IMG/VR virus record: IMGVR_UViG_3300011008_000012
Location: 55,579-119,578 of that record
Reading direction: 5' to 3' (one strand)
Origin: a virus
Taxonomy: Duplodnaviria > Caudoviricetes
Length of the DNA stretch: 64,000 nucleotides
Part shown: positions 1 through 64,000 of the stretch, piece after piece
Layout of the letters: each line of letters starts with the position of its first letter
How positions within the stretch are numbered: position 1 is the stretch's first letter
Translations under genes and position numbers: made by a program
Notes under the pieces: model-generated
Told to the model about the DNA's origin: nothing
Database searches by the model: none
What the model saw: only the letters and a program-made list of their open reading frames with translations

Positions 1-249
1 GGCAAGGAAGAGGACAGAAGAAAGCTCTATGTTCTCGATGTTTTCCCTCTCGCAAGAAAAAGTGACGGAAAGAAGTTTGGGTATTCCGTCATCACAAAAT
101 CGATCGGAAGCGGCGTTGAAAGCCGCTTCACGGTTTTTAATCGGGTATTCGATAAGGAACCGATACATAAGGGCGACGTGATCTACTGCAAAGGATATGA
201 ACGGAATAGACAATACTTTACACTCACTTTTTATGACAAAGTCTACTAA
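1..249 (+). CDS. 3' end of a gene truncated by the window edge; possibly the C-terminus of a phage DNA polymerase III alpha-like protein
   Basis: Frame 1 is open from base 1 (GKEEDRRKLYVLDVF...YDKVY) to TAA at 247-249. Identity is inferred from position in the replication operon only. Confidence 0.4.
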   Translation, partial: GKEEDRRKLYVLDVFPLARKSDGKKFGYSVITKSIGSGVESRFTVFNRVFDKEPIHKGDVIYCKGYERNRQYFTLTFYDKVY

Positions 250-261
250 GGCGGTGACCAA

Positions 262-1020
262 ATGCGGGAATTTGATTCGGAAAGCCTGACTGAGCTTCTC
301 ACTGATTGCTATGAAAACCCAGGGTTCGTCGGAGGTTTATTGTTTAGGTACGCAGATGAAGTGGAGCGTGTTAAAAAGCTCTTCGAGGACGGAATTAGAG
401 CCGGTAGGATAGATGGTGCTGAACGCATCGAGTCTGACGTGAATGTCGAGCTGATGGCACGATATGATTGGATTCGGTTTAGTAATGGCAGCTCCATTTA
501 TATGATGAGCTCATCCACTGCTAATACTGGAGCTGCAATTTACCAAGCTGGTCATCACTTTGATCGAATCCTATTTGACATTTCTGTGCCGGAAATAGAT
601 CGTATGGCGTTTCTATCGTTAGAGAAGATGCAGGATACATACGATCTCCGCGATTGGTTGCCATCATTATCTATGTGTGTCGATGCGACTCCTGATTACC
701 GCTATATTGTTAGTAATGAACCATGGAGTATGCCTACAACATCATCTGCTACAACTTATGCGCACACAACGACATCACCAACATACATGGAAAGGTCAAC
801 CACCATACCAACAAGCACGATTAGTGGTCCGTGGTGCTCATCCGGTACAACATTTCAGTATGCGTATGACGAATCCATGCGTGGGAAAACATGGCGTCGA
901 AGTGATGCGCTCAAAAATGCTCTGAAAAAGCTCAAAATCAAAGATGAATCGGACGTAATTGATGAGAAAGCGTTCGATTCGTTTATGAAAAAGCTCGAAA
1001 ACGGAGAAAAATTGGCATGA
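262..1020 (+). CDS. hypothetical protein with a T/S-rich segment
   Basis: 252-aa ORF with SD-like AAGGCGGTG upstream. Confidence 0.7.
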   Translation: MREFDSESLTELLTDCYENPGFVGGLLFRYADEVERVKKLFEDGIRAGRIDGAERIESDVNVELMARYDWIRFSNGSSIYMMSSSTANTGAAIYQAGHHFDRILFDISVPEIDRMAFLSLEKMQDTYDLRDWLPSLSMCVDATPDYRYIVSNEPWSMPTTSSATTYAHTTTSPTYMERSTTIPTSTISGPWCSSGTTFQYAYDESMRGKTWRRSDALKNALKKLKIKDESDVIDEKAFDSFMKKLENGEKLA

Positions 1021-1059
1021 TTTTGCTTATAAAACTTGGTTTTCATAGAGGAGGTGTTT

Positions 1060-1770
1060 ATGGCAAGTAAAAAGAAACCATACATTGAGACACATCCAGA
1101 CCCGCCGGAGAAGATCACGAACGAGTGCTTCTACGGTATAAAGCTGGACAAGGAACAACTGGAGCTGGCGAATACGATCTGGAATCCAGACATTGATATC
1201 GTGTTTGTCAACAGTACAGCCGGTACTGGAAAGACAACCATAGCGACCGGTGTGGCAAACCTCCTCGTGCATTACGGTATGTTCGACGGGATCGTGTACA
1301 TCATGTCGCCATACGGCGAACGAAAGCAAGGGTATCTTCCTGGTAGCTTCACGGAAAAGAGTGCTGTCTACTTCGAGGCTTTTTATCAGGCGCTCATCAA
1401 CTGCAACGTCAATCCGACAACATCTATCAACGATGAGAGCATGGTGAACCAGAAAAACGGAACTGGGTATATCACCTGTATCACAGATACGTTCCTGAGA
1501 GGAACGAACCTTGATAGAGCTGTAATTATTCTTGACGAAGCGCAGAACTACACGACGGCGCAACTCAAGAAAACGCTTACAAGAGTTGGATCGCGATCCA
1601 AAGTGATCGTGATCGGTCATGATAAGCAATGCGATCTGGACGATCCGAACGCAAGTGGATTTGTCAGATACATCAACCATTTCTCCGGCAAGGAACGTGC
1701 TGCTATCTGTGAGCTTCATACCAATCACCGTGGGTGGGTTAGTCAGCACGCTGATGAGCTTGAGGAATAA
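1060..1770 (+). CDS. phoH: PhoH-family ATPase
   Basis: Motifs AGTGKT, GYLPG, FLRGTNL, IILDEAQN, LTRVG, GHDKQCD. GGAGG SD precedes ATG at 1060. Confidence 0.92.
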   Translation: MASKKKPYIETHPDPPEKITNECFYGIKLDKEQLELANTIWNPDIDIVFVNSTAGTGKTTIATGVANLLVHYGMFDGIVYIMSPYGERKQGYLPGSFTEKSAVYFEAFYQALINCNVNPTTSINDESMVNQKNGTGYITCITDTFLRGTNLDRAVIILDEAQNYTTAQLKKTLTRVGSRSKVIVIGHDKQCDLDDPNASGFVRYINHFSGKERAAICELHTNHRGWVSQHADELEE

Positions 1771-1791
1771 TACATAACAGGAGACACGCCT

Positions 1792-2028
1792 TTGAGGATT
1801 TGTATTTGCAATAAGTGCGGAAAAACCATGGACGTTTATGATATTCAGGAGAAGTTCTCATTCCATACACGTCTTGGGTATGGATCAAGGTACGATGAGG
1901 ATTATCTTGATATCGATCTCTGCTGTGAGTGCATGGATAAGATAATCGATGAATGTCTGATCTCGCCAATCACGGAATGCGGCTTCTGGGATGAATATGA
2001 CGAAGAAGAGGACTGTGAAAATGAGTGA
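1792..2028 (+). CDS. small Cys-rich (zinc-binding) hypothetical protein
   Basis: CNKC...CCEC motifs; AGGAG SD before TTG. Confidence 0.65.
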   Translation: MRICICNKCGKTMDVYDIQEKFSFHTRLGYGSRYDEDYLDIDLCCECMDKIIDECLISPITECGFWDEYDEEEDCENE

Positions 2029-2632
2029 GTACATAGTTACAGACTACGGGTGTTGCCGAAACACGCATGTATACGGCCTCGATGAGAGCATCCGGTTTGC
2101 AAAATATCCAATGTCAACCGACACGTCATGCCTGAATGCAGAGCTGACGGATGGAATCCGAGGTCTTGCGCAGAGTGAGAAGGGGGAGGGACATGACCAG
2201 TGGCTGACGGGCGTTACCGTCGAGTTTGACCTTGAGTTTACGATTAAAGCATGGACGGAGGAAGAACGGTACACGTTTATGAACTTCGTCAGCAGTCAAT
2301 CGACAATGCACCGCATAGCTAGATTCGACTACGACGAATCATATATCAAATACACAGATCCACGTTGCATCGAGATCGTGAAAGAACTTGCAGATCGATA
2401 TAATGCTACAAGAGATCCAGAGGATTACCTCCGGCTTCTGTACAGCAATCCATGCGGCATGAAGCTCCGCGCAGGCATCGTGACAAACTACCGTGCTCTC
2501 AAAACGGTCTATGCGCAGCGTAAAAACCATCGGCTTCCCGAGTGGAGAGAGTTTTGCAGATGGGTCGAAACGCTCCCGATGGCAACCGAGCTCATCCTTC
2601 CAAGAGAAGAGAAGGAGGAAGAGGTGGCGTGA
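2021..2632 (+). CDS. divergent ThyX-like (flavin-dependent thymidylate synthase fold) phage protein
   Basis: ERY..MNFVSSQSTMH and NYRALKT.YAQR..HRLPEW segments, in a nucleotide-metabolism context. The canonical RHRx7S motif is not intact. Confidence 0.55.
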   Translation: MSEYIVTDYGCCRNTHVYGLDESIRFAKYPMSTDTSCLNAELTDGIRGLAQSEKGEGHDQWLTGVTVEFDLEFTIKAWTEEERYTFMNFVSSQSTMHRIARFDYDESYIKYTDPRCIEIVKELADRYNATRDPEDYLRLLYSNPCGMKLRAGIVTNYRALKTVYAQRKNHRLPEWREFCRWVETLPMATELILPREEKEEEVA

Positions 2633-3195
2633 AGGTAATCTGCATATCTGGGAAAGCGCAGCATGGAAAAGATACTACGGCGTCGATCATGGCTAGTACG
2701 CTGCGTGAAAGAGGTTTTCGTGTGCTGGTTGCGCATTATGCCGACCTGCTGAAATACATCTGTAAGATGTTTTTTGGTTGGGACGGCAAGAAGGATGAGG
2801 ATGGCCGTCAGCTTCTGCAATATGTTGGCACAGACGTTATTCGTGCGCAGGATCAAAACTTCTGGGTTCGATTCATTGGAAGCGTTCTCAATCTTTTCCC
2901 TGACGAATGGGATTTTGTTCTGATTCCTGATACAAGGTTCCCGAACGAGATCAGTGCTATGAATGGATATGGGTTTGATGTGTCGCTCCTTCGTGTAATT
3001 CGTGATGGGTTTGATAACGGTCTCACCGAAAAGCAAAAGAATCATCCATCCGAGACTTCGCTTGACGGTGTGAAAGCAGACTATACGATCCATAACAACG
3101 GGCCAATGTCCGATCTGATTGTGGATGTACATAACCTGATCGATAGTATGATCGAGCCAATGCCGCTTATAGATGGATACGAGGTGACAGATTGA
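2629..3195 (+). CDS. deoxynucleoside monophosphate kinase
   Basis: N-terminal P-loop ISGKAQHGKDT, RQLLQYVGTD and DTRFPNE. GTG start overlaps the upstream stop. Confidence 0.85.
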   Translation: MKVICISGKAQHGKDTTASIMASTLRERGFRVLVAHYADLLKYICKMFFGWDGKKDEDGRQLLQYVGTDVIRAQDQNFWVRFIGSVLNLFPDEWDFVLIPDTRFPNEISAMNGYGFDVSLLRVIRDGFDNGLTEKQKNHPSETSLDGVKADYTIHNNGPMSDLIVDVHNLIDSMIEPMPLIDGYEVTD

Positions 3196-3743
3196 CAATA
3201 CTTGTAGACATGGATGAGGTATTAGATCAGCTATTACAGGCATGGATACCATATCTCAACAAAAAGTACGATCGGAATGTTGATCCAGAAGACGTTACTG
3301 GTTGGTGGATCACAGATTTTTATCCCGGTCTTACGCACAAACAAATATATGGCGTCTTAAAAGACGGGGAATTGTGGGCGAATGTCAAACCGGTTCCTGG
3401 AGCAAGTGAAGTGCTCCAGAAGCTAATGGCAGACGGCCACGATATTTTTATCGTCACGAACTCCAACTATAAGACCGTGGAAGTGAAGATGGATACCGTG
3501 CTGTTCAAATACTATCCATTCCTTTCATGGGACAAGGTAATCCTGGCGACAAAGAAACAAATGATCCGTGGCGATGTTTTGATCGACGACGGAATCCACA
3601 ATTTAGAGGGCGGCGATTATCACAAAATCCTGATGGACGCGCCGCACAACCGCGGGTATGACGCGGCTATACACGGTATGCACCGGGTTTTTAACTGGGA
3701 TGACATCTACCGGGTGATTCAGCACATAGATCAAAGGAATTGA
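3192..3743 (+). CDS. 5'(3')-deoxyribonucleotidase (HAD, NT5C family)
   Basis: DMDEVL motif I and DVLIDD motif. Confidence 0.85.
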   Translation: MTILVDMDEVLDQLLQAWIPYLNKKYDRNVDPEDVTGWWITDFYPGLTHKQIYGVLKDGELWANVKPVPGASEVLQKLMADGHDIFIVTNSNYKTVEVKMDTVLFKYYPFLSWDKVILATKKQMIRGDVLIDDGIHNLEGGDYHKILMDAPHNRGYDAAIHGMHRVFNWDDIYRVIQHIDQRN

Positions 3744-3973
3744 ATGCTATGTATGATATTACGCTTTACAGCACAGATTGCCCTCAGTGCGTCGTGTTGA
3801 AGAAAAAGATGAACGCCAGAGGATTGGCGTTCAAAGAGAACAACGATATAAAGACCATGCAAGACATGGGTATTACATATGTCCCGGTTCTTCAGGTCAA
3901 TGATACGTTGATGGATTTTGCCGCCGCGTGCAGATGGGTAGACGCGGAGGAGGCAGACCAGAATGAACATTGA
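3740..3973 (+). CDS. NrdH/glutaredoxin-like redoxin
   Basis: YSTDCPQC active site and cis-Pro VPVL; lies directly upstream of nrdD. Confidence 0.85.
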   Translation: MNAMYDITLYSTDCPQCVVLKKKMNARGLAFKENNDIKTMQDMGITYVPVLQVNDTLMDFAAACRWVDAEEADQNEH

Positions 3974-5888
3974 ACTGAAACTGTCAAAGGACTTTGAACG
4001 GTGTCTTGAAGAACTGAAAAAGAAATATGGTGAGGACTTTGAGTATATCAACGGTCTTCATCCAAGCCAGCTCGATTTCTCGGAGTTCATTGAGAACTTC
4101 GTTGATCACGAAACTGTGGCCGACGCGAGCATCGATCCAAATGCGAATGTGAGTCATAAGGATATCCGCAGCTTTATGACGGAGAAAGCAAAGAGCGAGG
4201 ACAAGCTCTTTGGATTAAATAAGATCTTTATGACAATCAAGAAGCAGTGGGGACTTCGCACAGCGAAACAATGGCTTGAGCAGGAATTCAGCAAGGGGTT
4301 TTACCTTAACGATAGTACAACAGCAAGTTATTTCCCGTACTGTTGGGCAAATGATTTCACAAGGCTCGCCAAGGAAGGGCTTTTCTTCCTCGGTAATTAC
4401 AACAACGAGGCTCCAAAGCACCTTACAACATATTTCGATGATGTGATCGAGTTCGTTTCCTTCCTGTCAAACCGCCAGAGCGGAGCAGTTGGGATGCCCA
4501 ATGTACTGATTTGGGCATGGTACTTCTGGAAGAAGGATGTTGAGAACGGATACTTCATGAAAGATCCGGATTACTACCTTCGCCAGCAGTATCAGAAGCT
4601 GATCTATCGTCTTAACCAACCATTCCTAAGGATAGATCAATCAGCCTTTACTAATATTTCGATCTTCGATCATCCATATCTCGAATCGCTGTTCGGAGGC
4701 GTGGAGTTCCCGGACGGCACTTTCGCCATTGACCACATCAACGATCTGATCGAAGCGCAGAAGATATTTATGGATGTAGTCAGCGAGATTCGTGAGACCA
4801 ATATGTTCACATATCCGGTTTTAACATACTCACTGCTCTATCAGAACGGGAAATTCGTAGACGAAGAGTTCGCCAGATGGTGCTCCAACCATAACATTAG
4901 ATGGTCTGACAGCAACTTCTTCGTCAGCGACAATGTTGGCGTCTTATCAAACTGCTGCCGCCTGTTATCAGATACGAAAAAGCTCGATGCGTTTATCAAC
5001 TCCATCGGCGGTACAGCGCTGTCTGTCGGTTCCTGCCGCGTCAGCACTATCAATCTCGTGCGAATTGCCTATGAGAGCGGATTTAACCGCAAGAAGTATC
5101 TGAACATCCTTCGTGATCGCGTGACCCTTGACTGTAAAGCACTGTTTTCCATGCGGCACATCATCAAGCGAAACATTGAGAAGGGGCTTTTGCCTAACTA
5201 CCAGGACGGAGCTGTCGAGCTTGACAAGCAGTTCTGTACAATCGGCGGTATCGGTATGTATGAGGTCATGGATCTGTTTGGCCTGATCGATACAGACGTT
5301 CTTGGCAATAAGTTTTATTCTGAAGCCGCTGTTGAATTCGCAACCGAGATTCTTGATGTGATGAACGAAGTGAAAGATAATTTCGATTGTGACTTTTCTT
5401 TCAATATCGAAATGATACCGGCGGAAAACTGCGCTGGCGTGATCTGCCAAGCGGACAATCTCCTGTTCGAGCAGAACAAGTACTTTATATATTCGAATCA
5501 GTGGATTCCGCTGATGGAGAAATGCACAATCCAAGAGAAGTGTAGGCTTGGTTCTCTGTTCGATAAGAAGTGCGGCGGAGGTTGTATCGCCCATATCAAC
5601 ATCGAGAACAGATTTCAGAATGAAGAAACCGCGTGGGATATGCTGAACTATGTAGCGTCCCACGGGGTTATTTATTTCGCTTTCACCACGAAGATCAGCG
5701 TTTGCGAAGACAAGCACGCATTCATCGGTATGAACACATGCCCAAAATGCGGTAAACCGGTGTCTGATACATATGCAAGAGTCGTCGGGTTTTACACGCC
5801 AGTCAGCAGTTATCAGCGAATTCGTAAGAATGAGTTCGATAAACGACGCTGGATAGACGTTTTGGCGAACGACGGAGTCATGAAGTGA
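3963..5888 (+). CDS. nrdD: class III anaerobic ribonucleotide reductase (no ATP cone)
   Basis: QSGA, NCCRL, NSIGG...GS...TINL, a C-terminal zinc site and the glycyl-radical loop RVVGFY. Confidence 0.93.
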   Translation: MNIELKLSKDFERCLEELKKKYGEDFEYINGLHPSQLDFSEFIENFVDHETVADASIDPNANVSHKDIRSFMTEKAKSEDKLFGLNKIFMTIKKQWGLRTAKQWLEQEFSKGFYLNDSTTASYFPYCWANDFTRLAKEGLFFLGNYNNEAPKHLTTYFDDVIEFVSFLSNRQSGAVGMPNVLIWAWYFWKKDVENGYFMKDPDYYLRQQYQKLIYRLNQPFLRIDQSAFTNISIFDHPYLESLFGGVEFPDGTFAIDHINDLIEAQKIFMDVVSEIRETNMFTYPVLTYSLLYQNGKFVDEEFARWCSNHNIRWSDSNFFVSDNVGVLSNCCRLLSDTKKLDAFINSIGGTALSVGSCRVSTINLVRIAYESGFNRKKYLNILRDRVTLDCKALFSMRHIIKRNIEKGLLPNYQDGAVELDKQFCTIGGIGMYEVMDLFGLIDTDVLGNKFYSEAAVEFATEILDVMNEVKDNFDCDFSFNIEMIPAENCAGVICQADNLLFEQNKYFIYSNQWIPLMEKCTIQEKCRLGSLFDKKCGGGCIAHINIENRFQNEETAWDMLNYVASHGVIYFAFTTKISVCEDKHAFIGMNTCPKCGKPVSDTYARVVGFYTPVSSYQRIRKNEFDKRRWIDVLANDGVMK

Positions 5889-6370
5889 TCGTCAAAGACA
5901 TTGTAATTGAGGATTTCGTCAACTACAGATTGCCATCCATGTTTATCATCAGCTCAAAATGCGACTGGAAGTGCTGTAGAGAGCAGGGCTTGGATATCAG
6001 TATATGTCAGAACGCAGATCTTGCTCTATCTAAGCCTCGTGATGTTTCCGACGACACTATATTAAATATGTATAGGTCAAATGATATTACAAAGGCCGTC
6101 GTTATCGGCGGCCTTGAACCCTTATTGCAGGCGGATGAAGTTTTGGAACTGGTACGAACCTTTCGTAAGCACGGAGAGATGTGTGATTTCGTTATTTACA
6201 CAGGATACTATCCGGAGGAAATTACCGAGTCTTTTATGACCGCCTTACAGGAATTCGGAAACATCATTATTAAGTTTGGGCGCTACATTCCCAATATAAA
6301 GCCAATATTTGACGATGTGCTTGGCGTCCAACTCGCATCCGAAAATCAATTCGCAAGGAAGATTAGCTGA
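5885..6370 (+). CDS. nrdG: NrdD-activating radical SAM enzyme
   Basis: CDWKC...CQN cluster motif, GGLEP, YTGY and SENQ; adjacent to nrdD. Confidence 0.88.
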   Translation: MIVKDIVIEDFVNYRLPSMFIISSKCDWKCCREQGLDISICQNADLALSKPRDVSDDTILNMYRSNDITKAVVIGGLEPLLQADEVLELVRTFRKHGEMCDFVIYTGYYPEEITESFMTALQEFGNIIIKFGRYIPNIKPIFDDVLGVQLASENQFARKIS

Positions 6371-6558
6371 TGAAAATCAAAATGACAGAGAATCATGAGC
6401 ATCGGGAGAAAATTCTCGACGCTCTTCGCAAAAATGACGGATATTGCCCCTGCGCTCTTGAAAAAGTGCCAGAGACGAAGTGTATGTGTAAAGACTTCAA
6501 AGATATGAAGTCAGGGACTTGCCATTGCGGCCTTTATATCAAGGAGGTTTCAGATTGA
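6370..6558 (+). CDS. ferredoxin:thioredoxin reductase catalytic-subunit-like protein (copy 1)
   Basis: GYCPC...CMC...CHCGLY is the CPC/CxC/CHC signature. Confidence 0.8.
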   Translation: MKIKMTENHEHREKILDALRKNDGYCPCALEKVPETKCMCKDFKDMKSGTCHCGLYIKEVSD

Positions 6559-6722
6559 CGTGCTGTAAGAACGACAGTTGTCCGTTCGATGATTGTGAGC
6601 GTAGCTATAAGAACTACGGAGGCAACATCGATGATATGTTCGTCACAAATTTTTTCAGTACATGCGACAGGTACATGAAATATCTCGCGGAGAAGATCAA
6701 TGGGAATACAGAAAAAACCTGA
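6555..6722 (+). CDS. small Cys-rich hypothetical protein
   Basis: AGGAGG SD with TTG start at 6555; CCKNDSCPFDDC. Confidence 0.5.
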   Translation: MTCCKNDSCPFDDCERSYKNYGGNIDDMFVTNFFSTCDRYMKYLAEKINGNTEKT

Positions 6723-6882
6723 CAGAGATTATGTTAGGGAGGTTCAGAAGCAACTGAAACAAAACAGCGGCTACTGCCCAAGCCGCCTTGAACGGAATGC
6801 AGACACAAAATGTATCTGCAAAGAGTTCAGAGAGCAGGACAGCGGCATGTGCCGCTGTGGGCTCTACATAAAAAATAGGTGA
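6700..6882 (+). CDS. ferredoxin:thioredoxin reductase-like protein (copy 2, altered active site)
   Basis: GYCPS...CIC...CRCGLY; paralogue of 6370-6558. Confidence 0.75.
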   Translation: MGIQKKPDRDYVREVQKQLKQNSGYCPSRLERNADTKCICKEFREQDSGMCRCGLYIKNR

Positions 6883-6993
6883 TACATACTTCCTAGTATT
6901 CATGTTTGTCATGTACCTTGTCTCGATTGCGTTTGTGTTCAACAACAATATGACACCACGAAATTAAATCATCTTTACACAAGGGGATTATGA

Positions 6994-7518
6994 ATGAATA
7001 GACGAATAGCTCAATTTGAAAAGGTAAGTTTTGATCAGTGGGTTACTGATATGAAAACACATCAGCCCGATTGTTGCAGTGACAAGTCTCAACTTAAATA
7101 CCTATACGACATCATTCAGCTACCAACCCGCGCCACAAGGGGGTCATCTGGTTACGATTTTAGGGCGCCATTCCCGTTTTCTCTCGAAGCAGGTGAGAGC
7201 ATCGTTATTCCTACTGGCATACGATGCTGGATAAACGACGAATGGTGGCTTATGTGTATGCCAAAGAGCGGCCAAGGATTCAAGTACAGAGTCCAGTTAG
7301 ACAACACTGTCGGCAATATCGATAGTGATTATTACGGCTCGGAAAAGAACGAGGGGCACATCATCGCAAAGCTTACAAATGATGGCCGGGAAGGGAAGAA
7401 GATGGAAGTGATGCGTGGCGATGGTTATATGCAAGGCGTCTTTACTGTATACGGCATCACTATTGATGATGAGGCTGACGGTATAAGAAACGGCGGTTTT
7501 GGAAGCACGGGCAAATAA
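6994..7518 (+). CDS. dut: trimeric dUTPase
   Basis: SSGYDF, PKSG, GNIDSDYYG and RNGGFGSTG motifs. Confidence 0.93.
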   Translation: MNRRIAQFEKVSFDQWVTDMKTHQPDCCSDKSQLKYLYDIIQLPTRATRGSSGYDFRAPFPFSLEAGESIVIPTGIRCWINDEWWLMCMPKSGQGFKYRVQLDNTVGNIDSDYYGSEKNEGHIIAKLTNDGREGKKMEVMRGDGYMQGVFTVYGITIDDEADGIRNGGFGSTGK

Positions 7519-7536
7519 TACACATCTGGAGGAGTG

Positions 7537-7562
7537 GGGCGGGATTCCGCCCCTTTTTTTTA
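7537..7562 (+). terminator. intrinsic terminator
   Basis: GGGGCGG-GATT-CCGCCCC followed by a T tract. Confidence 0.8.
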
Positions 7563-7564
7563 TT

Positions 7565-7879
7565 ATGCAATACGAAAAAATTGCGCGCGGACGACGCGCA
7601 GATTGCCTTTATCGACGAGACGCAAGCGGAGTGCTTTGTGCTTCAAGGCTAGTTCCGCACGAAGGAATGAGACTATATGAGATCAGAGCAACATACGCAA
7701 AACAACTCAACGATAGCACATACTACACACTTGCCAAAAACCACATCGAAGCGATAGCATACTTCAAAGACAACTACCCATGGATCAGTATTATAAGGGA
7801 TGTGCTCGAAGTGAAGTCACAACAAGAGGCGGATAATATTCTGACCGATATATACCGTATGCCGATACACTGTGTGTAA
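7565..7879 (+). CDS. hypothetical protein
   Basis: ORF starting at ATG 7565; start is uncertain. Confidence 0.5.
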   Translation: MQYEKIARGRRADCLYRRDASGVLCASRLVPHEGMRLYEIRATYAKQLNDSTYYTLAKNHIEAIAYFKDNYPWISIIRDVLEVKSQQEADNILTDIYRMPIHCV

Positions 7880-7882
7880 ACT

Positions 7883-8074
7883 ATGGACAGAAACGATAAG
7901 CTATTGACATGTAAAGACCTGCAACATATACTTAATATGGGAAGAGGAAGGGTATATGAGTTGCTCAAATCAGATTGCTTCCCAACTATACATATTAATA
8001 ATAGAATGTATGTAAGAGAGACAAGGCTCCGTGAGTGGATGCTAGCATACGAAGGAAGGAAGTACGTTTTATAA
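7883..8074 (+). CDS. excisionase / HTH_17-type recombination directionality factor
   Basis: LLTCKDLQHILNMGRGRVYELL...FPTIHINNRMYV; adjacent to attP and the integrase. Confidence 0.82.
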   Translation: MDRNDKLLTCKDLQHILNMGRGRVYELLKSDCFPTIHINNRMYVRETRLREWMLAYEGRKYVL

Positions 8075-8079
8075 TGACA

Positions 8080-8350
8080 TAGTGTACAGATAGTGTACAT
8101 TTTGTCAGTATAGAGCCAATACTATACTGCAACGCAGTTGATTATAAGCGTTTCACGACGGTCTCCAAAACCGTAGGCCGAGGGTTCGAAACCTTCTTCC
8201 CCTGCCAAATTTCCACCAAATTTCGTAAGAAATGCGGTGGATTTTTGTTATCTTTGTACAAATTATTAGCTTTTTGATGATGTCTCTTTACTTCTTTTTG
8301 AACATCCTGTAAACTAATGTACCAGTTAGTAGTGTACATTATAGTGTACA
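8080..8350. other. attP: integrase arm-type repeats flanking a tRNA-Trp-derived core
   Basis: TAGTGTACA occurs at 8080, 8091, 8330 and 8342 (two tandem pairs) around a tRNA 3' half, between xis and int. Confidence 0.85.
8154..8207 (+). pseudogene. 3' portion of tRNA-Trp(CCA), the att core
   Basis: Anticodon arm ACGGT-CTCCAAA-ACCGT, T arm GAGGG-TTCGAAA-CCTTC and a 3' GCCA end are present. The 5' acceptor strand and D arm are absent. Confidence 0.85.
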
Positions 8351-8392
8351 GAGCTCTCGAACTTCTACATATTTACTACACGAGGTGAGAAT

Positions 8393-9595
8393 ATGGCAGA
8401 TAAACGTCGAGAAAAAGGTACAGGCGGCATAACTCAGCGCAAGGATGGCTATTGGGTTGGCCGTTATGATGCAGGAACGAAACCAAATGGCAAGCGCGAT
8501 GTGCGTGTCGTTTACGGGAAAACAGAACCAGAAGCAAAAAGAAAACTAAAAGACCTTATCAAAGAGCTAAACAAAACTGAATATACCTATGTCCAGCGGT
8601 CTTCCGTAAAAGATTATATGATGGACTGGCTAACACAAACAAAGCGTAATGAGCTCAAACCAAAAAGCTATGACCGGTTAGAACAGACGCTTGAAAAAGA
8701 TGTGTTCCCTTATATCGGGCACCTTCAATTACAGGCAATATCAACGAGGGACGTTCAGATGATGATCAATAACCTTCGTGATAGCGGAAGATCTTATTCA
8801 AGTATTAAGAAAGCGTATGAAGCAGTTAATGCTTGCTTTAAGCATGGCCTTGTCCAAAATACTGTGTCTGCAAATCCGGCCGCAGGTGTTTCGATCCCCA
8901 GCCAAAAGCTGTTCAGGAAGAAACAGATCCCGTACTATACGCAAGAAGAGGCAAATAAGATCGTCACTCAAGCCTTGTCTGTATGGAGCAATGGCGTTCG
9001 GCGCTATCCGCTTGGCGACTTTGTGCCCCTCATCCTAAACACTGGGCTCCGCCTTGGAGAGATCCTTGCGCTTCAATGGGAACGCGATGTCGATTTTGAG
9101 ACAAAGACTATTACTGTCCACTCAAACATCGTAACTGTCAAAGACCGATCCGGCGACGGCAAAACGAAGTATCACACCGTCGAACAAGATGAGGTCAAGA
9201 CCGATGCTGGGCAGGACAGGGTAATTCCCCTCAACAATGCAGCTTTAAATGCGTTGCGAGCGCTGCAAGAAGTTACAGGTAAAGAAACGTATGTTCTAAC
9301 GACGAGGAATAAGACACAGGTCAAACAACGTCAGCTCGATCAGATGTTCCGTAGGATCGTTACCGCCGCCGGTATGCCTGAAGAAAAAATATATGGTGTT
9401 CACGCTCTGCGACATACGTTTGCCACGCTTTTGATTTACAACCATGTCGATATAAAAACCGTCAGTAAGTTGATGGGGCACTCAGATGTCGGGGTGACAT
9501 ACAACACCTATGTCCATGTGATCAAAGAGGCGGAGAAATCGGCTGTTGCTTCGATCCCGGATATTGTCTACCCGAATCAGGAGGGAAACTCATGA
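8393..9595 (+). CDS. int: tyrosine integrase
   Basis: N-terminal arm-binding domain; catalytic TGLRLGE, HALRHT, MGH and TYNTY. Confidence 0.95.
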   Translation: MADKRREKGTGGITQRKDGYWVGRYDAGTKPNGKRDVRVVYGKTEPEAKRKLKDLIKELNKTEYTYVQRSSVKDYMMDWLTQTKRNELKPKSYDRLEQTLEKDVFPYIGHLQLQAISTRDVQMMINNLRDSGRSYSSIKKAYEAVNACFKHGLVQNTVSANPAAGVSIPSQKLFRKKQIPYYTQEEANKIVTQALSVWSNGVRRYPLGDFVPLILNTGLRLGEILALQWERDVDFETKTITVHSNIVTVKDRSGDGKTKYHTVEQDEVKTDAGQDRVIPLNNAALNALRALQEVTGKETYVLTTRNKTQVKQRQLDQMFRRIVTAAGMPEEKIYGVHALRHTFATLLIYNHVDIKTVSKLMGHSDVGVTYNTYVHVIKEAEKSAVASIPDIVYPNQEGNS

Positions 9596-9985
9596 ACCGA
9601 TATTCTATTTCCTGGAGAATCAGGAGGACGGGCTGCGGAAGAACGCCACATTGATGAAATCGCAAGAGGCTTTATCATAACCACAACGCAAAGCGTTATT
9701 GGACGCGGGATAACTGCATATCTTGGCGTAGTATCGGAGACGGTTGTTCTTGGGCAAGGAATGAAAAGTGCATGGTCTTTAGAGTTTGCCGATGCGGCTG
9801 GCAAGGCTAGTAACAGCTTCGAGCAGAAGGTTGTTGAAGCAAAAAGCGAATTATTCCGAAGAATGTCTCACACACTTTACCATGCCGGAGGCGACGCCAT
9901 TGTTGGGTTATCGATTGATGTCGAGATGTCAAACACAAACGCAATCATTGTGACCGGTACAGGAACTATGATTAAATTATCATAA
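9592..9985 (+). CDS. YbjQ (UPF0145)-like protein whose start codon is out of frame
   Basis: Frame 9596-9985 encodes IITTTQSVIGRGITAYLGVVS...GGDAIVGLSID...TGTGT. The SD-associated ATG at 9592 is in a different frame. Confidence 0.65.
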
Positions 9986-9992
9986 AACTCAC

Positions 9993-10037
9993 ACCCCGTA
10001 GGAGGCCACAAACGGCTTTCTGCGGGGTTTTCTTTTT
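9993..10037. terminator. terminator between the convergent genome arms
   Basis: ACCCCGTAGGAGGCC...GGCTTTCTGCGGGGT followed by a T tract. A second, minus-strand hairpin (GAGCTATC-TTCG-GATGGCTC + T9) lies at about 10103-10131. Confidence 0.8.
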
Positions 10038-10147
10038 ACCCATATCCCTGCATCCCGGCGTCTCTGCGCGCAAATACACAGCTGCCAGCAGTACCACGCG
10101 GTAAAAAAAAAGAGCCATCCGAAGATAGCTCTAATATAAGAGAAACA

Positions 10148-10561
10148 TTATCCGTCATTTTCAGGATCGGTTTCAGAACTGGTCTCTGAGTCGTCTCCCT
10201 GGTCAGTAGATGGATCTGTACCATCGTCGGACTGTGAGTCTGTTTCGTTACTCGCAACCGTGGAAATAACCGCAGTATCGAGTCTTTTGATCACCTTGAC
10301 CAATTTTGTTGGTTCAATATGAACGATGCCGTTCCCGTCAGACCATTTGATCTCAAGAGTAAGCATTCCAACTGGGAATTCCATAGTGTCGGCTTCTGTC
10401 AGCGGAGCAAATATCTTTTCATCTGAGATTGTAAGATCGTTGTACTCCCAGTTTTTAACATCGCTGTTTCCGTCATGCAGGAGAACTGACATATTTGTCA
10501 CGTCAGAAACACTCCCGCTGATCCTGATACGTATTGGGCTGTTTGCCCCCTGATAAATCAT
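10148..10561 (-). CDS. hypothetical protein (BppU-N-like beta domain with an acidic tail)
   Basis: 137-aa ORF with GGGGTG SD. Confidence 0.55.
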   Translation of the reverse strand: MIYQGANSPIRIRISGSVSDVTNMSVLLHDGNSDVKNWEYNDLTISDEKIFAPLTEADTMEFPVGMLTLEIKWSDGNGIVHIEPTKLVKVIKRLDTAVISTVASNETDSQSDDGTDPSTDQGDDSETSSETDPENDG

Positions 10562-10574
10562 AATATATCACCCC

Positions 10575-11045
10575 TCACAGGAAATTATTCTTCTCAAGGC
10601 ATTCATCATACGCCTCAAGAATTTTCTTTTTCGCGGCGACGGTCTTATTGTTCTCAAATTCCTTATGAGCATCACAGTACCGCTCATAATCGTCGATATC
10701 CTCAAGAACCTGTGTAAAACTCTCGTGCGAATGTTTCACACCGCGGCGGATCTCATCGCCGAATGAGAGTATATTACGCCTGCATGCGATCACATTTCGC
10801 ATATCGTCTTTTGCACTGATTTCTGTGACATCGTTTTTGAGCGTGTTTACCTGAATTTCAATATCCTTGACCTTGTCTAAAAGCTCGTGATTGGTCATTT
10901 TACCGATCCACCCAAAAAATCTGGACAACGGGTTCAACTTGATCGGTGTGATCTCAATAAATGTCGCCAATATGACAAAAATGCCGAAGCCGCCGCCGAT
11001 GATCTGACCTGCTGTGAGGCTCAGTATATCGAGTAGGTTTTTCAT
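10575..11045 (-). CDS. membrane-anchored protein, holin-associated
   Basis: N-terminal TM segment, IEITPIKLNPLS, then a coiled coil. Confidence 0.55.
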   Translation of the reverse strand: MKNLLDILSLTAGQIIGGGFGIFVILATFIEITPIKLNPLSRFFGWIGKMTNHELLDKVKDIEIQVNTLKNDVTEISAKDDMRNVIACRRNILSFGDEIRRGVKHSHESFTQVLEDIDDYERYCDAHKEFENNKTVAAKKKILEAYDECLEKNNFL

Positions 11046-11056
11046 GAGTTACTACC

Positions 11057-11377
11057 TCATACGTTGCCGTTTGCATTCACAATATGCGTCATGGCGCAAA
11101 GGCTATCGATCATTTCAGAGATAACATTCAGGTCAATGTCATACTCGATAGTATCAGCACTTGCCTTCACCATCATCAGCACCCACTCCTTGCGTTCATC
11201 GCCGGTTGTAAACTTCAACTCTGCCTGAGCCATAAGGCTTGTCACGAGATCAAGAACCTGACGCCAATTCCTTTCCTTGATGGCGGTCTGAGTATACTGA
11301 ACAAGCTTAATGATCAGGGGGATAGCTGTAATCACACCAGACAGGATAGCCAATACATACTTAATGATTTCTTCCAT
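11057..11377 (-). CDS. putative holin (LL-H-like)
   Basis: N-terminal TM segment, AE...G.ERKEWV, I..MIDS. Confidence 0.6.
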   Translation of the reverse strand: MEEIIKYVLAILSGVITAIPLIIKLVQYTQTAIKERNWRQVLDLVTSLMAQAELKFTTGDERKEWVLMMVKASADTIEYDIDLNVISEMIDSLCAMTHIVNANGNV

Positions 11378-11395
11378 TTTAGTCCCTCCTTGGTA

Positions 11396-11851
11396 TCAGC
11401 TTCGTTCCGGAAGTATAAGCACAACCTTCCCGAAGCATTTATAATACGGCGTTGGTCTGTCGCCAAAGATGTAGTAGTTATAAGCATCTGCTATGATTAC
11501 CGCGATCATTGACAGAGCTGCCCAAGCGAGGCTGAATGGCAGGCAAACGACACCGTCAAAATTCCAAATTACGTTTGAATAATCCCACATGACTGAGATA
11601 ATGCCCGTGTGTATAGCGAACTCACCGATAACGAGCTCCATAAATGAAACGAGGGCTGAACCAATCAGCCCCTGCAAAATGATATCAACATCCCATGATA
11701 TTCGGTTGTTTATCTGATCGAGAAGAAGTATAATCAATCCGCCGCAGCACCCCATAAGAGGGTAACTCCGCCCTCTATACGTGACCTCAATAGCGATATA
11801 GAGGCTGTATCCCAGGATGAATAAAAGCGTCGTCTTAACAACTTTCTTCAT
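11396..11851 (-). CDS. putative 4-TM membrane protein (ABC_trans_CmpB-like)
   Basis: Y..IEV.YRG, E...G and WDYS...NF.G.VCL.FS motifs. Confidence 0.7.
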   Translation of the reverse strand: MKKVVKTTLLFILGYSLYIAIEVTYRGRSYPLMGCCGGLIILLLDQINNRISWDVDIILQGLIGSALVSFMELVIGEFAIHTGIISVMWDYSNVIWNFDGVVCLPFSLAWAALSMIAVIIADAYNYYIFGDRPTPYYKCFGKVVLILPERS

Positions 11852-12618
11852 TCAGCATTAGCCTCCAGCATATGCTTGAAGATATCAGACTGGAACGCTG
11901 CCGGGATATCCATACCGAATGTAACGGCAACGATCTCATCCACTGTTTCCAAAGACTCAATATACGCTTTCAAGCTGTTGAAATATGTAGTCAGGTATGT
12001 CTTTTTATTTGCAGCCACATCGATAATAGCCTGCATTTCATCAGCGGAAAAGTATCGACACAGCTCTCCGTCGGCATGGTATGGGACTTGCGGCTCGCCA
12101 GCGGCCACCATGCTAGACAGCGTGATCAGATTGAGCTGGTCTTGCACTGTCAGAGAGAAGTGGTGAGATTCGCCGTCTGCCAGGGTCACGTCAAAACCGT
12201 TGGTAATAGCGCGATTACACGCCACGCTCATCTCATTCAGCTTCGCCGTTTTCAGGAATTCGATCGTTGCTTCATTGGCGGGGTCAGAAGAGTCGATAAA
12301 GTAATCATCAACGACATCCTCTATGACAACCTCGTCATCATCAATTTCGATTTCCGATTCTGTCTCAAAGGCTGAAACAAGCGCGTCGTACTCATCCTTA
12401 TCAATACTGACAATGGAGGCACGAACATAATTCTGATCCTCCATAACCGGCCGCAGCCAATCGTCGTGGTAGTATATACCGTTGTATTCTACATATTCCG
12501 CATGATCCAGGTCACAGAGCAGATATACATTATGCTTGCGCTGGAACTTACGAAGATTCTCAAGCGATGCAACGCCAACGATATTCTGCCCATTTATCAA
12601 CTTGAAATAGCTCACCAT
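11848..12618 (-). CDS. DUF4376-like tail-fibre-associated protein
   Basis: C-terminal HFSLTVQDQLNL...YHADGELCRYFS. AAGGAGG SD precedes ATG 12618; the gene overlaps the RT 3' end. Confidence 0.7.
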   Translation of the reverse strand: MVSYFKLINGQNIVGVASLENLRKFQRKHNVYLLCDLDHAEYVEYNGIYYHDDWLRPVMEDQNYVRASIVSIDKDEYDALVSAFETESEIEIDDDEVVIEDVVDDYFIDSSDPANEATIEFLKTAKLNEMSVACNRAITNGFDVTLADGESHHFSLTVQDQLNLITLSSMVAAGEPQVPYHADGELCRYFSADEMQAIIDVAANKKTYLTTYFNSLKAYIESLETVDEIVAVTFGMDIPAAFQSDIFKHMLEANAE

Positions 12619-13849
12619 GATTTCCTCCTTTGATATGTTCATATTTCTTCGTCAAGCGGTAGCCGTCAAAAAGCTGGTTATACAGCTTCATCATGTTCCG
12701 TTGCGTATGGTAGGACATAGCAATATCCGCGTGAGCCTTCCACGATTGAAGGGAATCGTACACGTTGTTCATGGTCATCTCACCAATGTCAACCTTCCTG
12801 CGGAATTTGCGCAGTTTCCTACGCATCCTTGTGATGTTTTTGCGCGTAAGGTTCTTAATAACCTTTCCAGTGCTTGTTACATAGTATCTGGTTTTAAGGA
12901 ATGTAAAACCGTGAAGAGATTTCACAATGTGTGTTTTCTTCATATTGAACCGCAGGCCAAGGTCGTCGCATATCGGCTTAAGATCTTCTAAGAGCTTTAT
13001 AAGCTCCTCTTTGGTCTTGGCTATAACGATTCCGTCATCCATATACCTGATATAATGCTTGAACCTTGCGTGATCCTTGATATAGTGATCGATAGCGTTC
13101 GGAACAATAAGAGCCATAGATTGAGAAATCTGGCTTCCTAAGCATATACCGCAAAGTTCGTCATGCTCCAATAGATCAAGTTGGCGTTCGCGCTCGTCTT
13201 TGTCCTTGATCTTATTGATCTTCTTTTGATATGGGCTTTTAATAAACGCCATCAGAACATTGACAACCATCTCGTCGTTGTATATGCTGTTTAATATACG
13301 GCGGCACGTTCTATGAGGGATGCTGTCAAAATAACTCTTGAAATCAAACGATAAAACATAGAACTCAGGTCCGTATTCACGAATCGCATTGTGGAGATGC
13401 TTGTCCAGACGTGCCCTGGTAAAATCTACACCTTTGCCAGCTAAACTTGCACCGTTGTCGTAAATCAAATGATCCCTTATCATCGGTACGAGAGAATTGT
13501 CGCAGAATACTTTTTGTAGTACGCGGTCACGAATATGTATTGGCGTGATTACGCGAGCCTTGCCTCTCTCGTATATAACGATCTCTCGATCGCCCGTTGC
13601 TCTGGGAGGCGCACCGGTAAGCATGATATTGAAATCCCTAAAAATATTACAGATGGCATTATAGTTGTATCTCTGAACACTTTTCTTCCATCGAACGCCG
13701 GATTGACATTTCCGCAGGGCGTTCGTAAAATGTTCTATTGTGACGATCTTATAATAGTCGTCGTAGTCTTTGTACTTCTTTGCGCGGCGCTCAGCTTTTT
13801 CAGCAATATCGCGCTCGATACGAATTTTGGCGCGTAAGCGCTTGTTCAT
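12560..13849 (-). CDS. DGR reverse transcriptase
   Basis: RDRVLQ, GKGVDF, DFKSYFDSI, GICLGSQISQ, YIRYMDD and FTFLK motifs; adjacent to TR and avd. Confidence 0.95.
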   Translation of the reverse strand: MNKRLRAKIRIERDIAEKAERRAKKYKDYDDYYKIVTIEHFTNALRKCQSGVRWKKSVQRYNYNAICNIFRDFNIMLTGAPPRATGDREIVIYERGKARVITPIHIRDRVLQKVFCDNSLVPMIRDHLIYDNGASLAGKGVDFTRARLDKHLHNAIREYGPEFYVLSFDFKSYFDSIPHRTCRRILNSIYNDEMVVNVLMAFIKSPYQKKINKIKDKDERERQLDLLEHDELCGICLGSQISQSMALIVPNAIDHYIKDHARFKHYIRYMDDGIVIAKTKEELIKLLEDLKPICDDLGLRFNMKKTHIVKSLHGFTFLKTRYYVTSTGKVIKNLTRKNITRMRRKLRKFRRKVDIGEMTMNNVYDSLQSWKAHADIAMSYHTQRNMMKLYNQLFDGYRLTKKYEHIKGGNHGELFQVDKWAEYRWRCIA

Positions 13850-14123
13850 GGAGTCACCTCCAAATAAAAGATTTTCCTCTGTGCGCTGTAGAATGCGGTT
13901 AATTATTCCAGCGCAAACGGGGCTGTGCCAACCAAATTATTCTTAACCAAATAATTGGTGTGCCGCAATTAAGAGCATATCACGCATCCCCGTATACAGA
14001 TTGCCTTCATGGCAAGCCAACCTTAAAGCAGGTCGGCGTATTATTTACCCAATGGGAAGGTTATGTTCTCCTTCTCGACTATATTGTTTCTTCGGCCAAT
14101 CATACGGGCTTACTTTATATAGC

Positions 14124-14270
14124 GAGAATCCGAGGCACACGCCATTGTTGTTGCTCGCGTTGTTGTTGTTGAGGTTGCCGTTGTTGTTGACATTCATGAA
14201 GTTGGTGGTGTTGCCAAGGTTGGGAGAGCGCTCCCACCAGTTGTTAGCACCGACCCAGCCGCCAACAGCG
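14124..14270 (-). repeat. DGR template repeat (TR)
   Basis: 147-bp copy of VR with 17 AAY codons. All 14 mismatches to VR are at TR adenines (coding strand). Confidence 0.97.
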
Positions 14271-14319
14271 CAGAGCCCAACAACAACCGCGAATAACAGG
14301 CCATAACCTAATATAATAT

Positions 14320-15117
14320 TTACATGATATGAGCGTATCTTTTCTTGTCTGATTTCAATAGATTCTGTAATAGCTTAATCTCTTTTGCCAGCAAACCGGA
14401 CAGTTCTGTTTGAACTCTGTCGGTACAATGATTGAACGCAAAATACGATATGAGTGGTGTATTCATTTGCTTCAGATAATTGATAGTATCTGAAATACAC
14501 TCGCGCCGATGCTCAACGTCATCCGGCGTTTCCGGCACTTTCATATTCCCATCTGCGATACATCCCAAAGCCAGTGTCGATAGCTTAATCAGCAAATTAC
14601 CGTTTGTATTTCTGAACGATCTTTTTGACGAGATCATTTTTGAAAAGATTTCACCTTGAAGCTCGCACATCGTACTCACGAACTCCGCATGTTGTATGGC
14701 GTAATTATCAAGAATAACGATCTTGTCGCCGTCGTCTAATTCAATACAGGCCATCTCGGCAAGTACCTCCATTTCGTGGTTTATGGATTGCGCTAGATAA
14801 ACCATTTTCCGTTCCTCAAAGCGCTCGATATTCCACATCGCAAGCAGATATGGCTGCAACGATTTTAGTTTGCCAATCACATCCTGCACCATTGGAATCA
14901 ATGCGGTATCTTTGAATTTATACCCGTAGCTATCGTCAGCCATTTTGCCGATTATGATGGCGACATCGTTCAATATCTCGTTGATTGGGACGGATATGTA
15001 TGGTTGCCGACGTATAGGCACCTTGCTCGTATACATATCGCTTATGTTATATAAAGTGATAAAGCTATTGAAGAATTCAAGTTCAGAGGTTTTCCTCTGT
15101 GAAGCAAGTACGCTCAT
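14320..15117 (-). CDS. avd: DGR accessory variability determinant, double length (265 aa)
   Basis: Lies between VR and TR. Starts MSVLASQRKTSELEF and ends EIKLLQNLLKSDKKR; AAGGAG SD before ATG 15117. Confidence 0.78.
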   Translation of the reverse strand: MSVLASQRKTSELEFFNSFITLYNISDMYTSKVPIRRQPYISVPINEILNDVAIIIGKMADDSYGYKFKDTALIPMVQDVIGKLKSLQPYLLAMWNIERFEERKMVYLAQSINHEMEVLAEMACIELDDGDKIVILDNYAIQHAEFVSTMCELQGEIFSKMISSKRSFRNTNGNLLIKLSTLALGCIADGNMKVPETPDDVEHRRECISDTINYLKQMNTPLISYFAFNHCTDRVQTELSGLLAKEIKLLQNLLKSDKKRYAHIM

Positions 15118-15169
15118 TTTTTCTCCTTTCATTCCGATAGGGCGGTCTAAAGCCGCCCGATCATTATTT

Positions 15170-15205
15170 ATCCCTCCCACCGGAAATGGCGGGAGGGATT
15201 TTTTG
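15170..15205. terminator. GC-rich hairpin between the tail fibre gene and avd
   Basis: ATCCCTCCC...GGGAGGGAT flanked by A/T tracts. Confidence 0.6.
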
Positions 15206-15243
15206 TTTACACGCGAGAGTTAGGCATATCTATCTGAAAAATT

Positions 15244-18200
15244 TCAGATAGAGAAGCCGAGGCACACGCCATAGTAGTAGCTCGCGTTGTTGTAGTAGAG
15301 GGCGCCGTAGTTGCTGACATACATGAAGTAGGTGGTGTTGCCAAGGTTGGGAGAGCGCTCCCACCAGCCGTTAGCACCGACCCAGCCGCCAACAGCGGAA
15401 GAGTCTCCAAAAGTGCCACTATCGGAAGTATAGGCAGGCGTGATGCCATATTGATCGAGCTCGTCCTGTTCGACAAACATGTATCCGATACTGCTATTGC
15501 CTGTATTGATCCAGATAGATCCAGTGCCAATGTCAGTAGAAAGATACGCCGCAGGGTCGCTCGCACAAGAGTAGATGTACGCATTGCCGTCATAGGCAGT
15601 GGTGTTGCCCGTACCAAGAGCGTATTTACGAATACGCCCACGCCACTTCAGGCGTTGCGCATTTGCGGTGTTGTATGACGAGATGCCAGAACCGCTCTGC
15701 TGTACGAACCACGGGATTCTCGGACTACTTGTATCTGCGCCAATTTCGTCGTTATACCCAGTACCAGAACCGCCAAGTTCGTAATAACTCGGTAGGTAAA
15801 CCTTGTCATTTGACGTGATGATCGATGTGCTTTGACTGCCTGCCGTCGCATTGATTTGCACGGAACGTATAATAGATCTCCACTCTATGGGCAAAGCACG
15901 GAACAGGCGGCCATTGCAGAATGCACGCATCTTGGAATTCTCCCAGCCCGTTGAGTTATCATTGCTTGAGTTCATGTAATAGCCGCGTTTATACAACAGG
16001 TTATTCGCTATGAAACTGGCGTTTGACACGTTACCGGAACCGTCGGCGTATTCATATTTGCCCTCGCCCCAATACTCCATGCGCACGACCTCGTGCGGCC
16101 ACTGAGCAAGAGCAAAAGCGTTGTAGTCTCCGATATCGTCATACCAGATCTTCATCCAGTGGATGTGGCCTGTGCCATAATTCCTGTAAGTATTGGATGT
16201 GGTATGATAATTTACAGCTCCAAATGTCACTGGTTCGTTGCTGGTTACATATGTAGTGCGCGTAAGCATCGTCTTACTGACATTGGTGCTGAACAGACTG
16301 CTGTTACCTGTTCCGCTTGCCGCGTATACATATAGTGCTGAGCTGCCGGACGGGTGTCGGAGTACGACAATATCCCTGTTGCCTCCGCTAGACCCTACAT
16401 AAGTAGTCTTATCGCCCCACTGGATCGTTGGTGCTGTGCCGTCATAGTAGAGACGGAAGTTCGACGTACTGCCGTAGTTGGCAGAGAGCAGCGTCATACC
16501 GGAGGTCGACCCAATAAAATCAAAGTCGATCGCCATGGTGAATGCAGGAGAATCATCGTCGAAAAGAACGATATTGGATAGGTAGTATGTACTGCCGTCG
16601 AAATAGTACCCGCCGCTCAGATATTGATCCACAGCTACACCTGTAAGCGAAAGCGTAGACTCGGCACTATCGCTGTAATATTTCGGCCCGATAGTGATAC
16701 TGTCCACATTGCTGAAAATGCAGTCTGTACCAAGCTTGATATCCGTATAGTCAAGATCCTCAAAATAAGAGCTCTGTAGACCTGCCTTACCTATACCGTA
16801 AATCTGAGAGACCGTCATGTCGCTCATGTCCGTACCCTGGGCGGGGAGCGCGGCATTGGTAGCAATCCAGTCAGCATACACATTCACATCGCCCGTTATA
16901 AATCCTGTGCTCTTATCCCAGCTGCGGAACACACGGAATGTGTAAGAGCTCTCGTCATCCGCAAACGTGGGCAGGGTTGAGTCGTTTATTACGTCCTCGT
17001 ATGTGGCCGTAGACCACACAGAACCGTTTGAATAATAGATCTGTCCTGTCGCATAATTCTGGTAATACATATCTGCATAGTCAGCCGCTGCATATCCCGC
17101 AGCCGCCGGGGTTGTGCTGCCATAGCCTACGCATATATTACTGTCAATATAGTCGATACACCCACCATATGGCACCCCACTCACAGTGAGGAAGGTTGTG
17201 CCTGCGTCGCGGTACCACTTCACTGTGTATGTGCGTGTAGTAGTGGTATACTCAGCTGTCACGTTGCGGTTGTAGCTCATGACAGTTGTGATATCATCCC
17301 ACCCGGAGAATGTATAGATGTACTGCGCTGTAGACGCCATTGCGGGCGTAAGAATATCTGCATTCGCTACAGTGCTCCACGATGTACCATCCGAGAGATA
17401 GATCGCTCCGGTTGAAGTGTCCTGGTAGTAATCGCCATTATAACTGGATGCATCATATCCGGTTGCAGCCGGTGTGCCGCTATCTGACACAGTGATAGTA
17501 TAGCCCATAGTAATTGGGTCGTAAGGGGCACTGCCTACATCAACCCACTGTGTATAGGCAAGACCGTCTGTATCCAGAATTGCAGTTCCGTCTGCATTAA
17601 GGAATGTTGCAAGATACTGTGTTACCATCGTCCCATAGGTAATTTCTAAATACGGCCAAACCGTATTATACTTGGAAAGCTGGCTCTGACGCATCGTGGT
17701 GACGTATGCATCGCCCGTGAGCACAGACTGTGTAATGTCATAACCGTCGTCATCAATACCGGCCATGTCATATACTGATTCGAGGTCGGTAGTATTTGAC
17801 AATGACCAATCCATACCGATTAGGCGTGTGCGGGAGAGGTTGGGACACGACTGAATAAGGTTCAGAGCGATATCTTTCGTCCCGTGTGTGGTCGTTGTGC
17901 CGGCAATAGTTAAGGCGGCACTGCTGTCGAAATCACAGTTCTCTATGCGCAGCGTTGTCATGTTGGCGGCACTGCCGAGCGTAAGGTCTTGGAGGTACAT
18001 GAGTTCACGCATCGTCAGTGATGTGGGGTTCTGTAAATGGGCGGTTTCCAGTAACCCTGCGGTAGCAAAAGTAACGCCCGTAAAAGCTGTATTCTCCAAG
18101 TATACTTCAGACAGCGATACGCAACCAGACAGATCGAGAGCGCCCGTCACATTCGGGCAATTGCGCACGTCGAGATATTCCAGCATCGTATTGCTGCCGA

Positions 18201-21200
18201 TAGTCAGACTCTCAAGATTGTCATTCTGATAGCCGGTCAGACTGGAGCCAATCTCAAGCTGCTGCAAATTCGTTCCCATCGCAAAGTTGTTTTGCTTAAA
18301 GTAAAGGTGTGCCAGGTCACCGAGGGCTGTAATCATGGGAGCCGTGCAGAAGTACAACTCCGTTTCGCCCATCGAGCCAATTGTGGAGAAGTCCATGGTA
18401 TATGTGGTTCCGCGCTGAGCCCGTGTTTTTGCCACTACGTTATAGCTTGTGGACGCCACCACGATATAACAATCGATGTACATAGATACGGTTGCTGTAT
18501 TTGCCGGAGGCACCACTGTGATAGTAGTTCCAGATGTCGGCGTATTACCACGCACCATGATATTCTGCGATGTGCAGAAGTCGCTCACATATTTCGACGC
18601 ATAATAGTATGCATTGTATGTCTTGACCTGTTCGCGCTGATGCGTTTTTCGGCCTGCCAGCATAGCAATGTATGTTACTGTGCCATTATCTTCGTATGGG
18701 CGCAGATACTTACGCTGGGTATCGGCAACCCACAGCCGCTCAGGCCGTGTATTCTGCCAATCCTGAACCTTTGTAAGGAAGTTTGTCGTGCTGAAGCACC
18801 CGGCGCTTTCGCGGTTGCGATACATCGTCTGGCACGCGCCAAACAGCCCCCTGGTGAACGTGATCCATGCCGCGTCATGAGCATTGAATACGTAACTGCT
18901 GCCGGATTGGTCATCCGTTTCCATACCATATGTGAAGGACAGACCGCCGACATTATCGTTGCCCAGCGCCGTATCGTTATCATAATCCTTCGACGGCTCC
19001 CAGTGCACCAGGTCGTCAGAAGACCAGAAGGTATTCTTCGCAACGTTATCCGTCATAAGGAAAGATTCGATAAACACGAAATGGTAGATAACGGGGTCCA
19101 TTATCATGTACTCCTCACAGTGTTCCAGCAGATAGGCCATGCGGTAATTAAAGCTGTCGGTGGTGTATGTTCCGGCATAATCACTGATCGTTGTTCCGGC
19201 GAGCACATTCGCCGTATCAGCAGACCAGGTAAGTGTGCCGATAGAAGTCCATGTTGTGCCGTTGCTTGAGTAAATATTGTTATTCGAATAGTTGATGTAG
19301 TAGTAGCTCGTTTCCGCACTGGCGTCCGTAACATAATCTCCCGCAGAGTAAATACCGCTGTTATATGCGGTAGGAAGCCCGTAGCCGTACAAATACACGA
19401 CGTTATCATCGTCGTAAGAGCTGGTGTCATACGAACCGGACCCACGGAACGTATAGCTGCCAAATGTTACTGAAGAGGCAAGTGCATTGTTGGTCGCGAG
19501 ATTCGGATTATAATCATACATAAACGATACAAACCGATCCCATGCGGATTTTGCAATATCAACCGAGTCGTCGTCTACGTAGCGGAATTCGAATACCTTT
19601 TGTTCCTCTCCGTCTTCGGTAACAACCGCCTCGTCGTCTCCGTTCCACGTATAGGTCTTGGAAGACATCAGGCACGGGGTAGAGGTGTTGTTAGATACCT
19701 CGACACAGCACGCAAGAGGATTTGTGGTGTCATGGAACACCTCTGTGTTCTTTTTGCTGTTGCCCATATCGCATATGCCGTACAGGTGGTATCCTGTCGT
19801 GTCGGAAAACAGATTGCCGCTTCTGTCCCGGATAAAGATAGCGCCCGGCACAAACTCAATCGTGTCTCTCGCCATGGCATTTTTCTGTTTGGCAGGGGAT
19901 ACCCATGGCTGGTATGTGTTATACCAATCCGCTATGCATGCGTTGTTGGCGTTTTCAGATGAGGCGACATTCAATTTCACGTTGAAATAATCAACTGCGA
20001 TAGAGTCGTCTGTCATACTATATCCCGTGGTGGATGTTGACCCGTCATCAAAGGAAATAGAACCTGTTGTGTAGGACACGTTGTCAGATGTGAACGTCCG
20101 GTTATACTTCATGTTGATATCCACGTTACCGGCAGACTCCAAATAACCGACAGAAGATGTGCCCTGAATGGTAACACACGCATTGTTTACGGTGAAGCAA
20201 TGGCTCGAGCCGCCCGAGTTATAGATATGTCTGGCTGTGTAAGCGACGACATTATCCTTCTTACCTGTGCTCATACGATTGAGATCCAGAAGGATCACAT
20301 GCAGATTAGGGTTCTGCGTGGCAAGTTTTGTATAGTCGATCTCGCCTGAGGCGTTCAAAACATCATTACGATCATAGCGATCAACCATTTCATAGGCATT
20401 CGGAGCGTCCATAATGAAGTTGGACAGCTCGTTATCATTTGTGAGGTAGGTTGGATACGCTTTAACCATGTAGATATATACATCGCAGTCGGCAGAGCCG
20501 ATGGTAATACCGACAGGAGTGACCTGCTGCATACCGTCGTCAGCGGAATACAGGATATTTCGGTCGTGTGAGCCATCCATCCAGAATTGCAGGTATCTAT
20601 ACTCGCTCGTTGGGTGAATGTTGGTCTCAAATTCGATATATATGTCCTTGCAATATAGCGTTTCGAGCGATTCATTGGCCGTTGTCAGCACGGCGTTATT
20701 TGCTGTCATAACAAGACCGACGCCGTTATTGCCTGCAGAGTTGTCCATACAGCTCAGAACTTGAGCGTCATAAGTGCGGCAGTTTACCGCTTTGAATACG
20801 AACTTGAAGTTTTTGCCATACTGCTTGGGGTCATAATCCTGCCCGAACAGGTTATAGTTGAACGTCATTGTCGTCCCGGCCCGTACGCAGAAATATTGAC
20901 GGAGATGCCCGTCGTCATCGTATTCGGTGTGAAGGCCGCCGTTTACCCAGTCAAAGTTGTTGGAAAAGGTGACGTCGACTGTCTGCTGCACGCTGCTGCC
21001 TACTGGTGTATAAGACCCACTCCATGCTTGCACGGAGGCGTTGGTCGCCATTTCAGACGCCTTAAATCGGAAATCGTAACCAGTAACCTCTGCTTCGTCG
21101 ATATCCAGCTCCGCCACCTCAATAGTGATAGTCTTCATAGTAGACCCACAAGTGATCGTAAGAGTTTTCGTCCCATAGGTAGTTGGTGAATAGTTCCAAT

Positions 21201-23949
21201 AATGTACCGTTCTGTCAACGCCTGTCCATGTAGACACGAGAGTGCCGCCTTCGTACAGATATACTGTAGTAGTCGTACTGCTGGGGTCATATACGACAAT
21301 AGGAATTTGTACGGTATTATATTGCGTCATTTCCGCCGTATTGAAGGATGTGGCGATAATAGGCGTTGTTGTACCCGACACAATAAATACCATGTCATGC
21401 ACTTGGAGTGCGGTTGTAATCGTCGTACCGCTGACCGTAGCCGTCATATAGCGAACGACAGCATGAGACCCATGGGTCTGCGCCGGGATCGTCAGAGCCT
21501 GCTGAACACCGGAGCGCGTAGTGGTAGTGACATCCAGGATGTAGCCCGTGCCGCTCACATAGTCGCCGGCTGTCTCACTCCAAACATAATGAGTATAAGT
21601 GTCTGTCTGCGAATCGTACAGGAAGTAGTTCGCGTCGGCGTCGAAGTCATCATCCGAACTGCCTGGCAGAGAGTCAACTATGACAGGATTAAACCCAACC
21701 GGCTCGACATCGATAAATGTATAAATCGTCTTCGAAAGAGCGCCGTATGGTGTATAATAATCCGTCACAGCCGATGTGTTGATTTGGCTGTCCACATAGT
21801 TCCATGTGAAGTACATGTTGATGGCCGTTACAGTCCACGTCTTCGTGGCGACAGTGTTGCTTTCTCCGCCGGTATCGACACTCACGCTGATCTTAACTGT
21901 GTTATCTCCGACAGTGAGGTACTCTCCTACGTCGATTGTGTTTTGTGTACCGGCAATGCTGGTTGACACGGATATGCCGGTGGCAACAGCGACATTGTTA
22001 ACATAAAGAGTACCGGAACCAGACCCCACTGCGTCTCCGCTGGAGTCAGAAGCAGCGACGGTATAAGTGATATCACATGAGTCGCCATACACACACTGCA
22101 CAGTAGAAGCAGTGACTCTGCCGATAGTAACCGTGCCGCCGGTTGTACCGCCACTCCCGCCGCCGCCGGTGATCTGGACGGCGAGGTCTTCGAGCTCGTC
22201 CCCGTTTGAATCGTAGAAGTGCAGCGTATAATCGTCATCCACGTTATAGGCTGTACTGTCGATATCAATACCGTTGTCCAGTGTCAGCGTGGTCGTGGAA
22301 TCGTCTTCGTAGGTGACAGTGATAGTAGTCTTATCCGCGCTGATTGTAACATCTTTAACCAGATTAGCCATATTGGAGATCGTCGTTTGCAGCGAGGAAA
22401 TGGTTCCCTCGGCCTCTGTTAGACGGTCATCAATGCCTGTACCAGACTCGTTGTTCAGCATGTCGTCGATGCTGGAGTCAATCAGCGCCTGAATCTCTTC
22501 CTGAGTATACGTAACAGTGCCGATAGGCTCATACTTGCCGTCGATATAGCGATAGTGGATATAAGAGCCGTTGGCGTCCCTGATGTAATAGTCTGAAAGC
22601 TCGCTTGCGGTAGCCAGAGTTTCAACTGTCGACCAGGTGGTGCCGTTTGACAAATAGGTCTGCAAGGTCGTAAGGTTTAGATAATACTCCCCGCTATAAT
22701 CAGCGGCCTCGTAGCTATTAGCCGTTGGCGTGCCATAACCACTGATGGCGATAGAATAGGATGGTGCTATAACTTCGGCAGATGACCCAGCTACAAGCTC
22801 CCAATTATCGTCGATGTACTTGTAGTACAGGTATCCGTTGTCTGTTGCCAGAATATAATCTGTGTCCTCATTTGGGTCGGTTACATCTTCCAGGTCGTCG
22901 ACAATAACTGTAGAGGAAGCGCCGAATGTGTCCCACGTTCCATCTACATACCAATACTTCTCGTAATTATAATAGCCGGAGCTATTATCGCGTGGTACGA
23001 GGTAGAATGTATTGGCGGCTCCAGCTCCCTGCATAAGAGCATCGAGCTCAGCCTGCGTGACAACCTGAATCGTAATGGGGCTATAAGACGCCAATACACC
23101 GTTAGTGTACGCGGTAGACATAGCAAAGACGCCCTGGAGCGCCGCATCAAGACCGCCATAAGAGTAGGTAGTATCGTCGACGCCGACCACATCAAATGTC
23201 TGTGTGCTAGAGTTAACGGTGACGCCAGCGCCACGGATGCGCTGAATCGTATTGGTATCCTGCCCAACAGCGTAGGAGAAAATATCTGTCTTGCGGCCTG
23301 TTGTGTCATAGGTAGCTTCCCAACTACCCGTCGTCGGCGTAGAGGTCGTAGACTGGCTCTTCGGCCATGCGTTATCGGCATTGTCAAGCGATGCCTGCAC
23401 ATCGGCAGAAAGCTTCTCTTTTGTCAGTGAACCATCGGTGATTGTCATACGTGCAAGGTCGCCGTTTTCGAGATACCCGTCCAGCACGTCTGTGATCTGC
23501 TGTTGAATCACTTCGGCGTAATCACTGTCAGCGATATCCAGCAGCTCGTCTACCATATCTACGAGCTGGTCATACAGGGATTGTGTTATCTCTGTACTGG
23601 AAGCATCAGCGATTAATCCGCTCGCATCAATGGTGAAGGTCAATACATTAGTCGTCGCGTGAACAGTTCCATCTGAAGCATACAGCATAAGTGTAACGGA
23701 ACCGCTGACGATCTCGGATGGGAGATAAACGCTGCGCGTCGCCGCGTCAAGATATACATTGTACGCCGTACCATTTTGCGTGAATTGAGCGAATACGGTA
23801 GCATTCGTATTCGTGCTCGGCATCAACGCGCTCCAGTCTTCATCCAGTGTAAACTCGAACTTGATAAACTCCTGCGTACCGGCGACGAGATTCTTCAAAT
23901 TGGTCGCAACACGAAGTTTTTGGCCGTCAACCGAGATAGGAATATTCAT
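15244..23949 (-). CDS. giant tail fibre / receptor-binding protein, the DGR target (C-terminal C-type-lectin/DUF6273-like domain)
   Basis: 2901 aa. BppU-like N-terminus, LRR-like segment, CotH-like motif, and C-terminal WWERSP...GVCLGFSI containing VR. Confidence 0.88.
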   Translation of the reverse strand: MNIPISVDGQKLRVATNLKNLVAGTQEFIKFEFTLDEDWSALMPSTNTNATVFAQFTQNGTAYNVYLDAATRSVYLPSEIVSGSVTLMLYASDGTVHATTNVLTFTIDASGLIADASSTEITQSLYDQLVDMVDELLDIADSDYAEVIQQQITDVLDGYLENGDLARMTITDGSLTKEKLSADVQASLDNADNAWPKSQSTTSTPTTGSWEATYDTTGRKTDIFSYAVGQDTNTIQRIRGAGVTVNSSTQTFDVVGVDDTTYSYGGLDAALQGVFAMSTAYTNGVLASYSPITIQVVTQAELDALMQGAGAANTFYLVPRDNSSGYYNYEKYWYVDGTWDTFGASSTVIVDDLEDVTDPNEDTDYILATDNGYLYYKYIDDNWELVAGSSAEVIAPSYSIAISGYGTPTANSYEAADYSGEYYLNLTTLQTYLSNGTTWSTVETLATASELSDYYIRDANGSYIHYRYIDGKYEPIGTVTYTQEEIQALIDSSIDDMLNNESGTGIDDRLTEAEGTISSLQTTISNMANLVKDVTISADKTTITVTYEDDSTTTLTLDNGIDIDSTAYNVDDDYTLHFYDSNGDELEDLAVQITGGGGSGGTTGGTVTIGRVTASTVQCVYGDSCDITYTVAASDSSGDAVGSGSGTLYVNNVAVATGISVSTSIAGTQNTIDVGEYLTVGDNTVKISVSVDTGGESNTVATKTWTVTAINMYFTWNYVDSQINTSAVTDYYTPYGALSKTIYTFIDVEPVGFNPVIVDSLPGSSDDDFDADANYFLYDSQTDTYTHYVWSETAGDYVSGTGYILDVTTTTRSGVQQALTIPAQTHGSHAVVRYMTATVSGTTITTALQVHDMVFIVSGTTTPIIATSFNTAEMTQYNTVQIPIVVYDPSSTTTTVYLYEGGTLVSTWTGVDRTVHYWNYSPTTYGTKTLTITCGSTMKTITIEVAELDIDEAEVTGYDFRFKASEMATNASVQAWSGSYTPVGSSVQQTVDVTFSNNFDWVNGGLHTEYDDDGHLRQYFCVRAGTTMTFNYNLFGQDYDPKQYGKNFKFVFKAVNCRTYDAQVLSCMDNSAGNNGVGLVMTANNAVLTTANESLETLYCKDIYIEFETNIHPTSEYRYLQFWMDGSHDRNILYSADDGMQQVTPVGITIGSADCDVYIYMVKAYPTYLTNDNELSNFIMDAPNAYEMVDRYDRNDVLNASGEIDYTKLATQNPNLHVILLDLNRMSTGKKDNVVAYTARHIYNSGGSSHCFTVNNACVTIQGTSSVGYLESAGNVDINMKYNRTFTSDNVSYTTGSISFDDGSTSTTGYSMTDDSIAVDYFNVKLNVASSENANNACIADWYNTYQPWVSPAKQKNAMARDTIEFVPGAIFIRDRSGNLFSDTTGYHLYGICDMGNSKKNTEVFHDTTNPLACCVEVSNNTSTPCLMSSKTYTWNGDDEAVVTEDGEEQKVFEFRYVDDDSVDIAKSAWDRFVSFMYDYNPNLATNNALASSVTFGSYTFRGSGSYDTSSYDDDNVVYLYGYGLPTAYNSGIYSAGDYVTDASAETSYYYINYSNNNIYSSNGTTWTSIGTLTWSADTANVLAGTTISDYAGTYTTDSFNYRMAYLLEHCEEYMIMDPVIYHFVFIESFLMTDNVAKNTFWSSDDLVHWEPSKDYDNDTALGNDNVGGLSFTYGMETDDQSGSSYVFNAHDAAWITFTRGLFGACQTMYRNRESAGCFSTTNFLTKVQDWQNTRPERLWVADTQRKYLRPYEDNGTVTYIAMLAGRKTHQREQVKTYNAYYYASKYVSDFCTSQNIMVRGNTPTSGTTITVVPPANTATVSMYIDCYIVVASTSYNVVAKTRAQRGTTYTMDFSTIGSMGETELYFCTAPMITALGDLAHLYFKQNNFAMGTNLQQLEIGSSLTGYQNDNLESLTIGSNTMLEYLDVRNCPNVTGALDLSGCVSLSEVYLENTAFTGVTFATAGLLETAHLQNPTSLTMRELMYLQDLTLGSAANMTTLRIENCDFDSSAALTIAGTTTTHGTKDIALNLIQSCPNLSRTRLIGMDWSLSNTTDLESVYDMAGIDDDGYDITQSVLTGDAYVTTMRQSQLSKYNTVWPYLEITYGTMVTQYLATFLNADGTAILDTDGLAYTQWVDVGSAPYDPITMGYTITVSDSGTPAATGYDASSYNGDYYQDTSTGAIYLSDGTSWSTVANADILTPAMASTAQYIYTFSGWDDITTVMSYNRNVTAEYTTTTRTYTVKWYRDAGTTFLTVSGVPYGGCIDYIDSNICVGYGSTTPAAAGYAAADYADMYYQNYATGQIYYSNGSVWSTATYEDVINDSTLPTFADDESSYTFRVFRSWDKSTGFITGDVNVYADWIATNAALPAQGTDMSDMTVSQIYGIGKAGLQSSYFEDLDYTDIKLGTDCIFSNVDSITIGPKYYSDSAESTLSLTGVAVDQYLSGGYYFDGSTYYLSNIVLFDDDSPAFTMAIDFDFIGSTSGMTLLSANYGSTSNFRLYYDGTAPTIQWGDKTTYVGSSGGNRDIVVLRHPSGSSALYVYAASGTGNSSLFSTNVSKTMLTRTTYVTSNEPVTFGAVNYHTTSNTYRNYGTGHIHWMKIWYDDIGDYNAFALAQWPHEVVRMEYWGEGKYEYADGSGNVSNASFIANNLLYKRGYYMNSSNDNSTGWENSKMRAFCNGRLFRALPIEWRSIIRSVQINATAGSQSTSIITSNDKVYLPSYYELGGSGTGYNDEIGADTSSPRIPWFVQQSGSGISSYNTANAQRLKWRGRIRKYALGTGNTTAYDGNAYIYSCASDPAAYLSTDIGTGSIWINTGNSSIGYMFVEQDELDQYGITPAYTSDSGTFGDSSAVGGWVGANGWWERSPNLGNTTYFMYVSNYGALYYNNASYYYGVCLGFSI
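15251..15397 (-). repeat. DGR variable repeat (VR) at the 3' end of the tail fibre gene
   Basis: Matches TR except at adenines. An inverted repeat TCTATCTGAAA/TTTCAGATAGA (15229-15252) spans the stop codon. Confidence 0.97.
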
Positions 23950-24017
23950 ATTGTTTCTCCTTTAGATCAAATGAGCGGCGAATAATGCTCAGATTATCCG
24001 CCGCTTCGTGTTATTAT

Positions 24018-25070
24018 TCAGGCGTAAAGCGCCGCCCATGTCTTTGCGCCGACGATTCCGTCGACAGACAGCCCAGCTTTCTTCTGGTACGCCTTTACAG
24101 CGGCTAAAGTCTTTGCTCCGAAAGACCCATCAACAGAACCGCAATTATATCCGAGAGCGTTCAGGCGCTCTTGGAGTTTGCCCACATACGATCCCGTGGA
24201 ACCGTACTTTACAGTCGGATAACTGGCGGTACTGGTGGTCGTAGTCGCAGTATTTTTTACCGCGCTATCACTATTCAGAGCAGTCCATGTCTGCGTGCCG
24301 ACAATACCGTCAACGACCAGACTGTTTTTGCTCTGGAATGCCCTGACAGCGGCCAGGGTCTTGGAGCCGAAAGACCCATCCACAGTACCACAAGAATAGC
24401 CAAGCTCATTCAGGCGCGTCTGCAAGGTCTTTACATCGTTCCCATAGGAACCAGACCTCAGTGTGGCGTAACCGGAGATTGACGAAGAAGAACTGTCCGT
24501 AGTTCCGCCAGCCTTTGCGCCATCCGACAGAACCATGACCGTGTGGGCGGTTTCCTTAACGAGGATATCCCCACGTTTAAGATAGGCATCGGTAGTTAAA
24601 TATTTAGAATCGGTCAGGATGTCAAAGGCTCCGGTAGCGCCGAACTTGGAGCGCATGGTCGAAGTGACGGGAGCATTGAGGCCGCCGCTGGACAGCCTGA
24701 GATAGCAGTTGTCCATATTAACACCGGCCGCTTCTGCCGCCACCGTCATAAAGGCAGCACAGTCAGTCTCGCACTTGGTCTTAATATTCTTTCCGATCCA
24801 TCCAGCCTCCCGAGCGACATCCCGCAAGGTGTTCCTTTGCCATTGATCATAGCCAACCATATTGGAAGCGCAGCACTGCTCCACAAACCGAGCCGCTTTC
24901 TCCGCCTGATCGGAGTCTTTAAACCGAAGCAGGACGCTCCACCCGTTGGCATACCAGCTTCTAACACAAACTTCTTTGCCTGTCTGATCACCAGCAGAAC
25001 CGCCGTGAGCAGTTCCGCGCTCATCAATAGAAGCATGCCCAATAAGTACGCTCATACTATTTCCCTCCAT
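24018..25070 (-). CDS. endolysin (Cys/His peptidase-like domain plus two PG_binding_1 domains)
   Basis: GYDQ...CETDC...GDILV...HT, and two repeats of G.....V..LQ.RLN.LGY.CG.VDGSFG.KT..AV..Q....L.VDGIVG..TW. Confidence 0.88.
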   Translation of the reverse strand: MEGNSMSVLIGHASIDERGTAHGGSAGDQTGKEVCVRSWYANGWSVLLRFKDSDQAEKAARFVEQCCASNMVGYDQWQRNTLRDVAREAGWIGKNIKTKCETDCAAFMTVAAEAAGVNMDNCYLRLSSGGLNAPVTSTMRSKFGATGAFDILTDSKYLTTDAYLKRGDILVKETAHTVMVLSDGAKAGGTTDSSSSSISGYATLRSGSYGNDVKTLQTRLNELGYSCGTVDGSFGSKTLAAVRAFQSKNSLVVDGIVGTQTWTALNSDSAVKNTATTTTSTASYPTVKYGSTGSYVGKLQERLNALGYNCGSVDGSFGAKTLAAVKAYQKKAGLSVDGIVGAKTWAALYA

Positions 25071-25450
25071 TACGTTTCATTTTCATCCGCGCCAGCAGAA
25101 AGGACAGCCTGTAAGCTGTCCTCATACTTTTGGCGTTCAAATTTTAAGTTTTCCTCTGCCTGTTTCCCTTTAAAGGATTTTAGGCAATAAATAGTGTACA
25201 CGAGAACCTGAGCAGCGATATCTGATATCAGGACACCCAGGTAAGAGAGATCGGCGAATCTCCACATCGCCACGAGGGAGTATACGATGATGATGTTCAG
25301 CAACATAAAAAGATAGAGAGCCAAAGCCTTGTGCGTCTCTATCTTCCTGGTGCCATATTTCTTTTCTGCATCCAGCTCCTTGCGCTGTTCGACATCCCTA
25401 TTGCGGCGTTCGATTCGCTCCTTCATTTTACGGAACTTGTTTTCATTCAT
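25070..25450 (-). CDS. putative holin / 2-TM membrane protein
   Basis: Two hydrophobic helices; immediately upstream of the endolysin. Confidence 0.55.
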   Translation of the reverse strand: MNENKFRKMKERIERRNRDVEQRKELDAEKKYGTRKIETHKALALYLFMLLNIIIVYSLVAMWRFADLSYLGVLISDIAAQVLVYTIYCLKSFKGKQAEENLKFERQKYEDSLQAVLSAGADENET

Positions 25451-25453
25451 AGC

Positions 25454-25816
25454 TTATTCCTCGGCCTCTTTGACCATCCAGTCCAGAATGTACATGTCGT
25501 CAGATGTGAGCGTACCGGAGCAGAATGCATCAGAGTCAATATATACCACACTAATATCGCACTCAATATCGTCTAATTCCGCGCTGTCCTTCAGATACTC
25601 TTTCTCGTTTTCCGCTGGAATCAAATACTGGTTGGGGTCATCGTCTGACCGAACACCGTATTTCACAAGCAGTGCATTTTTCGCTTCGATATATTCTTTT
25701 AATTCGTTTTCGATCTTCCTGCGATTCTTGGCAATGACGAAGCCAAGCTTTCCGCATTCATGAAGATTCTGCAATACCACAAAAGAATGAAGCGCTTCTA
25801 TATTTCTAAATTTCAT
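25454..25816 (-). CDS. hypothetical protein (DUF1617-like)
   Basis: IAKNRRKIENELKEY...LLVKYG; GGAGG SD. Confidence 0.6.
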   Translation of the reverse strand: MKFRNIEALHSFVVLQNLHECGKLGFVIAKNRRKIENELKEYIEAKNALLVKYGVRSDDDPNQYLIPAENEKEYLKDSAELDDIECDISVVYIDSDAFCSGTLTSDDMYILDWMVKEAEE

Positions 25817-25830
25817 TTTCCTTTCCTCCG

Positions 25831-28800
25831 TTACAGCAAGCTATTAAGTTGTGTCTCCAGTGTATTTACTCGTGCCATAAGCTTCTGGATCATAAATGTA
25901 TTCAAAGCTATGAACTCTTCATACCGCAGGGAATACAGCTTATCAAAGTGAGTTTGACCGGATTTTGTTACTTGTTCATCCTCGCCTATATCAACATCAG
26001 TTTGAATAATAATACCGGCGAAATCCTCTGTCGTCAGTCCCGCGTTAACCAAAGCGGCTTCTACAGATTGAGCACCGAAACCAATATGAAGACGATGCCC
26101 AACATCGTATTTATATAGGTGCGGTGTCAAATTATTGTAAAAATCCTCATACTTATTGTCGATGGCATATAATTCTTTGAGGTTTTCGTCGGACACTACA
26201 GCCGTTGACCCACTGGAACCCAAATATACGCCGCCGTCATGAGCATATAAACGTACGTTAGAGCCGCGAATATTTGTATTAACAGTGGTAGATGACGTAT
26301 ATGTTGTAGTATCCGCCCTGATAGTATCTAGCTCTGTGCTCTCTACGCCTATCGCCAAAGTAAGCGAGGTATACTGACCGCTGGTATTTTTGCTTCCGGA
26401 AGCGGCGACGGCTTTTGCGTTCCCGCCAGCGAAGCGTATATATTTACCATTCAATACCAGAGTCGATTTCAGACTCATCATAGAGCCGTCCCAGCTAAAA
26501 CCGCCTGTATCACCGCTTAATGAACTCGAGCTGTAAAAGGTTAACCCGCTTGTCCTCAAGATTAAACTATATCCTTCTGCTGCATCTCGAATTGAAAGAT
26601 ATGAAGAAGACATGGAAGAATCGTTATTCACAATATATAAACCATTTCCCATTTGACAATAGCTGCTTGTTGAATCTCCATATACAGTGATTTTTGTTGC
26701 ATATAAGATACCAGCCTTTGTCACCCGGAACGGACAATCCGCGTATGACGAATGGCTTGTCCCGCCGGCAGCAAAAACATATGTCGTTGACGAACTTGGA
26801 AGCTGCATTACAGCGACTCCCGTTGTGCTGTCGCCGCCATAAATTTTACCGCTTGTGATGATCCATCCGGACGACCCGCCGATATATCCATCATTAGCAA
26901 TAATCGTACCAGTAAACGAACCAGAAGTGGCAGTGATCGTTCCGCTTATTGTTGCGCCCGTGGCGCTTAGATACCCACTTGAATTGACGGAAAAATAGTT
27001 CGTGTAGATTGAGCTGGAGCCGATAGTCACTCCGCCGATCTGTCCCTCAGTCGCGTAAATTGTTCCGTAAATTAGAGCGTTGCTAGCCTTGAGTAAACCA
27101 TCGGTTGAAACCATAAAACCAGAACTATATCCATTATCCGGCGTACTGGATGGAACCGTGCCCTTCCCAATATCGGTGATAATATAGTTTCCGTCAGGAT
27201 TCGTTTTCGTGGTATTTGTAATCGTATTACCACTTGAGTCTATATAGGTTGTGGTCGTTGTTTTAATACCAGTACTCGCATCGGTTGTTTCCGTAATTCC
27301 AACGTCGCCTCTATACAGTATCGTATCGTACCCATACAGATCGGATATGGACGACGGTATGGTCGGCGTACCGGACAGGTCTCCATAGCTGCCGGATGTT
27401 GCAACAGTCGATAGACCGCTGACACTTCCGGCTGGCACAGTCACATTACTTCCAAGAGTTAGCGATGTCGCTGTTATAGCGCCGGTTACGCTGACATTGC
27501 CCTGAGTGTCCGCCGAAAATACAACATCGCTTCCATCTGTGATTGTGATGCCGTTATATTTAATGGAGATGCTGCTATCCCCGTTATATACGCCGATATT
27601 CTGCCCGAGTATAATATTGCCGACGATGGTATCAGCAATCACGCCGTATCCTTCTTTATTGGTGCCTGTATCAGGGTCATAATAGATAAATTTACCGATA
27701 CCGGCGCTGGCCGTCTTCCACGCATCCTTGGTCACATACAGGCCGGTGTTTGTAAGCTTTACCTGATTATCGCTGTAGTTATCCAAGTCGTCGTAATACG
27801 CTCGCGCCAGAAGTCCATGAGAGTCCCAGGAGATATCCTGATTTTCCGTATTGCTTATGATCTTTAAATTAGTAAGATCCAAGCCCTCCTGAACCCAGTT
27901 CCGAATCTGCGCCTTGCTCTGGCTGCCTTGCCCAGCCTGGCGCTTTACAGAATCATAGCTCCCGGATATATTCCCAAGGCTCTGCATTTGCTTGCGAACT
28001 TCGCTGGCATAGGAAGCGTCACTGACAACATCAGAAAACGTCACGTCCAGAACGTCAAGGCTCTCGTAGTCGATATCGTAGGACATCAGCCGCAGCTTAT
28101 ATACGTTGCCGTCCGCCATGATACGAAGATAATTACCCACGGCAAAACTATCTACAATAGGAGAAAACTCTGGCATCGCAAGTAGATTCTTCAGCGAAGC
28201 GGAGATTGAGTGTTGCATAAGAGCAGACTTATAAATTTCGTTCTGTGCCGTCTCAAAGAATTCGCGGGCATTGGCTATAAGCTCAGAGTTGCTAAGGCCG
28301 TCACTGATATAGTTGGAATTGGAGTACTCGTCCTCACGACGGTAGGCAGCCATCTCTTCCCAAAGCGCTTCACCAAGATAACTCTGGAAATCGAGAGCTT
28401 CCATGACGTCTTCACGAATACCATCCAATTCTGTCAGGACACCGCTGGTGACCACGCCACCGTTTTCATCATACACGCCCTGTACTGTGGCTATCTCCGA
28501 TTCTCGCAGGGCGATTTCGGCGGCAATGGAATTTAGTTTATTGTAGTAAGGCTCGTAAATTTGGGTATACGTATTATCGGACCATGATTCCTGACTGGCA
28601 GTACCCTGTTCCACCATAACGTCCAGACACGCCTGACAGGCGTCGTAGAACGTATTCAGCCGATTCAGGCAGTATTTCTGCAACTCTAGCTTAAAGGCTG
28701 TCCCGGAAGACTCAGAATCAGCTAGCGCGAACAGCCCAGAGATATCCGTTACCCCAGATGTTGTTGCCTTATTTGCAAGAGCCTTGTCAATCTTGTTTTG

Positions 28801-30279
28801 AACATACGTCGTATAGTCGTCGTTGACGGTGAGCGAAATGCTCTGCGTCTCATCTGTATCGGTATCATCAGAATAATTGGTGACAGAGAACTTCCCGACC
28901 CATGTTCCCGTAGAGTCGCCGCTCGTATATGTATAAGTGCTTTCCGAAATCTTAACCTGATAGCGAGAGTCTACAATGGTCTTCGCCATGGCGAGCACGG
29001 CGCTGTCAGCCGTAGTAGAAGAGGCGATGCTAATATCCGTAACGGCGACAGTTCCGATATTGGCCGCCGTAAGTAGAGCCGCCTGAGCTGCTGCGCTTGT
29101 ATCTGAGATGGACGCATCGGGCATCAGTTCGTCGGAGAGATAATACACAAAATCGATCACATTATAATAAGCGTCCATAACGGCAGAATAACCTGTCATG
29201 GAAGCGCTGATTGTCTGGAGTGTCGAATCATATATTGTGTATTTATTTATGAGGTTGTTATATGCATTCACAAGATCGGAAGAAACCGTGTAGCCCATCG
29301 TCCGGTTGTAGGCGTTGTATAGCGTGTCGTATGACGTGAGAGCGGCACTTAAATCGTCGGACATATCCTCTCGCATATCATCCGATATATACCAGATATA
29401 GTCGGAACCGTTCGGATTGATACTTCTCACCGTCGCTGTCATCAGGTCATCGCCCGCCACCAGACGGAAGCAGTTCTTTACCGCGCCTGTATCTGTTGTG
29501 TATGTGATATCATCCGTAAGATTATCTGTGGATATGAAAATCGTAGTATCATCACCATAACCGGCTTGAAGATTCGTTCCTCCGCAATGCTGGCATACGT
29601 CGATGCTGTCGGAGCGCTTGTGGCAAGTCGACGTCAGACAGTACGACATTAGGTCGTACACTGAGATACTCCGATACATTGCTCCATTGTCGTCTTTGGA
29701 ACACTTGATCACAAACAGGCAGCCGATCTCGTCGCCGATCTCCTGAAATGCATCATATAATGTTGTTCCGTCAAAGGTAAAAGTACGCTGGATATCAGCG
29801 ATAGTTGTATCCACATGATCTATCGTATAATGCGGCGCTTTCTCCATGATCCTATGAAGGAGGGAGGCGGATGTATCTGTGGTGTCGTAGAGAACCGTCG
29901 GGACATAGTCATCACGCGCAATATCGGTTTCTGTGTTGATCTCTATATCATGGAGCAGTATCTGTGACAACTCTGCCTCGCCGAGCGAAACGCAGGATAT
30001 AGACTTCATGATTTCTGTCGTCTCATTCAGATCCAGCGTCAGCTCATAGAAGCTGTCATACTCCGGGCAGTACATCAGCCGGAAGTTCTTGATTTTATCC
30101 CACTGATCCGAACACTCCTCCTTGTACACATCGAACGATACCTCAGACCCGGACATGGAGTCAGAGAAGTGGATATGGCGAGCAGGGAGGAGGCACAGAT
30201 TTTTACCGCTTCTTGTAGTTAAAATAAAGGTCGGCTCGGCCACATGCCCGAACCGATCAATTTTCAGCTTTGTTCCCAT
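25831..30279 (-). CDS. tail spike / baseplate hub with a C-terminal intramolecular chaperone (peptidase S74-like)
   Basis: Follows Dit; has beta-helix-like repeats and SDENLKE...GFGAQSVE...YSLRYEEFI plus a coiled coil. Confidence 0.8.
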   Translation of the reverse strand: MGTKLKIDRFGHVAEPTFILTTRSGKNLCLLPARHIHFSDSMSGSEVSFDVYKEECSDQWDKIKNFRLMYCPEYDSFYELTLDLNETTEIMKSISCVSLGEAELSQILLHDIEINTETDIARDDYVPTVLYDTTDTSASLLHRIMEKAPHYTIDHVDTTIADIQRTFTFDGTTLYDAFQEIGDEIGCLFVIKCSKDDNGAMYRSISVYDLMSYCLTSTCHKRSDSIDVCQHCGGTNLQAGYGDDTTIFISTDNLTDDITYTTDTGAVKNCFRLVAGDDLMTATVRSINPNGSDYIWYISDDMREDMSDDLSAALTSYDTLYNAYNRTMGYTVSSDLVNAYNNLINKYTIYDSTLQTISASMTGYSAVMDAYYNVIDFVYYLSDELMPDASISDTSAAAQAALLTAANIGTVAVTDISIASSTTADSAVLAMAKTIVDSRYQVKISESTYTYTSGDSTGTWVGKFSVTNYSDDTDTDETQSISLTVNDDYTTYVQNKIDKALANKATTSGVTDISGLFALADSESSGTAFKLELQKYCLNRLNTFYDACQACLDVMVEQGTASQESWSDNTYTQIYEPYYNKLNSIAAEIALRESEIATVQGVYDENGGVVTSGVLTELDGIREDVMEALDFQSYLGEALWEEMAAYRREDEYSNSNYISDGLSNSELIANAREFFETAQNEIYKSALMQHSISASLKNLLAMPEFSPIVDSFAVGNYLRIMADGNVYKLRLMSYDIDYESLDVLDVTFSDVVSDASYASEVRKQMQSLGNISGSYDSVKRQAGQGSQSKAQIRNWVQEGLDLTNLKIISNTENQDISWDSHGLLARAYYDDLDNYSDNQVKLTNTGLYVTKDAWKTASAGIGKFIYYDPDTGTNKEGYGVIADTIVGNIILGQNIGVYNGDSSISIKYNGITITDGSDVVFSADTQGNVSVTGAITATSLTLGSNVTVPAGSVSGLSTVATSGSYGDLSGTPTIPSSISDLYGYDTILYRGDVGITETTDASTGIKTTTTTYIDSSGNTITNTTKTNPDGNYIITDIGKGTVPSSTPDNGYSSGFMVSTDGLLKASNALIYGTIYATEGQIGGVTIGSSSIYTNYFSVNSSGYLSATGATISGTITATSGSFTGTIIANDGYIGGSSGWIITSGKIYGGDSTTGVAVMQLPSSSTTYVFAAGGTSHSSYADCPFRVTKAGILYATKITVYGDSTSSYCQMGNGLYIVNNDSSMSSSYLSIRDAAEGYSLILRTSGLTFYSSSSLSGDTGGFSWDGSMMSLKSTLVLNGKYIRFAGGNAKAVAASGSKNTSGQYTSLTLAIGVESTELDTIRADTTTYTSSTTVNTNIRGSNVRLYAHDGGVYLGSSGSTAVVSDENLKELYAIDNKYEDFYNNLTPHLYKYDVGHRLHIGFGAQSVEAALVNAGLTTEDFAGIIIQTDVDIGEDEQVTKSGQTHFDKLYSLRYEEFIALNTFMIQKLMARVNTLETQLNSLL

Positions 30280-30290
30280 CTTAGCTCACC

Positions 30291-31115
30291 TCACATAAAG
30301 CTTTTTACGATGGGGTTATAACTGATTTGAAGCGTACACGGCTTCGATACAGTGATTGTGTTCTGGCGAGAGGCGTATGTATTCCCGACCTTCATAAAAA
30401 TGAAGTTGAAGCTTGACGCAATATCATGAGTTGACAGGGAAGAGGTGATAATCATTGGCTCGCCCTGCATAGTGATAACCTCCCCGGAGGTGCAACCGGT
30501 AATAGTTGTCACGGTCCCCGTCATGGCGTTTGTAATGTTATACGCTCCTGAGTCACTGCATGTCAGCACCACATCCGGATACACATACCCGATGTCATCC
30601 GATGGATCGGTGAAGGTGACGTCCCCGCCAGAAGAGTCCGTTATAGTGTATGTTCTTTGCACAAGCGGCCCATACCCAAAAGGGCTGTCTGTCTCTAAAG
30701 TCAGTTCTATACCAAAAAGCTCGTCCCCTATAGTGATGCGCGAGAGATTGAACCCGGCGTTAAAATAGCACGGGTCACGATATGCGTCATTCTCGTCATC
30801 GTATAGAACCATGAATTCGCAGAACTCTGTACGATTCAGCCACCGGGCGATATCCCGATACTCGTCATCCGTAATCACCATACTGTCGTCATTATCGCAA
30901 ACATTCTTGCATATCTGAAACGTTGTTGTGATACAGGAATCGTACTGACTGCTTACAAGAGTAAAAGCCTTGCCGCGACGCTTTGCCACCGTATTGAATG
31001 TGATTTCAGCGCCAGCGCTTACTGTTTCCAGGCCAGCGCCACCGTCAAAGTGACAGATTATAAAGCCAAAGTCGCTGAGGTATTGGCCGTCATATTCAAA
31101 GTCTACCGCGTTCAA
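30291..31115 (-). CDS. distal tail protein (Dit)
   Basis: Position after the tape measure gene; FEYDG..LSDFG, WL and TDSPFGY. Confidence 0.75.
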   Translation of the reverse strand: MNAVDFEYDGQYLSDFGFIICHFDGGAGLETVSAGAEITFNTVAKRRGKAFTLVSSQYDSCITTTFQICKNVCDNDDSMVITDDEYRDIARWLNRTEFCEFMVLYDDENDAYRDPCYFNAGFNLSRITIGDELFGIELTLETDSPFGYGPLVQRTYTITDSSGGDVTFTDPSDDIGYVYPDVVLTCSDSGAYNITNAMTGTVTTITGCTSGEVITMQGEPMIITSSLSTHDIASSFNFIFMKVGNTYASRQNTITVSKPCTLQISYNPIVKSFM

Positions 31116-31163
31116 TGCTTCACCTTCTTTCGTCGTTTATTTTCTCAGCGAATTATCGCTGTG

Positions 31164-31460
31164 TTATTCATCTTTTGTATCTTGGTACGCGGCGCGTACA
31201 GCCGCGATTTGAGTTTCCATCTCTTCGCGGTATCTTTCACGGAGTTCATGAACACGTTTTAGTACCTCCTGGTACTGATCGCGAATATCGCAAAGCTCTT
31301 TCAGAAGCTGTTCATACTCCTGATGGGCATCCTCACATTGAGCCGCAGCGAGCTTGATGTCCACGTCTTTTCCTGTGATTACAGAACGAAGCTGCTCATT
31401 TTCCTCCTGAAGCGCTGCGATCTGATCTTCCAATTCTTTAATTTTCTTTTCGTAATCCAT
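31164..31460 (-). CDS. coiled-coil hypothetical protein
   Basis: GGAGG SD before ATG 31460; heptad pattern. Confidence 0.65.
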   Translation of the reverse strand: MDYEKKIKELEDQIAALQEENEQLRSVITGKDVDIKLAAAQCEDAHQEYEQLLKELCDIRDQYQEVLKRVHELRERYREEMETQIAAVRAAYQDTKDE

Positions 31461-31512
31461 TTCATTCCTCCGATATAATCGTAGGGAGGGCAAAAAGCCC
31501 TCCCGTGTAAAC

Positions 31513-34500
31513 CTATATTTTTATGCTATACTTATTAAGAGAGCGAGAATCCACCATCTTACCAAGACTCATGGACGCGATAAGCTTTTCAAACTTCGAG
31601 TCGCTTTGCATCTGACGAAGCATGTCGTTATAGTCCTGAACATGGTCGATCTCGATTGTAACGTTAATGTCTCCAATACTGGAGCTGCGATTGGCGATGT
31701 TCGGGCGATGAATACCCAGAGGCATATCCCCACGCAGCGAACCGATGAGCCCACTGGATAAAGCGGACAACACAGATGCAGCCGAAGCACTACCAGAGAT
31801 AGCGCCCTTACCGCGCAAGAGATCCAACAGGGCGGAGAAGTTTTTCGTGTCCTCTGCATCAAGGATACCCTCAGGCTTATCGGGCGAACCGTCCACCCAG
31901 GCAAGGCCGGTGTAATCTGCCATACCACCTGTCTTGTAACCTTTGAACTTCTTCCGCATTTTGCTGTAAGAATAATTGGCCGCTTTAAGGCTGTTCTTGG
32001 TCGCATACGCGGCCACAGCTTTTGCGCCCTTACCGACGATAGCCTGGATACCATTATCCGTACCGAAAACCTCTTCCAGAAGTTTCTTCCTGGTAGCACC
32101 AGAACCCCAGCCTTGACCACCGTTCCAGATCGCATAGGCGACGCCGTATTTGATCTTTTCAGTCAACTTGGGCGTGGTCGTTTTGTTTGTCTTATCGGTC
32201 TGATTCTTATCTTTGGTTGTATCTTTGCTTGAAGTCGTGGAGGTGGAAGTGGTTGACGGAGCCGACTCGGTGGACGTCAGCTGCCCGATGGTAGCAGCCG
32301 CCTCGTTGTTGCTAGCCGTAACCATCTCCTGAACATTGGCACTAATATCGTTGATAGCCTTTTCTGTCGTGGTTTCCTCGCCTGAATTGTATTCGGTTAC
32401 TGCCAGCTTGTTAAGATTCTCTGCGGCAGTCTTCCAAATAGCGCCAAGGGTACCATCCGCTGTGGATATCTTGTAGCCATCTTCTTCAGCGGCCGACTTC
32501 AGCGTGTTCCAGATACCACCGGAATTCTCGTTGACGGCGGTGATCACGTCTCTGATCAGTGCGTCTGTTTCATCCAACCGTTTGGTGAGAGTCGCCTCAT
32601 ACTCCGTATACAGATCGTCAAGCAGCTGTTTTTGATCCTTGATATACTGCTCGTACTGCGTTTCCTGAAGTTTCTCCTGCGCCTCTGCAAGACTTGTATT
32701 GAGCTTTTGCAGACGAGCCCGGTTCTCCTCTGACGTATCACCGGAGTAAGCGGAGAGCTGCTTCTGGATTTGTGCTACGTTCTTCGTTTGCTCGGCAATC
32801 TTTTTCTGATAATCATATAGGGACTTGGCAGAATCTAGACTTTCCTTATAGGTGTCTATCAGGTCTTTCAGCGAGGAGAGTTCGAGATTGATACCCTCTT
32901 CCACAAGGGAGACGATGGCGTCTTTCTCTCCCTCAGCCGCGAGAATCGACTTCTGCTGTAAGTCGATCAGCTCTTCGCGGCGCTCAATCAGGTCCGTATT
33001 ATTCGGGTCTTTTGCTATCTGCTTTGTGAGTTTTGCAATCTGCGTGGCGTAATCGTCCGCCTGCCGCATATACACGTCGTAGTTTGTGCTGTGCAAGCCC
33101 ATAGTAGCCATACCAGCGTCTGTGAGCTGTCCATTTTCTGTAAACAGCTTGGAGTGGCTGAGCAGGTCAACCATGAAGCTAGCCTCAGAGGAAATGCGGG
33201 AGATACGCTCTTCCAGATAGTCGAAGTGGCTCCAGTCGTTCTCGCGAGCTTGCTTGTTGAACTCCGCCATATTTGTCTCGGCTTGCTGAATTGACTCGGC
33301 AACGGCATTGATATTCTGTTGCATAGCGTACCAAGCTTCAGAGTACTTCTTGATCTCACCGCTTGCCACCGCCGCGTCTCTCGCCGCCGTCAGCTGCTGG
33401 AACTCTTGGTTGAGCACGTTGAGATTCTTTTTCTCCTGCTTCGCCATCTTCGTATAGTATTTCGACGAGACGAGTCTGCCGCGTGCCTCCGCATTGTCGA
33501 TAGCGCCGTCAAGAGTGTTGGTCACATGCTCAAAAAGACTAAGACGATCCTCAAAATTGGTTTGAATATTATTGAAGTTATCCTGATACAATGAGCCAAG
33601 CTTCTCGTGCAGATCGACAGCGGCATCCGAGCACTCTTTGCTCTTCTCATACCACTGCTGATACTCCTGAATAAGTTCTGCGGTTGCATCATCGTACTCA
33701 TTGATATCAATTGTTCCTTCACGAACACGCTTCTTCAGGTCGTCTGATAGCCCAACAGACTCCGCCTGCTTCATATAACGAGCGGCGGCCTTCTCGTTCA
33801 GGGCGAGCATGTTGTTGACTTCGCCGATTTCTTTGTTTGTGTTCTTCAGTCGCGTAGAGAGAGTTTGGAAGGAACTACTCGCCTTTGTCGCCAGCTTTGA
33901 GATCTTCTTATCCAACCGATCGATAGCGATCTCGATCCAGTCAATGACCTCCTTGGCGTCGTCGGCCGCCTTGGTGCTGCTATTGCCGCCGCTGGTAGTG
34001 GCGGCCCCGCTGTTGCCGGAATAACTTGATGTGTAGCTGCCGAGATTGGCGCTGGAGGTCAAGGCGGGCAGAGTCGCCTGGCTTGTAGTGGGCGTTGATC
34101 TGCCGCCGGAGTCCGTCATCAGCGTATTGACGGTGCCAATCGGGTATGCTCGTCCATGTCCGGCATGACCCGTCCGGAGAAGACCTTCCGTTTGCGCGTG
34201 GTTGAAAATAATATCGCCCTTGTCAATGCCGATGAACTCAGCTCCATTATTACCTACTGTGCGCCATTCGCCGCTTGAAGCATCGACGTATAGTTCTCTG
34301 CCTTTTTCGCCTACCAGAACACGGCCGCCTTGTTTTGCCCCCATCGTGCCGGAGGCCATGGCGTTGCCATTGACTTGCGCTTCACGATGTACTGTGTTAA
34401 TATAGGTTGTGACCTGCCTGTTTTCGAGAGCATTTAAGCGGCTATTTAATACGTCGAGCTGCCCCATGCCGGAAACATTAACATCGACGTCTACTTTCTT

Positions 34501-36984
34501 CCCTTCGGTCTCTTCGATGTTTTGTTGCAGTGCGTCGGTGGCTTCGTTGGCCTCTTCTGTACTGACTTGCATATCAGTCTGGAGATCATCCGGAACAACT
34601 TCTGCCCAATTAATGTCAGCGACCTGACCATACTCCTTGATCATCGCCGCAAGCTCTTCACGGCTCATATGCATAACCTGGGCGAAGGCATCAAATGCGT
34701 CGTTGTCGGCTATCGACAGGGTCACCTCATCGCCAACACGGTCAATTTCTACGCCGACCTCAGAAAGCTCATCCTTGAGGGCTACGGCGCTATCGATCCA
34801 ATTCGATAACCCCTTTGTGCCATACCGGTCATCTGTCGCTCCGTCATACCATGCCTCACGTTCGGCGATCAGTGCCTCCAGCTGTCTGGCGGCACTCTCC
34901 AAGCCTTGTGAGAAGTCTATGAACTGCGTAAGCCCCATCTTCTCAGCGATATCCCACGTTTTGGCTTCGGAGCCGATAATCCCCTTACCGAGGAGTTCTT
35001 CCATTTCCTCAACTGCTTCGGCGTAGGTGATGTATTCGTTATTGGTATCGGCGCTCAGAGATTTCTTTAGCTCGTCGGCGGCCTCTTCTACGCCACGCAT
35101 AGAGTCGGCAAGCATACCATAGTGTTCTGCAAGCTCGTCAACCGGGTCGACGGGTAGGTTACGGGCGGCATTGATGACACTCTTCAACGCGGTCGTCTGC
35201 TCGTCGGTCAGGTCGGCTGTTTTAGCAAAATCTTCCAAAGACCTGATGAAGTCATCCGGCGATTCACGCAATAGCTTCTTTAAGCCTTCTTCAAGATTTC
35301 CGAAGCCTTCTGCTTCCGCGTCAATATATTCCAGAAGCTCAGGGAACTGCTGAACTAGCTCAAAGACACCCTCCGGCGTTATGTCGCCATTTCGCAGATC
35401 AACCAAAGCGGTAGTCAATGTATCGATGTCCGAGGTAAGGGTGCCAAGCCCTTCAAGTGTTTCTGAGAGCCTAAGGTTGTCATACTCATGCCGAATGGCT
35501 GCGACGCTTTCTGCGACGCCCATATTGGCAAAATCGAGGTTTGATGCTGCCTCTGCGACGAGATCGAGTTCGTCGTCGCCTATCTCTCTGATCCACGACA
35601 AAAGCTCGACTCCGAACTGCTCCTTTAAGGTCGCAAGCGCTTCAGACCCGTATCTGCCAGCTGTTTTGGCCGCGCCATTAGAACCGGCAAATATGTCCCA
35701 AATATCGTCCAGCGCGTCCGTGAGCTCTTCGGATAACCCAACGAATTTATTTAGTTCTTTTTCCGCAGGCTTGGCCTCGTCGGCAAGAGCCTTAAACCCG
35801 TCCGCGATTTGTCCTATAGTCCATCCGGCAAAACTAAAGCCGTTTCCAGAGAAAAGATCGTAAAGCTGTTTAACGTCTTCGGGAGACATATCGCTGACAA
35901 ACTCGTCCCATGCGGTGCGCCACTCGTCAAGCGCCTTTGCCGTCTGACGCTCGGTCATCCCCTCGGTATCGATACCGCCGAGGACGCTTTCCCACATCTG
36001 CCGTATAGCCTCATCGACGTTGATTATACCGATGTTGCTATTGATCGTATTGGCAACAGCTTCCGCAAAGTCCTCGCCGGTCTCCATGCCGGCTTCAACA
36101 GCGGCCAGCTTCAGAACACTTTCGGGAAATAGTTCAGATACATCTTCGGCGCTGATACCGTTGTTCCCGGTTGCCTTCTCTTTGAGCGCATCGATAAACG
36201 GCTGATTCATTGACCCAGATATGAAGTCGTCGACAGCCTTCTGGGCATCACGAGCAACCTCTTCTTCGGTCTTGGTGTAATCGATAATCTCTTTAATCTG
36301 GTCAAGCCAATCTGCGTTGGCCTCTGGAGCCAAAGAGAGAGTTGAGTAGATGCTGAGCAGCGTATCAAGATCCTCAGCAAGAAGCTCGCGATACTCATCG
36401 GCACCATCGTTGACCATCTCCTGCTCGAACTGGATCTTTTCCAACAGATTCATATTCCGCAGGACCGACGTTCCTTCGCCTCGTGCAAGGCTATAATCTA
36501 TCCCAACATCAACAACTTGAGTTTTTGACAATAGTTTTCGCGCGTCGTCTATTGCCTCTTGTTGTTCAAGAGCTGCTATCTGTCGTTTTAGCTCTAACTG
36601 TGATTCAAGGTCTGAGTTCGCCGTTTCAAGCCGACTAAGTTCCTCTTGCTCAACGAGTGTGAGTCCGCCCTTGGCATTCAACTCGTCGATTCGCGTCTGT
36701 GTGGTGTTTAACTCAGAATTTAGACTCTCTATATCAGACTGTGCACTGTCATAAGCAGCCCTGGATTTCTCCGCTGCTTTCTTGGCCTCATTAAAGGATA
36801 CTATAAGCGCATCAACAATTTTTACAACGCCTACTATCAGGGATGCTGCGGCGACAAAGCCAAATATTCCCGTCGATAGCGCACCCATTCCTTCTGCTGC
36901 GAGGTTAGCCGCTGTGGCAAGATCTTTAATGGATGTAACTCCAGTTGCAAGCCCACTTGTTGTAAATAGAGCGCTTAATGTTTG
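31513..36984 (-). CDS. tape measure protein, exon 2
   Basis: More than 1800 helical codons with LVGEKGRE...GAEF and YKTGG...AWVDG motifs. No SD at its TTG; in phase with exon 1. The 5' boundary is inferred. Confidence 0.85.
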   Translation of the reverse strand, partial: QTLSALFTTSGLATGVTSIKDLATAANLAAEGMGALSTGIFGFVAAASLIVGVVKIVDALIVSFNEAKKAAEKSRAAYDSAQSDIESLNSELNTTQTRIDELNAKGGLTLVEQEELSRLETANSDLESQLELKRQIAALEQQEAIDDARKLLSKTQVVDVGIDYSLARGEGTSVLRNMNLLEKIQFEQEMVNDGADEYRELLAEDLDTLLSIYSTLSLAPEANADWLDQIKEIIDYTKTEEEVARDAQKAVDDFISGSMNQPFIDALKEKATGNNGISAEDVSELFPESVLKLAAVEAGMETGEDFAEAVANTINSNIGIINVDEAIRQMWESVLGGIDTEGMTERQTAKALDEWRTAWDEFVSDMSPEDVKQLYDLFSGNGFSFAGWTIGQIADGFKALADEAKPAEKELNKFVGLSEELTDALDDIWDIFAGSNGAAKTAGRYGSEALATLKEQFGVELLSWIREIGDDELDLVAEAASNLDFANMGVAESVAAIRHEYDNLRLSETLEGLGTLTSDIDTLTTALVDLRNGDITPEGVFELVQQFPELLEYIDAEAEGFGNLEEGLKKLLRESPDDFIRSLEDFAKTADLTDEQTTALKSVINAARNLPVDPVDELAEHYGMLADSMRGVEEAADELKKSLSADTNNEYITYAEAVEEMEELLGKGIIGSEAKTWDIAEKMGLTQFIDFSQGLESAARQLEALIAEREAWYDGATDDRYGTKGLSNWIDSAVALKDELSEVGVEIDRVGDEVTLSIADNDAFDAFAQVMHMSREELAAMIKEYGQVADINWAEVVPDDLQTDMQVSTEEANEATDALQQNIEETEGKKVDVDVNVSGMGQLDVLNSRLNALENRQVTTYINTVHREAQVNGNAMASGTMGAKQGGRVLVGEKGRELYVDASSGEWRTVGNNGAEFIGIDKGDIIFNHAQTEGLLRTGHAGHGRAYPIGTVNTLMTDSGGRSTPTTSQATLPALTSSANLGSYTSSYSGNSGAATTSGGNSSTKAADDAKEVIDWIEIAIDRLDKKISKLATKASSSFQTLSTRLKNTNKEIGEVNNMLALNEKAAARYMKQAESVGLSDDLKKRVREGTIDINEYDDATAELIQEYQQWYEKSKECSDAAVDLHEKLGSLYQDNFNNIQTNFEDRLSLFEHVTNTLDGAIDNAEARGRLVSSKYYTKMAKQEKKNLNVLNQEFQQLTAARDAAVASGEIKKYSEAWYAMQQNINAVAESIQQAETNMAEFNKQARENDWSHFDYLEERISRISSEASFMVDLLSHSKLFTENGQLTDAGMATMGLHSTNYDVYMRQADDYATQIAKLTKQIAKDPNNTDLIERREELIDLQQKSILAAEGEKDAIVSLVEEGINLELSSLKDLIDTYKESLDSAKSLYDYQKKIAEQTKNVAQIQKQLSAYSGDTSEENRARLQKLNTSLAEAQEKLQETQYEQYIKDQKQLLDDLYTEYEATLTKRLDETDALIRDVITAVNENSGGIWNTLKSAAEEDGYKISTADGTLGAIWKTAAENLNKLAVTEYNSGEETTTEKAINDISANVQEMVTASNNEAAATIGQLTSTESAPSTTSTSTTSSKDTTKDKNQTDKTNKTTTPKLTEKIKYGVAYAIWNGGQGWGSGATRKKLLEEVFGTDNGIQAIVGKGAKAVAAYATKNSLKAANYSYSKMRKKFKGYKTGGMADYTGLAWVDGSPDKPEGILDAEDTKNFSALLDLLRGKGAISGSASAASVLSALSSGLIGSLRGDMPLGIHRPNIANRSSSIGDINVTIEIDHVQDYNDMLRQMQSDSKFEKLIASMSLGKMVDSRSLNKYSIKI

Positions 36985-37048
36985 CTTGAGTATCAAATAA
37001 TTTGTCGATATATATTTATGGATACATATCAATTTGGAGGGTGATTAT

Positions 37049-37615
37049 ATGGACCAAATTACAGACCAACTTCTTAAAATCAAGTCGCTTTGGGATAATG
37101 GCGTGTTATCTGAAAGTGAATTCAACGAGTTGAAACAAAGGATTATTTCAGAAGATTACCATTCGACAGACAATGAATCTGAAACAAAGGAAAAATTGTA
37201 TACAGTTAGCCTTGTAGCGTATACAAGGGAACAAAAAATTCCGACAATTCAAACAATCCGCGAACTAACCGGATTGGGATTGGCCGATGCAAAAGATCTG
37301 ATCGAAACCTTGCCGCACGTTATTCGCGATAATGTACCAATGTCTGAATGTATTGATATCAAAAACAGTTTTGCGACCAATAAAGCAGTGGTTGTTATAG
37401 AAGAATCCCGGGTCACGTCAGAATCACATCCAACGGGAGCATATTTCGGCAATACAGTTCTTAGTGAAAATCCATCTTGCCCCTACTGCCACTCACCCGA
37501 CGTAAAGAAAATCACCATGACTAAGAAGCTCGCTAAAGGTTGGGTGTTCGGTCTGGCCGCTGCGTCAACGCTCACGAAGGAATGGCATTGTAATAACTGT
37601 AAAAGCGATTTTTAA
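37049..37615 (+). CDS. SHOCT + ribosomal L7/L12 C-terminal-like + zinc-ribbon protein (cargo, antisense to the tape measure gene)
   Basis: LLKIKSLWDNGVLSESEFNELKQRII; KIPTIQTIRELTGLGLADAKDLIE; CPYC...CNNC. GGAGG SD. Confidence 0.8.
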   Translation: MDQITDQLLKIKSLWDNGVLSESEFNELKQRIISEDYHSTDNESETKEKLYTVSLVAYTREQKIPTIQTIRELTGLGLADAKDLIETLPHVIRDNVPMSECIDIKNSFATNKAVVVIEESRVTSESHPTGAYFGNTVLSENPSCPYCHSPDVKKITMTKKLAKGWVFGLAAASTLTKEWHCNNCKSDF

Positions 37616-37685
37616 TTCTTATTATAGGAGATACTACGAATCATGAATAATAAGAAATGTATTATTGTTACTTCGCGGACCGGTT

Positions 37686-37940
37686 CTAAAACTCTTTGTG
37701 GGCATTGTTCTCATTGTCAGGAATTCGTTGAGCTAACGGACATTGATAACATACCGAAAGAGCTCTTTGTATAAGTCCCGGGATATCGGCCTTTGGGTCG
37801 ATAGTATGGTCGTCGTCATAATAGAACCTAAACGCCTTGTGAACTCTATCGCAGTAAAATTGCATCTGAGTATACCCGTAATAATCGCCGCCTCCCCAAT
37901 GGGTGATTTCCGGCGTAGCGAATTTTTCATAACAATTCAT
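37686..37940 (-). CDS. hypothetical protein (cargo)
   Basis: 84 aa; GAAAGGA SD. Confidence 0.55.
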   Translation of the reverse strand: MNCYEKFATPEITHWGGGDYYGYTQMQFYCDRVHKAFRFYYDDDHTIDPKADIPGLIQRALSVCYQCPLAQRIPDNENNAHKEF

Positions 37941-38203
37941 AAAACCATCCTTTCATTCGTATACCCGCTCAGGTATTAAACGTGAATTATTGAACGTTAG
38001 TATACCGGAACGGGTATAATATGTATTATATTGTTTTTATCCCATCCATAAAACCAGTCAAGGGATTGTGACCGCATTGTTATTCAAACTCTATACTGCT
38101 TCTGAAATTGGACTTTCATGCCGGTCTCTCACCGGCGAGCATAGAACCGATACAGTCTAACAAAGAAAGCTATATCGGCAATTCCGACTGTCTCTCACAC
38201 TAT

Positions 38204-38232
38204 TTGACACATAATATGTATGGTGGTATTAT
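38204..38232 (+). promoter_or_regulatory. sigma70/sigmaA promoter for micropeptide A
   Basis: TTGACA-17 bp-TATTAT with an extended TG. Confidence 0.8.
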
Positions 38233-38312
38233 GACCTTGCGCATTTGACTCTCTGTCGGCTTAGTACGTTTGACAACGGGACGGAACCGCCGTCCAGAGA
38301 GGAGTGATTAGC

Positions 38313-38405
38313 GTGAAGAAGGTCATCAAGACCACGGTTAAGGTTGAAACGAAAGTGAAAACCAAAGCCGTCTCAAGGGCGCAAGTCCGAGTTCGACGCG
38401 GTTGA
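38313..38405 (+). CDS. basic micropeptide A (MKKVIKTTVKVETKVKTKAVSRAQVRVRRG)
   Basis: AGGAGTG SD and GTG start; own promoter upstream and terminator at 38415-38447. Confidence 0.7.
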   Translation: MKKVIKTTVKVETKVKTKAVSRAQVRVRRG

Positions 38406-38544
38406 TCCGTGCGCCGGGACGTGTATTGGCGCGTCCCGTTATTTTTTATGTGTAAATAGTGAACCTCCTTACAGTCTGTGAGCCTTCCCGTTCATCACAA
38501 ATTCCAACGTGATGCAGTCCCCAGACGAAAAAGATTTGTATGTC

Positions 38545-38573
38545 TTGAAATAAAACTACGTCTGCTGTATTAT
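38545..38573 (+). promoter_or_regulatory. sigma70/sigmaA promoter for micropeptide B
   Basis: TTGAAA-17 bp-TATTAT. Confidence 0.72.
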
Positions 38574-38651
38574 TATTAACAGGCGCAACGAAATCCGGCG
38601 AAGAGAGATGTTGACGGCTTGACTCTCTAAGTCAGGAAAGTAGGTGATATA

Positions 38652-38729
38652 ATGGCGCAGATCAAAGTGAAAACCGAGATCAAGGTGAAAATCCGCACCA
38701 CGGTGCGGGTTGCCACCCGCTGCCGTTGA
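38652..38729 (+). CDS. basic micropeptide B (MAQIKVKTEIKVKIRTTVRVATRCR)
   Basis: AGGTGA SD and ATG start; terminator GGGAGTCAG/CTGGCTCCC + T-rich tract at 38740-38774. Confidence 0.7.
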   Translation: MAQIKVKTEIKVKIRTTVRVATRCR

Positions 38730-39010
38730 TCGGCGCTTAGGGAGTCAGTCACCGCTGGCTCCCGTCTTTATTTCATATACAAAATTTTTCGATAGGGGAG
38801 AGGGGCTTGGTTGCGTGATTGCCCATTGTATACGACCAGTAGCGTTATTGTTTAGCCTAGGCCAACCATCCACTTCTTTCCGCCTTTCGGCTCCTCTCGC
38901 GCTTGTCCGTTAGGGCTACGCTGTGGCAAGATGGTATTAGGGGTTCCCCGCAGTTTGAAGGTTTACGCAACGATGGGTTCACACCCATCGTGGGCAAATT
39001 CATTTGAACT

Positions 39011-40975
39011 ACCAAAATTGTGAATCAAAACGCCGATACCCAACCCGGCAATTGCTGTACCGAGTGGACCGAGCGCGGATGTAATATGTCCAATAGCTCC
39101 GGCAATGGGTTCTAGGAGTTCCAATACGTTGGTGCCAATGTCAACGATGCTATTTACAAAGCCGGAATCGATGGCTGTCCGGCTCAGCTCCTGGAGCGCG
39201 GCCTTGAATGTGTTGATATGCGCCGTCATGCTGTCCAGGAAGACGTCATACGCGCCCTCAAGTGCGCCGGCGCTGTCGGCCATAGCTTCCATGGCTCCGG
39301 TCGCTTCACCGAACTGCCCCATGAGGCTGCTGAACACGTCTTGCTGTCGCGTACCGGCCAAAGCAGTGGTAATGGCGGCTTTAACATCTGTGCTGAGTGT
39401 GCTCCACTTGTCCGCCAGATCACTTAAAACCTCGAACGGATTACGAAGTGCACCAGTTGCCTCCTGTAACTGAACTCCTCCGCTTGTAAGCGCGTCGATC
39501 AGTTCTTGGTACTTCGCCTCGTTCCATACCTCGCCAGTTTCTTCAATCTCTGTTTTGACATTTCTGAGTCTGGCAATGATCGTTCGCAGACCGGTGGAAG
39601 ATTTGGAAATATTCTGGACCGTTGTATTTGCGGCTGTCAGCATGGCTATCGACTGATCGATAGTCATTCCGGATTGAGCCATCATCGAGGAGGCATTGTT
39701 CATGCCCTCCGCAATCTGGGATACTGAAATGGGGAAGTTGTTACCAACTTTCACCATTTTATCCATGATAGACTCAATGTCTTCAACGCCCTTCCCATAA
39801 GCCTTGACGATAGCGGTTACAGCGTCAGATGCAGCCGACGGATCAATGTCGCCGACGTTTTGCAGCATAGCAGTAAATTTTGCCAGGTCATGGGATTCTT
39901 CCAGACTATAGCCAAGTCTTGAGTAAACCGTCGCCATGTTGACCAGATCGGTTATGGAGGCGCTCATATCCTTTGCCGTCTGAGCCATCGTGCTGCCAAA
40001 GCGGCTCATCGTCTCATTGTCCGCACTAGTTACGATCTGAAGCTGTGTATATGCGTCGTTCAGCTCGATGGCCGTACTGACCATCTCTTTCATTTGCGCG
40101 ATCGTAGATTGTATGATACGGAACGTGCTGAACGTCATGGCGACATATTGCGTCAGGCCAGCCTTCAGATTTCCAAAGAAAGCGGCAAGGCTCGATCCGG
40201 CGTTGTTTACGTTACCAGATATGTTGGTCACCTCGCTCCGTAGATGGGCGAGTTTAGCGCGGGCCTCATCCGCGGGCATTCCTTTAAGGTCTCCGGCAAG
40301 CCGTTCAAGGGCGGCTATGAGATTATTAACTTGCGCAACAGTTGACGGATCGGCGGCGCCTTTGCCGAGAGCAATCTTGTCTTGCAGTCCATGCAGCGTA
40401 TTTAACATGGTGCTGACCTGATTCAGCGCCTGATAGTACTCCGTCGTTCCCTCGGCGAGCATCCTAAACTCGTTCTTGGAACCGGCCTGTGTGAAGGTCA
40501 TCTTCCCGTTCGCCATGTTGTTCTTTAGTGAATCGAACTGATCCCTAAAATCCTTCATAGCGAGGTTCCCGCTTTCGATCTCGCTAAGGAGACCGGAGAA
40601 CGCGGTCTTCGCCCGGCCGAGTCCGGAGGTGTAGGCGTTTACAGAATCGCCCGCAAGGCCCTTCATCCTCTGCATCTCAAGTTCTACGTTGACAAGCTGA
40701 TTCATCACCTGTGTCGCTTCTTTGATACCGGCAGTTTGCGTTTTTATGTTTACGCTGCCGCCAGACACAGTGGCCTTCTTAACGGCGTCAAGGCTCTCAA
40801 TGGTGGACTTGATGTCATTGCGCAGCTGTTTGATCATTTTATCAGCGCCTTCAACGTCCAGCTCGACTTTGACTTTGAACGGCTTCAAACCGCCGATCAT
40901 AGTTTTGAGTTGACCTTCTATTGCGGCTTTACTTTCCTGATGGACACCAAACAGAAGTTCTACATCACCGGCCAT
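39011..40975 (-). CDS. tape measure protein, exon 1 (TP901-type core domain)
   Basis: TMP core motifs (Y.RLGYS, D....VGNNF, G..LRTI.ARL, LAG.RQ). Unspliced, the ORF reads 15 codons into the intron and stops at 38963. Confidence 0.9.
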
Positions 40976-41031
40976 TACATCACCTCCTATTGAAAAAGAG
41001 GTCCGGCGACCATGTCCGAACCTCTACAAAA

Positions 41032-41616
41032 TCATTGCTCGTACACGGGGTTCAATTCAACGATGACGTCCCGTGAGGCATATTTGCTTTCTATTTGCCG
41101 CTGTGCTGCCTGCATGAATCTTCCGCTGTCTCTGAACGGATTGCCGGAGATAGTTCCTCCATGCCATGAACCTATCACATATTCCGCTCCAGGGGCGGCA
41201 TATCCGTTGTTGAACAGAGCGATGATATTGTCTATACCTCCGTATTTTGTGGCATCCAGCGACGGGCGAGAAAGGTCGCCCGTAAAATTAATCGTTACTT
41301 TGTATGTCTGACTATCCAGTTTTTCAACATTGGATATCTGCATGGTTTGGAATAACTCAATGACAGAGGAGGGATCACTGAATCCTGTTCCGGTGGAAAT
41401 GGCGGATGCAGTGCCATATGTACGCACCGCGTTGACAAACTCGTCTGCAATTCTGCGCATCCGATGCTTATTCATAACATAAGAACCGGCCTTCGTCCTG
41501 TCTTTGCCAGAGTTGATATATTCATCCAGCTTCTCCTGTGCGCGTCGCCGCCCCTCTGGACTGTTCATATAGTCGCGTACTTTTGCGTTGATAGACGCGA
41601 AGTTAATCGTTGCCAT
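41032..41616 (-). CDS. tail completion / HK97 gp10-like protein
   Basis: Position in the tail module; C-terminal RFMQAA. Confidence 0.45.
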   Translation of the reverse strand: MATINFASINAKVRDYMNSPEGRRRAQEKLDEYINSGKDRTKAGSYVMNKHRMRRIADEFVNAVRTYGTASAISTGTGFSDPSSVIELFQTMQISNVEKLDSQTYKVTINFTGDLSRPSLDATKYGGIDNIIALFNNGYAAPGAEYVIGSWHGGTISGNPFRDSGRFMQAAQRQIESKYASRDVIVELNPVYEQ

Positions 41617-42262
41617 CCTTTACCTCAACCAGATGTGGTACGGAGTCTGACGCAGCTTTAGTCGGCTTCTTCGCCGTCTTTCGTGTCGGCTTTTTCTTGG
41701 ATTTGATATCGGCCACCGCCTGAACAAGCTTCGCTTCATCCACAGTCTCCATGTTGGACAGCGCCTTCAGAGCTCCGGAGAGCTCTTCGGCGGTAATGCC
41801 TGAGAATGAGCTTTTCAAAGAACCGACGACATTGAGCATCTCCTTGACGCCATCATTGAATTTTCGGATATTCACATCGGTGATATAGCGGATCTTATTG
41901 TCAATAGCAACCTGGATGCTATTGATTTGCCCTCCGTCGATATGCTCCATAATGGCGTCAAATAGGGGAGAGGAGTATACAAACATATAACGGTCGTTCA
42001 GATCGCCGTCGAGTGCGATGTTTGTATAGTACATGACCATATAAACGCGGAATATTCCAAACCTAAACTGGGGGTAGTATTCTCCGTTCTCATCGACACA
42101 CGCATCAGCCACGGCGTCAACAAATTCCATCATCTCGCTCAGACTGATTGTGCGTCGCACCGCGATCTCTTTACCGAACCAGTCAAAGAAAGTAACGCTT
42201 GGATATCTCTCCTCGATGATCGGCCTGAGTTCATCTAAAGAAATGGCTTTGATTTCGTCCAT
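41603..42262 (-). CDS. hypothetical tail-module protein
   Basis: ORF with AAGGAG SD. Confidence 0.6.
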   Translation of the reverse strand: MDEIKAISLDELRPIIEERYPSVTFFDWFGKEIAVRRTISLSEMMEFVDAVADACVDENGEYYPQFRFGIFRVYMVMYYTNIALDGDLNDRYMFVYSSPLFDAIMEHIDGGQINSIQVAIDNKIRYITDVNIRKFNDGVKEMLNVVGSLKSSFSGITAEELSGALKALSNMETVDEAKLVQAVADIKSKKKPTRKTAKKPTKAASDSVPHLVEVKDGND

Positions 42263-42276
42263 TATCAATTCTCCTT

Positions 42277-42723
42277 TTAATCCAATATTTTTACAAAGAT
42301 CTCCGTGCGTGGATGATTTTTATCCACGAAGCACATCAACTTCAGCGACTTGATATGAGTACTGTCGTCGTCAACGATAAACCCGCTCTCTACAAGCCCG
42401 TCAATTGCAAACTTTGGCGTGGAATTATCTACGTCATGACGACGATCTGAAGCGTAATATGTGTGGAAGGTTAATTCGCATTTCTCAATGCGTAGGTTAG
42501 AATAACCTTTGGTTTCAATGAACCACACAATGAAGTCCTTCCATTTCTGCTTGAGCGCATTCATCATTGGACGCTTCATAATCATCCATGCATTGATTGA
42601 CTCATGGTATGGATGCGCTATAGGCTTTTTTTGCGCTTTCGGGTGAAGCTTGAAATAATATTTCTCGTACTCTGTCAATGTGTTCTCATCGATCACGAGT
42701 TTAATTGTTCGAATATCTCTCAC
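42277..42723 (-). CDS. RusA-like Holliday junction resolvase
   Basis: RRHDVDN..PK..IDGLV..G.IVDDD...PRTEI motif. Confidence 0.85.
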   Translation of the reverse strand: MRDIRTIKLVIDENTLTEYEKYYFKLHPKAQKKPIAHPYHESINAWMIMKRPMMNALKQKWKDFIVWFIETKGYSNLRIEKCELTFHTYYASDRRHDVDNSTPKFAIDGLVESGFIVDDDSTHIKSLKLMCFVDKNHPRTEIFVKILD

Positions 42724-42774
42724 CCCCTAAATCAAAGAGGGAGACAGCTCAAGCCGCCTCCCATCTTTTTTTTG

Positions 42775-43056
42775 TTATTCGATTTCGCCTTCCTCAAGCG
42801 CAAACTCGAAATCCGGAAGGATATCAGGTTCCTCGTCGGCTTTCTTGGAACGCTTCCTGGTTTTAGGTTCAGGTTCCTTTTCGACCACAGGAGTAATACC
42901 CCTGGCCTCGTTCACTTGCGCCATATAGATCGCGCCGCACTCCGGGGAGCACGCGACATCCTGCCAGCGGAAAGTCACGTTGATTGCATGTCGATCAACG
43001 CGGCAGGCTTCATATTCCTTTCCGCACACACGACATGTCTTAATCACTTTAGGCAT
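42775..43056 (-). CDS. small zinc-finger hypothetical protein
   Basis: CRVCGKEY..C...CSPEC. Confidence 0.65.
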   Translation of the reverse strand: MPKVIKTCRVCGKEYEACRVDRHAINVTFRWQDVACSPECGAIYMAQVNEARGITPVVEKEPEPKTRKRSKKADEEPDILPDFEFALEEGEIE

Positions 43057-43087
43057 TAAAACCACCTACCTTGTTTAGGGTAGACGA

Positions 43088-43894
43088 TCAGCCGGCGTAA
43101 TCAGCAGTATTCTCGCCGAAAACGGTGAAAGTCCACAGAACGCCGCCGGAGCCGCACGCACCGGCCAGAGACTCGGCCTCGAATGCATGGACGGTCTGGT
43201 TATCACCAAGCTCCAGAGAGAACTCGCCGGAGAAATCCGCCTTGGGGATATAGAACTGAACGTGGTATACGTTGTTGCACTTGTCCTCGCCCATGGCGTC
43301 GATATACAGAGCGCACTTCCCGGAAAACTCATCGCTCTTGTTAGTAAGAACGTCGGCCTGGATCTGACGCAGGTAATAAACAACGATCTCAGTACCGTCA
43401 TCCAGCTCGTTCTCATTGAACGTCAGTGCCTTGGTAGATGGATCATACGCGAACTTACCGGCAGCCGCGGTCGCAGCCTGAGTGAGCTGGGTCGTGATCA
43501 CACCGTCAGAACTCTTCACATAGACGGCGTCAATCTCAGCGCCGGAAGTGCCAACCGCCTTGTAAGAAGTGGTCGCTGTGTCGCTATTAACGGTCAGATA
43601 GTCCGCCCACAGAACCTTGGTGGTCTCGCTGTGATTGAAGGTGCCGCCGGTCTGCTTCTCAAGCAGACCGCCGGAGACAAGTCCATTGGTTCCGCTGATA
43701 GTTACAGTCTTATTGCGCTTCAGAGTGGAGAGCTTGCGTCCCTGCTTGCCGGTGATATCAGTTGTCTCCTGGCCCTGAGAAATGGTAGCGCTCTGCAACT
43801 CGTCGAGTGAAAAAAGGTAAGCGCCTGTAGAAAGATCGAAGGCGTTGATCACTTCAAGACTGGTGATAGTGATGTCATTGATATTAACCATCAA
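43088..43894 (-). CDS. major tail tube protein
   Basis: Beta-rich 268 aa, strong codon bias, tail-module position. Confidence 0.72.
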   Translation of the reverse strand: MMVNINDITITSLEVINAFDLSTGAYLFSLDELQSATISQGQETTDITGKQGRKLSTLKRNKTVTISGTNGLVSGGLLEKQTGGTFNHSETTKVLWADYLTVNSDTATTSYKAVGTSGAEIDAVYVKSSDGVITTQLTQAATAAAGKFAYDPSTKALTFNENELDDGTEIVVYYLRQIQADVLTNKSDEFSGKCALYIDAMGEDKCNNVYHVQFYIPKADFSGEFSLELGDNQTVHAFEAESLAGACGSGGVLWTFTVFGENTADYAG

Positions 43895-43910
43895 TAACTT
43901 CCTCCTTTAC

Positions 43911-44624
43911 TTATTTATGAGTCAGCCAATTCAGATCATCTTGGCTTAACTCTTTTGCGTTAACCGTTCCAGCATAAACGCCATACATCCGGTTATCGTA
44001 ATTGACTTTCTTGATGGTCTGTTGCACACATTCATTGAATTGATATATTGTGAGGTCGAGCGTACTTTCTAGGTTGTATTTGTATTGCTCGGTATTGACC
44101 ATCGCGACGATCAGAGACTCTAGCTGCGAATCGACTGACCGGTTTTTGTTGCGCGCCGCTTTCTCTCTCGCGCGCCGGAGCATGAATCTCTTTGCTTCTT
44201 CGTTGCCAGGCTTTCTTCGGTTCTGTTCAAGGTGGTGTAGTCTGCGTAAAACCGTGGCGATCATGGCATGTATACCGCGATCAATGACAATATCGTTCTC
44301 ACGATCCAGCAGAACAATGTTACCGGTTTCATCCGACATCATCACGAATTTCTTCATGTCTAAATCACCAAACACCAAGCTTGTATCCATCTCTTTTAAT
44401 CCATGAAATAGAAGCATGAACAGCTCAAAGGCGCTGATCTTCGTAAAATCGATCCCGGCGTCTTCGAGCTGACACATCATATCAACTGGCATAGCCGTCA
44501 GCATAGACACTGCGCTGTAATATGCGTCCTCGTTATGGAGGATATCGCCAACGGTTGGGATTAAAACCTTAATTTTGTCGGTGATCTTGTATTCATGCTC
44601 GTAGAGCAGATTGATAGTCGGCAT
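43911..44624 (-). CDS. hypothetical tail-module protein
   Basis: 237-aa ORF containing LDLTIYQF. Confidence 0.6.
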   Translation of the reverse strand: MPTINLLYEHEYKITDKIKVLIPTVGDILHNEDAYYSAVSMLTAMPVDMMCQLEDAGIDFTKISAFELFMLLFHGLKEMDTSLVFGDLDMKKFVMMSDETGNIVLLDRENDIVIDRGIHAMIATVLRRLHHLEQNRRKPGNEEAKRFMLRRAREKAARNKNRSVDSQLESLIVAMVNTEQYKYNLESTLDLTIYQFNECVQQTIKKVNYDNRMYGVYAGTVNAKELSQDDLNWLTHK

Positions 44625-45121
44625 TATCCGGTCTTCCTGTTCGATGGAATAGGTTTGCCCGACGGAGAGGTACGTTTAATATCTTTAGCATTGAACGTCA
44701 AAACCTTTCCATGATAATCCGTCATCGGAGCGAACCTTCTGGCCGCATTTAATTCAAGCTCACCAAGCCCGTAATATCTGCTTCCGTCGATTGCCTGTGC
44801 AATTTTTGAGCACAGCTTGTCCGTCCGAACACCACCCTCCGGAAGCCGAAGCAAAGATTTATGCGTGAACACCCACACATACAATGTGGGCGAGTAAAAT
44901 GTCTTGTTTGCCGATTTCTGAATATCAACGTCAAAGCATATATATGTCTTTGCGTCTTCAACAGTCTCCGGTATAAACTCAAAAGGGAAGACTTGCGTGT
45001 ATGCAAGCATAGCCGCATCTTCGATATCAACAGTGGAGTCAATCAACGAAACAATTTCTGGGTTCGTCAGCACATCCTCCATAAACCTGTTTTTATAGTC
45101 ATAGAACTCTTCTAACTGCAT
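44624..45121 (-). CDS. putative tail terminator
   Basis: Position and size. Confidence 0.5.
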   Translation of the reverse strand: MQLEEFYDYKNRFMEDVLTNPEIVSLIDSTVDIEDAAMLAYTQVFPFEFIPETVEDAKTYICFDVDIQKSANKTFYSPTLYVWVFTHKSLLRLPEGGVRTDKLCSKIAQAIDGSRYYGLGELELNAARRFAPMTDYHGKVLTFNAKDIKRTSPSGKPIPSNRKTG

Positions 45122-45873
45122 TACAGCCACACTTTCCTACCCTTATCGTCCGTATTTGTGTCTGGTTTAATAGAATCATCAACGGGTGTCGGGTAATACC
45201 TGTAGTAGTCAGCTATTCCAAGCTCCTGATTATCGAAGTCTGTCGTATCAACTTCTTGTAAAACGAACTTATAAACGCCATGCCCATTGAAAACATTGTT
45301 CAGTTTCAATGGCTTTGAAAGCGTATACGCGATCATATGCTCGTCGTCTGGATCATCGATAAGAAATCTGCTCTGACGATTGAACTTGACGGTGTGTTCA
45401 TTTTTGGCGATAGTCATAGCAATTCGAGAATCACCTCGTGTGACGATGAACTGCCTATCCTCATATTCGCCGGTAAGGTATTTTGTACCGTCCTCTATGA
45501 TGCACCACTGTTTATGGATAACACCATTGGTATCTATCCAATGAAGCTCGAAATTGCATTGCACCAGTTTAGCCCTTGTGTACACTTCGCTGTGTGCGTC
45601 GCGCTCCGTGACAAGCCAATGATTATCAGTCCAATACACCATACCGCCATGCGTTATATCCTCGCCCGGTATTGAATAGATAAATTTTTCGTTCAAATTG
45701 TCCGTGTCGATAATAGCAACGTCCTGTGGTTCGTCATCAATAAGAACATTTTGATATGACAGACTGTGCGGAAGTTTCGTAAGCAATCGACGCTGTTCAC
45801 GCAAGAGCTGAGACCCACGCCTTGTTGTGCCTTTGGCGTTGATTCGATCTTCATACACGCCCCACGCGCTCAT
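45121..45873 (-). CDS. putative head closure protein
   Basis: G..V.W....WLV...CN..L.W pattern; position. Confidence 0.55.
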   Translation of the reverse strand: MSAWGVYEDRINAKGTTRRGSQLLREQRRLLTKLPHSLSYQNVLIDDEPQDVAIIDTDNLNEKFIYSIPGEDITHGGMVYWTDNHWLVTERDAHSEVYTRAKLVQCNFELHWIDTNGVIHKQWCIIEDGTKYLTGEYEDRQFIVTRGDSRIAMTIAKNEHTVKFNRQSRFLIDDPDDEHMIAYTLSKPLKLNNVFNGHGVYKFVLQEVDTTDFDNQELGIADYYRYYPTPVDDSIKPDTNTDDKGRKVWL

Positions 45874-45877
45874 AGAA

Positions 45878-46216
45878 TCACCGCCCATCATCCGAATAGC
45901 GAGCTCCGAGCTTGTTGCATATAGCAATCGCATTGAATACACATCTGCGAACGTGCGACACGGATGCGTCAGGTGCGTCGATCAGGTGCTGTAAAAGAGA
46001 AATCAGTGACAGATACGATGGATCGTATTCAACAGCGACGATCAGAGATTTGCAACCAAGAAGCTCGTCACGCAGATTACACATATATGTATCTAGCGAC
46101 GGCTCGCTGTCTTCTCGCATCGGGAGTATCTTGAAAAACAGATTTACAAGATTGCGGAAGTATTTTGCGACCATTACTCCTTCGAGTTTATGGCCTGTAG
46201 TAGTTTCAAGGGTCAT
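45878..46216 (-). CDS. hypothetical protein
   Basis: 112-aa ORF translationally coupled to its neighbours. Confidence 0.6.
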   Translation of the reverse strand: MTLETTTGHKLEGVMVAKYFRNLVNLFFKILPMREDSEPSLDTYMCNLRDELLGCKSLIVAVEYDPSYLSLISLLQHLIDAPDASVSHVRRCVFNAIAICNKLGARYSDDGR

Positions 46217-46662
46217 AAATGAAGATCTGACAAATCCCCGTGATTGTAACTATACTCACGGATCATTTGAGTATAGTCCTTCTGCGCTTTCGCATATGCG
46301 TTCCCGATACGCATAAGCAGCTCGGCAGGGGAGTAGCTGGTGAAATCACGAGTATTAAGGAGCATTTCGAGATTCTCCTGTTTATACACATATGGCTTCA
46401 TCCACTGGACAAGCATCCCCTCGGAAATGATGTCAACAAGTTCGTCAAGATCATCGTCTGCTACATCAATGTTAAACACGCGGTCGTTATCGTTCGCGGT
46501 CGTAAATAAATCATATTTACAGTTTTTTCGGAACGCTGTGACTGCGCGTTTCATGTATCCATCAACAATGTCTGTTCGGCTTTCTGATTCCATATTGATA
46601 AAGTCGAATTCGGAAATCTTAGCCAGGAACGCCATCGTAAAAGTGTCATACGAGAGGCTCAT
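46213..46662 (-). CDS. putative head-tail adaptor
   Basis: Helical 149 aa with DFTSYSPA; position after the capsid genes. Confidence 0.55.
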   Translation of the reverse strand: MSLSYDTFTMAFLAKISEFDFINMESESRTDIVDGYMKRAVTAFRKNCKYDLFTTANDNDRVFNIDVADDDLDELVDIISEGMLVQWMKPYVYKQENLEMLLNTRDFTSYSPAELLMRIGNAYAKAQKDYTQMIREYSYNHGDLSDLHL

Positions 46663-46674
46663 AATTACGCCTCC

Positions 46675-47232
46675 TTATTTCTCGATCAGCTCGATTCCGA
46701 GATACTTCTCCAAAGCCAGAATGACTTTGTAGGAGTCGATTTTGCCATCAGCGATAAGCTGACTAGCACGATATGCAACAGAGCGCCTCTGCCCAGGAGT
46801 CATTTTGCTGATTATCTCTTCAACCTCAGACGGAGACTTGGAAAACAGCTCGTCATAGTTGTCAACCGTCATGCCGCTCTTGTAGTACTGACGAACGCCA
46901 AGATAATCGATGACCCAATCATCGTCCTCATTGAACATGAAATAGTTGTTCGCAAAGAAATCTTTGCTCGCGCTCTTTGCACTCTTGAGATCAATCAGCT
47001 CAATATCCTGCTCATCGCCAAAGCTGTTCCAGTAAAATTCCTCACCCGTGCGCTTGCTGATATAAATCAGACGGCCATGGAAACCATTTCGCACAGTGAT
47101 GAACTGATGGATATCTACATCCTTTGGAATAAGCGTCTTCGGCTCCTCAACGATCGGAGTACTTTCGACTTTCTTGGTCTGACTTGCGGTTTGAGTTCGA
47201 GTCGATCTCGTTGTAGTTTTCTTCTCTGCCAT
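46675..47232 (-). CDS. hypothetical head-module protein
   Basis: AAGGAG SD; directly after the major capsid gene. Confidence 0.6.
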   Translation of the reverse strand: MAEKKTTTRSTRTQTASQTKKVESTPIVEEPKTLIPKDVDIHQFITVRNGFHGRLIYISKRTGEEFYWNSFGDEQDIELIDLKSAKSASKDFFANNYFMFNEDDDWVIDYLGVRQYYKSGMTVDNYDELFSKSPSEVEEIISKMTPGQRRSVAYRASQLIADGKIDSYKVILALEKYLGIELIEK

Positions 47233-47296
47233 AAAAGCTCCTTTCATTCAGAGAGCGGGGCTAATCATATAGCCCCGCTCCGATTGGTTCTGCGAA

Positions 47297-48325
47297 TTAG
47301 ATATAGTCGTAACGACCAATACCAGCATTGCCGCCGGCAAGGATGATACCAGCGCCGTACTTCACACCGTACAGATACTCCTGGGTGAGATCCATGTTGT
47401 TCTCGGGAGCACTGTTGATGATCAGAGGATTGCCCTCATACACGAACTTGATGGGCTTGTCCGAACCAGCAACAATAGCCAGGGACTTATCGTTGAACTG
47501 GAAGTCGGAGGTACCGTTCGCACCGGTCAGACCGGTCTTGAAGCGCTGAGGAATAGCAACGCAAGGAGTACCATAGAACTTGCCATAGTAACCCCAGTTG
47601 TGGAGCTCCTCTTTCGCATTGTCGCTCTGAATGGCCTCGGTGAGGTTGCGAAGAGCGGCCTTAGTGCCGATAATGGTGGCCTGCTGACCACCGGACGCGG
47701 CCTCGACCATCTCGATGAGCTGCAGAAGCGCAGCGGCGCTGTAGCTGCCAGCAGCGGGGTAGAAGTACTGACCGCCGAGCTGAGCCTGAGTTGCATTCGC
47801 CCACAGGGAATAGATGTCGCTAAGGATCTGACGCGCAAAGGAGTCAGAAACATCGGAGATCATCTCGTTGAAGTCAACGCGACCAGAAAGGATGCGATTC
47901 AGCTCCTCATAAATGCGAACATAGTGCATGTATGTAGGAATGGTCGTCTCGGTCACGCCAGACAGACGCTGACGCCGGATCGCCTGGGTACCATCAGCAC
48001 CCTTGGTAACAGCATACAGATTGCTGTCCTTGACCTGGAACACGGGCTGGTCGCCCTCGGCCACATTGCGGAAGTCAACAAAAGTGTTGAAGAAGTCAGA
48101 GTCAGTCAGACCCTCGACAACGGTACGGTCAAGGATCTGCTCGATCAGAGCAAACATACCCTTGCACTCGCCGTCGCGGATCTTGCGATAGTCGAGCTTG
48201 GTAGAACCACCGTTCAGCTCAACAAGAGCATTGCGCAGCGCGTCCTGGGACTCGCCGACGGAATACTTCTGGACATTGCCGTGATAGGCGTCAACAGCAG
48301 TCCGAACAATTTCGTTCATATCCAT
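47297..48325 (-). CDS. major capsid protein
   Basis: 342 aa, strong codon bias, follows the scaffold and decoration genes; downstream hairpin at 47253-47280. Confidence 0.82.
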   Translation of the reverse strand: MDMNEIVRTAVDAYHGNVQKYSVGESQDALRNALVELNGGSTKLDYRKIRDGECKGMFALIEQILDRTVVEGLTDSDFFNTFVDFRNVAEGDQPVFQVKDSNLYAVTKGADGTQAIRRQRLSGVTETTIPTYMHYVRIYEELNRILSGRVDFNEMISDVSDSFARQILSDIYSLWANATQAQLGGQYFYPAAGSYSAAALLQLIEMVEAASGGQQATIIGTKAALRNLTEAIQSDNAKEELHNWGYYGKFYGTPCVAIPQRFKTGLTGANGTSDFQFNDKSLAIVAGSDKPIKFVYEGNPLIINSAPENNMDLTQEYLYGVKYGAGIILAGGNAGIGRYDYI

Positions 48326-48360
48326 AATTCGTTATTCCTCCTTGTTGGATTTACGGCAGA

Positions 48361-48882
48361 TTAAGCTACCTTGATGACATAGTAGGTGTAGCGGCCCGCT
48401 GTCTCGATAGCCATAACAGAGCCGATCACGGTAGAACCGGAGGTCGCGCCGGTAGAAGCGACAACGACATTCAGCTTCGTGCCAGCCTGAAGCTCCACCA
48501 CGGAGCCAACCTTGCCGTCAGTGCTCTCGTCTGTAGCAAAATGCAGAGCGTCCTTGGTCACACCAAAGATGTCGCCACTGTGCAGAATGTAGCCGCGGGC
48601 AATCTCGCCGGCCTCATTGCGGAACTCGTCGAGATTCTTCTTGCGCTCGTCATACATGACCTCGGGAGAGGCGACCAGCGCGATATCGTGCAGAGCATCA
48701 TTGACGGCGGGAGTGTCAGCGGCGTGAACCTCACGCTCGCCGGTAATCAGGGCACCAATCTTCACGACATTGCCATTCTCGATGGCCGTGTCGGTGGAAG
48801 AAGGCTGGTACTTGAAAGAAACCAGGGAGTTCCGAACATCGGTTCCCTGCATAAGATCAGTCCGAACAACGCCATAAGCCAT
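48361..48882 (-). CDS. capsid decoration/cement protein
   Basis: IENG.VV...ARGY.L..GD.F; between the protease and capsid genes. Confidence 0.65.
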   Translation of the reverse strand: MAYGVVRTDLMQGTDVRNSLVSFKYQPSSTDTAIENGNVVKIGALITGEREVHAADTPAVNDALHDIALVASPEVMYDERKKNLDEFRNEAGEIARGYILHSGDIFGVTKDALHFATDESTDGKVGSVVELQAGTKLNVVVASTGATSGSTVIGSVMAIETAGRYTYYVIKVA

Positions 48883-48899
48883 AGTTCAAATCCTCCTAC

Positions 48900-50444
48900 T
48901 TACTTGTTCTTGTAATCACGGATGAAACCGCCATATGGCTCGTCATCCTGCTCGTTCTTAGGAACGACAATTTTTGTGGGTGTCATAGCAGCGGTGAACT
49001 TCGCAGTCACACCATGACGGCCCTTGATCGCATAGCATTTCTCTTCCAGAGCTTCTTTGCTAAGATCAGCACAATTCTCGCGAAGTGCCTCAAACTCTTC
49101 GATACCGTCAAGCTCTGCAAAACTGTCAAACACAGCCTCACGCTCTGCGATTTCCTGAGATTTTTCGGTATCTTCTTTGAACTTGCGCAAAGATCCGAGC
49201 TCTGCCAGATCTGCACGCATGTTCTCGATTTCTGACTGTGCAGCCGCATACTTCTCGGTCCAGGCAGAATCGTTCTCCTGATACTTGGCAATAGCCTGCG
49301 CGAAAGCAGCACCAAACGGATCAGATTGCTCTCCCTCGTCGAACTCGGCGAGAACGATCTTCATGCGCTTCTTGCTCTCGAAATCGATAACGGCGTTATC
49401 ACCATTCATCGAATAGGAGAAGCCATAGAGCTTCCAGTCTGTCTCGTCGAAGGCGTACACCTCGTTCAGTTCCCGATCGTAGTCGTGGAACCAATAGCGA
49501 GGCATTTCACCGAACACAGTCTCGATCGTCTCGGCCTCCATGGCCTCACGCAGCGCCTCGCGGAACTGTCCCTCAAGCTCGAAGTTTTCCTGAGTGGTGG
49601 CATCATCGCCATCGCCAGCGGGAGCATCGGCGACCTTCATCGCCTCAAACTTCTCACGCAGCTCTTCGACGGTGAAATCATCGATAGAAAAATCAAGAGC
49701 TTCTGTGGTCAGGCCATACTCTTCGACCAAAGCCATCTTCTCGTCCAAAACATCTCCTCCTTCCGTCGAAGAATTCTCTTGGGGGATCACCGCTGTATGA
49801 GCGGCGTTTATTTTTGTAAAGGTGTCTTTGAGCTCTGACATCATCTCGGTCATCTTGGCCTTGAAGTCGGCCGTGGAGAAAACCTCCAGAGAAGCACTCT
49901 CAAAACACGGCGTCACCCCGTCGCCGAGTAAGCAAAATGCTGTGAACTCAAAGTCCTTAATAACAAAAAGACCGGAGCCTTTATCGACTCCGCCCTGCTT
50001 GACTGTGATCTCCATCGATTCCGATGTGATCCCATCATTTTTGATTTTTCTGTACGCCTCTTGTCGTTTCCACAAAAGAACGTCCACGCACAGATACTCA
50101 TGTACCGAGCCATCGTCCTCCTCGACGAACTCCCAATACGGTTGTGCGCTCTCTGGGACAACACCAACAGGCGTTGTTATATTGACCATCCGCAGCCCAT
50201 TGTCGCTTGAGACGATCTCAACATCGTGAGACCCGATCGTATCAGACTCTCGATCGTAGTTACATACGATCGGGCAGTTATAAATCGTCTGTATACACTT
50301 TTCATATGTATCTTTCGATATAAAACTGCCATTTCTGTTCGCGTCTGTATACGCAACACGAAGGACTGCGCTGTCGAACGATGAATTGATCTCGCACAAC
50401 TTAGAAAGGGAGGAGGAGAACGTCAGGCGCATGATCTTATTCAT
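48900..50444 (-). CDS. prohead protease / scaffold
   Basis: N.NGS.I, SMEI, F.AFCLLG..V.PCF, and an acidic coiled-coil C-terminus. Confidence 0.75.
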   Translation of the reverse strand: MNKIMRLTFSSSLSKLCEINSSFDSAVLRVAYTDANRNGSFISKDTYEKCIQTIYNCPIVCNYDRESDTIGSHDVEIVSSDNGLRMVNITTPVGVVPESAQPYWEFVEEDDGSVHEYLCVDVLLWKRQEAYRKIKNDGITSESMEITVKQGGVDKGSGLFVIKDFEFTAFCLLGDGVTPCFESASLEVFSTADFKAKMTEMMSELKDTFTKINAAHTAVIPQENSSTEGGDVLDEKMALVEEYGLTTEALDFSIDDFTVEELREKFEAMKVADAPAGDGDDATTQENFELEGQFREALREAMEAETIETVFGEMPRYWFHDYDRELNEVYAFDETDWKLYGFSYSMNGDNAVIDFESKKRMKIVLAEFDEGEQSDPFGAAFAQAIAKYQENDSAWTEKYAAAQSEIENMRADLAELGSLRKFKEDTEKSQEIAEREAVFDSFAELDGIEEFEALRENCADLSKEALEEKCYAIKGRHGVTAKFTAAMTPTKIVVPKNEQDDEPYGGFIRDYKNK

Positions 50445-50463
50445 CGCGCTACCTCCTGTTACC

Positions 50464-50640
50464 TTAGAAAGTCAACGTATCGGAAAGTAAATAGCTCGCA
50501 TCCGTTACAGCGAACATCAGAGACGGTTGATTGACAAAGACGTATATCCCGTTCTCGTTGTCTGATTTAAGCAGTGTAAAACCGCGTTTCAGAAATTCGT
50601 CTCTTGTATCCGGATTAAAGACATATATAAACTTTTCCAT
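50464..50640 (-). CDS. small hypothetical protein (58 aa, not in the ORF track)
   Basis: MEKFIYVFNPDTRDEFLKRGFTLLK...LTF; GAGGA SD; fills the portal-protease gap. Confidence 0.6.
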   Translation of the reverse strand: MEKFIYVFNPDTRDEFLKRGFTLLKSDNENGIYVFVNQPSLMFAVTDASYLLSDTLTF

Positions 50641-50641
50641 T

Positions 50642-52135
50642 TTACGTATCCTCTCTGCTCGCCTCTCCGCTATCAGTCAGATCACCGATTTCCTTTTCTG
50701 GAGCGCCGCCCTCGTCGGTCGCGCCATTGCTGTCATCACTCATTGTCGATGAGCTACGAAGCGGCTTGAACATCTTTGGAAGTCCAAGTACTTCATTTTC
50801 CAGATAGCTCATTGCATCCATCTCTGCCTGCCCAAGACCGTTGGCCGCACAGTAGTACGAGATCATCGGGATGCCATATTGACACGCCTTCAGGTATGAG
50901 TCGCTCATTTCCTTACGGTTGAATGGACTGCAATCAAGGAATGTAATGCGGAAATTCTTTCCGAATGATTGATATTGGATGTAGCGATTGACCATGTCCT
51001 CAATACTCTTTACGATCCCGAATGTAATAGCTTGGTCTGCCTTAATCGAAAGAAGTAAAGCATTTGCCGACGCCTTTGGGTTATTAAACAGCAGGGAAGA
51101 CACACCAGCCGCCGAAAACAGATTCTGCTCTGCCTCTGCAACCTCATCTGTATCACCGGTATTCGATTTCTCAAAACTGATCTTATTGACTGGCATAGGT
51201 GACAGAATCGAGCCGACCTCCTCTGGCAACACAGCGTCAAGATTTCTCCAGAACTCCTTTGCCTTATCCAGATCGATCGTCCAGTTTCCGTCCTTATCAA
51301 CTCCCAGCGTCATAACAATCATGGCATAGTTCTCCAACGCCGTTTTTGTCATACGGAGTTGTTTGTAATCCTCTATGTCATAAATCTCACGCAGGATACC
51401 TGCGAACGGAGGGACGGCATAATCGAGAATATCCGCATTGCACTTGATAGCAAACGATGTTGGCGCATCCAGCTCAATGAAACGTGTTGAGCGCTTCTTT
51501 GAGTACTCAAGATATTTCCGCCTAAATTCCTCTGGATAAAAGTCCAGAAGTTCCTTGTGTGCGTCAAAATATGAAAAATCAAATGTGACATTTGGAACAT
51601 TGTTCTCTATACACGAAATCGAGCAGTAATCGCTTGGCAACTGCTGGATCATAATACTGTCATTACCGACGTGCATAGTGCCATAGAAAACATCTTCACG
51701 CAGACACACCGTCAGAATCTTTGGAAATTGTGTCTTGATACTCATAGCAGACAGCGTATTGAGCACCTTGCGATAATTTCGATTTATACTCTTAACATTG
51801 GCCGATTTTGGGTCAATCCTGTATGGGGAAACGACATACGCCAAATCGGAAAGGCCAACAAAGTACTGAATAAGCCGCCTGAAATGGGAACTCGCTCCAT
51901 ATATATACGTCACGGCACGACGAAGCTGTTTCTCGTATTTATATGGATTAGACAGATATGTAGTGATATTGTCTTTGGAGTAAAGCGAGAATGTTGGCGT
52001 ATCTGTGTTGTTGTTCAGATCGCGTGTAATAAGTCTGTTGATAATAGCGAAACGATCTGACAATCCGAACATGCCGGAGAAATCATTCAGAGGCTTACCG
52101 CCAACTGTGATTACCTCTTCTGCCATATATTCCAT
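50642..52135 (-). CDS. portal protein
   Basis: 497 aa, directly after the large terminase. Confidence 0.78.
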   Translation of the reverse strand: MEYMAEEVITVGGKPLNDFSGMFGLSDRFAIINRLITRDLNNNTDTPTFSLYSKDNITTYLSNPYKYEKQLRRAVTYIYGASSHFRRLIQYFVGLSDLAYVVSPYRIDPKSANVKSINRNYRKVLNTLSAMSIKTQFPKILTVCLREDVFYGTMHVGNDSIMIQQLPSDYCSISCIENNVPNVTFDFSYFDAHKELLDFYPEEFRRKYLEYSKKRSTRFIELDAPTSFAIKCNADILDYAVPPFAGILREIYDIEDYKQLRMTKTALENYAMIVMTLGVDKDGNWTIDLDKAKEFWRNLDAVLPEEVGSILSPMPVNKISFEKSNTGDTDEVAEAEQNLFSAAGVSSLLFNNPKASANALLLSIKADQAITFGIVKSIEDMVNRYIQYQSFGKNFRITFLDCSPFNRKEMSDSYLKACQYGIPMISYYCAANGLGQAEMDAMSYLENEVLGLPKMFKPLRSSSTMSDDSNGATDEGGAPEKEIGDLTDSGEASREDT

Positions 52136-53885
52136 TCACCGCCTTTCCGCTATTGTTGTATTTCGGAGCTTTGATCACAAATGACTCCGTAGTCGCCACA
52201 TTTCTTGTCTTTCTGCCGAGCTTGGCATCAAGCATCGTGGCAACATAATAGTTATATGCAAGGCTGGAATATCTATCCTTACGCATACCTGACTTCTCAA
52301 ACACCTTTACCTTGCCGCCAGACTCGTCATGTTGTAGCTTGACAAGCTCGTCTATCAGCAAAGTAGTGTGAACATATGGCATACGCAGTTGCAGTTGTTC
52401 CGCTTGCGTCAGGGAATCATACCCTTTGATTTCCGATAACAGAGTTTCAGCATCGTACTCAGTTACCAGCAAACGAATACGGCCGCTCTTGAACCCCTCA
52501 CGGAGAAGAACGGCGCAGTTTGAGTTAAATGCAGAGCTGGCCTTGACAGACCAGATTACCTTGTCGGCGTTTGGAGATATACACCGCTCTGCCATGACTG
52601 GATCATTGCAGCATGATAGCGCCGGATATAGCTCACCTGTAATTGGATCACTTATATCACGAGCCAAAGTATCATACACGCCAAGTCCGACACCCTGGCA
52701 GTCAAGCACGATATAATCGCAATCATACTCGTCAAAGAGTTGGCGTATCATCAAAGCCTGATCCTCTGTGTGTAGACCCTCTACTGTGTCGCAATACACA
52801 ATATTGGACACATATCTGCCCGCCTTCGTAGGTAGCATCTGATTTATAAAGATAGCCGTAGCGTCGTTGTTATGGCGTTTGCTGGACATCAACGCAATAT
52901 CCGCAGACAGGATGCGGACCTCACCAACACGCTTTGGCTGAATTCTGATATATTGAGAATTTCCCAATTTCTCAGACAAATGGCTTGGCAACATGGCATA
53001 TTGAACATGCCTGTTTTTCGATACAGTATTATAGTCGAAGAACGAGCCGTCGCCTCCCCCCCAGAACATAGCGCCCATCTCCATGGCCCACTTGATTTCT
53101 GTAAAGTCGCTCTCGCTCATTTGCTCTTCAACAGATTTAATACTCAGAAGATCTTCCGAAACGGCAAGCTGCCATGGCAGACCACAAACAAATTCCGCAT
53201 GATCTGGAGACAGCATCATCCTGCACGCATCCGTACATCTTGTATAGCTCCAGTGATCCTTAAAGAATCCGGAAGACAAATACATCATGGAGTTCGGCTC
53301 TTTCTTCTTTTGTTCTGCCTTCTCAGCTCGTGTCAACGCAGAATATTTCGGCTCGCGTTCTGAAGAAAGAAAATGTCTCAATATCGTATCGATGACATCC
53401 TTCGGGACAAGCCTAAACTCATCGATCACAAGTACGTTCGCACGCCGCCCTCGGGCACTTTCGCCAGCAGTAACTACTTCGACATATGACGTATTCTTAA
53501 ACGCGATCATCGCGTTTGTGCCATTGATCTGTGTTGCCTTCCAATCTATCTCGTTTCTGAGCTCATCTGAATTTGGAGCCAACTCCATTGTGATCTTACG
53601 AAGTACCCCTATTGCCTGAGTTCGTGTTCCTGACGCGATAACGATTTTTTCGCCAGGATACAAAATTGCACGGAAACATATATATATCGCGCACAAAAAT
53701 GACTTTCCCTGTCCGCGGCTTGCGATATATACAAACACCGTGCTGATATTCATCATCGTGATGATTATTTTTTGAAAGAGCCTTAGTTCAATATGTAGAT
53801 AGTCTTTTACGAATCTGCTCGGATTGCTTCTGTAATATCCAGCCCAAGCAGCAGCACCACGCATGATGCGTTCATTCCGCGACAT
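52095..53885 (-). CDS. terminase large subunit
   Basis: ASRGQGKS, ARGRRANVLVIDEF and LSS in the ATPase domain; SADIA, DAT and KDRYSS in the nuclease domain. Confidence 0.93.
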   Translation of the reverse strand: MSRNERIMRGAAAWAGYYRSNPSRFVKDYLHIELRLFQKIIITMMNISTVFVYIASRGQGKSFLCAIYICFRAILYPGEKIVIASGTRTQAIGVLRKITMELAPNSDELRNEIDWKATQINGTNAMIAFKNTSYVEVVTAGESARGRRANVLVIDEFRLVPKDVIDTILRHFLSSEREPKYSALTRAEKAEQKKKEPNSMMYLSSGFFKDHWSYTRCTDACRMMLSPDHAEFVCGLPWQLAVSEDLLSIKSVEEQMSESDFTEIKWAMEMGAMFWGGGDGSFFDYNTVSKNRHVQYAMLPSHLSEKLGNSQYIRIQPKRVGEVRILSADIALMSSKRHNNDATAIFINQMLPTKAGRYVSNIVYCDTVEGLHTEDQALMIRQLFDEYDCDYIVLDCQGVGLGVYDTLARDISDPITGELYPALSCCNDPVMAERCISPNADKVIWSVKASSAFNSNCAVLLREGFKSGRIRLLVTEYDAETLLSEIKGYDSLTQAEQLQLRMPYVHTTLLIDELVKLQHDESGGKVKVFEKSGMRKDRYSSLAYNYYVATMLDAKLGRKTRNVATTESFVIKAPKYNNSGKAVNGIYGRRGNHSWR

Positions 53886-54874
53886 TATTGTTCTCCCTGT
53901 GTAACAGAGAAAATATCATTGAATAATGTCTCGTCGTTGTCTTCCTCGTATTCGTGGCGCTCTACCTGATATTTCTTAAGCTCTTCCTCGTACAGTTTGC
54001 AGTACGAATTTTTGATGCCAAGCATCTTGCACAGATGCCCGAGGAACCATATTGTGATGTACCTCACGATCCCATCTGCATCCTGTAACTCCGGATCTGG
54101 CTCCGGTACCGGGCGTTCATTTTCCCAACGCCTGATCCACACACCGAACGGCGTTTTCTCAAGCGTGGCGTCTGTATTCTCATTACCCTGCGCCGGTTTT
54201 AGCATTGCGCTTCCGAGCAGCGTATTAAGTGTCGTTTGCAGCTTGTCCACGGAGCTTCCAGACGCTCGTGCGCGGTTGATATCGATCTCCAACGAACATA
54301 TCTGGCGAAGAAGCGCTTCGAGCCCAACTGTCACATCCACACCGGATGGTAAATGATCCAGCCAATAATTTTTGCGTTGCTCAAGCTCAAAATAATCTTC
54401 CGGTTCATAGCCCGGACCCCAGAACGCTATTACCTCGTCCGACGGTTCATATCTAAGCTCGTCAACGTCGTCGCCCTGCTCTATCGCCGCCTGGGACTCG
54501 CCGGGCCATAGAGTACCCTCTTCCTCCAGCGTATCGTCATATGACTTTCCGGCATACTTCGCCACGCTGAGTTTTACGAGATAACCAGTCATGACAGTTC
54601 TTGCCGTCGCTGTTTTGATGGATTGCTCAAACAGTTGATCACTCCAATACAGATCCAGTTTTCTGCACATCTGTCTAGTCGCCTGCTTTTCGTCCTTGCA
54701 GTGATCCAGATATGTCGTGTACATATCGTCGATACACTCTTTGCAGTACGGAAGATACCCTGCCCCCTTGTAGAGGTATCCATAATTTACGGGAAAGTAT
54801 CCCTTCAACCTCCCGTATGATCGTCCGCACTTTCTGCATACCGCACTTGCTGCGTTGATCTCAATAGCGGGCAT
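53885..54874 (-). CDS. zinc-finger protein, candidate terminase small subunit
   Basis: CRKC...CKEC; immediately upstream of TerL. Confidence 0.5.
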   Translation of the reverse strand: MPAIEINAASAVCRKCGRSYGRLKGYFPVNYGYLYKGAGYLPYCKECIDDMYTTYLDHCKDEKQATRQMCRKLDLYWSDQLFEQSIKTATARTVMTGYLVKLSVAKYAGKSYDDTLEEEGTLWPGESQAAIEQGDDVDELRYEPSDEVIAFWGPGYEPEDYFELEQRKNYWLDHLPSGVDVTVGLEALLRQICSLEIDINRARASGSSVDKLQTTLNTLLGSAMLKPAQGNENTDATLEKTPFGVWIRRWENERPVPEPDPELQDADGIVRYITIWFLGHLCKMLGIKNSYCKLYEEELKKYQVERHEYEEDNDETLFNDIFSVTQGEQ

Positions 54875-55329
54875 CAGTCATTCTCGTCATAAATAGGATC
54901 TGGCAGCTTCGGGGCGTTATCGGCGTCTTTTTGAGTCATCTCATAGACGCGAGCTGCCATGCGCAAATCATTTCCAAAATGGAAGTTCGGTACAAGCCGT
55001 CCCTCCACCTCACACCATGTATCTGTGCCGACCTGCCTGATCTTCCTTGGAGCGCGTTTGCGGAGCCCAAGCGATCCGAAGCCCTTGATCGTCACACGCT
55101 CTCCATTCTTCAGCGCCTCTTCGATCGCCAAAAGGCAAGCGTCTACTATGCAGGCGACATCATCAACCGTGTACAACACCTGTTTGTCATCCTGCTTGAT
55201 AGTAAAATCGGCAGAGTTACCGTAATCATCAGAAATATGAAATACGGACTTCTTTACATAGACAGGCTTTTTTATCTCGTTTTCACGCAGAAGATTTGCA
55301 ACTCTGCGGATAAATTCATTCTTGTTCAT
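54874..55329 (-). CDS. HU/IHF-like DNA-binding protein
   Basis: MNKNEFI...GERVTIKGFGS...R..R...P.F..G..L. Confidence 0.85.
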   Translation of the reverse strand: MNKNEFIRRVANLLRENEIKKPVYVKKSVFHISDDYGNSADFTIKQDDKQVLYTVDDVACIVDACLLAIEEALKNGERVTIKGFGSLGLRKRAPRKIRQVGTDTWCEVEGRLVPNFHFGNDLRMAARVYEMTQKDADNAPKLPDPIYDEND

Positions 55330-55354
55330 TTAACCCTCTCATTCTGCACTGGAG

Positions 55355-56374
55355 TTATATATCTCCAAATCCCTTTTTCTCCGGTACGCTTATATCGCCG
55401 TCCTTAAAGAACATGGCGATCTTCTCGTCCTTCGGATTATCGTCATAGATTTTCAGCATCTCAGAGCTAGACCATCCGATAATATCAACCACAACGCTAT
55501 CCGGGATGCCAGCCCTGACGAGAAACGACACGTTTGCATGTCTGAGGCTATGCCAGTAGAAATCCCTTCCGGTCATGCGGCTGAACGTATACGTCCAACT
55601 ATTCAGAGTCGTCGTACTGATTTGTTCCTCCGGGTTAGACGGAGATACAAAAAGCCACTCGCTTGTAATGCCATGTTCCTCGCGATACTTCATCCAAAGG
55701 TCAAGATATGGCTGGAACTTCTTTGCAAGCGTGTAGCATTCCAGCATTTTGTTGCCCTTTGTCTTGATTGGCTTGCTCTTATACAGAGCGCCGTCGCAAA
55801 CAAGATGATCTTCTGTAAAATCATCTACACGGAAACGACACAGCTCAGCTTTCCGCCTTCCTCCGTATATCGCCAGAGCGACACAGCACGCCTTCTCATA
55901 CTCTTCCTTTTCAACGAGCTGAGCCAGAAGATCCTCCAGCTCCTCATCCTTCCAGACGGTCTTCTCACGGACCATATTCAAGGCGGGGTTCTCAATCTTC
56001 CGAACGATAGAACGGAACCCGGCATATTCGTCATCTTCGTCAAGAACATTCTCAACAAAATTTGACAAGCTGGATATGGCTGCCTTCAACCGCCTCACAC
56101 GAGCCGGACTGTTTTCGTTCTCGTTAATCAACCAGTTCTGATACGCAACAATGTCGCGCTTGGTTATATTCACGAAATCCTTATTCTTGGCGTGCAATAA
56201 CACCCAAACAAAGAATATTTTGAGATCAGAATCATATCCAACGAGAGTTCCCTCGCTCCTGCTCAAAGACTTCATGTAATCCAGGAACTCGTCCTTCAGC
56301 GCGATGTTATTCGGATTCACCTGCGCCAAGAGCTCTGGCGAGGTGATAGAATTCATCTTTGTCTTTCTTGGCAC
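55355..56374 (-). CDS. second tyrosine recombinase (no arm-binding domain)
   Basis: GRRKAEL, HSLRH, GW and IY. GGAGG SD with GTG start at 56374; the ORF-track start overlaps a tRNA. Confidence 0.85.
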   Translation of the reverse strand: MPRKTKMNSITSPELLAQVNPNNIALKDEFLDYMKSLSRSEGTLVGYDSDLKIFFVWVLLHAKNKDFVNITKRDIVAYQNWLINENENSPARVRRLKAAISSLSNFVENVLDEDDEYAGFRSIVRKIENPALNMVREKTVWKDEELEDLLAQLVEKEEYEKACCVALAIYGGRRKAELCRFRVDDFTEDHLVCDGALYKSKPIKTKGNKMLECYTLAKKFQPYLDLWMKYREEHGITSEWLFVSPSNPEEQISTTTLNSWTYTFSRMTGRDFYWHSLRHANVSFLVRAGIPDSVVVDIIGWSSSEMLKIYDDNPKDEKIAMFFKDGDISVPEKKGFGDI

Positions 56375-56402
56375 GCAAGTATCCTCCTTCATAACAAAAT
56401 AA

Positions 56403-56477
56403 TGGTGGGTTCTACCGGAATTGAACCAGTGTCCTCCGGGCTTCAACCGGATGCTTTACCAATTAAGCTAAGAGCCC
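56403..56477 (-). tRNA. tRNA-Phe(GAA)
   Basis: Cloverleaf GGGCTCT...TCCGG-TTGAAGC-CCGGA...TTCAATT...ACCA. Confidence 0.9.
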
Positions 56478-56481
56478 GTAA

Positions 56482-56569
56482 TGCAGTGACTCGGCGAGGA
56501 TGTAACATTCCCTCACAGCTTTAGATTAAAAACTATTTGCCTCGGAACCTACCCATTTGCGCCACTGCA
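56482..56569 (-). ncRNA. unidentified structured RNA between the two tRNAs
   Basis: 9-bp closing stem TGCAGTGGC/GTCACTGCA with internal hairpins. Confidence 0.4.
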
Positions 56570-56573
56570 AGAT

Positions 56574-56659
56574 TGGTCGGCGACGTTGGATTCGAACCAA
56601 CTGAGCCTATGGCACCTGATTTACAGTCAGGACCGCTTCCTAATACGGTATACTCGCCG
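56574..56659 (-). tRNA. tRNA-Tyr(GTA) with an atypical acceptor stem
   Basis: CCTGA-CTGTAAA-TCAGG, long variable arm, GTTGG-TTCGAAT-CCAAC, ACCA end. Confidence 0.8.
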
Positions 56660-56724
56660 ATACATCAACGGGGCGGTAAGTTGCCCCGTATTGTAAATAA
56701 TAATATTGTGTTGATGTGTAAAAA

Positions 56725-57900
56725 TTAAAGAGCAACATCGTAATAGCAACGGATGCCACTCTCGTCGCAAACGCAAACCATCTGTTCCGGCTTGCCAAAA
56801 ATGCGTTTTTGGATACAGAAGTCATCCATACCCAGGAAACTGCCAGCCATGACAGTTTTGATACCCTGTACTGTATCGATTTTATTGTGATGCTTATGCC
56901 CGGAAAGTACAGCATAGAGCGGGCGTCTTGCCATTGTCTGCAACGCCTGTACTTTGCTTTCGCTATTGTCGTAGTCTCCATGGACGCCAGCATAAGTCTT
57001 TCCGCGAATCGTTATCAGATACATAGTCGGATCAACTTTCTCGTCCGCGCCGATCTGGATGTTTTCAAAATTTTGCAGACGCGCAACAAGGTACCACTCC
57101 ACGAGGTCGTCAAGCCGCTCTGCAAGAAGCGCGTTGTCCTTGTTCGCCTCTATACGGCTATGGTTGCCAGCTACGCTGACAAACCTCACAGTGCGAAAAT
57201 GCTTGCTAAGCTCTGCCAAAAACTCGGCGATCAGCTCAGATACACCCGTGATCTGCTCAATCACATTCTCTTTGTTTGTCACTTGGATGGACCGATGAAT
57301 CGAGCCGGAGATAGCATCACCGTTCTGCCACACGATACAATTCTCGCTGTGGTGGGTTTCGGCGATATGTATAATTGAATCCAGATACTTGCGCATCATC
57401 TCTCTGCAAATATCGGAGTTGTATTCACCATAGTAGTTTGAATGACAGGCTCCATAGTGCAGGTCATTCAGAGATACGAGCAGATCGTTATCAGACAGTG
57501 CAATCTCTGCATATTCATAGTTGAGTTCCGGTAAATTGCCGGACATAACGGCGTCAGTCAGAATCTCATTCAGTTCTTCCTGCCGAGACCGCTCGCGAAG
57601 GAGCTTGTTCAGGGCGTTCCGCTGGTCGAAGAATCTATACCGTTCCTTCTGGAGCTCCATACGTCTGCCTTCGATCTCTGAGAGAGTGTGCCCGTCAAGA
57701 GTGGAGTCGCTATCGCGCTCTATCGCGTCGATAATCGACTTCATCCCATACATCCGCTTTCTGACTTCACTCGAACTGTAACAGTTACCCTCTCCAAAAA
57801 GCTGTTCACTCAGCTCCTCGTAATCCGCGTCGATCGTCTTATCGACCAGCTTACCTAAAACGATGTCGCGCATTTCCTTGTAAGTAATTGGCATATTCAT
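56725..57900 (-). CDS. calcineurin-like metallophosphoesterase
   Basis: DLHYG, GD.I.G, GNH, HGD and GHKHH motifs. Confidence 0.85.
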   Translation of the reverse strand: MNMPITYKEMRDIVLGKLVDKTIDADYEELSEQLFGEGNCYSSSEVRKRMYGMKSIIDAIERDSDSTLDGHTLSEIEGRRMELQKERYRFFDQRNALNKLLRERSRQEELNEILTDAVMSGNLPELNYEYAEIALSDNDLLVSLNDLHYGACHSNYYGEYNSDICREMMRKYLDSIIHIAETHHSENCIVWQNGDAISGSIHRSIQVTNKENVIEQITGVSELIAEFLAELSKHFRTVRFVSVAGNHSRIEANKDNALLAERLDDLVEWYLVARLQNFENIQIGADEKVDPTMYLITIRGKTYAGVHGDYDNSESKVQALQTMARRPLYAVLSGHKHHNKIDTVQGIKTVMAGSFLGMDDFCIQKRIFGKPEQMVCVCDESGIRCYYDVAL

Positions 57901-57901
57901 A

Positions 57902-58093
57902 TCACGCTCGCTTTCTATGTCTTGGCTTTGGACTCACCTGTCCTCGCAGACGCCGCAACATAGCCATAGCGGCGCGATCCTCTTCCATATAATAATGATG
58001 CCGCTTGGAATCCTGTTTCATCGTGCGAACGATCCCAATATGCGGAAACCTCATCGAAATAGCTTCTTTTTCTGCTGCATTGATAGCAACCAT
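57902..58093 (-). CDS. small basic hypothetical protein
   Basis: ATG at 58093 with GAAGGG SD. Confidence 0.55.
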   Translation of the reverse strand: MVAINAAEKEAISMRFPHIGIVRTMKQDSKRHHYYMEEDRAAMAMLRRLRGQVSPKPRHRKRA

Positions 58094-58220
58094 TAAAAAA
58101 ATCAGTCCCTTCAATTCAATTTGTGATTATCCTTATCATTAAGTACACCCCATCAAGTATGACTTAATCCCCTGCGTTGCAGGGGATTAAGCAATGCTAA
58201 TACTTCAAACAATTTCATTT

Positions 58221-58982
58221 TTAATTGCTTCTAATTCGCATAACAGAATTGATCGTTTGTTGCAGATATATTTTATACGCACATTCACGACAGTATTTTC
58301 TCTTCGGTCCAGTTTTAGTTTCCCTATCATCGTGCGTTGTTAATCCACAATTTTGGCACTTATAATACTCTTTGCCGTGATACATGAGGTACTGGTATCC
58401 GAGATTGCGAAAATCATCTATACGGATGGCAGTTTCGCCATCTTTGATAAACAAAACCTGTACACTGAGGTTATCGATCTTCTTGGAGAAGCGGATGAGT
58501 CCAAGTTCGTGGAGCTGATTGAACATAGCGCTCTGCCGCTTGATGGACGTATTGATGTTCGCCATATTCATGATCTCGTTATCCGGCGTGCTCACCCAGT
58601 AATCTGTTTTCGGCGATACGGCGTAGAAGTATTTTGCCAGGCACAAGAGTGTAAAAGCCAAACGGCGAAGCTGCTTACCGTCGATCGCATCAATGGTCTG
58701 CATTTCATTCTTGGTGATCTCGATATCGTCAATCATAATGAGCTGATACTTTGTTGCGTACTTGGCCGCATTATCAAGCGTTCCCGACCATGTGACAAGC
58801 GATATATTCGGATCAACGGACAGGAGAAACTCGTCCAGTTTCGCCCGCACTTCCTTTTTGGAGAAACCTTTGTATGTATAGTACTTTGCAATCCGCGACA
58901 GTGTTTCAAACGGTTTCTTCCCGAGCTCCTTATCGGCGATGGCGTTTTCAGCCCACTCATACTCGTTTAATACGATACTCAT
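58221..58982 (-). CDS. hypothetical protein with a C-terminal zinc finger; candidate transcription factor for the phage RNAP
   Basis: wHTH-like segment and CQNC...CREC; coupled to the RNAP gene. Confidence 0.55.
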   Translation of the reverse strand: MSIVLNEYEWAENAIADKELGKKPFETLSRIAKYYTYKGFSKKEVRAKLDEFLLSVDPNISLVTWSGTLDNAAKYATKYQLIMIDDIEITKNEMQTIDAIDGKQLRRLAFTLLCLAKYFYAVSPKTDYWVSTPDNEIMNMANINTSIKRQSAMFNQLHELGLIRFSKKIDNLSVQVLFIKDGETAIRIDDFRNLGYQYLMYHGKEYYKCQNCGLTTHDDRETKTGPKRKYCRECAYKIYLQQTINSVMRIRSN

Positions 58983-61711
58983 TCATCCACCTCGATTTCC
59001 TTTGTAATGATTGAGAACCGATTTCCGCAGTATTCAATTTCACCGTTCGGATCTTGGACCGGAGCAGATATCATGTTCCCGTTCTTCCGTAAGAGATTCT
59101 GTACGATCACGTTGCCGTACATACTCCACACAAAATGCTTTGTCGCGCTGCGCCTGTAACAAATATCCAGGAGAATATCGCAAAGCTCTGTCTCGTTCTG
59201 ACAAATCGCCTCGCAGGCACGCTTGAACTCTTCGCGCATCCCGTACACAACAGAGATCGCTTCATCATCATCAATTCGTTCATAGCGGGAGAATATGGCA
59301 TAGCTGCGCAAATGGCTTTGATACTCGTCATAACACTTCTGGATGGCCGCTCGCTGTCCAGCCTTATATGTGCCACCGCTTTTCAGGATCGTATAGTCGA
59401 AATCATCCTTCGATGTTTTCTTGCCGACAAACCCATCAAACTCATCCTCGAACATACGGCAGATCTTATTCATCACACAATCGCCCGTGCCAACCGGCAT
59501 ATGGCGGTCATAGTAAAACAAAAAATCTCGTTGCCTGTCAGTCAGATCGTCATAGGGAAGCTTCTGCAATTCCTCGACTGACATCTGGAACTCACGCAGA
59601 GCATTGCGGTGTGTGTTCTTGGTATATGTATTGTACTGACGCATCAGGTCCGGATAAATATATCGCATGAAGTATGGCTTCTTGTCGGCGACGATCCTTC
59701 GCTGGAGCGCTCTCTCCTCATCGTCCTCGATCTGATTGACTGTATGCCTGTCATGCCAGATTCGCGGCATCGGTTTGGAGATGATACCCTTCGCTTTGTC
59801 TATGACGTTCTGTTGGTACAACTGCCCGCATCGTATCCTGTACGATAAGATGTCGTATTCCGGGTCCGTCTTCGCAAAATTCGAGCGGACATCGAACATG
59901 GATGTGATCCAATTCGTAGTCTTTCCAATATCGTTGCCAAAGCTCTCGATGTTCGACTTCACGAAGTCCTGATCTGTTGGAACCTTTTTCTGCGCCTTGC
60001 GCTGTGCGCACATCAAAGCCGGGAGCTGACGGTGTCTCTCAACGAGTACCTTGTTATCCGTCAGCATAACAAGGTCGCCATCACAATCAGCGCCGTTCAG
60101 CGCCGCGAGCGCTGTATCCCATGCGTTCATGATCGTTGCCGTCTTATAGTATCTGAACCAGTACATAGCATCGTCTCTCCGGCAAGGATGGACGAGCCTT
60201 ATATTGTTATGACACGTCATCGGAGCCCTGAAGCACGCCAACCGGTCAGCGTCAATGTCAGCCCAGTACTTATTGTAGATCTCTCCGGCCTTCAAGAGCC
60301 CGGTTACTGGGAGATCAAAAATGTGCTGGCACAACGCATAGGGGTCACCGGAAATAATGGAGTAGTTCCCGTGAACTTTAAGTACCCCCACCTTAGCCTC
60401 GTTGATCCTGTTCTTGATGAGCTGATAAATGGTGCTTCGCACATACGGATCATTCAAAACACGCTTATCGATCATCATAGCCTTGATAAATCCTGGCTCC
60501 ATCGACACGATGCTCTTCTCCGTCATCCCAGTGCCTCTCAGAAACAGTACCGATCTTGCCCAGTCGCATCCGAGCACACCGCGGATCTCTTCCATGGTCG
60601 GAGCTATCAGATCGGCTATGTCGTCATCCGACAGATCATAGCTCTGGATGAACTGATAGTTAAGCGTGCGTTCACTTTCCAGAAACTCAGGGCACGTCTT
60701 TGTCACACCGAACGTGTAACCGTTTTCCTCACAGTTGTTAATGTAGTCTTCGATACTGTCGTAAGACGACCATAGCTTCAACATGCTCTCTGTGAAAATC
60801 AGCTCCACATTCCGAATGTCAACCGTATTACCCCAAACGTCCCTAACGAAGTAGTTATGCGCTACGTTTTCCGCGAAATCGATGAAGTCAAAGGTGAAAA
60901 CCATACCCTTTTCAAAAGAGTATCTAGTGTTTACGCCGCTCACCAAATAATCCAGACCGAGCTCCTTGCTCCACCGTTCCGCTAGGGAGGGGAGCATCAG
61001 ACCGAATCCGTCGGATGCGTCCATGGTGATCTCTTCGTCGTGGCGCAGTTCCATTTGTGGCTCACCGTCACACTCGTCATTCAGATAGATAATATCTGAA
61101 AGAAACTTCGTCTCGCAATCGCTCACCACAAGGATTCCGTTTGGTGCCGATACCGGAATAGAAGCGCTGCATGTAAGTGCCTTATATGCCTCTAATTTTG
61201 CCGGTACAAGTTCAACGTCTGGATTTCTGCCGTTATCGATCCGCCGTCGTATCTCATCGATGTGACGTTCGCTGACGAATACGATCGTAGAGTTCTTGAT
61301 GCCGCCGTTCGTACCGAGCAGTCGCTGATATGTAATACCATTGATGCTGAAGCCTCGGCACGCCCTATGGTAATCTTTCTCGCGGTCAATGATGAGGCAG
61401 AGGTAATCCGGTTTGAACTGTACTGCGTCCAGTTTGGTATAGAGCTGCTTGACGGATTTCCGATTATGCGCGTTATTCGGTTCCGACTTGAGCCTCTTGA
61501 TCTCAGCCTTGATCTCTCTCGCTGTGTTGTCGGCATCAGTAATACCGTTAAGCTCGTCCAACCATCGGAGCACCTGACTATCAGCTAACGATATGACCTC
61601 ATCGTTTCGTCGTGCCTCGGAAAGTGGGAGAGTCAGTTTCCATTTTGCCTTCCGCAACCGTCCGCTGTGGATCTTATATATGTACTTTTGGCATGTCTGC
61701 TGTTTGCTTAT
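58979..61711 (-). CDS. YonO-like single-subunit (RdRP-homologous, two-barrel) phage RNA polymerase
   Basis: SDG.G, R....KG, FRAP and catalytic LNGADCDGD. Probable ATA start at 61711 with AGGTGG SD. Confidence 0.88.
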   Translation of the reverse strand: MSKQQTCQKYIYKIHSGRLRKAKWKLTLPLSEARRNDEVISLADSQVLRWLDELNGITDADNTAREIKAEIKRLKSEPNNAHNRKSVKQLYTKLDAVQFKPDYLCLIIDREKDYHRACRGFSINGITYQRLLGTNGGIKNSTIVFVSERHIDEIRRRIDNGRNPDVELVPAKLEAYKALTCSASIPVSAPNGILVVSDCETKFLSDIIYLNDECDGEPQMELRHDEEITMDASDGFGLMLPSLAERWSKELGLDYLVSGVNTRYSFEKGMVFTFDFIDFAENVAHNYFVRDVWGNTVDIRNVELIFTESMLKLWSSYDSIEDYINNCEENGYTFGVTKTCPEFLESERTLNYQFIQSYDLSDDDIADLIAPTMEEIRGVLGCDWARSVLFLRGTGMTEKSIVSMEPGFIKAMMIDKRVLNDPYVRSTIYQLIKNRINEAKVGVLKVHGNYSIISGDPYALCQHIFDLPVTGLLKAGEIYNKYWADIDADRLACFRAPMTCHNNIRLVHPCRRDDAMYWFRYYKTATIMNAWDTALAALNGADCDGDLVMLTDNKVLVERHRQLPALMCAQRKAQKKVPTDQDFVKSNIESFGNDIGKTTNWITSMFDVRSNFAKTDPEYDILSYRIRCGQLYQQNVIDKAKGIISKPMPRIWHDRHTVNQIEDDEERALQRRIVADKKPYFMRYIYPDLMRQYNTYTKNTHRNALREFQMSVEELQKLPYDDLTDRQRDFLFYYDRHMPVGTGDCVMNKICRMFEDEFDGFVGKKTSKDDFDYTILKSGGTYKAGQRAAIQKCYDEYQSHLRSYAIFSRYERIDDDEAISVVYGMREEFKRACEAICQNETELCDILLDICYRRSATKHFVWSMYGNVIVQNLLRKNGNMISAPVQDPNGEIEYCGNRFSIITKEIEVDE

Positions 61712-61769
61712 ACAACATCACCACCTGCAAATAATATAATTGTGTTGATATGCCCAAAATAAAAGGCGA

Positions 61770-61916
61770 TCAGTCGTCGGCGTATTCAGCAACGTATTCA
61801 AACCATTCTCTGCGAAAGCCGTCGCGTTCTCGCTCAATGAACGCTTCCACCTCCTCGTCTGTGCTGTCCATGTCTATGTATGTTTCGTTCTCGTACAGGT
61901 ATTCATTCACCGGCAT
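61770..61916 (-). CDS. small acidic hypothetical protein (about 46-48 aa)
   Basis: GGAGGTG SD; fills the helicase-RNAP gap. Confidence 0.5.
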   Translation of the reverse strand: MPVNEYLYENETYIDMDSTDEEVEAFIERERDGFRREWFEYVAEYADD

Positions 61917-63108
61917 CACCTCCGTTATTCAAAGTTTCGATCCACCCGATCAGCAGCTCGCGCATCCGTCGGCTCGGTATATACAAATCGATCGGCTTCC
62001 CGTCGCGTATAGCGCTCCTCCAGATCCACTGGAGCATTTCTCCAAGAGCGAACTCATCCGCATCAACCTGGATGCTATGGGAAGCAAAGAACTTGCTCAC
62101 ATTCGGGTCAACGAACCGATTGACCATATAAGCAATCACATCACGATCTCGATAGGCGTTTGACGCACGAGCAGCCAGTTGCAGGAAATTACCGGCGAAG
62201 CGGTTATTATCTCCATACAACTTCGGCGCATCGCTCTTAAAGCATGTCCACAGGCATCGGGAGGCGGACGATCCTCTTCGACGCCGCAGGAACGTATTCA
62301 GGTTATTTCGGAGCAGCCGCATATCCTTGTGCTTTCTATTCCGGCGATCATACCATGACTTCGACAAGGCAAACGGACCGTCTCCGATCTCGTTCATCTT
62401 TGGATCGGTTACGATATGTATGAGCTTCTGATAGTCGATCTTAGGAGGACGGTCCGGTTGATCGGTAAAGCTCCGGCCGTCGTCACTCACGCCGCAGATC
62501 TTATAATCAAATCCAAAGAAGTCAAGGTATGCCTTCTGGTACTGACCTCTGAACAAATAGGTCAGCATTATGACCTCATCGAACGCTCGCAGTATATCAG
62601 GACTCAGGACACTCACGAACGCCGTATCGAGCAGATAGAGCGAATGGCTGTCGGCCATCTCCTTATAGCCGTCATACTTCCCGGCATACTCTCCATCTCG
62701 CCAGACGACCCGGCCGTCTTCCTTCACATCTGCGAGGTAGCTCGTGATGATCTCCAGATCCTTTTTGGTGACAGGCACATGCTGCACGGTATTGATCGCC
62801 TCATCGACGATAATACAATAATGCTTACTCCGGATCAGCTCCAGAGCATCATCATCCAATAGGTAAAAGAGGGAATGGGTAGAAGCGATGTTCTTCCCGT
62901 GCTGTAGCATACGCTTGAGCTCGAAGAGCTTGGTTGCGTGGTCGCTGTCGGGTTGGTCGAAGTCGCACTGCTCACATATACGATCGACCTCCTTCAGGAA
63001 GGGGGTGATATACAGGAAGCGCTTCTCCTTCTTCCACTTGGTCATATAGTTGATGGCTGCGGTGGTCTTGCCGCGTCCCATCATTGCATCTACGACTCTT
63101 ATTTCAAT
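61903..63108 (-). CDS. SF2 helicase-like P-loop protein
   Basis: VVDAMMGRGKTT, IIVDEA and QWIWRSAIR. Start is uncertain (ATT at 63108 or TTG at 63117). Confidence 0.72.
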   Translation of the reverse strand: MEIRVVDAMMGRGKTTAAINYMTKWKKEKRFLYITPFLKEVDRICEQCDFDQPDSDHATKLFELKRMLQHGKNIASTHSLFYLLDDDALELIRSKHYCIIVDEAINTVQHVPVTKKDLEIITSYLADVKEDGRVVWRDGEYAGKYDGYKEMADSHSLYLLDTAFVSVLSPDILRAFDEVIMLTYLFRGQYQKAYLDFFGFDYKICGVSDDGRSFTDQPDRPPKIDYQKLIHIVTDPKMNEIGDGPFALSKSWYDRRNRKHKDMRLLRNNLNTFLRRRRGSSASRCLWTCFKSDAPKLYGDNNRFAGNFLQLAARASNAYRDRDVIAYMVNRFVDPNVSKFFASHSIQVDADEFALGEMLQWIWRSAIRDGKPIDLYIPSRRMRELLIGWIETLNNGGDAGE

Positions 63109-63562
63109 ATGGATCAACTCCTTTCGTTCTTCCAAAGAAATCAGTAAAGCCTGCATGGTTTGAGTGCAAATTGTTACAAAATAGTTACAAAAAGTTTGCC
63201 ACAGGGTCCGAATTATTTTGGGGTAATTGTAGTCAGCACAAAATAATGGTTGATCGTATGCTAAGCCTTATATTACTTTATAGGAAAGGGGGGTAAAAAT
63301 CCTTTATTCCCAAGGGTTTGCGGGATCGATTTTGCCACAGCTTCTGGCAAAGTTTTGTCTGCGTTCCACTATTCAGTTGTCGGTAGGGGTTACCAGCCCC
63401 GAGTAAGATCCAGAGGTAAAACCGGTTGATCCTGCTCTCTCTCCTTCGATGGAGCGCTAGGTCGTGTCATCACCTGCTTGTGTAAATAATATTATTGTTT
63501 CGATAACGCCTTAAAAGTAGAGGGATCACCCTCCGAGTAAATAATTTAATTGTTCTGACAGT

Positions 63563-63591
63563 ATAATACCACACTGGTATATGATTGTCAA
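63563..63591 (-). promoter_or_regulatory. sigmaA promoter upstream of the helicase-RNAP operon
   Basis: TTGACA-17 bp-TATTAT with an extended TG. Confidence 0.8.
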
Positions 63592-63971
63592 GTCAAACTT
63601 TTGATTTTGACGAGATTCATGTGTTTCATGAGCAGCAGCCATAGAACAGGGAAGGATGCGACGTTACCGATCCTTTTTCTTTTGGATCGTACATTCCTCT
63701 CAAACACCCACTTCAAATCAATGGTAGCTATCGTGGATTGATGGTGGAAAAGTGGGTGAAAAAGTGAAAAATGAGGAGTGTGTGGGAGATGGAGTGACTT
63801 AACCTCATGTACCGCAAAATTCGGGTAGAAAAACGATAACTACCGCCCCAAACAAGACATAGACTCAAATTGTCGAACGTCACGACAGCCTAACAGGCCA
63901 CGACAGCGACAGCGAACGGGGGACAGGGCGAAGCGGTAAAGCGCAACAAGCGAAGCGACGAAAAGCAGAGC

Positions 63972-64000
63972 TTGACAAGCAGCGCAAAATGTGCTATACT
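63972..64000 (+). promoter_or_regulatory. divergent sigmaA promoter
   Basis: TTGACA-17 bp-TATACT with an extended TG. Confidence 0.72.

Follow-up and report, generated by a model that had tools for sequence, protein, structure and literature searches.

Cargo-carrying group I intron in the tape-measure gene of a 120-kb phage

Phage group I introns are usually seen as selfish carriers of one homing endonuclease. Here we describe a 2-kb group I (self-splicing-type) intron that interrupts the tail tape-measure gene of a 120-kb phage (Duplodnaviria; Caudoviricetes), in which no homing nuclease domain was found but which holds four small passenger genes in three of its loops, whereas related phages carry the same intron with those loops empty or differently filled. 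We analyzed a window of 64,000 nt, positions 55,579 to 119,578 of IMG/VR record IMGVR_UViG_3300011008_000012. A first-pass annotation of the sequence alone had proposed an endonuclease-free group I intron at 36985-39010, with three inserts each closed by a long-range inverted repeat, and had read the ribozyme as a neutral landing pad for accessory genes. The observation is confirmed and the reading is supported, with two corrections that concern the 3' splice site and one closing helix, although splicing, expression of the cargo from its own promoters and the neutrality of the intron remain inferred.

The tape-measure gene lies on the minus strand and is split at 39011. Exon 1 (40975-39011) has 655 codons with a PF10145 core and ends ..HNFG, with U39011 as the last exon base. 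The downstream frame is open from 37032 to 31513, and exon 2 (36993-31513, about 1,826 codons plus stop) has no start codon with a ribosome-binding site near its 5' end. Both halves match the same intact 2,000-3,000-aa tape-measure proteins in order, and the conceptually spliced protein aligns through the junction in single alignments with few gaps. An in-frame TAA (38965-38963) between P2 and P3 would stop ribosomes that read into the intron, the read-through tail SSNEFAHDGCEPIVA being intron-encoded, and the orthologue P0135 ends with the same kind of tail. No close DNA relatives were found by megablast against the phage collection or by a protein-pattern scan of IMG/VR, and tblastn with the exon 2 N-terminus found nothing in the phage collection.

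The gap of 2,017 nt (39010-36994, minus strand) holds a group I ribozyme of about 468 nt, for which P1 to P9 were located by homology to jumbo-phage introns that match the Rfam group I model RF00028 and to four orthologous introns. In the window itself, Rfam at the gathering threshold found only two tRNAs. RF00028 reached 12.4 bits for model positions 60-138 only, against a gathering score of 50 bits, and a 301-nt sub-window gave no group I hit. The model cannot span inserts of 271, 256 and 1,022 nt. Insert-free orthologues score significantly, although still below the threshold, with 28.3 bits over the full model for contig L014 (E = 0.0011) and 35.8 bits over P3 to P3' for contig L018 (E = 1.6e-7). 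Positions 38897-38804 are 76-78% identical to introns in split RNA-polymerase genes of phages EL, SaP7 and Proteus phage 7 (blastn E = 7e-7), which score 51-66 bits on RF00028. The P2-P5abc fold shared with these introns has 20 of 37 covarying pairs, and the present sequence keeps 31 of 37 under an automatic alignment.

All 101 proposed base pairs, in 18 helices, form in the window. Across four orthologues 386 of 404 cells pair, with 21 compensatory and 12 one-sided changes. In P1 (39013-38993), exon GGU (39013-39011) plus intron AG pairs with UUGCC (38997-38993), and U39011 forms the wobble pair at the splice site with G38995. P1 has only three exon base pairs. Exon position -2 and its guide-sequence partner covary, being G-C here and in L018 and A-U in L014 and G001. 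Positions 38990-38806 hold P2, the P3 5' strand (38963-38957), J3/4, P4, P5 and a P5abc-like extension with a GAAA hairpin and an A-rich bulge. Positions 38521-38462 hold the P6a and P6 3' strands, the P6b hairpin, J6/7, the P7 5' strand (38476-38471) and the P3 3' strand (38468-38462). This stretch contains the R element GCUCACAGACUG, is 97% identical to L014 over 64 nt and is aligned by RF00028 in L014 and L018. The P8 3' base, J8/7 and the P7 3' strand (38191-38186) follow at 38201-38184 with the S element GAGAGACAGUC. P7 keeps the G-C (G38476-C38186) then A-U pairs of the guanosine-binding site and differs from the group I consensus by a compensatory change, from GACUA/UAGUC to GACUG/CAGUC. 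P3, P4 and P7 are invariant among the four orthologues and hence carry no covariation. The 3' domain (38179-38055) comprises the local P9 hairpin, a closing stem, the P9.1 hairpin and the P9.3 hairpin, with 10 compensatory pairs in these four helices. An alternative long-range P9 (38181-38166 with 37017-37002) is refuted by at least 3 compensatory pairs in the local P9 hairpin.

Each of the three inserts is closed by a helix made from its own flanks. The P6 closure has 29 bp between 38800-38765 and 38556-38517 (-27.7 kcal/mol, z = -6.6, 0 of 1000 shuffles as good), and the P8 closure has 16 bp between 38462-38445 and 38215-38197 (z = -5.5, 0 of 1000). The 3' loop is closed by the 8-bp long-range helix UUUAUGGA (38052-38045) with UCCAUAAA (37022-37015), which loops out 1,022 nt of cargo and brings the 3' splice site 21 nt downstream of the helix. 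In L018 the helix is UUUCUGGA with UCCAGAAA, a compensatory A-U to C-G change. However, a second 3' closing helix proposed in the first-pass annotation (38080-38091 with 36988-37000) is not conserved in L018 or G001 and overlaps the likelier 3' splice site. Ranking all window pairs with RNAduplex was uninformative, because random GC-rich duplexes dominate, and a blastn self-comparison missed the AU-rich closures. By homology, the 3' splice site is more likely G36994, followed by A36993, than G36985, followed by C36984 (the first-pass choice, giving 2,026 nt). Both are in frame and P10 is weak for either. The context UAUUUG followed by A is conserved in L018 and G001, and the spacing from the helix to the terminal G is 21, 20 and 19 nt in the window, L018 and G001, respectively.

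The comparative test suggested in the first-pass annotation came out as predicted. The same intron sits at the same tape-measure codon (after ..NF[G/D]) in four other contigs, L014, L015, L018 and G001, with a core conserved at 85-97% identity while the cargo differs. The P6 and P8 loops are empty in L014, L015 and L018, only the P8 cassette is present in G001, and both are present in the window, with boundaries exact to the nucleotide. The contents of the 3' loop differ in every genome. A group I core followed by an ORF and then exon 2 recurs at a second site in contig L021, with RF00028 at 51.4 bits.

The P6a and P8 loops hold two paralogous antisense units, each with a promoter-like site, a ribosome-binding site, a micro-ORF for a strongly basic peptide alternating Lys/Arg/Thr with Val/Ile, and a terminator. 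The P6a-loop insertion (38522-38792, plus strand, 271 nt), bounded by inverted repeats about 26-30 nt long, has a promoter-like TTGAAA-17-TATTAT (38545-38573), a micro-ORF at 38652-38729 (25 aa, MAQIKVKTEIKVKIRTTVRVATRCR) and a terminator at 38740-38763 followed by a T-tract. The P8-loop insertion (38202-38457, plus strand, 256 nt) has a promoter-like TTGACA-17-TATTAT with an upstream TG (38204-38232), a leader of about 75 nt, a micro-ORF at 38313-38405 (30 aa, GTG start) and a terminator at 38415-38438 followed by a T-tract. The promoter-like sites match 11 of 12 and 10 of 12 consensus positions. Between the window and G001, the P8 cassette keeps its promoter-like site, leader (about 93% identity), start, stop and reading frame despite a 3-nt indel and many synonymous or conservative changes, and the terminator stem shows compensatory changes. 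No other copy of the cassettes was found in this genome, and pattern scans of IMG/VR and GTDB genomes found none apart from G001. The cassettes were found only in this intron lineage, so their mobility is unproven.

The 3' loop holds a sense-strand 84-aa ORF (37940-37686) and an antisense 188-aa ORF (37049-37615, plus strand). The former belongs to a small protein family with four invariant cysteines (homologue P0124, E = 7e-15) and has no Pfam or PHROG hit. Its repeat-rich long hits (P0125, P0126, P0133) look like compositional matches, and an AlphaFold model of the family was of too low confidence (pLDDT 62.5) to search folds. The latter has SHOCT, a ribosomal L7/L12 C-terminal domain (50.7 bits, E = 2.3e-13) and a C-terminal zinc ribbon but no full-length homologue, and its ribosome-binding site and a weak promoter-like site lie at the intron's 3' end. 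A 43-aa antisense ORF (37643-37774) has a ribosome-binding site but no supported homologue and is doubtful. No HNH, GIY-YIG, LAGLIDADG or transposase domain was found with Pfam and PHROGs in any ORF of 30 aa or more scanned in the gap, and the flanking ORFs scanned also lack an endonuclease domain. The only HNH_3 hit in the genome lies about 38 kb away, and no GIY-YIG hit was found.

We consider it highly likely that 39010-36994 is a group I intron interrupting the tape-measure gene after the codon for Gly655 and that its inserts are accessory genes rather than a homing endonuclease. In the inferred mechanism, the late transcript folds into the ribozyme (P1 to P9.3) with the inserts held out of the way by their closing helices, the TAA before P3 keeps ribosomes out of the core, and guanosine-initiated splicing joins ..HNFG to ILKQTLS.., giving one tape-measure protein of about 2,480 aa. 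Because the whole intron would be removed from the mRNA, DNA inserted into tolerated loops would not damage the essential gene, and the intron would serve as a site where moron-like genes accumulate and turn over.

It is possible, but unlikely, that the P6 and P8 inserts act as RNA, either as peripheral ribozyme extensions or as short antisense RNAs that pair with the intron loops of any tape-measure pre-mRNA and control its splicing or stability, for example to silence the late gene in lysogeny. The leader is much better conserved between the window and G001 (about 93%) than the ORF (about 55-60%), antisense transcripts would be perfectly complementary to the loops, and the genome encodes three tyrosine recombinases, so a lysogenic state is possible. 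However, the ORF keeps its start, stop, frame, length and alternating basic/beta-branched pattern across about 8 synonymous and several conservative changes, each copy has a ribosome-binding site, the two paralogues share in-frame motifs (KVKT, TTV, stop), and the two leaders do not fold better than shuffled sequence (z = -1.5 and -0.2). Equally speculative is that the cassettes are a new kind of miniature gene cassette that colonises terminal hairpin loops of a ribozyme, duplicates from one loop (P8) to another (P6) and rebuilds the interrupted helix through its inverted repeats, with basic peptides or antisense RNAs that would aid or brake splicing, so that cargo and ribozyme would be functionally coupled.

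It is also doubtful that the antisense zinc-ribbon gene is the intron's own, so far unrecognised, maintenance or mobility factor. An antisense ORF ending in the same C-terminal zinc-ribbon module lies next to the 3' splice site in the window, L018, G001 and a further contig, L016, although their intron sequences have diverged and their other cargo differs, and this recurrence fits poorly with purely random, neutral cargo. On the other hand, no nuclease motif was found, the N-terminal parts differ completely (SHOCT plus L12 domain here, a second zinc ribbon in L016, a zinc ribbon plus membrane segments in L018), and the module occurs in an unrelated secreted-type protein, P0122. Such small zinc-ribbon and membrane proteins look like moron products. 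Least likely is a dead or irrelevant ribozyme with the tape measure made as two separate proteins, or a proximal 3' splice site after G38117 giving a truncated 665-aa product, even though the 670-aa ORF ends in a stop, G38117 follows P9.1 as the terminal G does in compact relatives, and AAA downstream of it could form a 3-bp P10. Exon 2 has no start codon with a ribosome-binding site here, in L018 or in G001, homologues are single proteins, and 21 compensatory pairs show that the fold is maintained. G38117 is an A in G001, is not aligned to a G in L014 or L018, and lies inside a covarying three-way junction.

Group I introns in tape-measure genes are already known from Bacillus cereus-group prophages (TMP-IVS1, IVS2 and IVS3; Tourasse and Kolsto 2008, PMC2504315). 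Several of these lack a complete homing endonuclease gene, an in-frame stop lies early in the intron, and the same site is used by diverged introns. However, they are compact IA1/IA2 introns with, at most, endonuclease remnants, and no independent antisense genes or multi-loop cargo were described, whereas the present intron has a P5abc-like extension, has no P7.1/P7.2, and holds 1.5 kb of non-nuclease genes in three loops. The closest sequence relatives, in split virion or non-virion RNA-polymerase genes of jumbo phages (Pseudomonas phage EL gp184-186, Salmonella SaP7/SPN3US-like phages, Proteus phage 7), share the P2, P4, P5 and P5abc-like domain and the R and S elements, but have P7.1/P7.2-like hairpins and are associated with HNH endonuclease genes on the sense strand. 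IStrons such as CdISt1 likewise have a group I ribozyme whose 3' part carries non-endonuclease genes and which makes insertion into a coding gene harmless, but they carry TnpA/TnpB-type transposase genes, and no transposase or TnpB domain was detected here in the 3' loop ORFs. The P6 and P8 cassettes and the 188-aa gene have the anatomy of phage morons, with their own promoter-like site and ORF, plus an intrinsic terminator for the two micro-cassettes, and are oriented independently of the late operon, although their independent expression is inferred. Morons, however, sit between genes, whereas these sit inside an essential gene, nested in ribozyme loops, and their flanks double as RNA helices. 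No description of cargo-carrying tape-measure introns was found in the literature searched, and the loop-nested micro-cassettes are what is specific here.

Annotation pipelines see only a split tape measure and miss both the intron, which is below Rfam's threshold, and the micro-ORFs. The empty, half-filled and filled versions of one intron offer a natural map of insertion-tolerant positions in a ribozyme (the P6a loop, the P8 loop and the distal P9 loop), and yield a family of predicted, very basic 25-30-aa peptides and a predicted L7/L12-domain protein. They suggest that the peripheral loops accept complete, independently signalled genes, including genes on the opposite strand, without destroying an essential virion gene, which would give phages a way to store and exchange accessory genes inside conserved structural genes.

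The tail genes of this 119,578-bp IMG/VR virus record, which has direct terminal repeats, lie on the minus strand of the window. A 670-aa ORF (40975-38963) carries the TP901-type tape-measure core (PF10145, E = 1.6e-27) and, after a gap of about 1.9 kb, a frame of 1,839 codons is open from 37032 to 31513. A search for longer relatives of the first piece returned hundreds of intact tape-measure proteins of 2,000-3,000 aa, and both pieces match these proteins in the same order. The conceptually joined protein aligns across the junction in single alignments, for example over 170 residues with 6 gaps against the intact homologue P0003. The 15 residues that follow Gly655 in the first ORF, and the residues before the proposed exon 2 start, have no counterpart in the intact homologues aligned across the junction, and exon 2 has no start codon with a ribosome-binding site. 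Elsewhere in the window, two tRNA genes lie on the minus strand (56406-56477 and 56579-56657), the second being weak (31.2 bits) with an 11-nt insertion in the variable region. The complete record (G000:C1) encodes three tyrosine-recombinase (Phage_integrase) genes (32542-33081, 64517-65104 and 111014-111526), which is compatible with a temperate lifestyle or with dimer resolution.

The gap contains a group I ribozyme, although Rfam finds nothing there at its gathering score and only a 12.4-bit fragment at relaxed settings. A sensitive blastn search matched window 38897-38804 (76-78% identity, E down to 7e-7) to unannotated DNA in jumbo phages EL, SaP7, Proteus phage 7 and others, where the match lies inside split RNA-polymerase genes, next to an HNH gene in EL, and belongs to RF00028 hits of 51-66 bits. 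Aligned with eight such introns, the sequence shares P2, the P3 5' strand, J3/4, P4, P5 and a P5abc-like extension with a GAAA hairpin and an A-rich bulge. The consensus fold has 20 of 37 pairs with compensatory changes, and this sequence keeps 31 of 37 even under an automatic alignment. Downstream we located the R element GCUCACAGACUG, the P3 3' strand GGAGGUU, P8 and the S element GAGAGACAGUC. P7 keeps the G-C and A-U pairs of the guanosine pocket, and relative to the consensus it differs by a compensatory A-U to G-C change. An exact 14-nt direct repeat (minus strand ATCTTGCCACAGCG) occurs once in intron helix P5a (38919-38932) and once 71 nt into exon 2 (36910-36923), with a roughly estimated chance expectation of about 0.01 in 2.2 kb, but no role was found for it. 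About 0.7-1.1 kb upstream of the window start (G000:C1:54436-54871), an HNH_3 endonuclease ORF (31.4 bits) lies about 300 nt upstream of a weak match to the 3' end of RF00028 (16.1 bits), which may be a second, endonuclease-bearing group I intron in the same phage.

Orthologous introns provide the decisive comparison. Among shorter tape-measure fragments, P0135 ends with the same kind of intron-encoded read-through tail as this window and P0136 ends at the same ..NFG codon. The P0135 contigs L014 and L015, an IMG/VR contig (L017/L020, hereafter G001) and a JGI contig (L018) all carry this intron at the same codon. Window 39019-38793 and 38521-38458 are 85-97% identical to adjacent stretches of L014, in which the intervening 271 nt (38792-38522) are replaced by a single base in a small hairpin loop. 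In the same way, 256 nt (38457-38202) replace a 6-nt P8 loop. L018 is also empty at both places, whereas G001 is empty in P6 but has a homologous P8 cassette (79% identity over 482 nt). Without the inserts, RF00028 aligns its whole model to L014 (28.3 bits, E = 0.0011) and aligns P3 through P3' to L018 (35.8 bits, E = 1.6e-7), although both scores are still below the curated threshold. A diverged intron at the same ..KNFG| codon in contig L016 (12700-14490) shares P4/P5abc-like motifs but gives no Rfam hit at E below 1 and no blastn match to this intron.

To evaluate whether the fold is under selection, we defined 18 helices (101 pairs) in window coordinates and counted them on an alignment of the four orthologues with the inserts removed. 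All 101 pair in this sequence, which is by construction given that the structure was read from it. Across the four sequences 386 of 404 cells pair, with 21 pairs showing changes on both sides and 12 showing changes on one side, and we conclude that the fold is under selection. The covariation includes P1, in which exon position -2 and its guide-sequence partner are G-C here and in L018, and A-U in L014 and G001. This fixes the 5' splice site after U39011. P2, P5a, P5c, P6b, P8, the local P9 hairpin, a closing stem, P9.1 and P9.3 also covary, whereas P3, P4, P6 and P7 are invariant and hence carry no covariation information.

At the 3' end, a long-range helix (38052-38045 with 37022-37015) closes a 1,022-nt loop, and in L018 the same helix carries a compensatory A-U to C-G change. 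In L018 and G001 the downstream ORF frame leaves essentially one usable in-frame G, in the context UUG|AAA, 20 and 19 nt after that helix, respectively. The homologous site here is UAUUUG|AUA, that is G36994|A36993, 21 nt after the helix, and it gives the junction HNFG|ILKQTLS. The first-pass annotation had placed the 3' splice site at G36985, which is 9 nt further on and is also in frame. Protein alignments cannot decide between the two, but by homology G36994 is the likelier site. A second closing helix proposed in that annotation (38080-38091 with 36988-37000) is not conserved and would span the likelier splice site. A proximal G at 38117 is not conserved and lies in a covarying junction.

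Each of the P6 and P8 loop inserts is bounded by inverted repeats that extend the interrupted helix, 29 bp for P6 (z = -6.6) and 16 bp for P8 (z = -5.5), with no shuffle out of 1,000 as good. On the plus strand each insert has a promoter-like site matching 10-11 of 12 consensus positions, with the -35 box in one repeat arm, and an intrinsic terminator with its T-tract running into the other arm. Between promoter and terminator lie a leader of about 70 nt, a ribosome-binding site and a micro-ORF, at 38652-38729 (25 aa) in P6 and at 38313-38405 (30 aa) in P8. The peptides are very basic and alternate Lys/Arg/Thr with Val/Ile, and the two copies share in-frame motifs. In the P8 cassettes of this window and G001, the promoter and leader are about 93% identical and the ORF only about 55-60%. 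Nevertheless, the ORF keeps its start, stop and frame across a 3-nt indel, with many synonymous or conservative differences, and the terminator stem has compensatory changes. This pattern favours a translated peptide but does not prove it, and the leaders are not unusually stable.

The 3' loop holds a sense 84-aa ORF from a small family with four invariant cysteines. The closest homologue (50% identity, L013:438-677) lies beside a Tn916-type excisionase and a tyrosine integrase, and the family therefore travels on other mobile elements too. The 3' loop also holds an antisense 188-aa ORF with SHOCT, a ribosomal L7/L12 C-terminal domain (50.7 bits) and a C-terminal zinc ribbon. That zinc-ribbon module recurs in antisense ORFs at the same place in L016, L018 and G001, fused to unrelated N-terminal parts, the L016 ORF being a 125-aa double zinc-ribbon ORF. 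In place of the 84-aa gene, L016 and G001 carry a sense gene of about 210 aa (214 aa in L016), which matches the proteasome-subunit family only weakly, below Pfam's threshold. A 43-aa plus-strand ORF with a CxxCxxC motif and a good ribosome-binding site (37643-37774) follows the 188-aa gene and overlaps the 3' end of the 84-aa gene in antisense, but no supported homologue was found and it is unclear whether it is real. No ORF scanned in the gap shows a nuclease or transposase domain.

Group I introns in tape-measure genes, some without endonuclease genes, have been described in Bacillus cereus-group prophages (PMC2504315). The layout of core, then ORF, then exon 2 also occurs at a second tape-measure site in a related SPbeta-like contig (L021:5497-7187), where an RF00028 hit of 51.4 bits after ..LAGK is followed by a sense 339-aa ORF with a Myb-like domain and then exon 2. 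Many other short tape-measure N-terminal fragments (P0141-P0168) end in shared non-homologous tails (..GRTEMCA, ..NWNWANHLEEAA, ..GIKSFA), which suggests further intron sites. In the literature searched we did not find a description of an intron serving as a multi-bay store of non-nuclease genes that carry their own promoter-like signals and lie largely antisense. Specific to this window are the pair of micro-cassettes nested in P6 and P8, and the natural series of empty, half-filled and filled introns. Although splicing and the expression and function of the cargo are inferred, this is a real group I intron with a fold maintained by selection, which is almost certainly spliced and is used as a carrier for turnover-prone accessory genes.

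Follow-up and report, generated by a model that had tools for sequence, protein, structure and literature searches.

In the T4 nrdD (sunY) intron, the ribozyme core reportedly lies at the 5′ side, an ORF separates it from a remote 3′ splice site, and proximal cryptic 3′ sites are present; the work of Michel et al. in Genes Dev (1990, 1992) is said to have established that a long-range pairing with the 3′ terminal domain selects the correct site. A related layout is known from the IStrons CdISt1 of Clostridioides difficile and BcISt1 of Bacillus cereus, in which the cargo follows P9.2 within an inverted-repeat stem, and ORF-less variants of which retain the stem-loop alone (PMC4227781). Group I introns in tape measure genes have already been published as well, namely TMP-IVS1/2/3 in Bacillus cereus-group prophages and the intron of Lactobacillus phage JCL1032, which are in-frame and mostly devoid of an intact homing endonuclease (PMC2504315).

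The locus described here lies in the window, by which we mean a 64,000-nt stretch that forms the last 64 kb of a complete virus record of 119,578 bp with direct terminal repeats at its ends. Its tape measure gene probably contains a member of an intron family that resembles the IStrons and T4 sunY in having a remote 3′ splice site and a long-range pairing around kilobases of passengers, by which accessory genes would be kept inside an essential phage gene. Shared with sunY are the 5′ core, the cargo before the remote 3′ site, a putative cryptic proximal site and the predicted long-range pairing, whereas the cargo, unlike the sense-strand homing endonuclease of sunY, is non-nuclease and partly antisense. 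[quoted passage not shown] Unlike in IStrons, the cargo comprises an antisense zinc-ribbon gene (phrog_2546) and variable genes with no insertion sequence and no IS200/IS605- or IS607-type transposase; P7.1 and P7.2 of the IA2 IStron ribozymes are absent, P7 running directly into UAA and the 3′ strand of P3; and the intron resides at a fixed position within a tape measure gene of a phage. With the TMP-IVS and JCL1032 introns it shares the in-frame position in a tape measure gene, but those are set apart by their description as compact IA1/IA2 introns with no passenger genes.

A tape measure gene in two parts

On the minus strand of the window, an upstream ORF of 670 aa (40975-38963) contains a PhageMin_Tail domain (PF10145, E 1.6e-27), and a downstream open frame of 1843 codons extends from 37044 to 31513. 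The 670-aa ORF is matched by 1109 longer homologues (2000-3000 aa), many of which match the downstream ORF too, so that the two ORFs, about 2 kb apart, are best read as halves of one tape measure gene. Exon 1 (39011..40975; 655 codons, the last three being AAU UUU GGU, NFG) is delimited by the ORF listing and the PF10145 match, and exon 2 (31513..36993; 1826 codons plus the stop) by homology with C-terminal portions of tape measure proteins from uninterrupted genes. In the reading that we prefer, to which we assign a probability of about 0.6, the intervening 2017 nt (36994..39010, minus strand) constitute one group I-type intron with G36994 as its terminal G, and the gene would probably encode a single protein of 2481 aa (655+1826) with the junction NFG|ILKQTL. 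Since the tape measure protein sets tail length, the correct exon junction matters for annotation. All the sequence elements named in an earlier note on this DNA are present on the minus strand, and its arithmetic holds both for a short product of 660 aa (655+5) and for a full-length product of 2478 aa (655+1823), the latter calculated with G36985, 9 nt inside exon 2 as drawn here, as the terminal G.

Related introns

Six related introns were compared, among them those of the window and of the loci L039, L040, L045, L050 and L052. The conserved P5′/P4′/P6 motif retrieved 34 viral loci; the 22-mer of J6/7-P7-J7/3-P3′ retrieved four more tape-measure introns (L040, L045, L050 and L052) together with many nuclear SSU rDNA introns; and the exon-2 N-terminus led to the further split genes L037, L038 and L039. 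The L039 intron and the window core share 75-90% identity. The L052 intron measures 423 nt, is cargo-less and sits at a different place in the gene, inside PF10145. The phage record collection contained no close relative apart from a 90-nt match to an SPN3US-type RNA polymerase intron, a protein pattern retrieved none from IMG/VR, and a stricter DNA pattern likewise gave no hit.

Positions 38897-38804 of the window, an extension of P5, are 78% identical to an unannotated stretch (L001, 3001-3092) that sits between the halves of the virion RNA polymerase beta gene in SPN3US-type jumbo phages (Salmonella phage SaP7, Proteus phage 7); this stretch is presumably an intron. The tape measure gene of L050 carries a second, upstream group I intron (2269-3600; RF00028, 45.4 bits, E 1e-8), which contains a LAGLIDADG-type ORF.

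Ribozyme core

The core elements, from P1 to P9.1, occupy the 5′ ~900 nt of the predicted intron, and ~1.1 kb of cargo lies inside its terminal hairpin. A P1 with a U-G wobble and an internal guide, a P3-P8/P4-P6 core and a frame-restoring terminal G all point to a group I-type intron. Against Rfam Intron_gpI (RF00028), the window gives no more than a partial match over P4-P6, at 12.4 bits, and the L050 tape-measure intron reaches 35.8 bits (E 7e-6), both below the gathering threshold of 50; we attribute these low scores to the large inserts in P6 and P8, which break the model.

In P1 (38993..39013), GGU|AG (39013-39009) pairs with the guide UUGCC (38997-38993), leaving the U-G wobble at the 5′ splice site. 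L040 carries a compensatory change, GAU|AG with UUGUC, and the combination of GGU with UUGCC is kept in the other five relatives, which places the 5′ splice site after U39011, in phase 0, as the earlier note had assumed. Another P1, in which AAUUU before the splice site pairs with GAAUU (phase 2), seemed preferable in the window and L039; it was rejected, as L045 has AAACU there with an unchanged guide, and no in-frame G exists for phase 2.

The P2 hairpin (38971..38990, CGAUGGGU-GUGA-ACCCAUCG) covaries, with CUAUGG/CCAUAG in L039 and the entire helix swapped in L050 (ACAGCC/GGCUGU). P3 is formed by AACCUUC (38963-38957) and GGAGGUU (38468-38462) and is replaced by AACUCUC/GGGAGUU in L039 and by AAGUCCC/GGGAUUU in L052. 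P4-P6 starts from 38952 and accommodates a ~300-nt insert in P6, and P8 contains an insert of ~270 nt. The segment 38462..38488 comprises J6/7, the 5′ strand of P7 (CAGACUG, 38478-38472), J7/3 (UAA) and the 3′ strand of P3; the 3′ strand of P7, CAGUCGG (38184..38190), completes the predicted guanosine-binding helix, in whose 5′ strand one A is bulged, and is conserved in all six relatives. Compensatory changes back four helices, P1, P2, P3 and the P9.1-like hairpin (GCCGGU/ACCGGC, GCUGGU/ACCAGC, GUCGGU/ACCGAC), and the helix that closes P9 covaries across the six introns as well. No second ribozyme was found in an Rfam search of 38101-36995 at E up to 10, which leaves a tandem-intron or twintron reading without support.

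The 22-nt motif of J6/7-P7-J7/3-P3′ is common to four tape-measure introns and nuclear rDNA group I introns. The copy in the window (38488-38467) does not differ at any position from its counterpart in group I introns that lie towards the 3′ end of nuclear SSU rRNA genes in eukaryotes (among L041-L055), and one nuclear SSU rDNA intron with the identical motif scores 73 bits on RF00028.

The P9 domain (38102..38183) is closed by AAUUG (38183-38179) with CAAUU (38110-38106), encloses two internal hairpins and ends in UCAG at G38102. With the flanking bases included, GAAUUG (38184-38179) can pair with CAAUUUC (38110-38104), which is followed by A and then by G38102. The helix recurs in the five relatives, the AUUG:CAAU of the window being GUUG:CAAC in L050 and a G-U variant in L040. 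In all six introns, the closing helix is followed by N-N-G and then by AAG-YAG-YAY, which in the window opens the conserved 11-nt linker AAGCAGUAUAG (38091..38101). The pairing proposed earlier as a local P9.0 that leads to G38102 is thus a real and covarying helix, near which the 3′ domain of the ribozyme ends; as the mark of a functional splice site it is not well supported, for the reasons given below.

Predicted long-range closure of the cargo loop

The earlier note had GAGUUUGAAUAA (38091-38080) pairing with UUAUUUGAUACUC (37000-36988) in a 12-bp stem with one bulge, followed in frame by AAG|CAA ACA UUA. This pairing is possible, at -5.8 kcal, and RNAduplex assigns -18.2 kcal to the two 60-nt segments that contain its arms, compared with -15.0 +/- 3.3 for shuffled sequences, 18% of which are as good (p about 0.18). 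The exact register is not conserved in the relatives, where the pairing is shifted, and its 3′ arm (36988..37000) straddles the inferred splice site, with UUAUUUG in the intron and AUACUC in the exon. What survives of the proposal is the closure itself, by which ~1.1 kb of cargo would be looped out and a remote 3′ site would restore the frame.

Two other helices keep their place among the relatives. In helix 1, the 5′ arm AGUUUG (38085..38090) faces CAAAUU (37004-36999); its equivalents in all six introns start 11-12 nt past the proximal G and end 5-7 nt short of the splice G (combined p 0.004). In the window, helix 1 is weak (-1.4 kcal, p 0.33 alone), and the 12-bp register is the more stable (-5.8 kcal). 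In helix 2, UUUAUGGAU (38044..38052) faces AUCCAUAAA (37023-37015), with equivalents in L040, L045 and L050 that include an A-U to C-G swap and stop 19-22 nt ahead of the splice G (combined p 0.056). The closure is strongest in L039, where 48-nt arms, 2341 nt apart, are 88% complementary (-39 kcal, compared with -10 +/- 3 for shuffles), and L052 has a plain hairpin at the place where its relatives have the long-range closure. An inverted-repeat stem after P9, the arrangement of IStrons, is therefore found in a conserved position in all six introns, strong in L039 and weak in the window taken alone. These comparisons support long-range closure as a feature of the intron family, with a homologous register that is shifted from the 12-bp stem.

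The probable distal 3′ splice site

Agreement of reading frame is weak evidence for any one distal site, because phase 0 is shared by four of the five Gs that occur within 60 nt upstream of the exon-2 homology, and the proximal site just reads into a stop. A better guide is L052, in which the linker is followed by a local hairpin and then by UUGUUUG|AUACUUAUG|AAUC, with two in-frame G residues 9 nt apart. In 57 of 57 uninterrupted homologues of L052, some of them 85-98% identical to it in the flanks, exactly three residues (ILM, IIM, LIM or IVM) stand between AFKG and NLQQVKG, and this spacing sets the splice site of L052 at the first G (UUUG|AUACU). A home-made HMM applied to the two L052 junctions hardly separated them (96.2 vs 95.5 bits), and the direct comparison with these homologues was relied on in its place. 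A cargo-less relative and intron-less alleles can in this way fix the splice site of a large cargo intron, with no recourse to RNA data.

The intron end of the window, UUAUUUG|AUACUCAAG (UUAUUUG|AUACUC), is homologous to that of L052 (UUGUUUG|AUACUU), and it also matches CUAUUUG|AAAA in L040, AAUUCG|AAAA in L045 and UUACUUG|AAAG in L050. The L039 intron ends in AACUG|AAUU, the sole phase-0 G there; the L039 site UCAG|CAACA was ruled out, as it is out of frame. At the protein level, the exon-2 N-terminus of the window, ILKQTLSALFTTSG, aligns with that of L039, NFKDLLSATFTLSS, without gaps and with 7/14 identities, and those of L040 and L050 are identical at 10/27 positions, again gapless. From the homology of the intron 3′ end and of the exon-2 N-termini, we infer G36994 as the terminal G of the window intron. 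This G had been listed earlier as a further phase-0 candidate, and it is the one that the related introns favour.

In the mechanism that we propose, the ribozyme core would fold first, and the correct 3′ site would become available only once transcription has passed the ~1.1 kb of cargo and the terminal hairpin is closed. Helices 38090-38085:37004-36999 and 38052-38044:37023-37015 would then bring UUAUUUG, ending in G36994, to the guanosine site in P7. A two-base P9.0 is possible between AA (38183-82) and the UU before G36994, and P10 would be minimal; in the window it is almost absent, as the guide can pair with the first exon base A alone. Exon joining would yield NFG|ILKQTL and the 2481-aa protein.

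Alternative readings of the junction

The same architecture could end at G36985, the site proposed earlier for the full-length protein (NFG|QTL, 2478 aa), in which case the 12-bp stem would close the loop 3 nt before the splice site. No local duplex is more stable than the stem 38091-38080:37000-36988 (-5.8 to -7.8 kcal), and P0001, one distant uninterrupted homologue that is about 31% identical here, aligns without a gap (SNLP-ATLSQ vs HNFG-QTLSA). The 9 nt that G36985 would transfer to the intron, AUACUCAAG, also resemble AUACUUAUG of L052, but the latter are exonic there, as judged by the three residues present in every homologue. Moreover, neither L040 nor L039 offers an in-frame G where this second site would be, the exon-2 identities to L039 would drop from 7/14 to 3/14, and the first exon base would become C, where all five relatives have A. 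We therefore regard G36985 as an unlikely terminal G, and prefer G36994.

The remaining alternatives concern whether the distal G is used alone, or at all. Joining NFG to 38101, as the earlier note suggested, reads AAG CAG UAU AGA GUU UGA (KQYRV-stop) and would give the 660-aa form; if G38102 and the distal G were both used, short and full-length proteins would be made in a set ratio, perhaps aided by transcripts that stop at a terminator-like hairpin and lack the distal site. G38102 does lie where a compact group I intron would end, right after a covarying helix, the G with AAG-YAG is invariant in the six introns, and a weak terminator-like hairpin (38074-38055) is found 28 nt downstream. Yet the motif is equally kept in cargo-less L052, where proximal joining produces K-stop and cuts the protein mid-domain in PF10145, and this indicates that conservation of G|AAGYAGYAY is a structural property of the RNA and not evidence for a short isoform. 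The tails after proximal joining are not conserved (K-stop in L040, L050 and L052, KQYV-stop in L039, KQYRV-stop in the window, and 29 aa in L045), coding constraint past the proximal site is seen in no relative, and a 670-aa product is already encoded by the unspliced RNA according to the ORF listing. Controlled use of both sites is accordingly highly improbable, and the earlier suggestion that alternative 3′ site choice sets the ratio of short to long protein finds no support; re-splicing and ribosomal bypass, offered in the same place, are not needed, and nothing points to either. It is equally hard to see the gene as giving no productive splicing and two polypeptides, one of 670 aa and one of about 1827 aa that starts from TTG 36996. 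Gene callers do split the gene in this manner, in the window record and in L037-L039, but TTG 36996 is preceded by no ribosome-binding site, compensatory changes maintain the ribozyme helices, thousands of homologues are single proteins, and the reading frame is maintained across the junction in every relative, so that this outcome is very unlikely.

With G36994 as the preferred terminal G, G38102 would be a conserved internal residue of the ribozyme 3′ domain and at most a cryptic site to avoid, and a structural role would be the sole account of why the proximal G and the linker are so strictly conserved. We give very little credence to the idea that G38102 and AAG-YAG form a built-in decoy or checkpoint, by which transcripts that pause or stop short of the distal arm would be spliced at the proximal G to give the 660-aa N-terminal fragment, and full-length transcripts would form the long-range helices and be spliced at G36994; if it were true, the short-to-long protein ratio would be governed by transcription across the cargo.

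Within the linker, AGUAU (38097-38093) is complementary to the first five bases of exon 2, AUACU (36993-36989). The same complementarity is present in L052, whose intron lies elsewhere in the gene, and is absent in the other four relatives; it may reflect target-site choice.

Cargo genes and small elements in the inserts

The cargo of the window holds an ORF on one strand and a gene on the other. An 84-aa ORF (37686..37940) on the minus strand, that of the host gene, has no family match, and a 188-aa gene on the plus strand (37049..37615), preceded by a GGAGGG ribosome-binding site, combines a SHOCT domain, an L7/L12 C-terminal-like domain and a C-terminal zinc ribbon. Pfam and PHROG scans of the cargo ORFs revealed no transposase, and a nuclease domain was not found in the antisense genes. 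An antisense gene stands directly upstream of exon 2 in every split tape-measure locus examined (L037 5421-5864, L038 3619-4137, L039 5304-5828, L050 4769-5416), including L037 and L038, whose introns seem to belong to another lineage. The antisense proteins of the window, L039 and L050 match phrog_2546, a family of unknown function, and six antisense genes share a homologous C-terminal zinc-ribbon module, the window protein being missed by BLAST and similar by eye.

A gene for a ToxN toxin (PF13958; 4300-4977) is part of the L039 cargo and is preceded by ~3 tandem repeats of ~36 nt that contain GTTTAATGC, an arrangement suggestive of a ToxIN-like type III toxin-antitoxin system.

At the start of the cargo, a conserved pseudoknot-like element is present on the minus strand (38073-38039 in the window) and also in L040, L045 and L050. 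It is composed of helix a (GGUCA:UGACU) and helix b (AUCCC:GGGAU), with compensatory changes in the relatives such as GCUCU:AGAGC in L040 and UCGUU:AACGA in L050. An Rfam search of this leader gave no match, whether to a pistol or hatchet ribozyme or to a riboswitch. Helix a and the subsequent U-run were also scored as a weak terminator.

The inserts in P8 (38204-38438) and P6 (38545-38763) each hold a plus-strand unit, antisense to the host gene, that encodes a short lysine/valine-rich peptide. These units have near-consensus promoters, TTGACA-17-TATTAT and TTGAAA-17-TATTAT, and a strong terminator-like hairpin each, and the P8 insert of L040 is similar to that of the window.

Follow-up and report, generated by a model that had tools for sequence, protein, structure and literature searches.

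Putative micropeptide minigenes lie antisense in ribozyme loops of a group I-type intron in an SPbeta-like phage tape measure gene

Morons, described by Hendrix and colleagues, are promoter-gene-terminator units that sit between conserved genes of temperate phages. Homing endonucleases are a known cargo of phage group I introns, and their ORFs lie in peripheral loops of the intron, as in T4 td, nrdB and sunY and in the bnrdE/F introns of SPbeta. SPbeta also carries type I toxins (bsrG/SR4, yonT/SR6). To our knowledge, host-promoter-driven autonomous micropeptide genes lying reversed in ribozyme loops have not been described to date.

Here we analyze two candidates for such genes in a stretch of phage DNA of 64,000 nucleotides (64 kb), referred to as the window. 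The source record is a complete IMG/VR phage of 119.6 kb with terminal repeats. Relatives carry SPbeta-type tail genes (YomU, YomV, YomW, YomX and YonB families), and the nearest genomic relatives are found within gut MAGs labelled Clostridia or Oscillospiraceae. In addition to a tyrosine integrase, the window encodes an anaerobic ribonucleotide reductase, a reverse transcriptase and a YonO-like RdRP-family polymerase. The phage is thus a temperate, SPbeta-like phage of anaerobic gut Firmicutes (Clostridia), its temperate lifestyle being indicated by the integrase. Since the phage is temperate, expression from host-type promoters in a lysogen is plausible. The integrase, the two cassettes and their parts are located in the window as follows; L004 is the locus of the closest relative and was used for comparison.

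8393-9595: tyrosine integrase
38202..38457, + strand: cassette 1 (unit 1), 256 bp inserted into the intron's P8 loop (blastn against L004; Rfam alignment of L004)
38204..38232, + strand: predicted promoter 1, TTGACA-17-TATTAT, with TG before the -10 (11/12 matches to the sigma-70-type consensus)
38239..38312, + strand: leader 1, about 74 nt (predicted fold; transcription start inferred from the -10 box)
38313..38405, + strand: micro-ORF 1, GTG start, 30 aa, net charge +10 (SD AGGAG at 38300-38304)
38415..38448, + strand: predicted intrinsic terminator 1, a 10-bp stem (38415-38438) followed by a T run
38522..38792, + strand: cassette 2 (unit 2), 271 bp inserted into the intron's P6 loop (blastn against L004; Rfam alignment of L004)
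38545..38573, + strand: predicted promoter 2, TTGAAA-17-TATTAT (10/12 matches to the sigma-70-type consensus)
38580..38651, + strand: leader 2, about 72 nt, with AGAGAG and CUCUCU (predicted; SD AGGTGA at 38642-38647)
38652..38729, + strand: micro-ORF 2, ATG start, 25 aa, net charge +7 (homologues in L007 and L064)
38740..38773, + strand: predicted intrinsic terminator 2, 10-bp stem (38740-38763)

Like morons, each cassette places its own sigma-70-type promoter and an intrinsic terminator around a single ORF, and the cassettes show presence or absence among collinear relatives, sharp boundaries and a temperate host phage. Unlike morons, they lie in group I-type ribozyme loops rather than between genes, are always antisense to the late operon, encode a product of only 24-30 residues, and have inverted repeats at their ends that would keep the interrupted RNA hairpin closed. 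Likewise, they resemble homing-endonuclease ORFs as terminal-loop cargo (P6, P8 and P9 extensions) that spares the catalytic core and may have its own expression signals. However, they harbor neither an endonuclease domain (LAGLIDADG, GIY-YIG, HNH or His-Cys box) nor a Pfam or PHROGs match, their product is 24-30 aa long as against 150-300 aa, and their orientation is opposite. Unlike a homing endonuclease, a cassette alone cannot explain its own mobility. With type I toxin mRNAs (SPbeta bsrG/SR4 and yonT/SR6; hok/sok) the cassettes would share, by prediction, short length, a strong promoter, a folded leader that partly occludes the SD, 5'-3' pairing and a tiny ORF, whereas the cassette peptide is not hydrophobic and no dedicated antisense small-RNA gene was found. 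Ribosome-mediated attenuator leader peptides differ in that no same-strand regulated gene lies downstream of the cassettes. The peptides themselves are reminiscent of designed (Val-Lys)n beta-hairpin peptides and (VK)8 chains (PMC9652226) in their strict alternation of Val, Ile or Thr with Lys or Arg, their high beta-strand propensity and their high positive charge; in contrast to these, they are natural and gene-encoded, each within its own putative phage transcription unit. Our preferred reading, to which we assign a probability of roughly 55%, is that the units are autonomous micropeptide minigenes of the moron type, for which the intron's terminal loops P6 and P8 serve as carriers.

In most IMG/VR relatives the tape measure protein is a single frame of 2000-2600 aa. 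In the window it is split into two minus-strand frames separated by a gap of 1.9 kb; the following features make up the interrupted gene and its intron.

31513..37032, - strand: C-terminal frame of the tape measure protein (exon 2), 1839 aa (tblastn with L015)
37034..37615, + strand: antisense intron-borne gene for a SHOCT / L7-L12 C-terminal domain / zinc-ribbon protein (PF00542, E = 2.3e-13)
37939..38201, - strand: intron core past cassette 1, with the P8 3' arm, P7', P9 and beyond (73% identical to L004 4678-4927; structure via L004)
38458..38521, - strand: intron core between the cassettes, with the P6 3' arm, P7 5' arm, P3' and P8 5' arm (97% identical to L004 4608-4671; structure via L004)
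38793..39019, - strand: 5' part of the intron, with P1-P5 and the P6 5' arm (85% identical to L004 4382-4606; Rfam structure via L004)
38963..40975, - strand: N-terminal frame of the tape measure protein (exon 1 and read-through into the intron), 670 aa (PF10145, E = 1.6e-27)

The N-terminal frame (38963-40975) carries the PhageMin_Tail domain and is collinear with uninterrupted relatives, and residues 1161-1307 of L015 match window positions 36975-36553 by tblastn. Together the two frames are collinear with an uninterrupted tape measure protein, apart from about 16 residues. Immediately beyond the N-terminal frame, window positions 38804-38897 show 78% identity with the core of the intron that jumbo phage SaP7 carries in its RNA polymerase gene; the SaP7 intron scores 51.9 bits on the Rfam group I model. 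On the same model, whose gathering score is 50, the window intron with its cassettes scores 12.4 bits, and the cassette-free intron of L004 reaches 28.3 bits (E = 4e-5) with a full-length alignment, likewise below the gathering score. Group I introns that score above or near the gathering value also sit at the end of the N-terminal tape-measure frames of two further relatives, L148 (51.4 bits) and L149 (40.1 bits). These comparisons of sequence provide good support for a group I-type, presumably self-splicing intron of about 2 kb interrupting the tape measure gene. The zinc-ribbon/L12 gene lies on the same strand as the cassettes, upstream of both, and has homologues at the equivalent place in L006, L007, L012 and L013. 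We rejected a functional tie between this gene and the cassettes: 457 IMG/VR loci carry the gene, and 80 of 80 inspected loci lack a cassette.

In L004, whose N-terminal tape-measure frame shows 53% identity, the same intron is present and both cassettes are absent. Aligned to L004 by blastn, the minus strand of the window forms three collinear blocks (39019-38793, 38521-38458 and 38201-37939). Window positions 38201 and 38458 are adjacent in L004 except for 6 nt, marking the site of cassette 1, and positions 38521 and 38793 are separated there by 1 nt, marking that of cassette 2. By this alignment the cassettes are precise insertions with exact boundaries. Placed on the Rfam alignment of L004, cassette 2 enters the hairpin loop of P6 and cassette 1 that of P8, both antisense to the tape measure gene, in agreement with an earlier note on this DNA that had placed the two copies in different loops of an intron. 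Inverted repeats bracket both cassettes, as well as the homologous cassette of L064 described below, and those of cassettes 1 and 2 include, at one end, the -35 region and, at the opposite end, the tail of the terminator. Owing to these repeats, the intron RNA can in principle still close the interrupted hairpins. A transposon or MITE origin was rejected, as the end repeats differ among copies and no target duplication is seen. The loci of L006, L012 and L013 carry no cassettes.

The earlier note had described two + strand promoter-leader-SD-ORF-terminator units, and every feature that it listed was recovered in place, together with both peptide sequences. The promoters (TTGACA or TTGAAA, 17 bp, TATTAT) match the consensus at 11/12 and 10/12 positions. 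The leaders, said to be structured and about 70 nt long, are predicted at about 74 and 72 nt, and the predicted transcripts of units 1 and 2 fold far better than shuffled sequences (z = -4.05 and -3.60). A leader word and a DNA 12-mer reported as common to the two units do recur in both: TTGACTCTCT is found at 38245 and 38619, with a third copy elsewhere on the minus strand (0.11 expected by chance), and AAAGTGAAAACC at 38352 and 38664 only (0.01 expected by chance). Two details needed correction. The units, given as about 240 bp, measure 256 and 271 bp as insertions relative to L004, and the start codon of the first micro-ORF is GTG. Promoter-like sites with at least 10/12 matches number 17 on both strands of the 64-kb window, compared with 14 in shuffled sequence. 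Such sites are thus not rare by themselves. Two of them that each stand 80-110 nt upstream of an SD-preceded ORF, with a strong terminator 9-10 nt past the end of that ORF, are nevertheless not a chance arrangement, and the same promoter-SD-ORF-terminator architecture recurs in other phages.

Two related lineages carry homologous cassettes. When the gaps of related split tape-measure genes were scanned for composition, one cassette emerged in L007/L008, with a 24-aa ORF, MAKITVKTKVKVTVKTTVKIRTRR, and a 10-bp terminator behind it. The cassette is antisense and lies 3' of P9, adjoining the zinc-ribbon gene of that intron; its promoter is non-canonical, with TTGACA present and no good -10 at 17 nt. 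An unbiased scan of all JGI metagenome contigs with a back-translated 13-codon pattern gave a single true match, L064, which is the same phage as L067. Its unit comprises TTGACA-17-TACAAT (11/12), a 74-nt leader, an SD, a 25-aa ORF, MAKIKVKTTIKVTVRTTVRVVRRHR, and a terminator, and lies antisense in the tape measure gene between group I-like elements, at a different position of the protein. The DNA of unit 2 is 80% identical to that of L064 from the leader into the start of the ORF. Unit 1 shares with L064 the leader motif TTTGACAAC-GG and with the other copies the N-terminal pattern K-[VI]-x-[IV]-K-T-T-[VI]-K-V. The family thus counts four copies in three SPbeta-like lineages at four intron positions, all antisense in tape-measure introns, and all four keep the same layout: a predicted leader of 71-74 nt, an SD, 24-30 codons and a terminator 7-13 nt past the stop. 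Co-occurrence with tape measure introns, which the earlier note had proposed to check, is seen in L007/L008 and L064/L067. Together these comparisons support the two window cassettes as real, paralogous and conserved elsewhere.

Beyond these carriers, our searches yielded no relatives. With both peptides as queries, tblastn against 50,697 phage records (INPHARED) gave no match, in a search whose low-complexity filter may mask such queries, and a profile search of 1.84 billion protein representatives gave 0 matches. Four back-translated patterns had 0 true matches in IMG/VR, where L066 proved to be a chance match, and the metagenome candidate L065 was rejected as a low-complexity repeat within a longer ORF. 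A six-frame profile search, which succeeded on the phage's own genome as a positive control, found no true match in 32 related IMG/VR records, in 14 MAGs or in 399 Clostridia genomes. No further cassette copy lies elsewhere in the phage genome. By composition scan, no cassette was found at 80 inspected loci around homologues of the zinc-ribbon/L12 gene or at three more split tape-measure loci (L148-L150); 112 related phage loci besides the carriers yielded no relative. Peptide windows scoring at least 15 occur nowhere else in the six frames of about 1 Mb of related phage DNA. Neither Pfam nor PHROGs offers a family for the peptides at E <= 10 (one 10.9-bit match is due to chance), PADLOC has no match for the cassettes, and Rfam has no family for their RNAs, a 19-bit match to the L13 leader being to the terminator only.

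The RNA might itself be the product. On this account the ORF acts only in cis: slow translation of alternating bulky and basic residues would set the lag of the ribosome and hence formation of the terminator, and read-through or the RNA would regulate the pre-mRNA of intron and tape measure in antisense, by triggering RNase III cleavage or by preventing P6 and P8 from folding, keeping leaky late expression off in the lysogen. Several properties of the transcripts are consistent with such a role. The stop codon is 9-10 nt ahead of the terminator in both window cassettes and 7-13 nt ahead of GC-rich 10-bp stems with T runs across the cassette copies; leader and ORF are strongly structured, as their z values (-4.05 and -3.60) attest. 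RNAalifold reports a hairpin within the ORF, with one or two compensatory changes, and a partly conserved pairing between the TTGAC motif of the leader and the region of the stop codon. Because of the compensatory changes in this hairpin, some constraint may act on the RNA. All cassettes also point toward the 5' core of the intron and exon 1. In human cells, (Val-Lys)8-type nascent chains slow ribosomes and destabilise their mRNA (PMC9652226), which favors a slow ORF; this effect is, however, known for eukaryotic ribosomes only. Furthermore, there is no + strand gene downstream to regulate: past either terminator, no + strand ORF with a family match was found, and the antisense of the intron core and exon 1 lies there instead. 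The antisense RNA would complement only the inserted cassette and not ancestral intron sequence, and the period-2 amphipathicity and the Arg/Lys exchanges are conserved beyond what a merely slow ORF needs. We therefore consider a purely cis-acting ORF unlikely, although it is the strongest of the alternatives.

The composition of the peptides bears on whether they might instead be toxins. The four peptides have net charges of +7 to +10, and Val, Ile or Thr make up 40-54% of their residues. In 4/4 peptides the hydrophobic moment has its maximum at exactly 180 degrees (0.66-1.03; shuffle p <= 0.0035) and is low at 100 degrees, and hydrophobic alternation with period 2 is strict in all four, indicating beta-type periodicity. 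The claim that they are amphipathic, cationic beta-strand peptides thus holds for charge and periodicity; for the strand itself, an AlphaFold2 monomer model of peptide 1 from the four-sequence alignment gave a single helix (pLDDT 86), which for a 30-mer is weak evidence either way. No hydrophobic run, signal or membrane segment is present in the peptides. An addiction module of the type I toxin-antitoxin kind would require a toxic peptide whose translation is restrained by the folded leader, with the intron or antisense RNA as antidote, thereby stabilising the intron or prophage. The consensus constitutive promoter, the long folded 5' UTR predicted to cover part of the SD, the 5'-3' pairing, the tiny ORF and the prophage location fit this model. 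In leader 1, CUCUCUG (38249-38255) is predicted to pair with CAGAGAG (38295-38301), which overlaps the SD AGGAG (38300-38304), and folds predicted from three or four sequences have the SD and start partly paired with the leader or the 3' end of the ORF. In contrast, the alternation of polar and beta-branched residues at such charge, without a hydrophobic membrane segment, does not, and our scan of the 64-kb window found no minus-strand promoter of at least 10/12 inside or beside the cassettes. The late operon, the sole source of antisense RNA, would be silent in the lysogen, which is the wrong timing for an antidote, and no PADLOC or Pfam match points to a toxin. We regard such a module as improbable.

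Conservation at the codon level, which the earlier note had named as a further check, is strongest in the + strand frame. Pairwise dN/dS among the three unit-2-type ORFs is 0.10, 0.34 and 0.42, with 4-9 codons differing synonymously and 7-11 non-synonymously per pair, in statistics that draw on 24-codon alignments of three or four very short sequences from three lineages. Differences between unit 2 and L064 fall 5, 5 and 13 at the three codon positions. Several Arg/Lys exchanges among the ORFs involve 2-3 base changes, and start, stop and length are kept. The + strand frame has the top BLOSUM scores and the lowest dN/dS of all frames, two of the others being interrupted by stops. These comparisons indicate that the + strand peptide frame evolves under constraint.

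One antisense frame shares its wobble phase with the + strand ORF and, as frame 1 of the tape-measure strand, is open with a hydrophobic stretch in all four copies. It could be argued that this is the true frame, encoding a hydrophobic peptide (a basic N-terminus and about 20 hydrophobic residues) of which the lysine/valine ORF is the mirror image. Because of the shared wobble phase, the dN/dS values of the two frames lie just a factor of 2-3 apart; still, it is the antisense frame that has the higher values (0.31-0.75) and the lower BLOSUM scores. The antisense frame also lacks a conserved start codon or SD, its openness follows from the absence of Tyr, His and Gln codons in the + strand frame, and promoter, SD and terminator all serve the + strand. 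We rate it as a mirror-image by-product and find a functional peptide on the tape-measure strand very hard to credit. Decaying remnants or chance look-alikes devoid of present function are just as implausible, for although the distribution is very rare and sporadic, the closest relative has no cassettes and promoter-like sites of at least 10/12 are as common in shuffled sequence, the position of the promoter, the lengths of leader and ORF, the SD, the pattern of the peptide and the terminator have all been retained by four copies in three lineages, despite dS of 0.8-2.1. The suggestion in the earlier note that two copies reflect selection is not supported by the distribution, in which copies are rare, sporadic and missing from the closest relative.

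If the units are autonomous minigenes, a host sigma-A-type promoter would drive each of them antisense to the late operon, yielding a structured mRNA, about 200 nt long, with its 3' end at the unit's own terminator. This mRNA would be translated into a peptide of 25-30 residues, with a net charge of +7 to +10 and amphipathic periodicity of the beta-strand type. Transcription by the host RNA polymerase and translation of the ORFs are what we infer from the arrangement of signals. The cassettes would behave as discrete modules, gained and lost at differing places in differing introns, and the intron loops as insertion-tolerant sites within an essential late operon. Antisense would be the sole orientation tolerated there, and the uniform orientation of the copies is expected, because a terminator in the sense orientation would abort the late transcript. 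The peptide would act in trans on a polyanionic target, most likely RNA and secondly a membrane; we favor a polyanion because of the composition of the peptides and their lack of a signal or membrane segment. In group I introns, basic proteins serve as RNA chaperones. The late intron transcript, being fully complementary, would pair with the cassette mRNAs and silence them, and the peptides may therefore be limited to lysogeny or early infection.

A bolder extension is that the cassettes are a new kind of intron cargo with an effect on the ribozyme that hosts them: through binding of the intron RNA, the basic beta-type peptide, the complementary mRNA or both would control folding and splicing of the 2-kb intron. 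We hold this to be doubtful. If peptide or mRNA did act on its own ribozyme, it would amount to a mini-maturase or anti-maturase that acts in trans and is encoded in reverse within the P6/P8 loops, and tape-measure production and virion assembly would be tied to how host transcription and translation stand.

Should the peptides be made, they would form a new family of phage proteins, very small, strongly basic and beta-patterned, which gene callers miss, and intron loops would be places within an essential late operon where accessory genes can insert safely. The peptides would also offer a natural case in which to test the action of alternating bulky/basic chains in bacteria, be it RNA binding, membrane activity, self-assembly or ribosome slowing. 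The sense/antisense relation of the cassettes with their intron may constitute a simple, testable switch between lysogenic and lytic expression.

The tape measure intron of the window holds an antisense gene and a small frame on its own strand, and the two antisense micro-ORFs each face an open frame.

37034-37615 (+), antisense gene for a SHOCT, L7/L12 C-terminal domain and zinc ribbon protein
37686-37940 (-), ORF of 84 aa in intron orientation, flanked by the intron core and the L12-like gene
38261-38365 and 38627-38752 (-), mirror-image frames of the micro-ORFs

Both mirror-image frames are open and hydrophobic, e.g. TLISVFTLICAIIS, as are those of the homologous cassettes in two other SPbeta-like lineages (L007 and L064). 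These frames are probably a by-product of codon complementarity. The 84-aa ORF had no match in Pfam, PHROGs or PADLOC. The product of the antisense gene combines a SHOCT helix with a ribosomal L7/L12 C-terminal domain (PF00542 in Pfam, E = 2.3e-13) and carries a zinc ribbon at its C-terminal end. Homologues occupy the equivalent position in introns of related phage loci (L006, L007, L012 and L013), and relatives are encoded by 457 IMG/VR stretches, mostly from phages of 90-250 kb.

Tail gene loci of relatives showed the following.

L064 412-1688 (-), equal to L067 1980-4975 (+), multiple group I-like elements in the tape measure gene
L009 7897-13896 and L011 3201-8156, genes after the N-terminal tape measure frame
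L006 836-1166, L012 927-1255, L043 10145-10462 and 2855-2915, group I introns in other tail genes, and a RAGATH-18 RNA

Three or four closely spaced group I-like elements (40.7, 29.1, 27.0 and 20.5 bits) lie in the tape measure gene of L064/L067, two of them flanking the cassette. The 3' ends of two elements, together with the sequence downstream of them, are near-duplicates. The cluster could represent a twintron or a product of tandem homing. The relative represented by L009 and L011 has no simple intron after its 631-aa N-terminal frame; instead, the 6 kb or more that follow hold other genes (DUF2513, Bro-N, ANT and three ORFs on the minus strand). The additional introns of L006, L012 and L043 score 71-73 bits, exceeding the Rfam gathering score, and L043 also contains a RAGATH-18 RNA (59.8 bits).

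Elsewhere the window encodes the following.

56406-56477 and 56579-56657 (-), tRNA genes scoring 64.5 and 31.2 bits
58979-61657 (-), 892-aa RdRP-family protein (PF05183, E = 3.5e-11)
12560-13849 (-), reverse transcriptase (PF00078, E = 1.2e-17)

In the second tRNA gene the variable region is long and the acceptor stem contains mismatches. The 892-aa product matches the eukaryotic-type RdRP family and probably serves as a single-subunit RNA polymerase of the YonO kind that transcribes late genes. The reverse transcriptase gene lies near a 2901-aa frame (15244-23949), an arrangement that may represent a diversity-generating retroelement targeting a tail protein.
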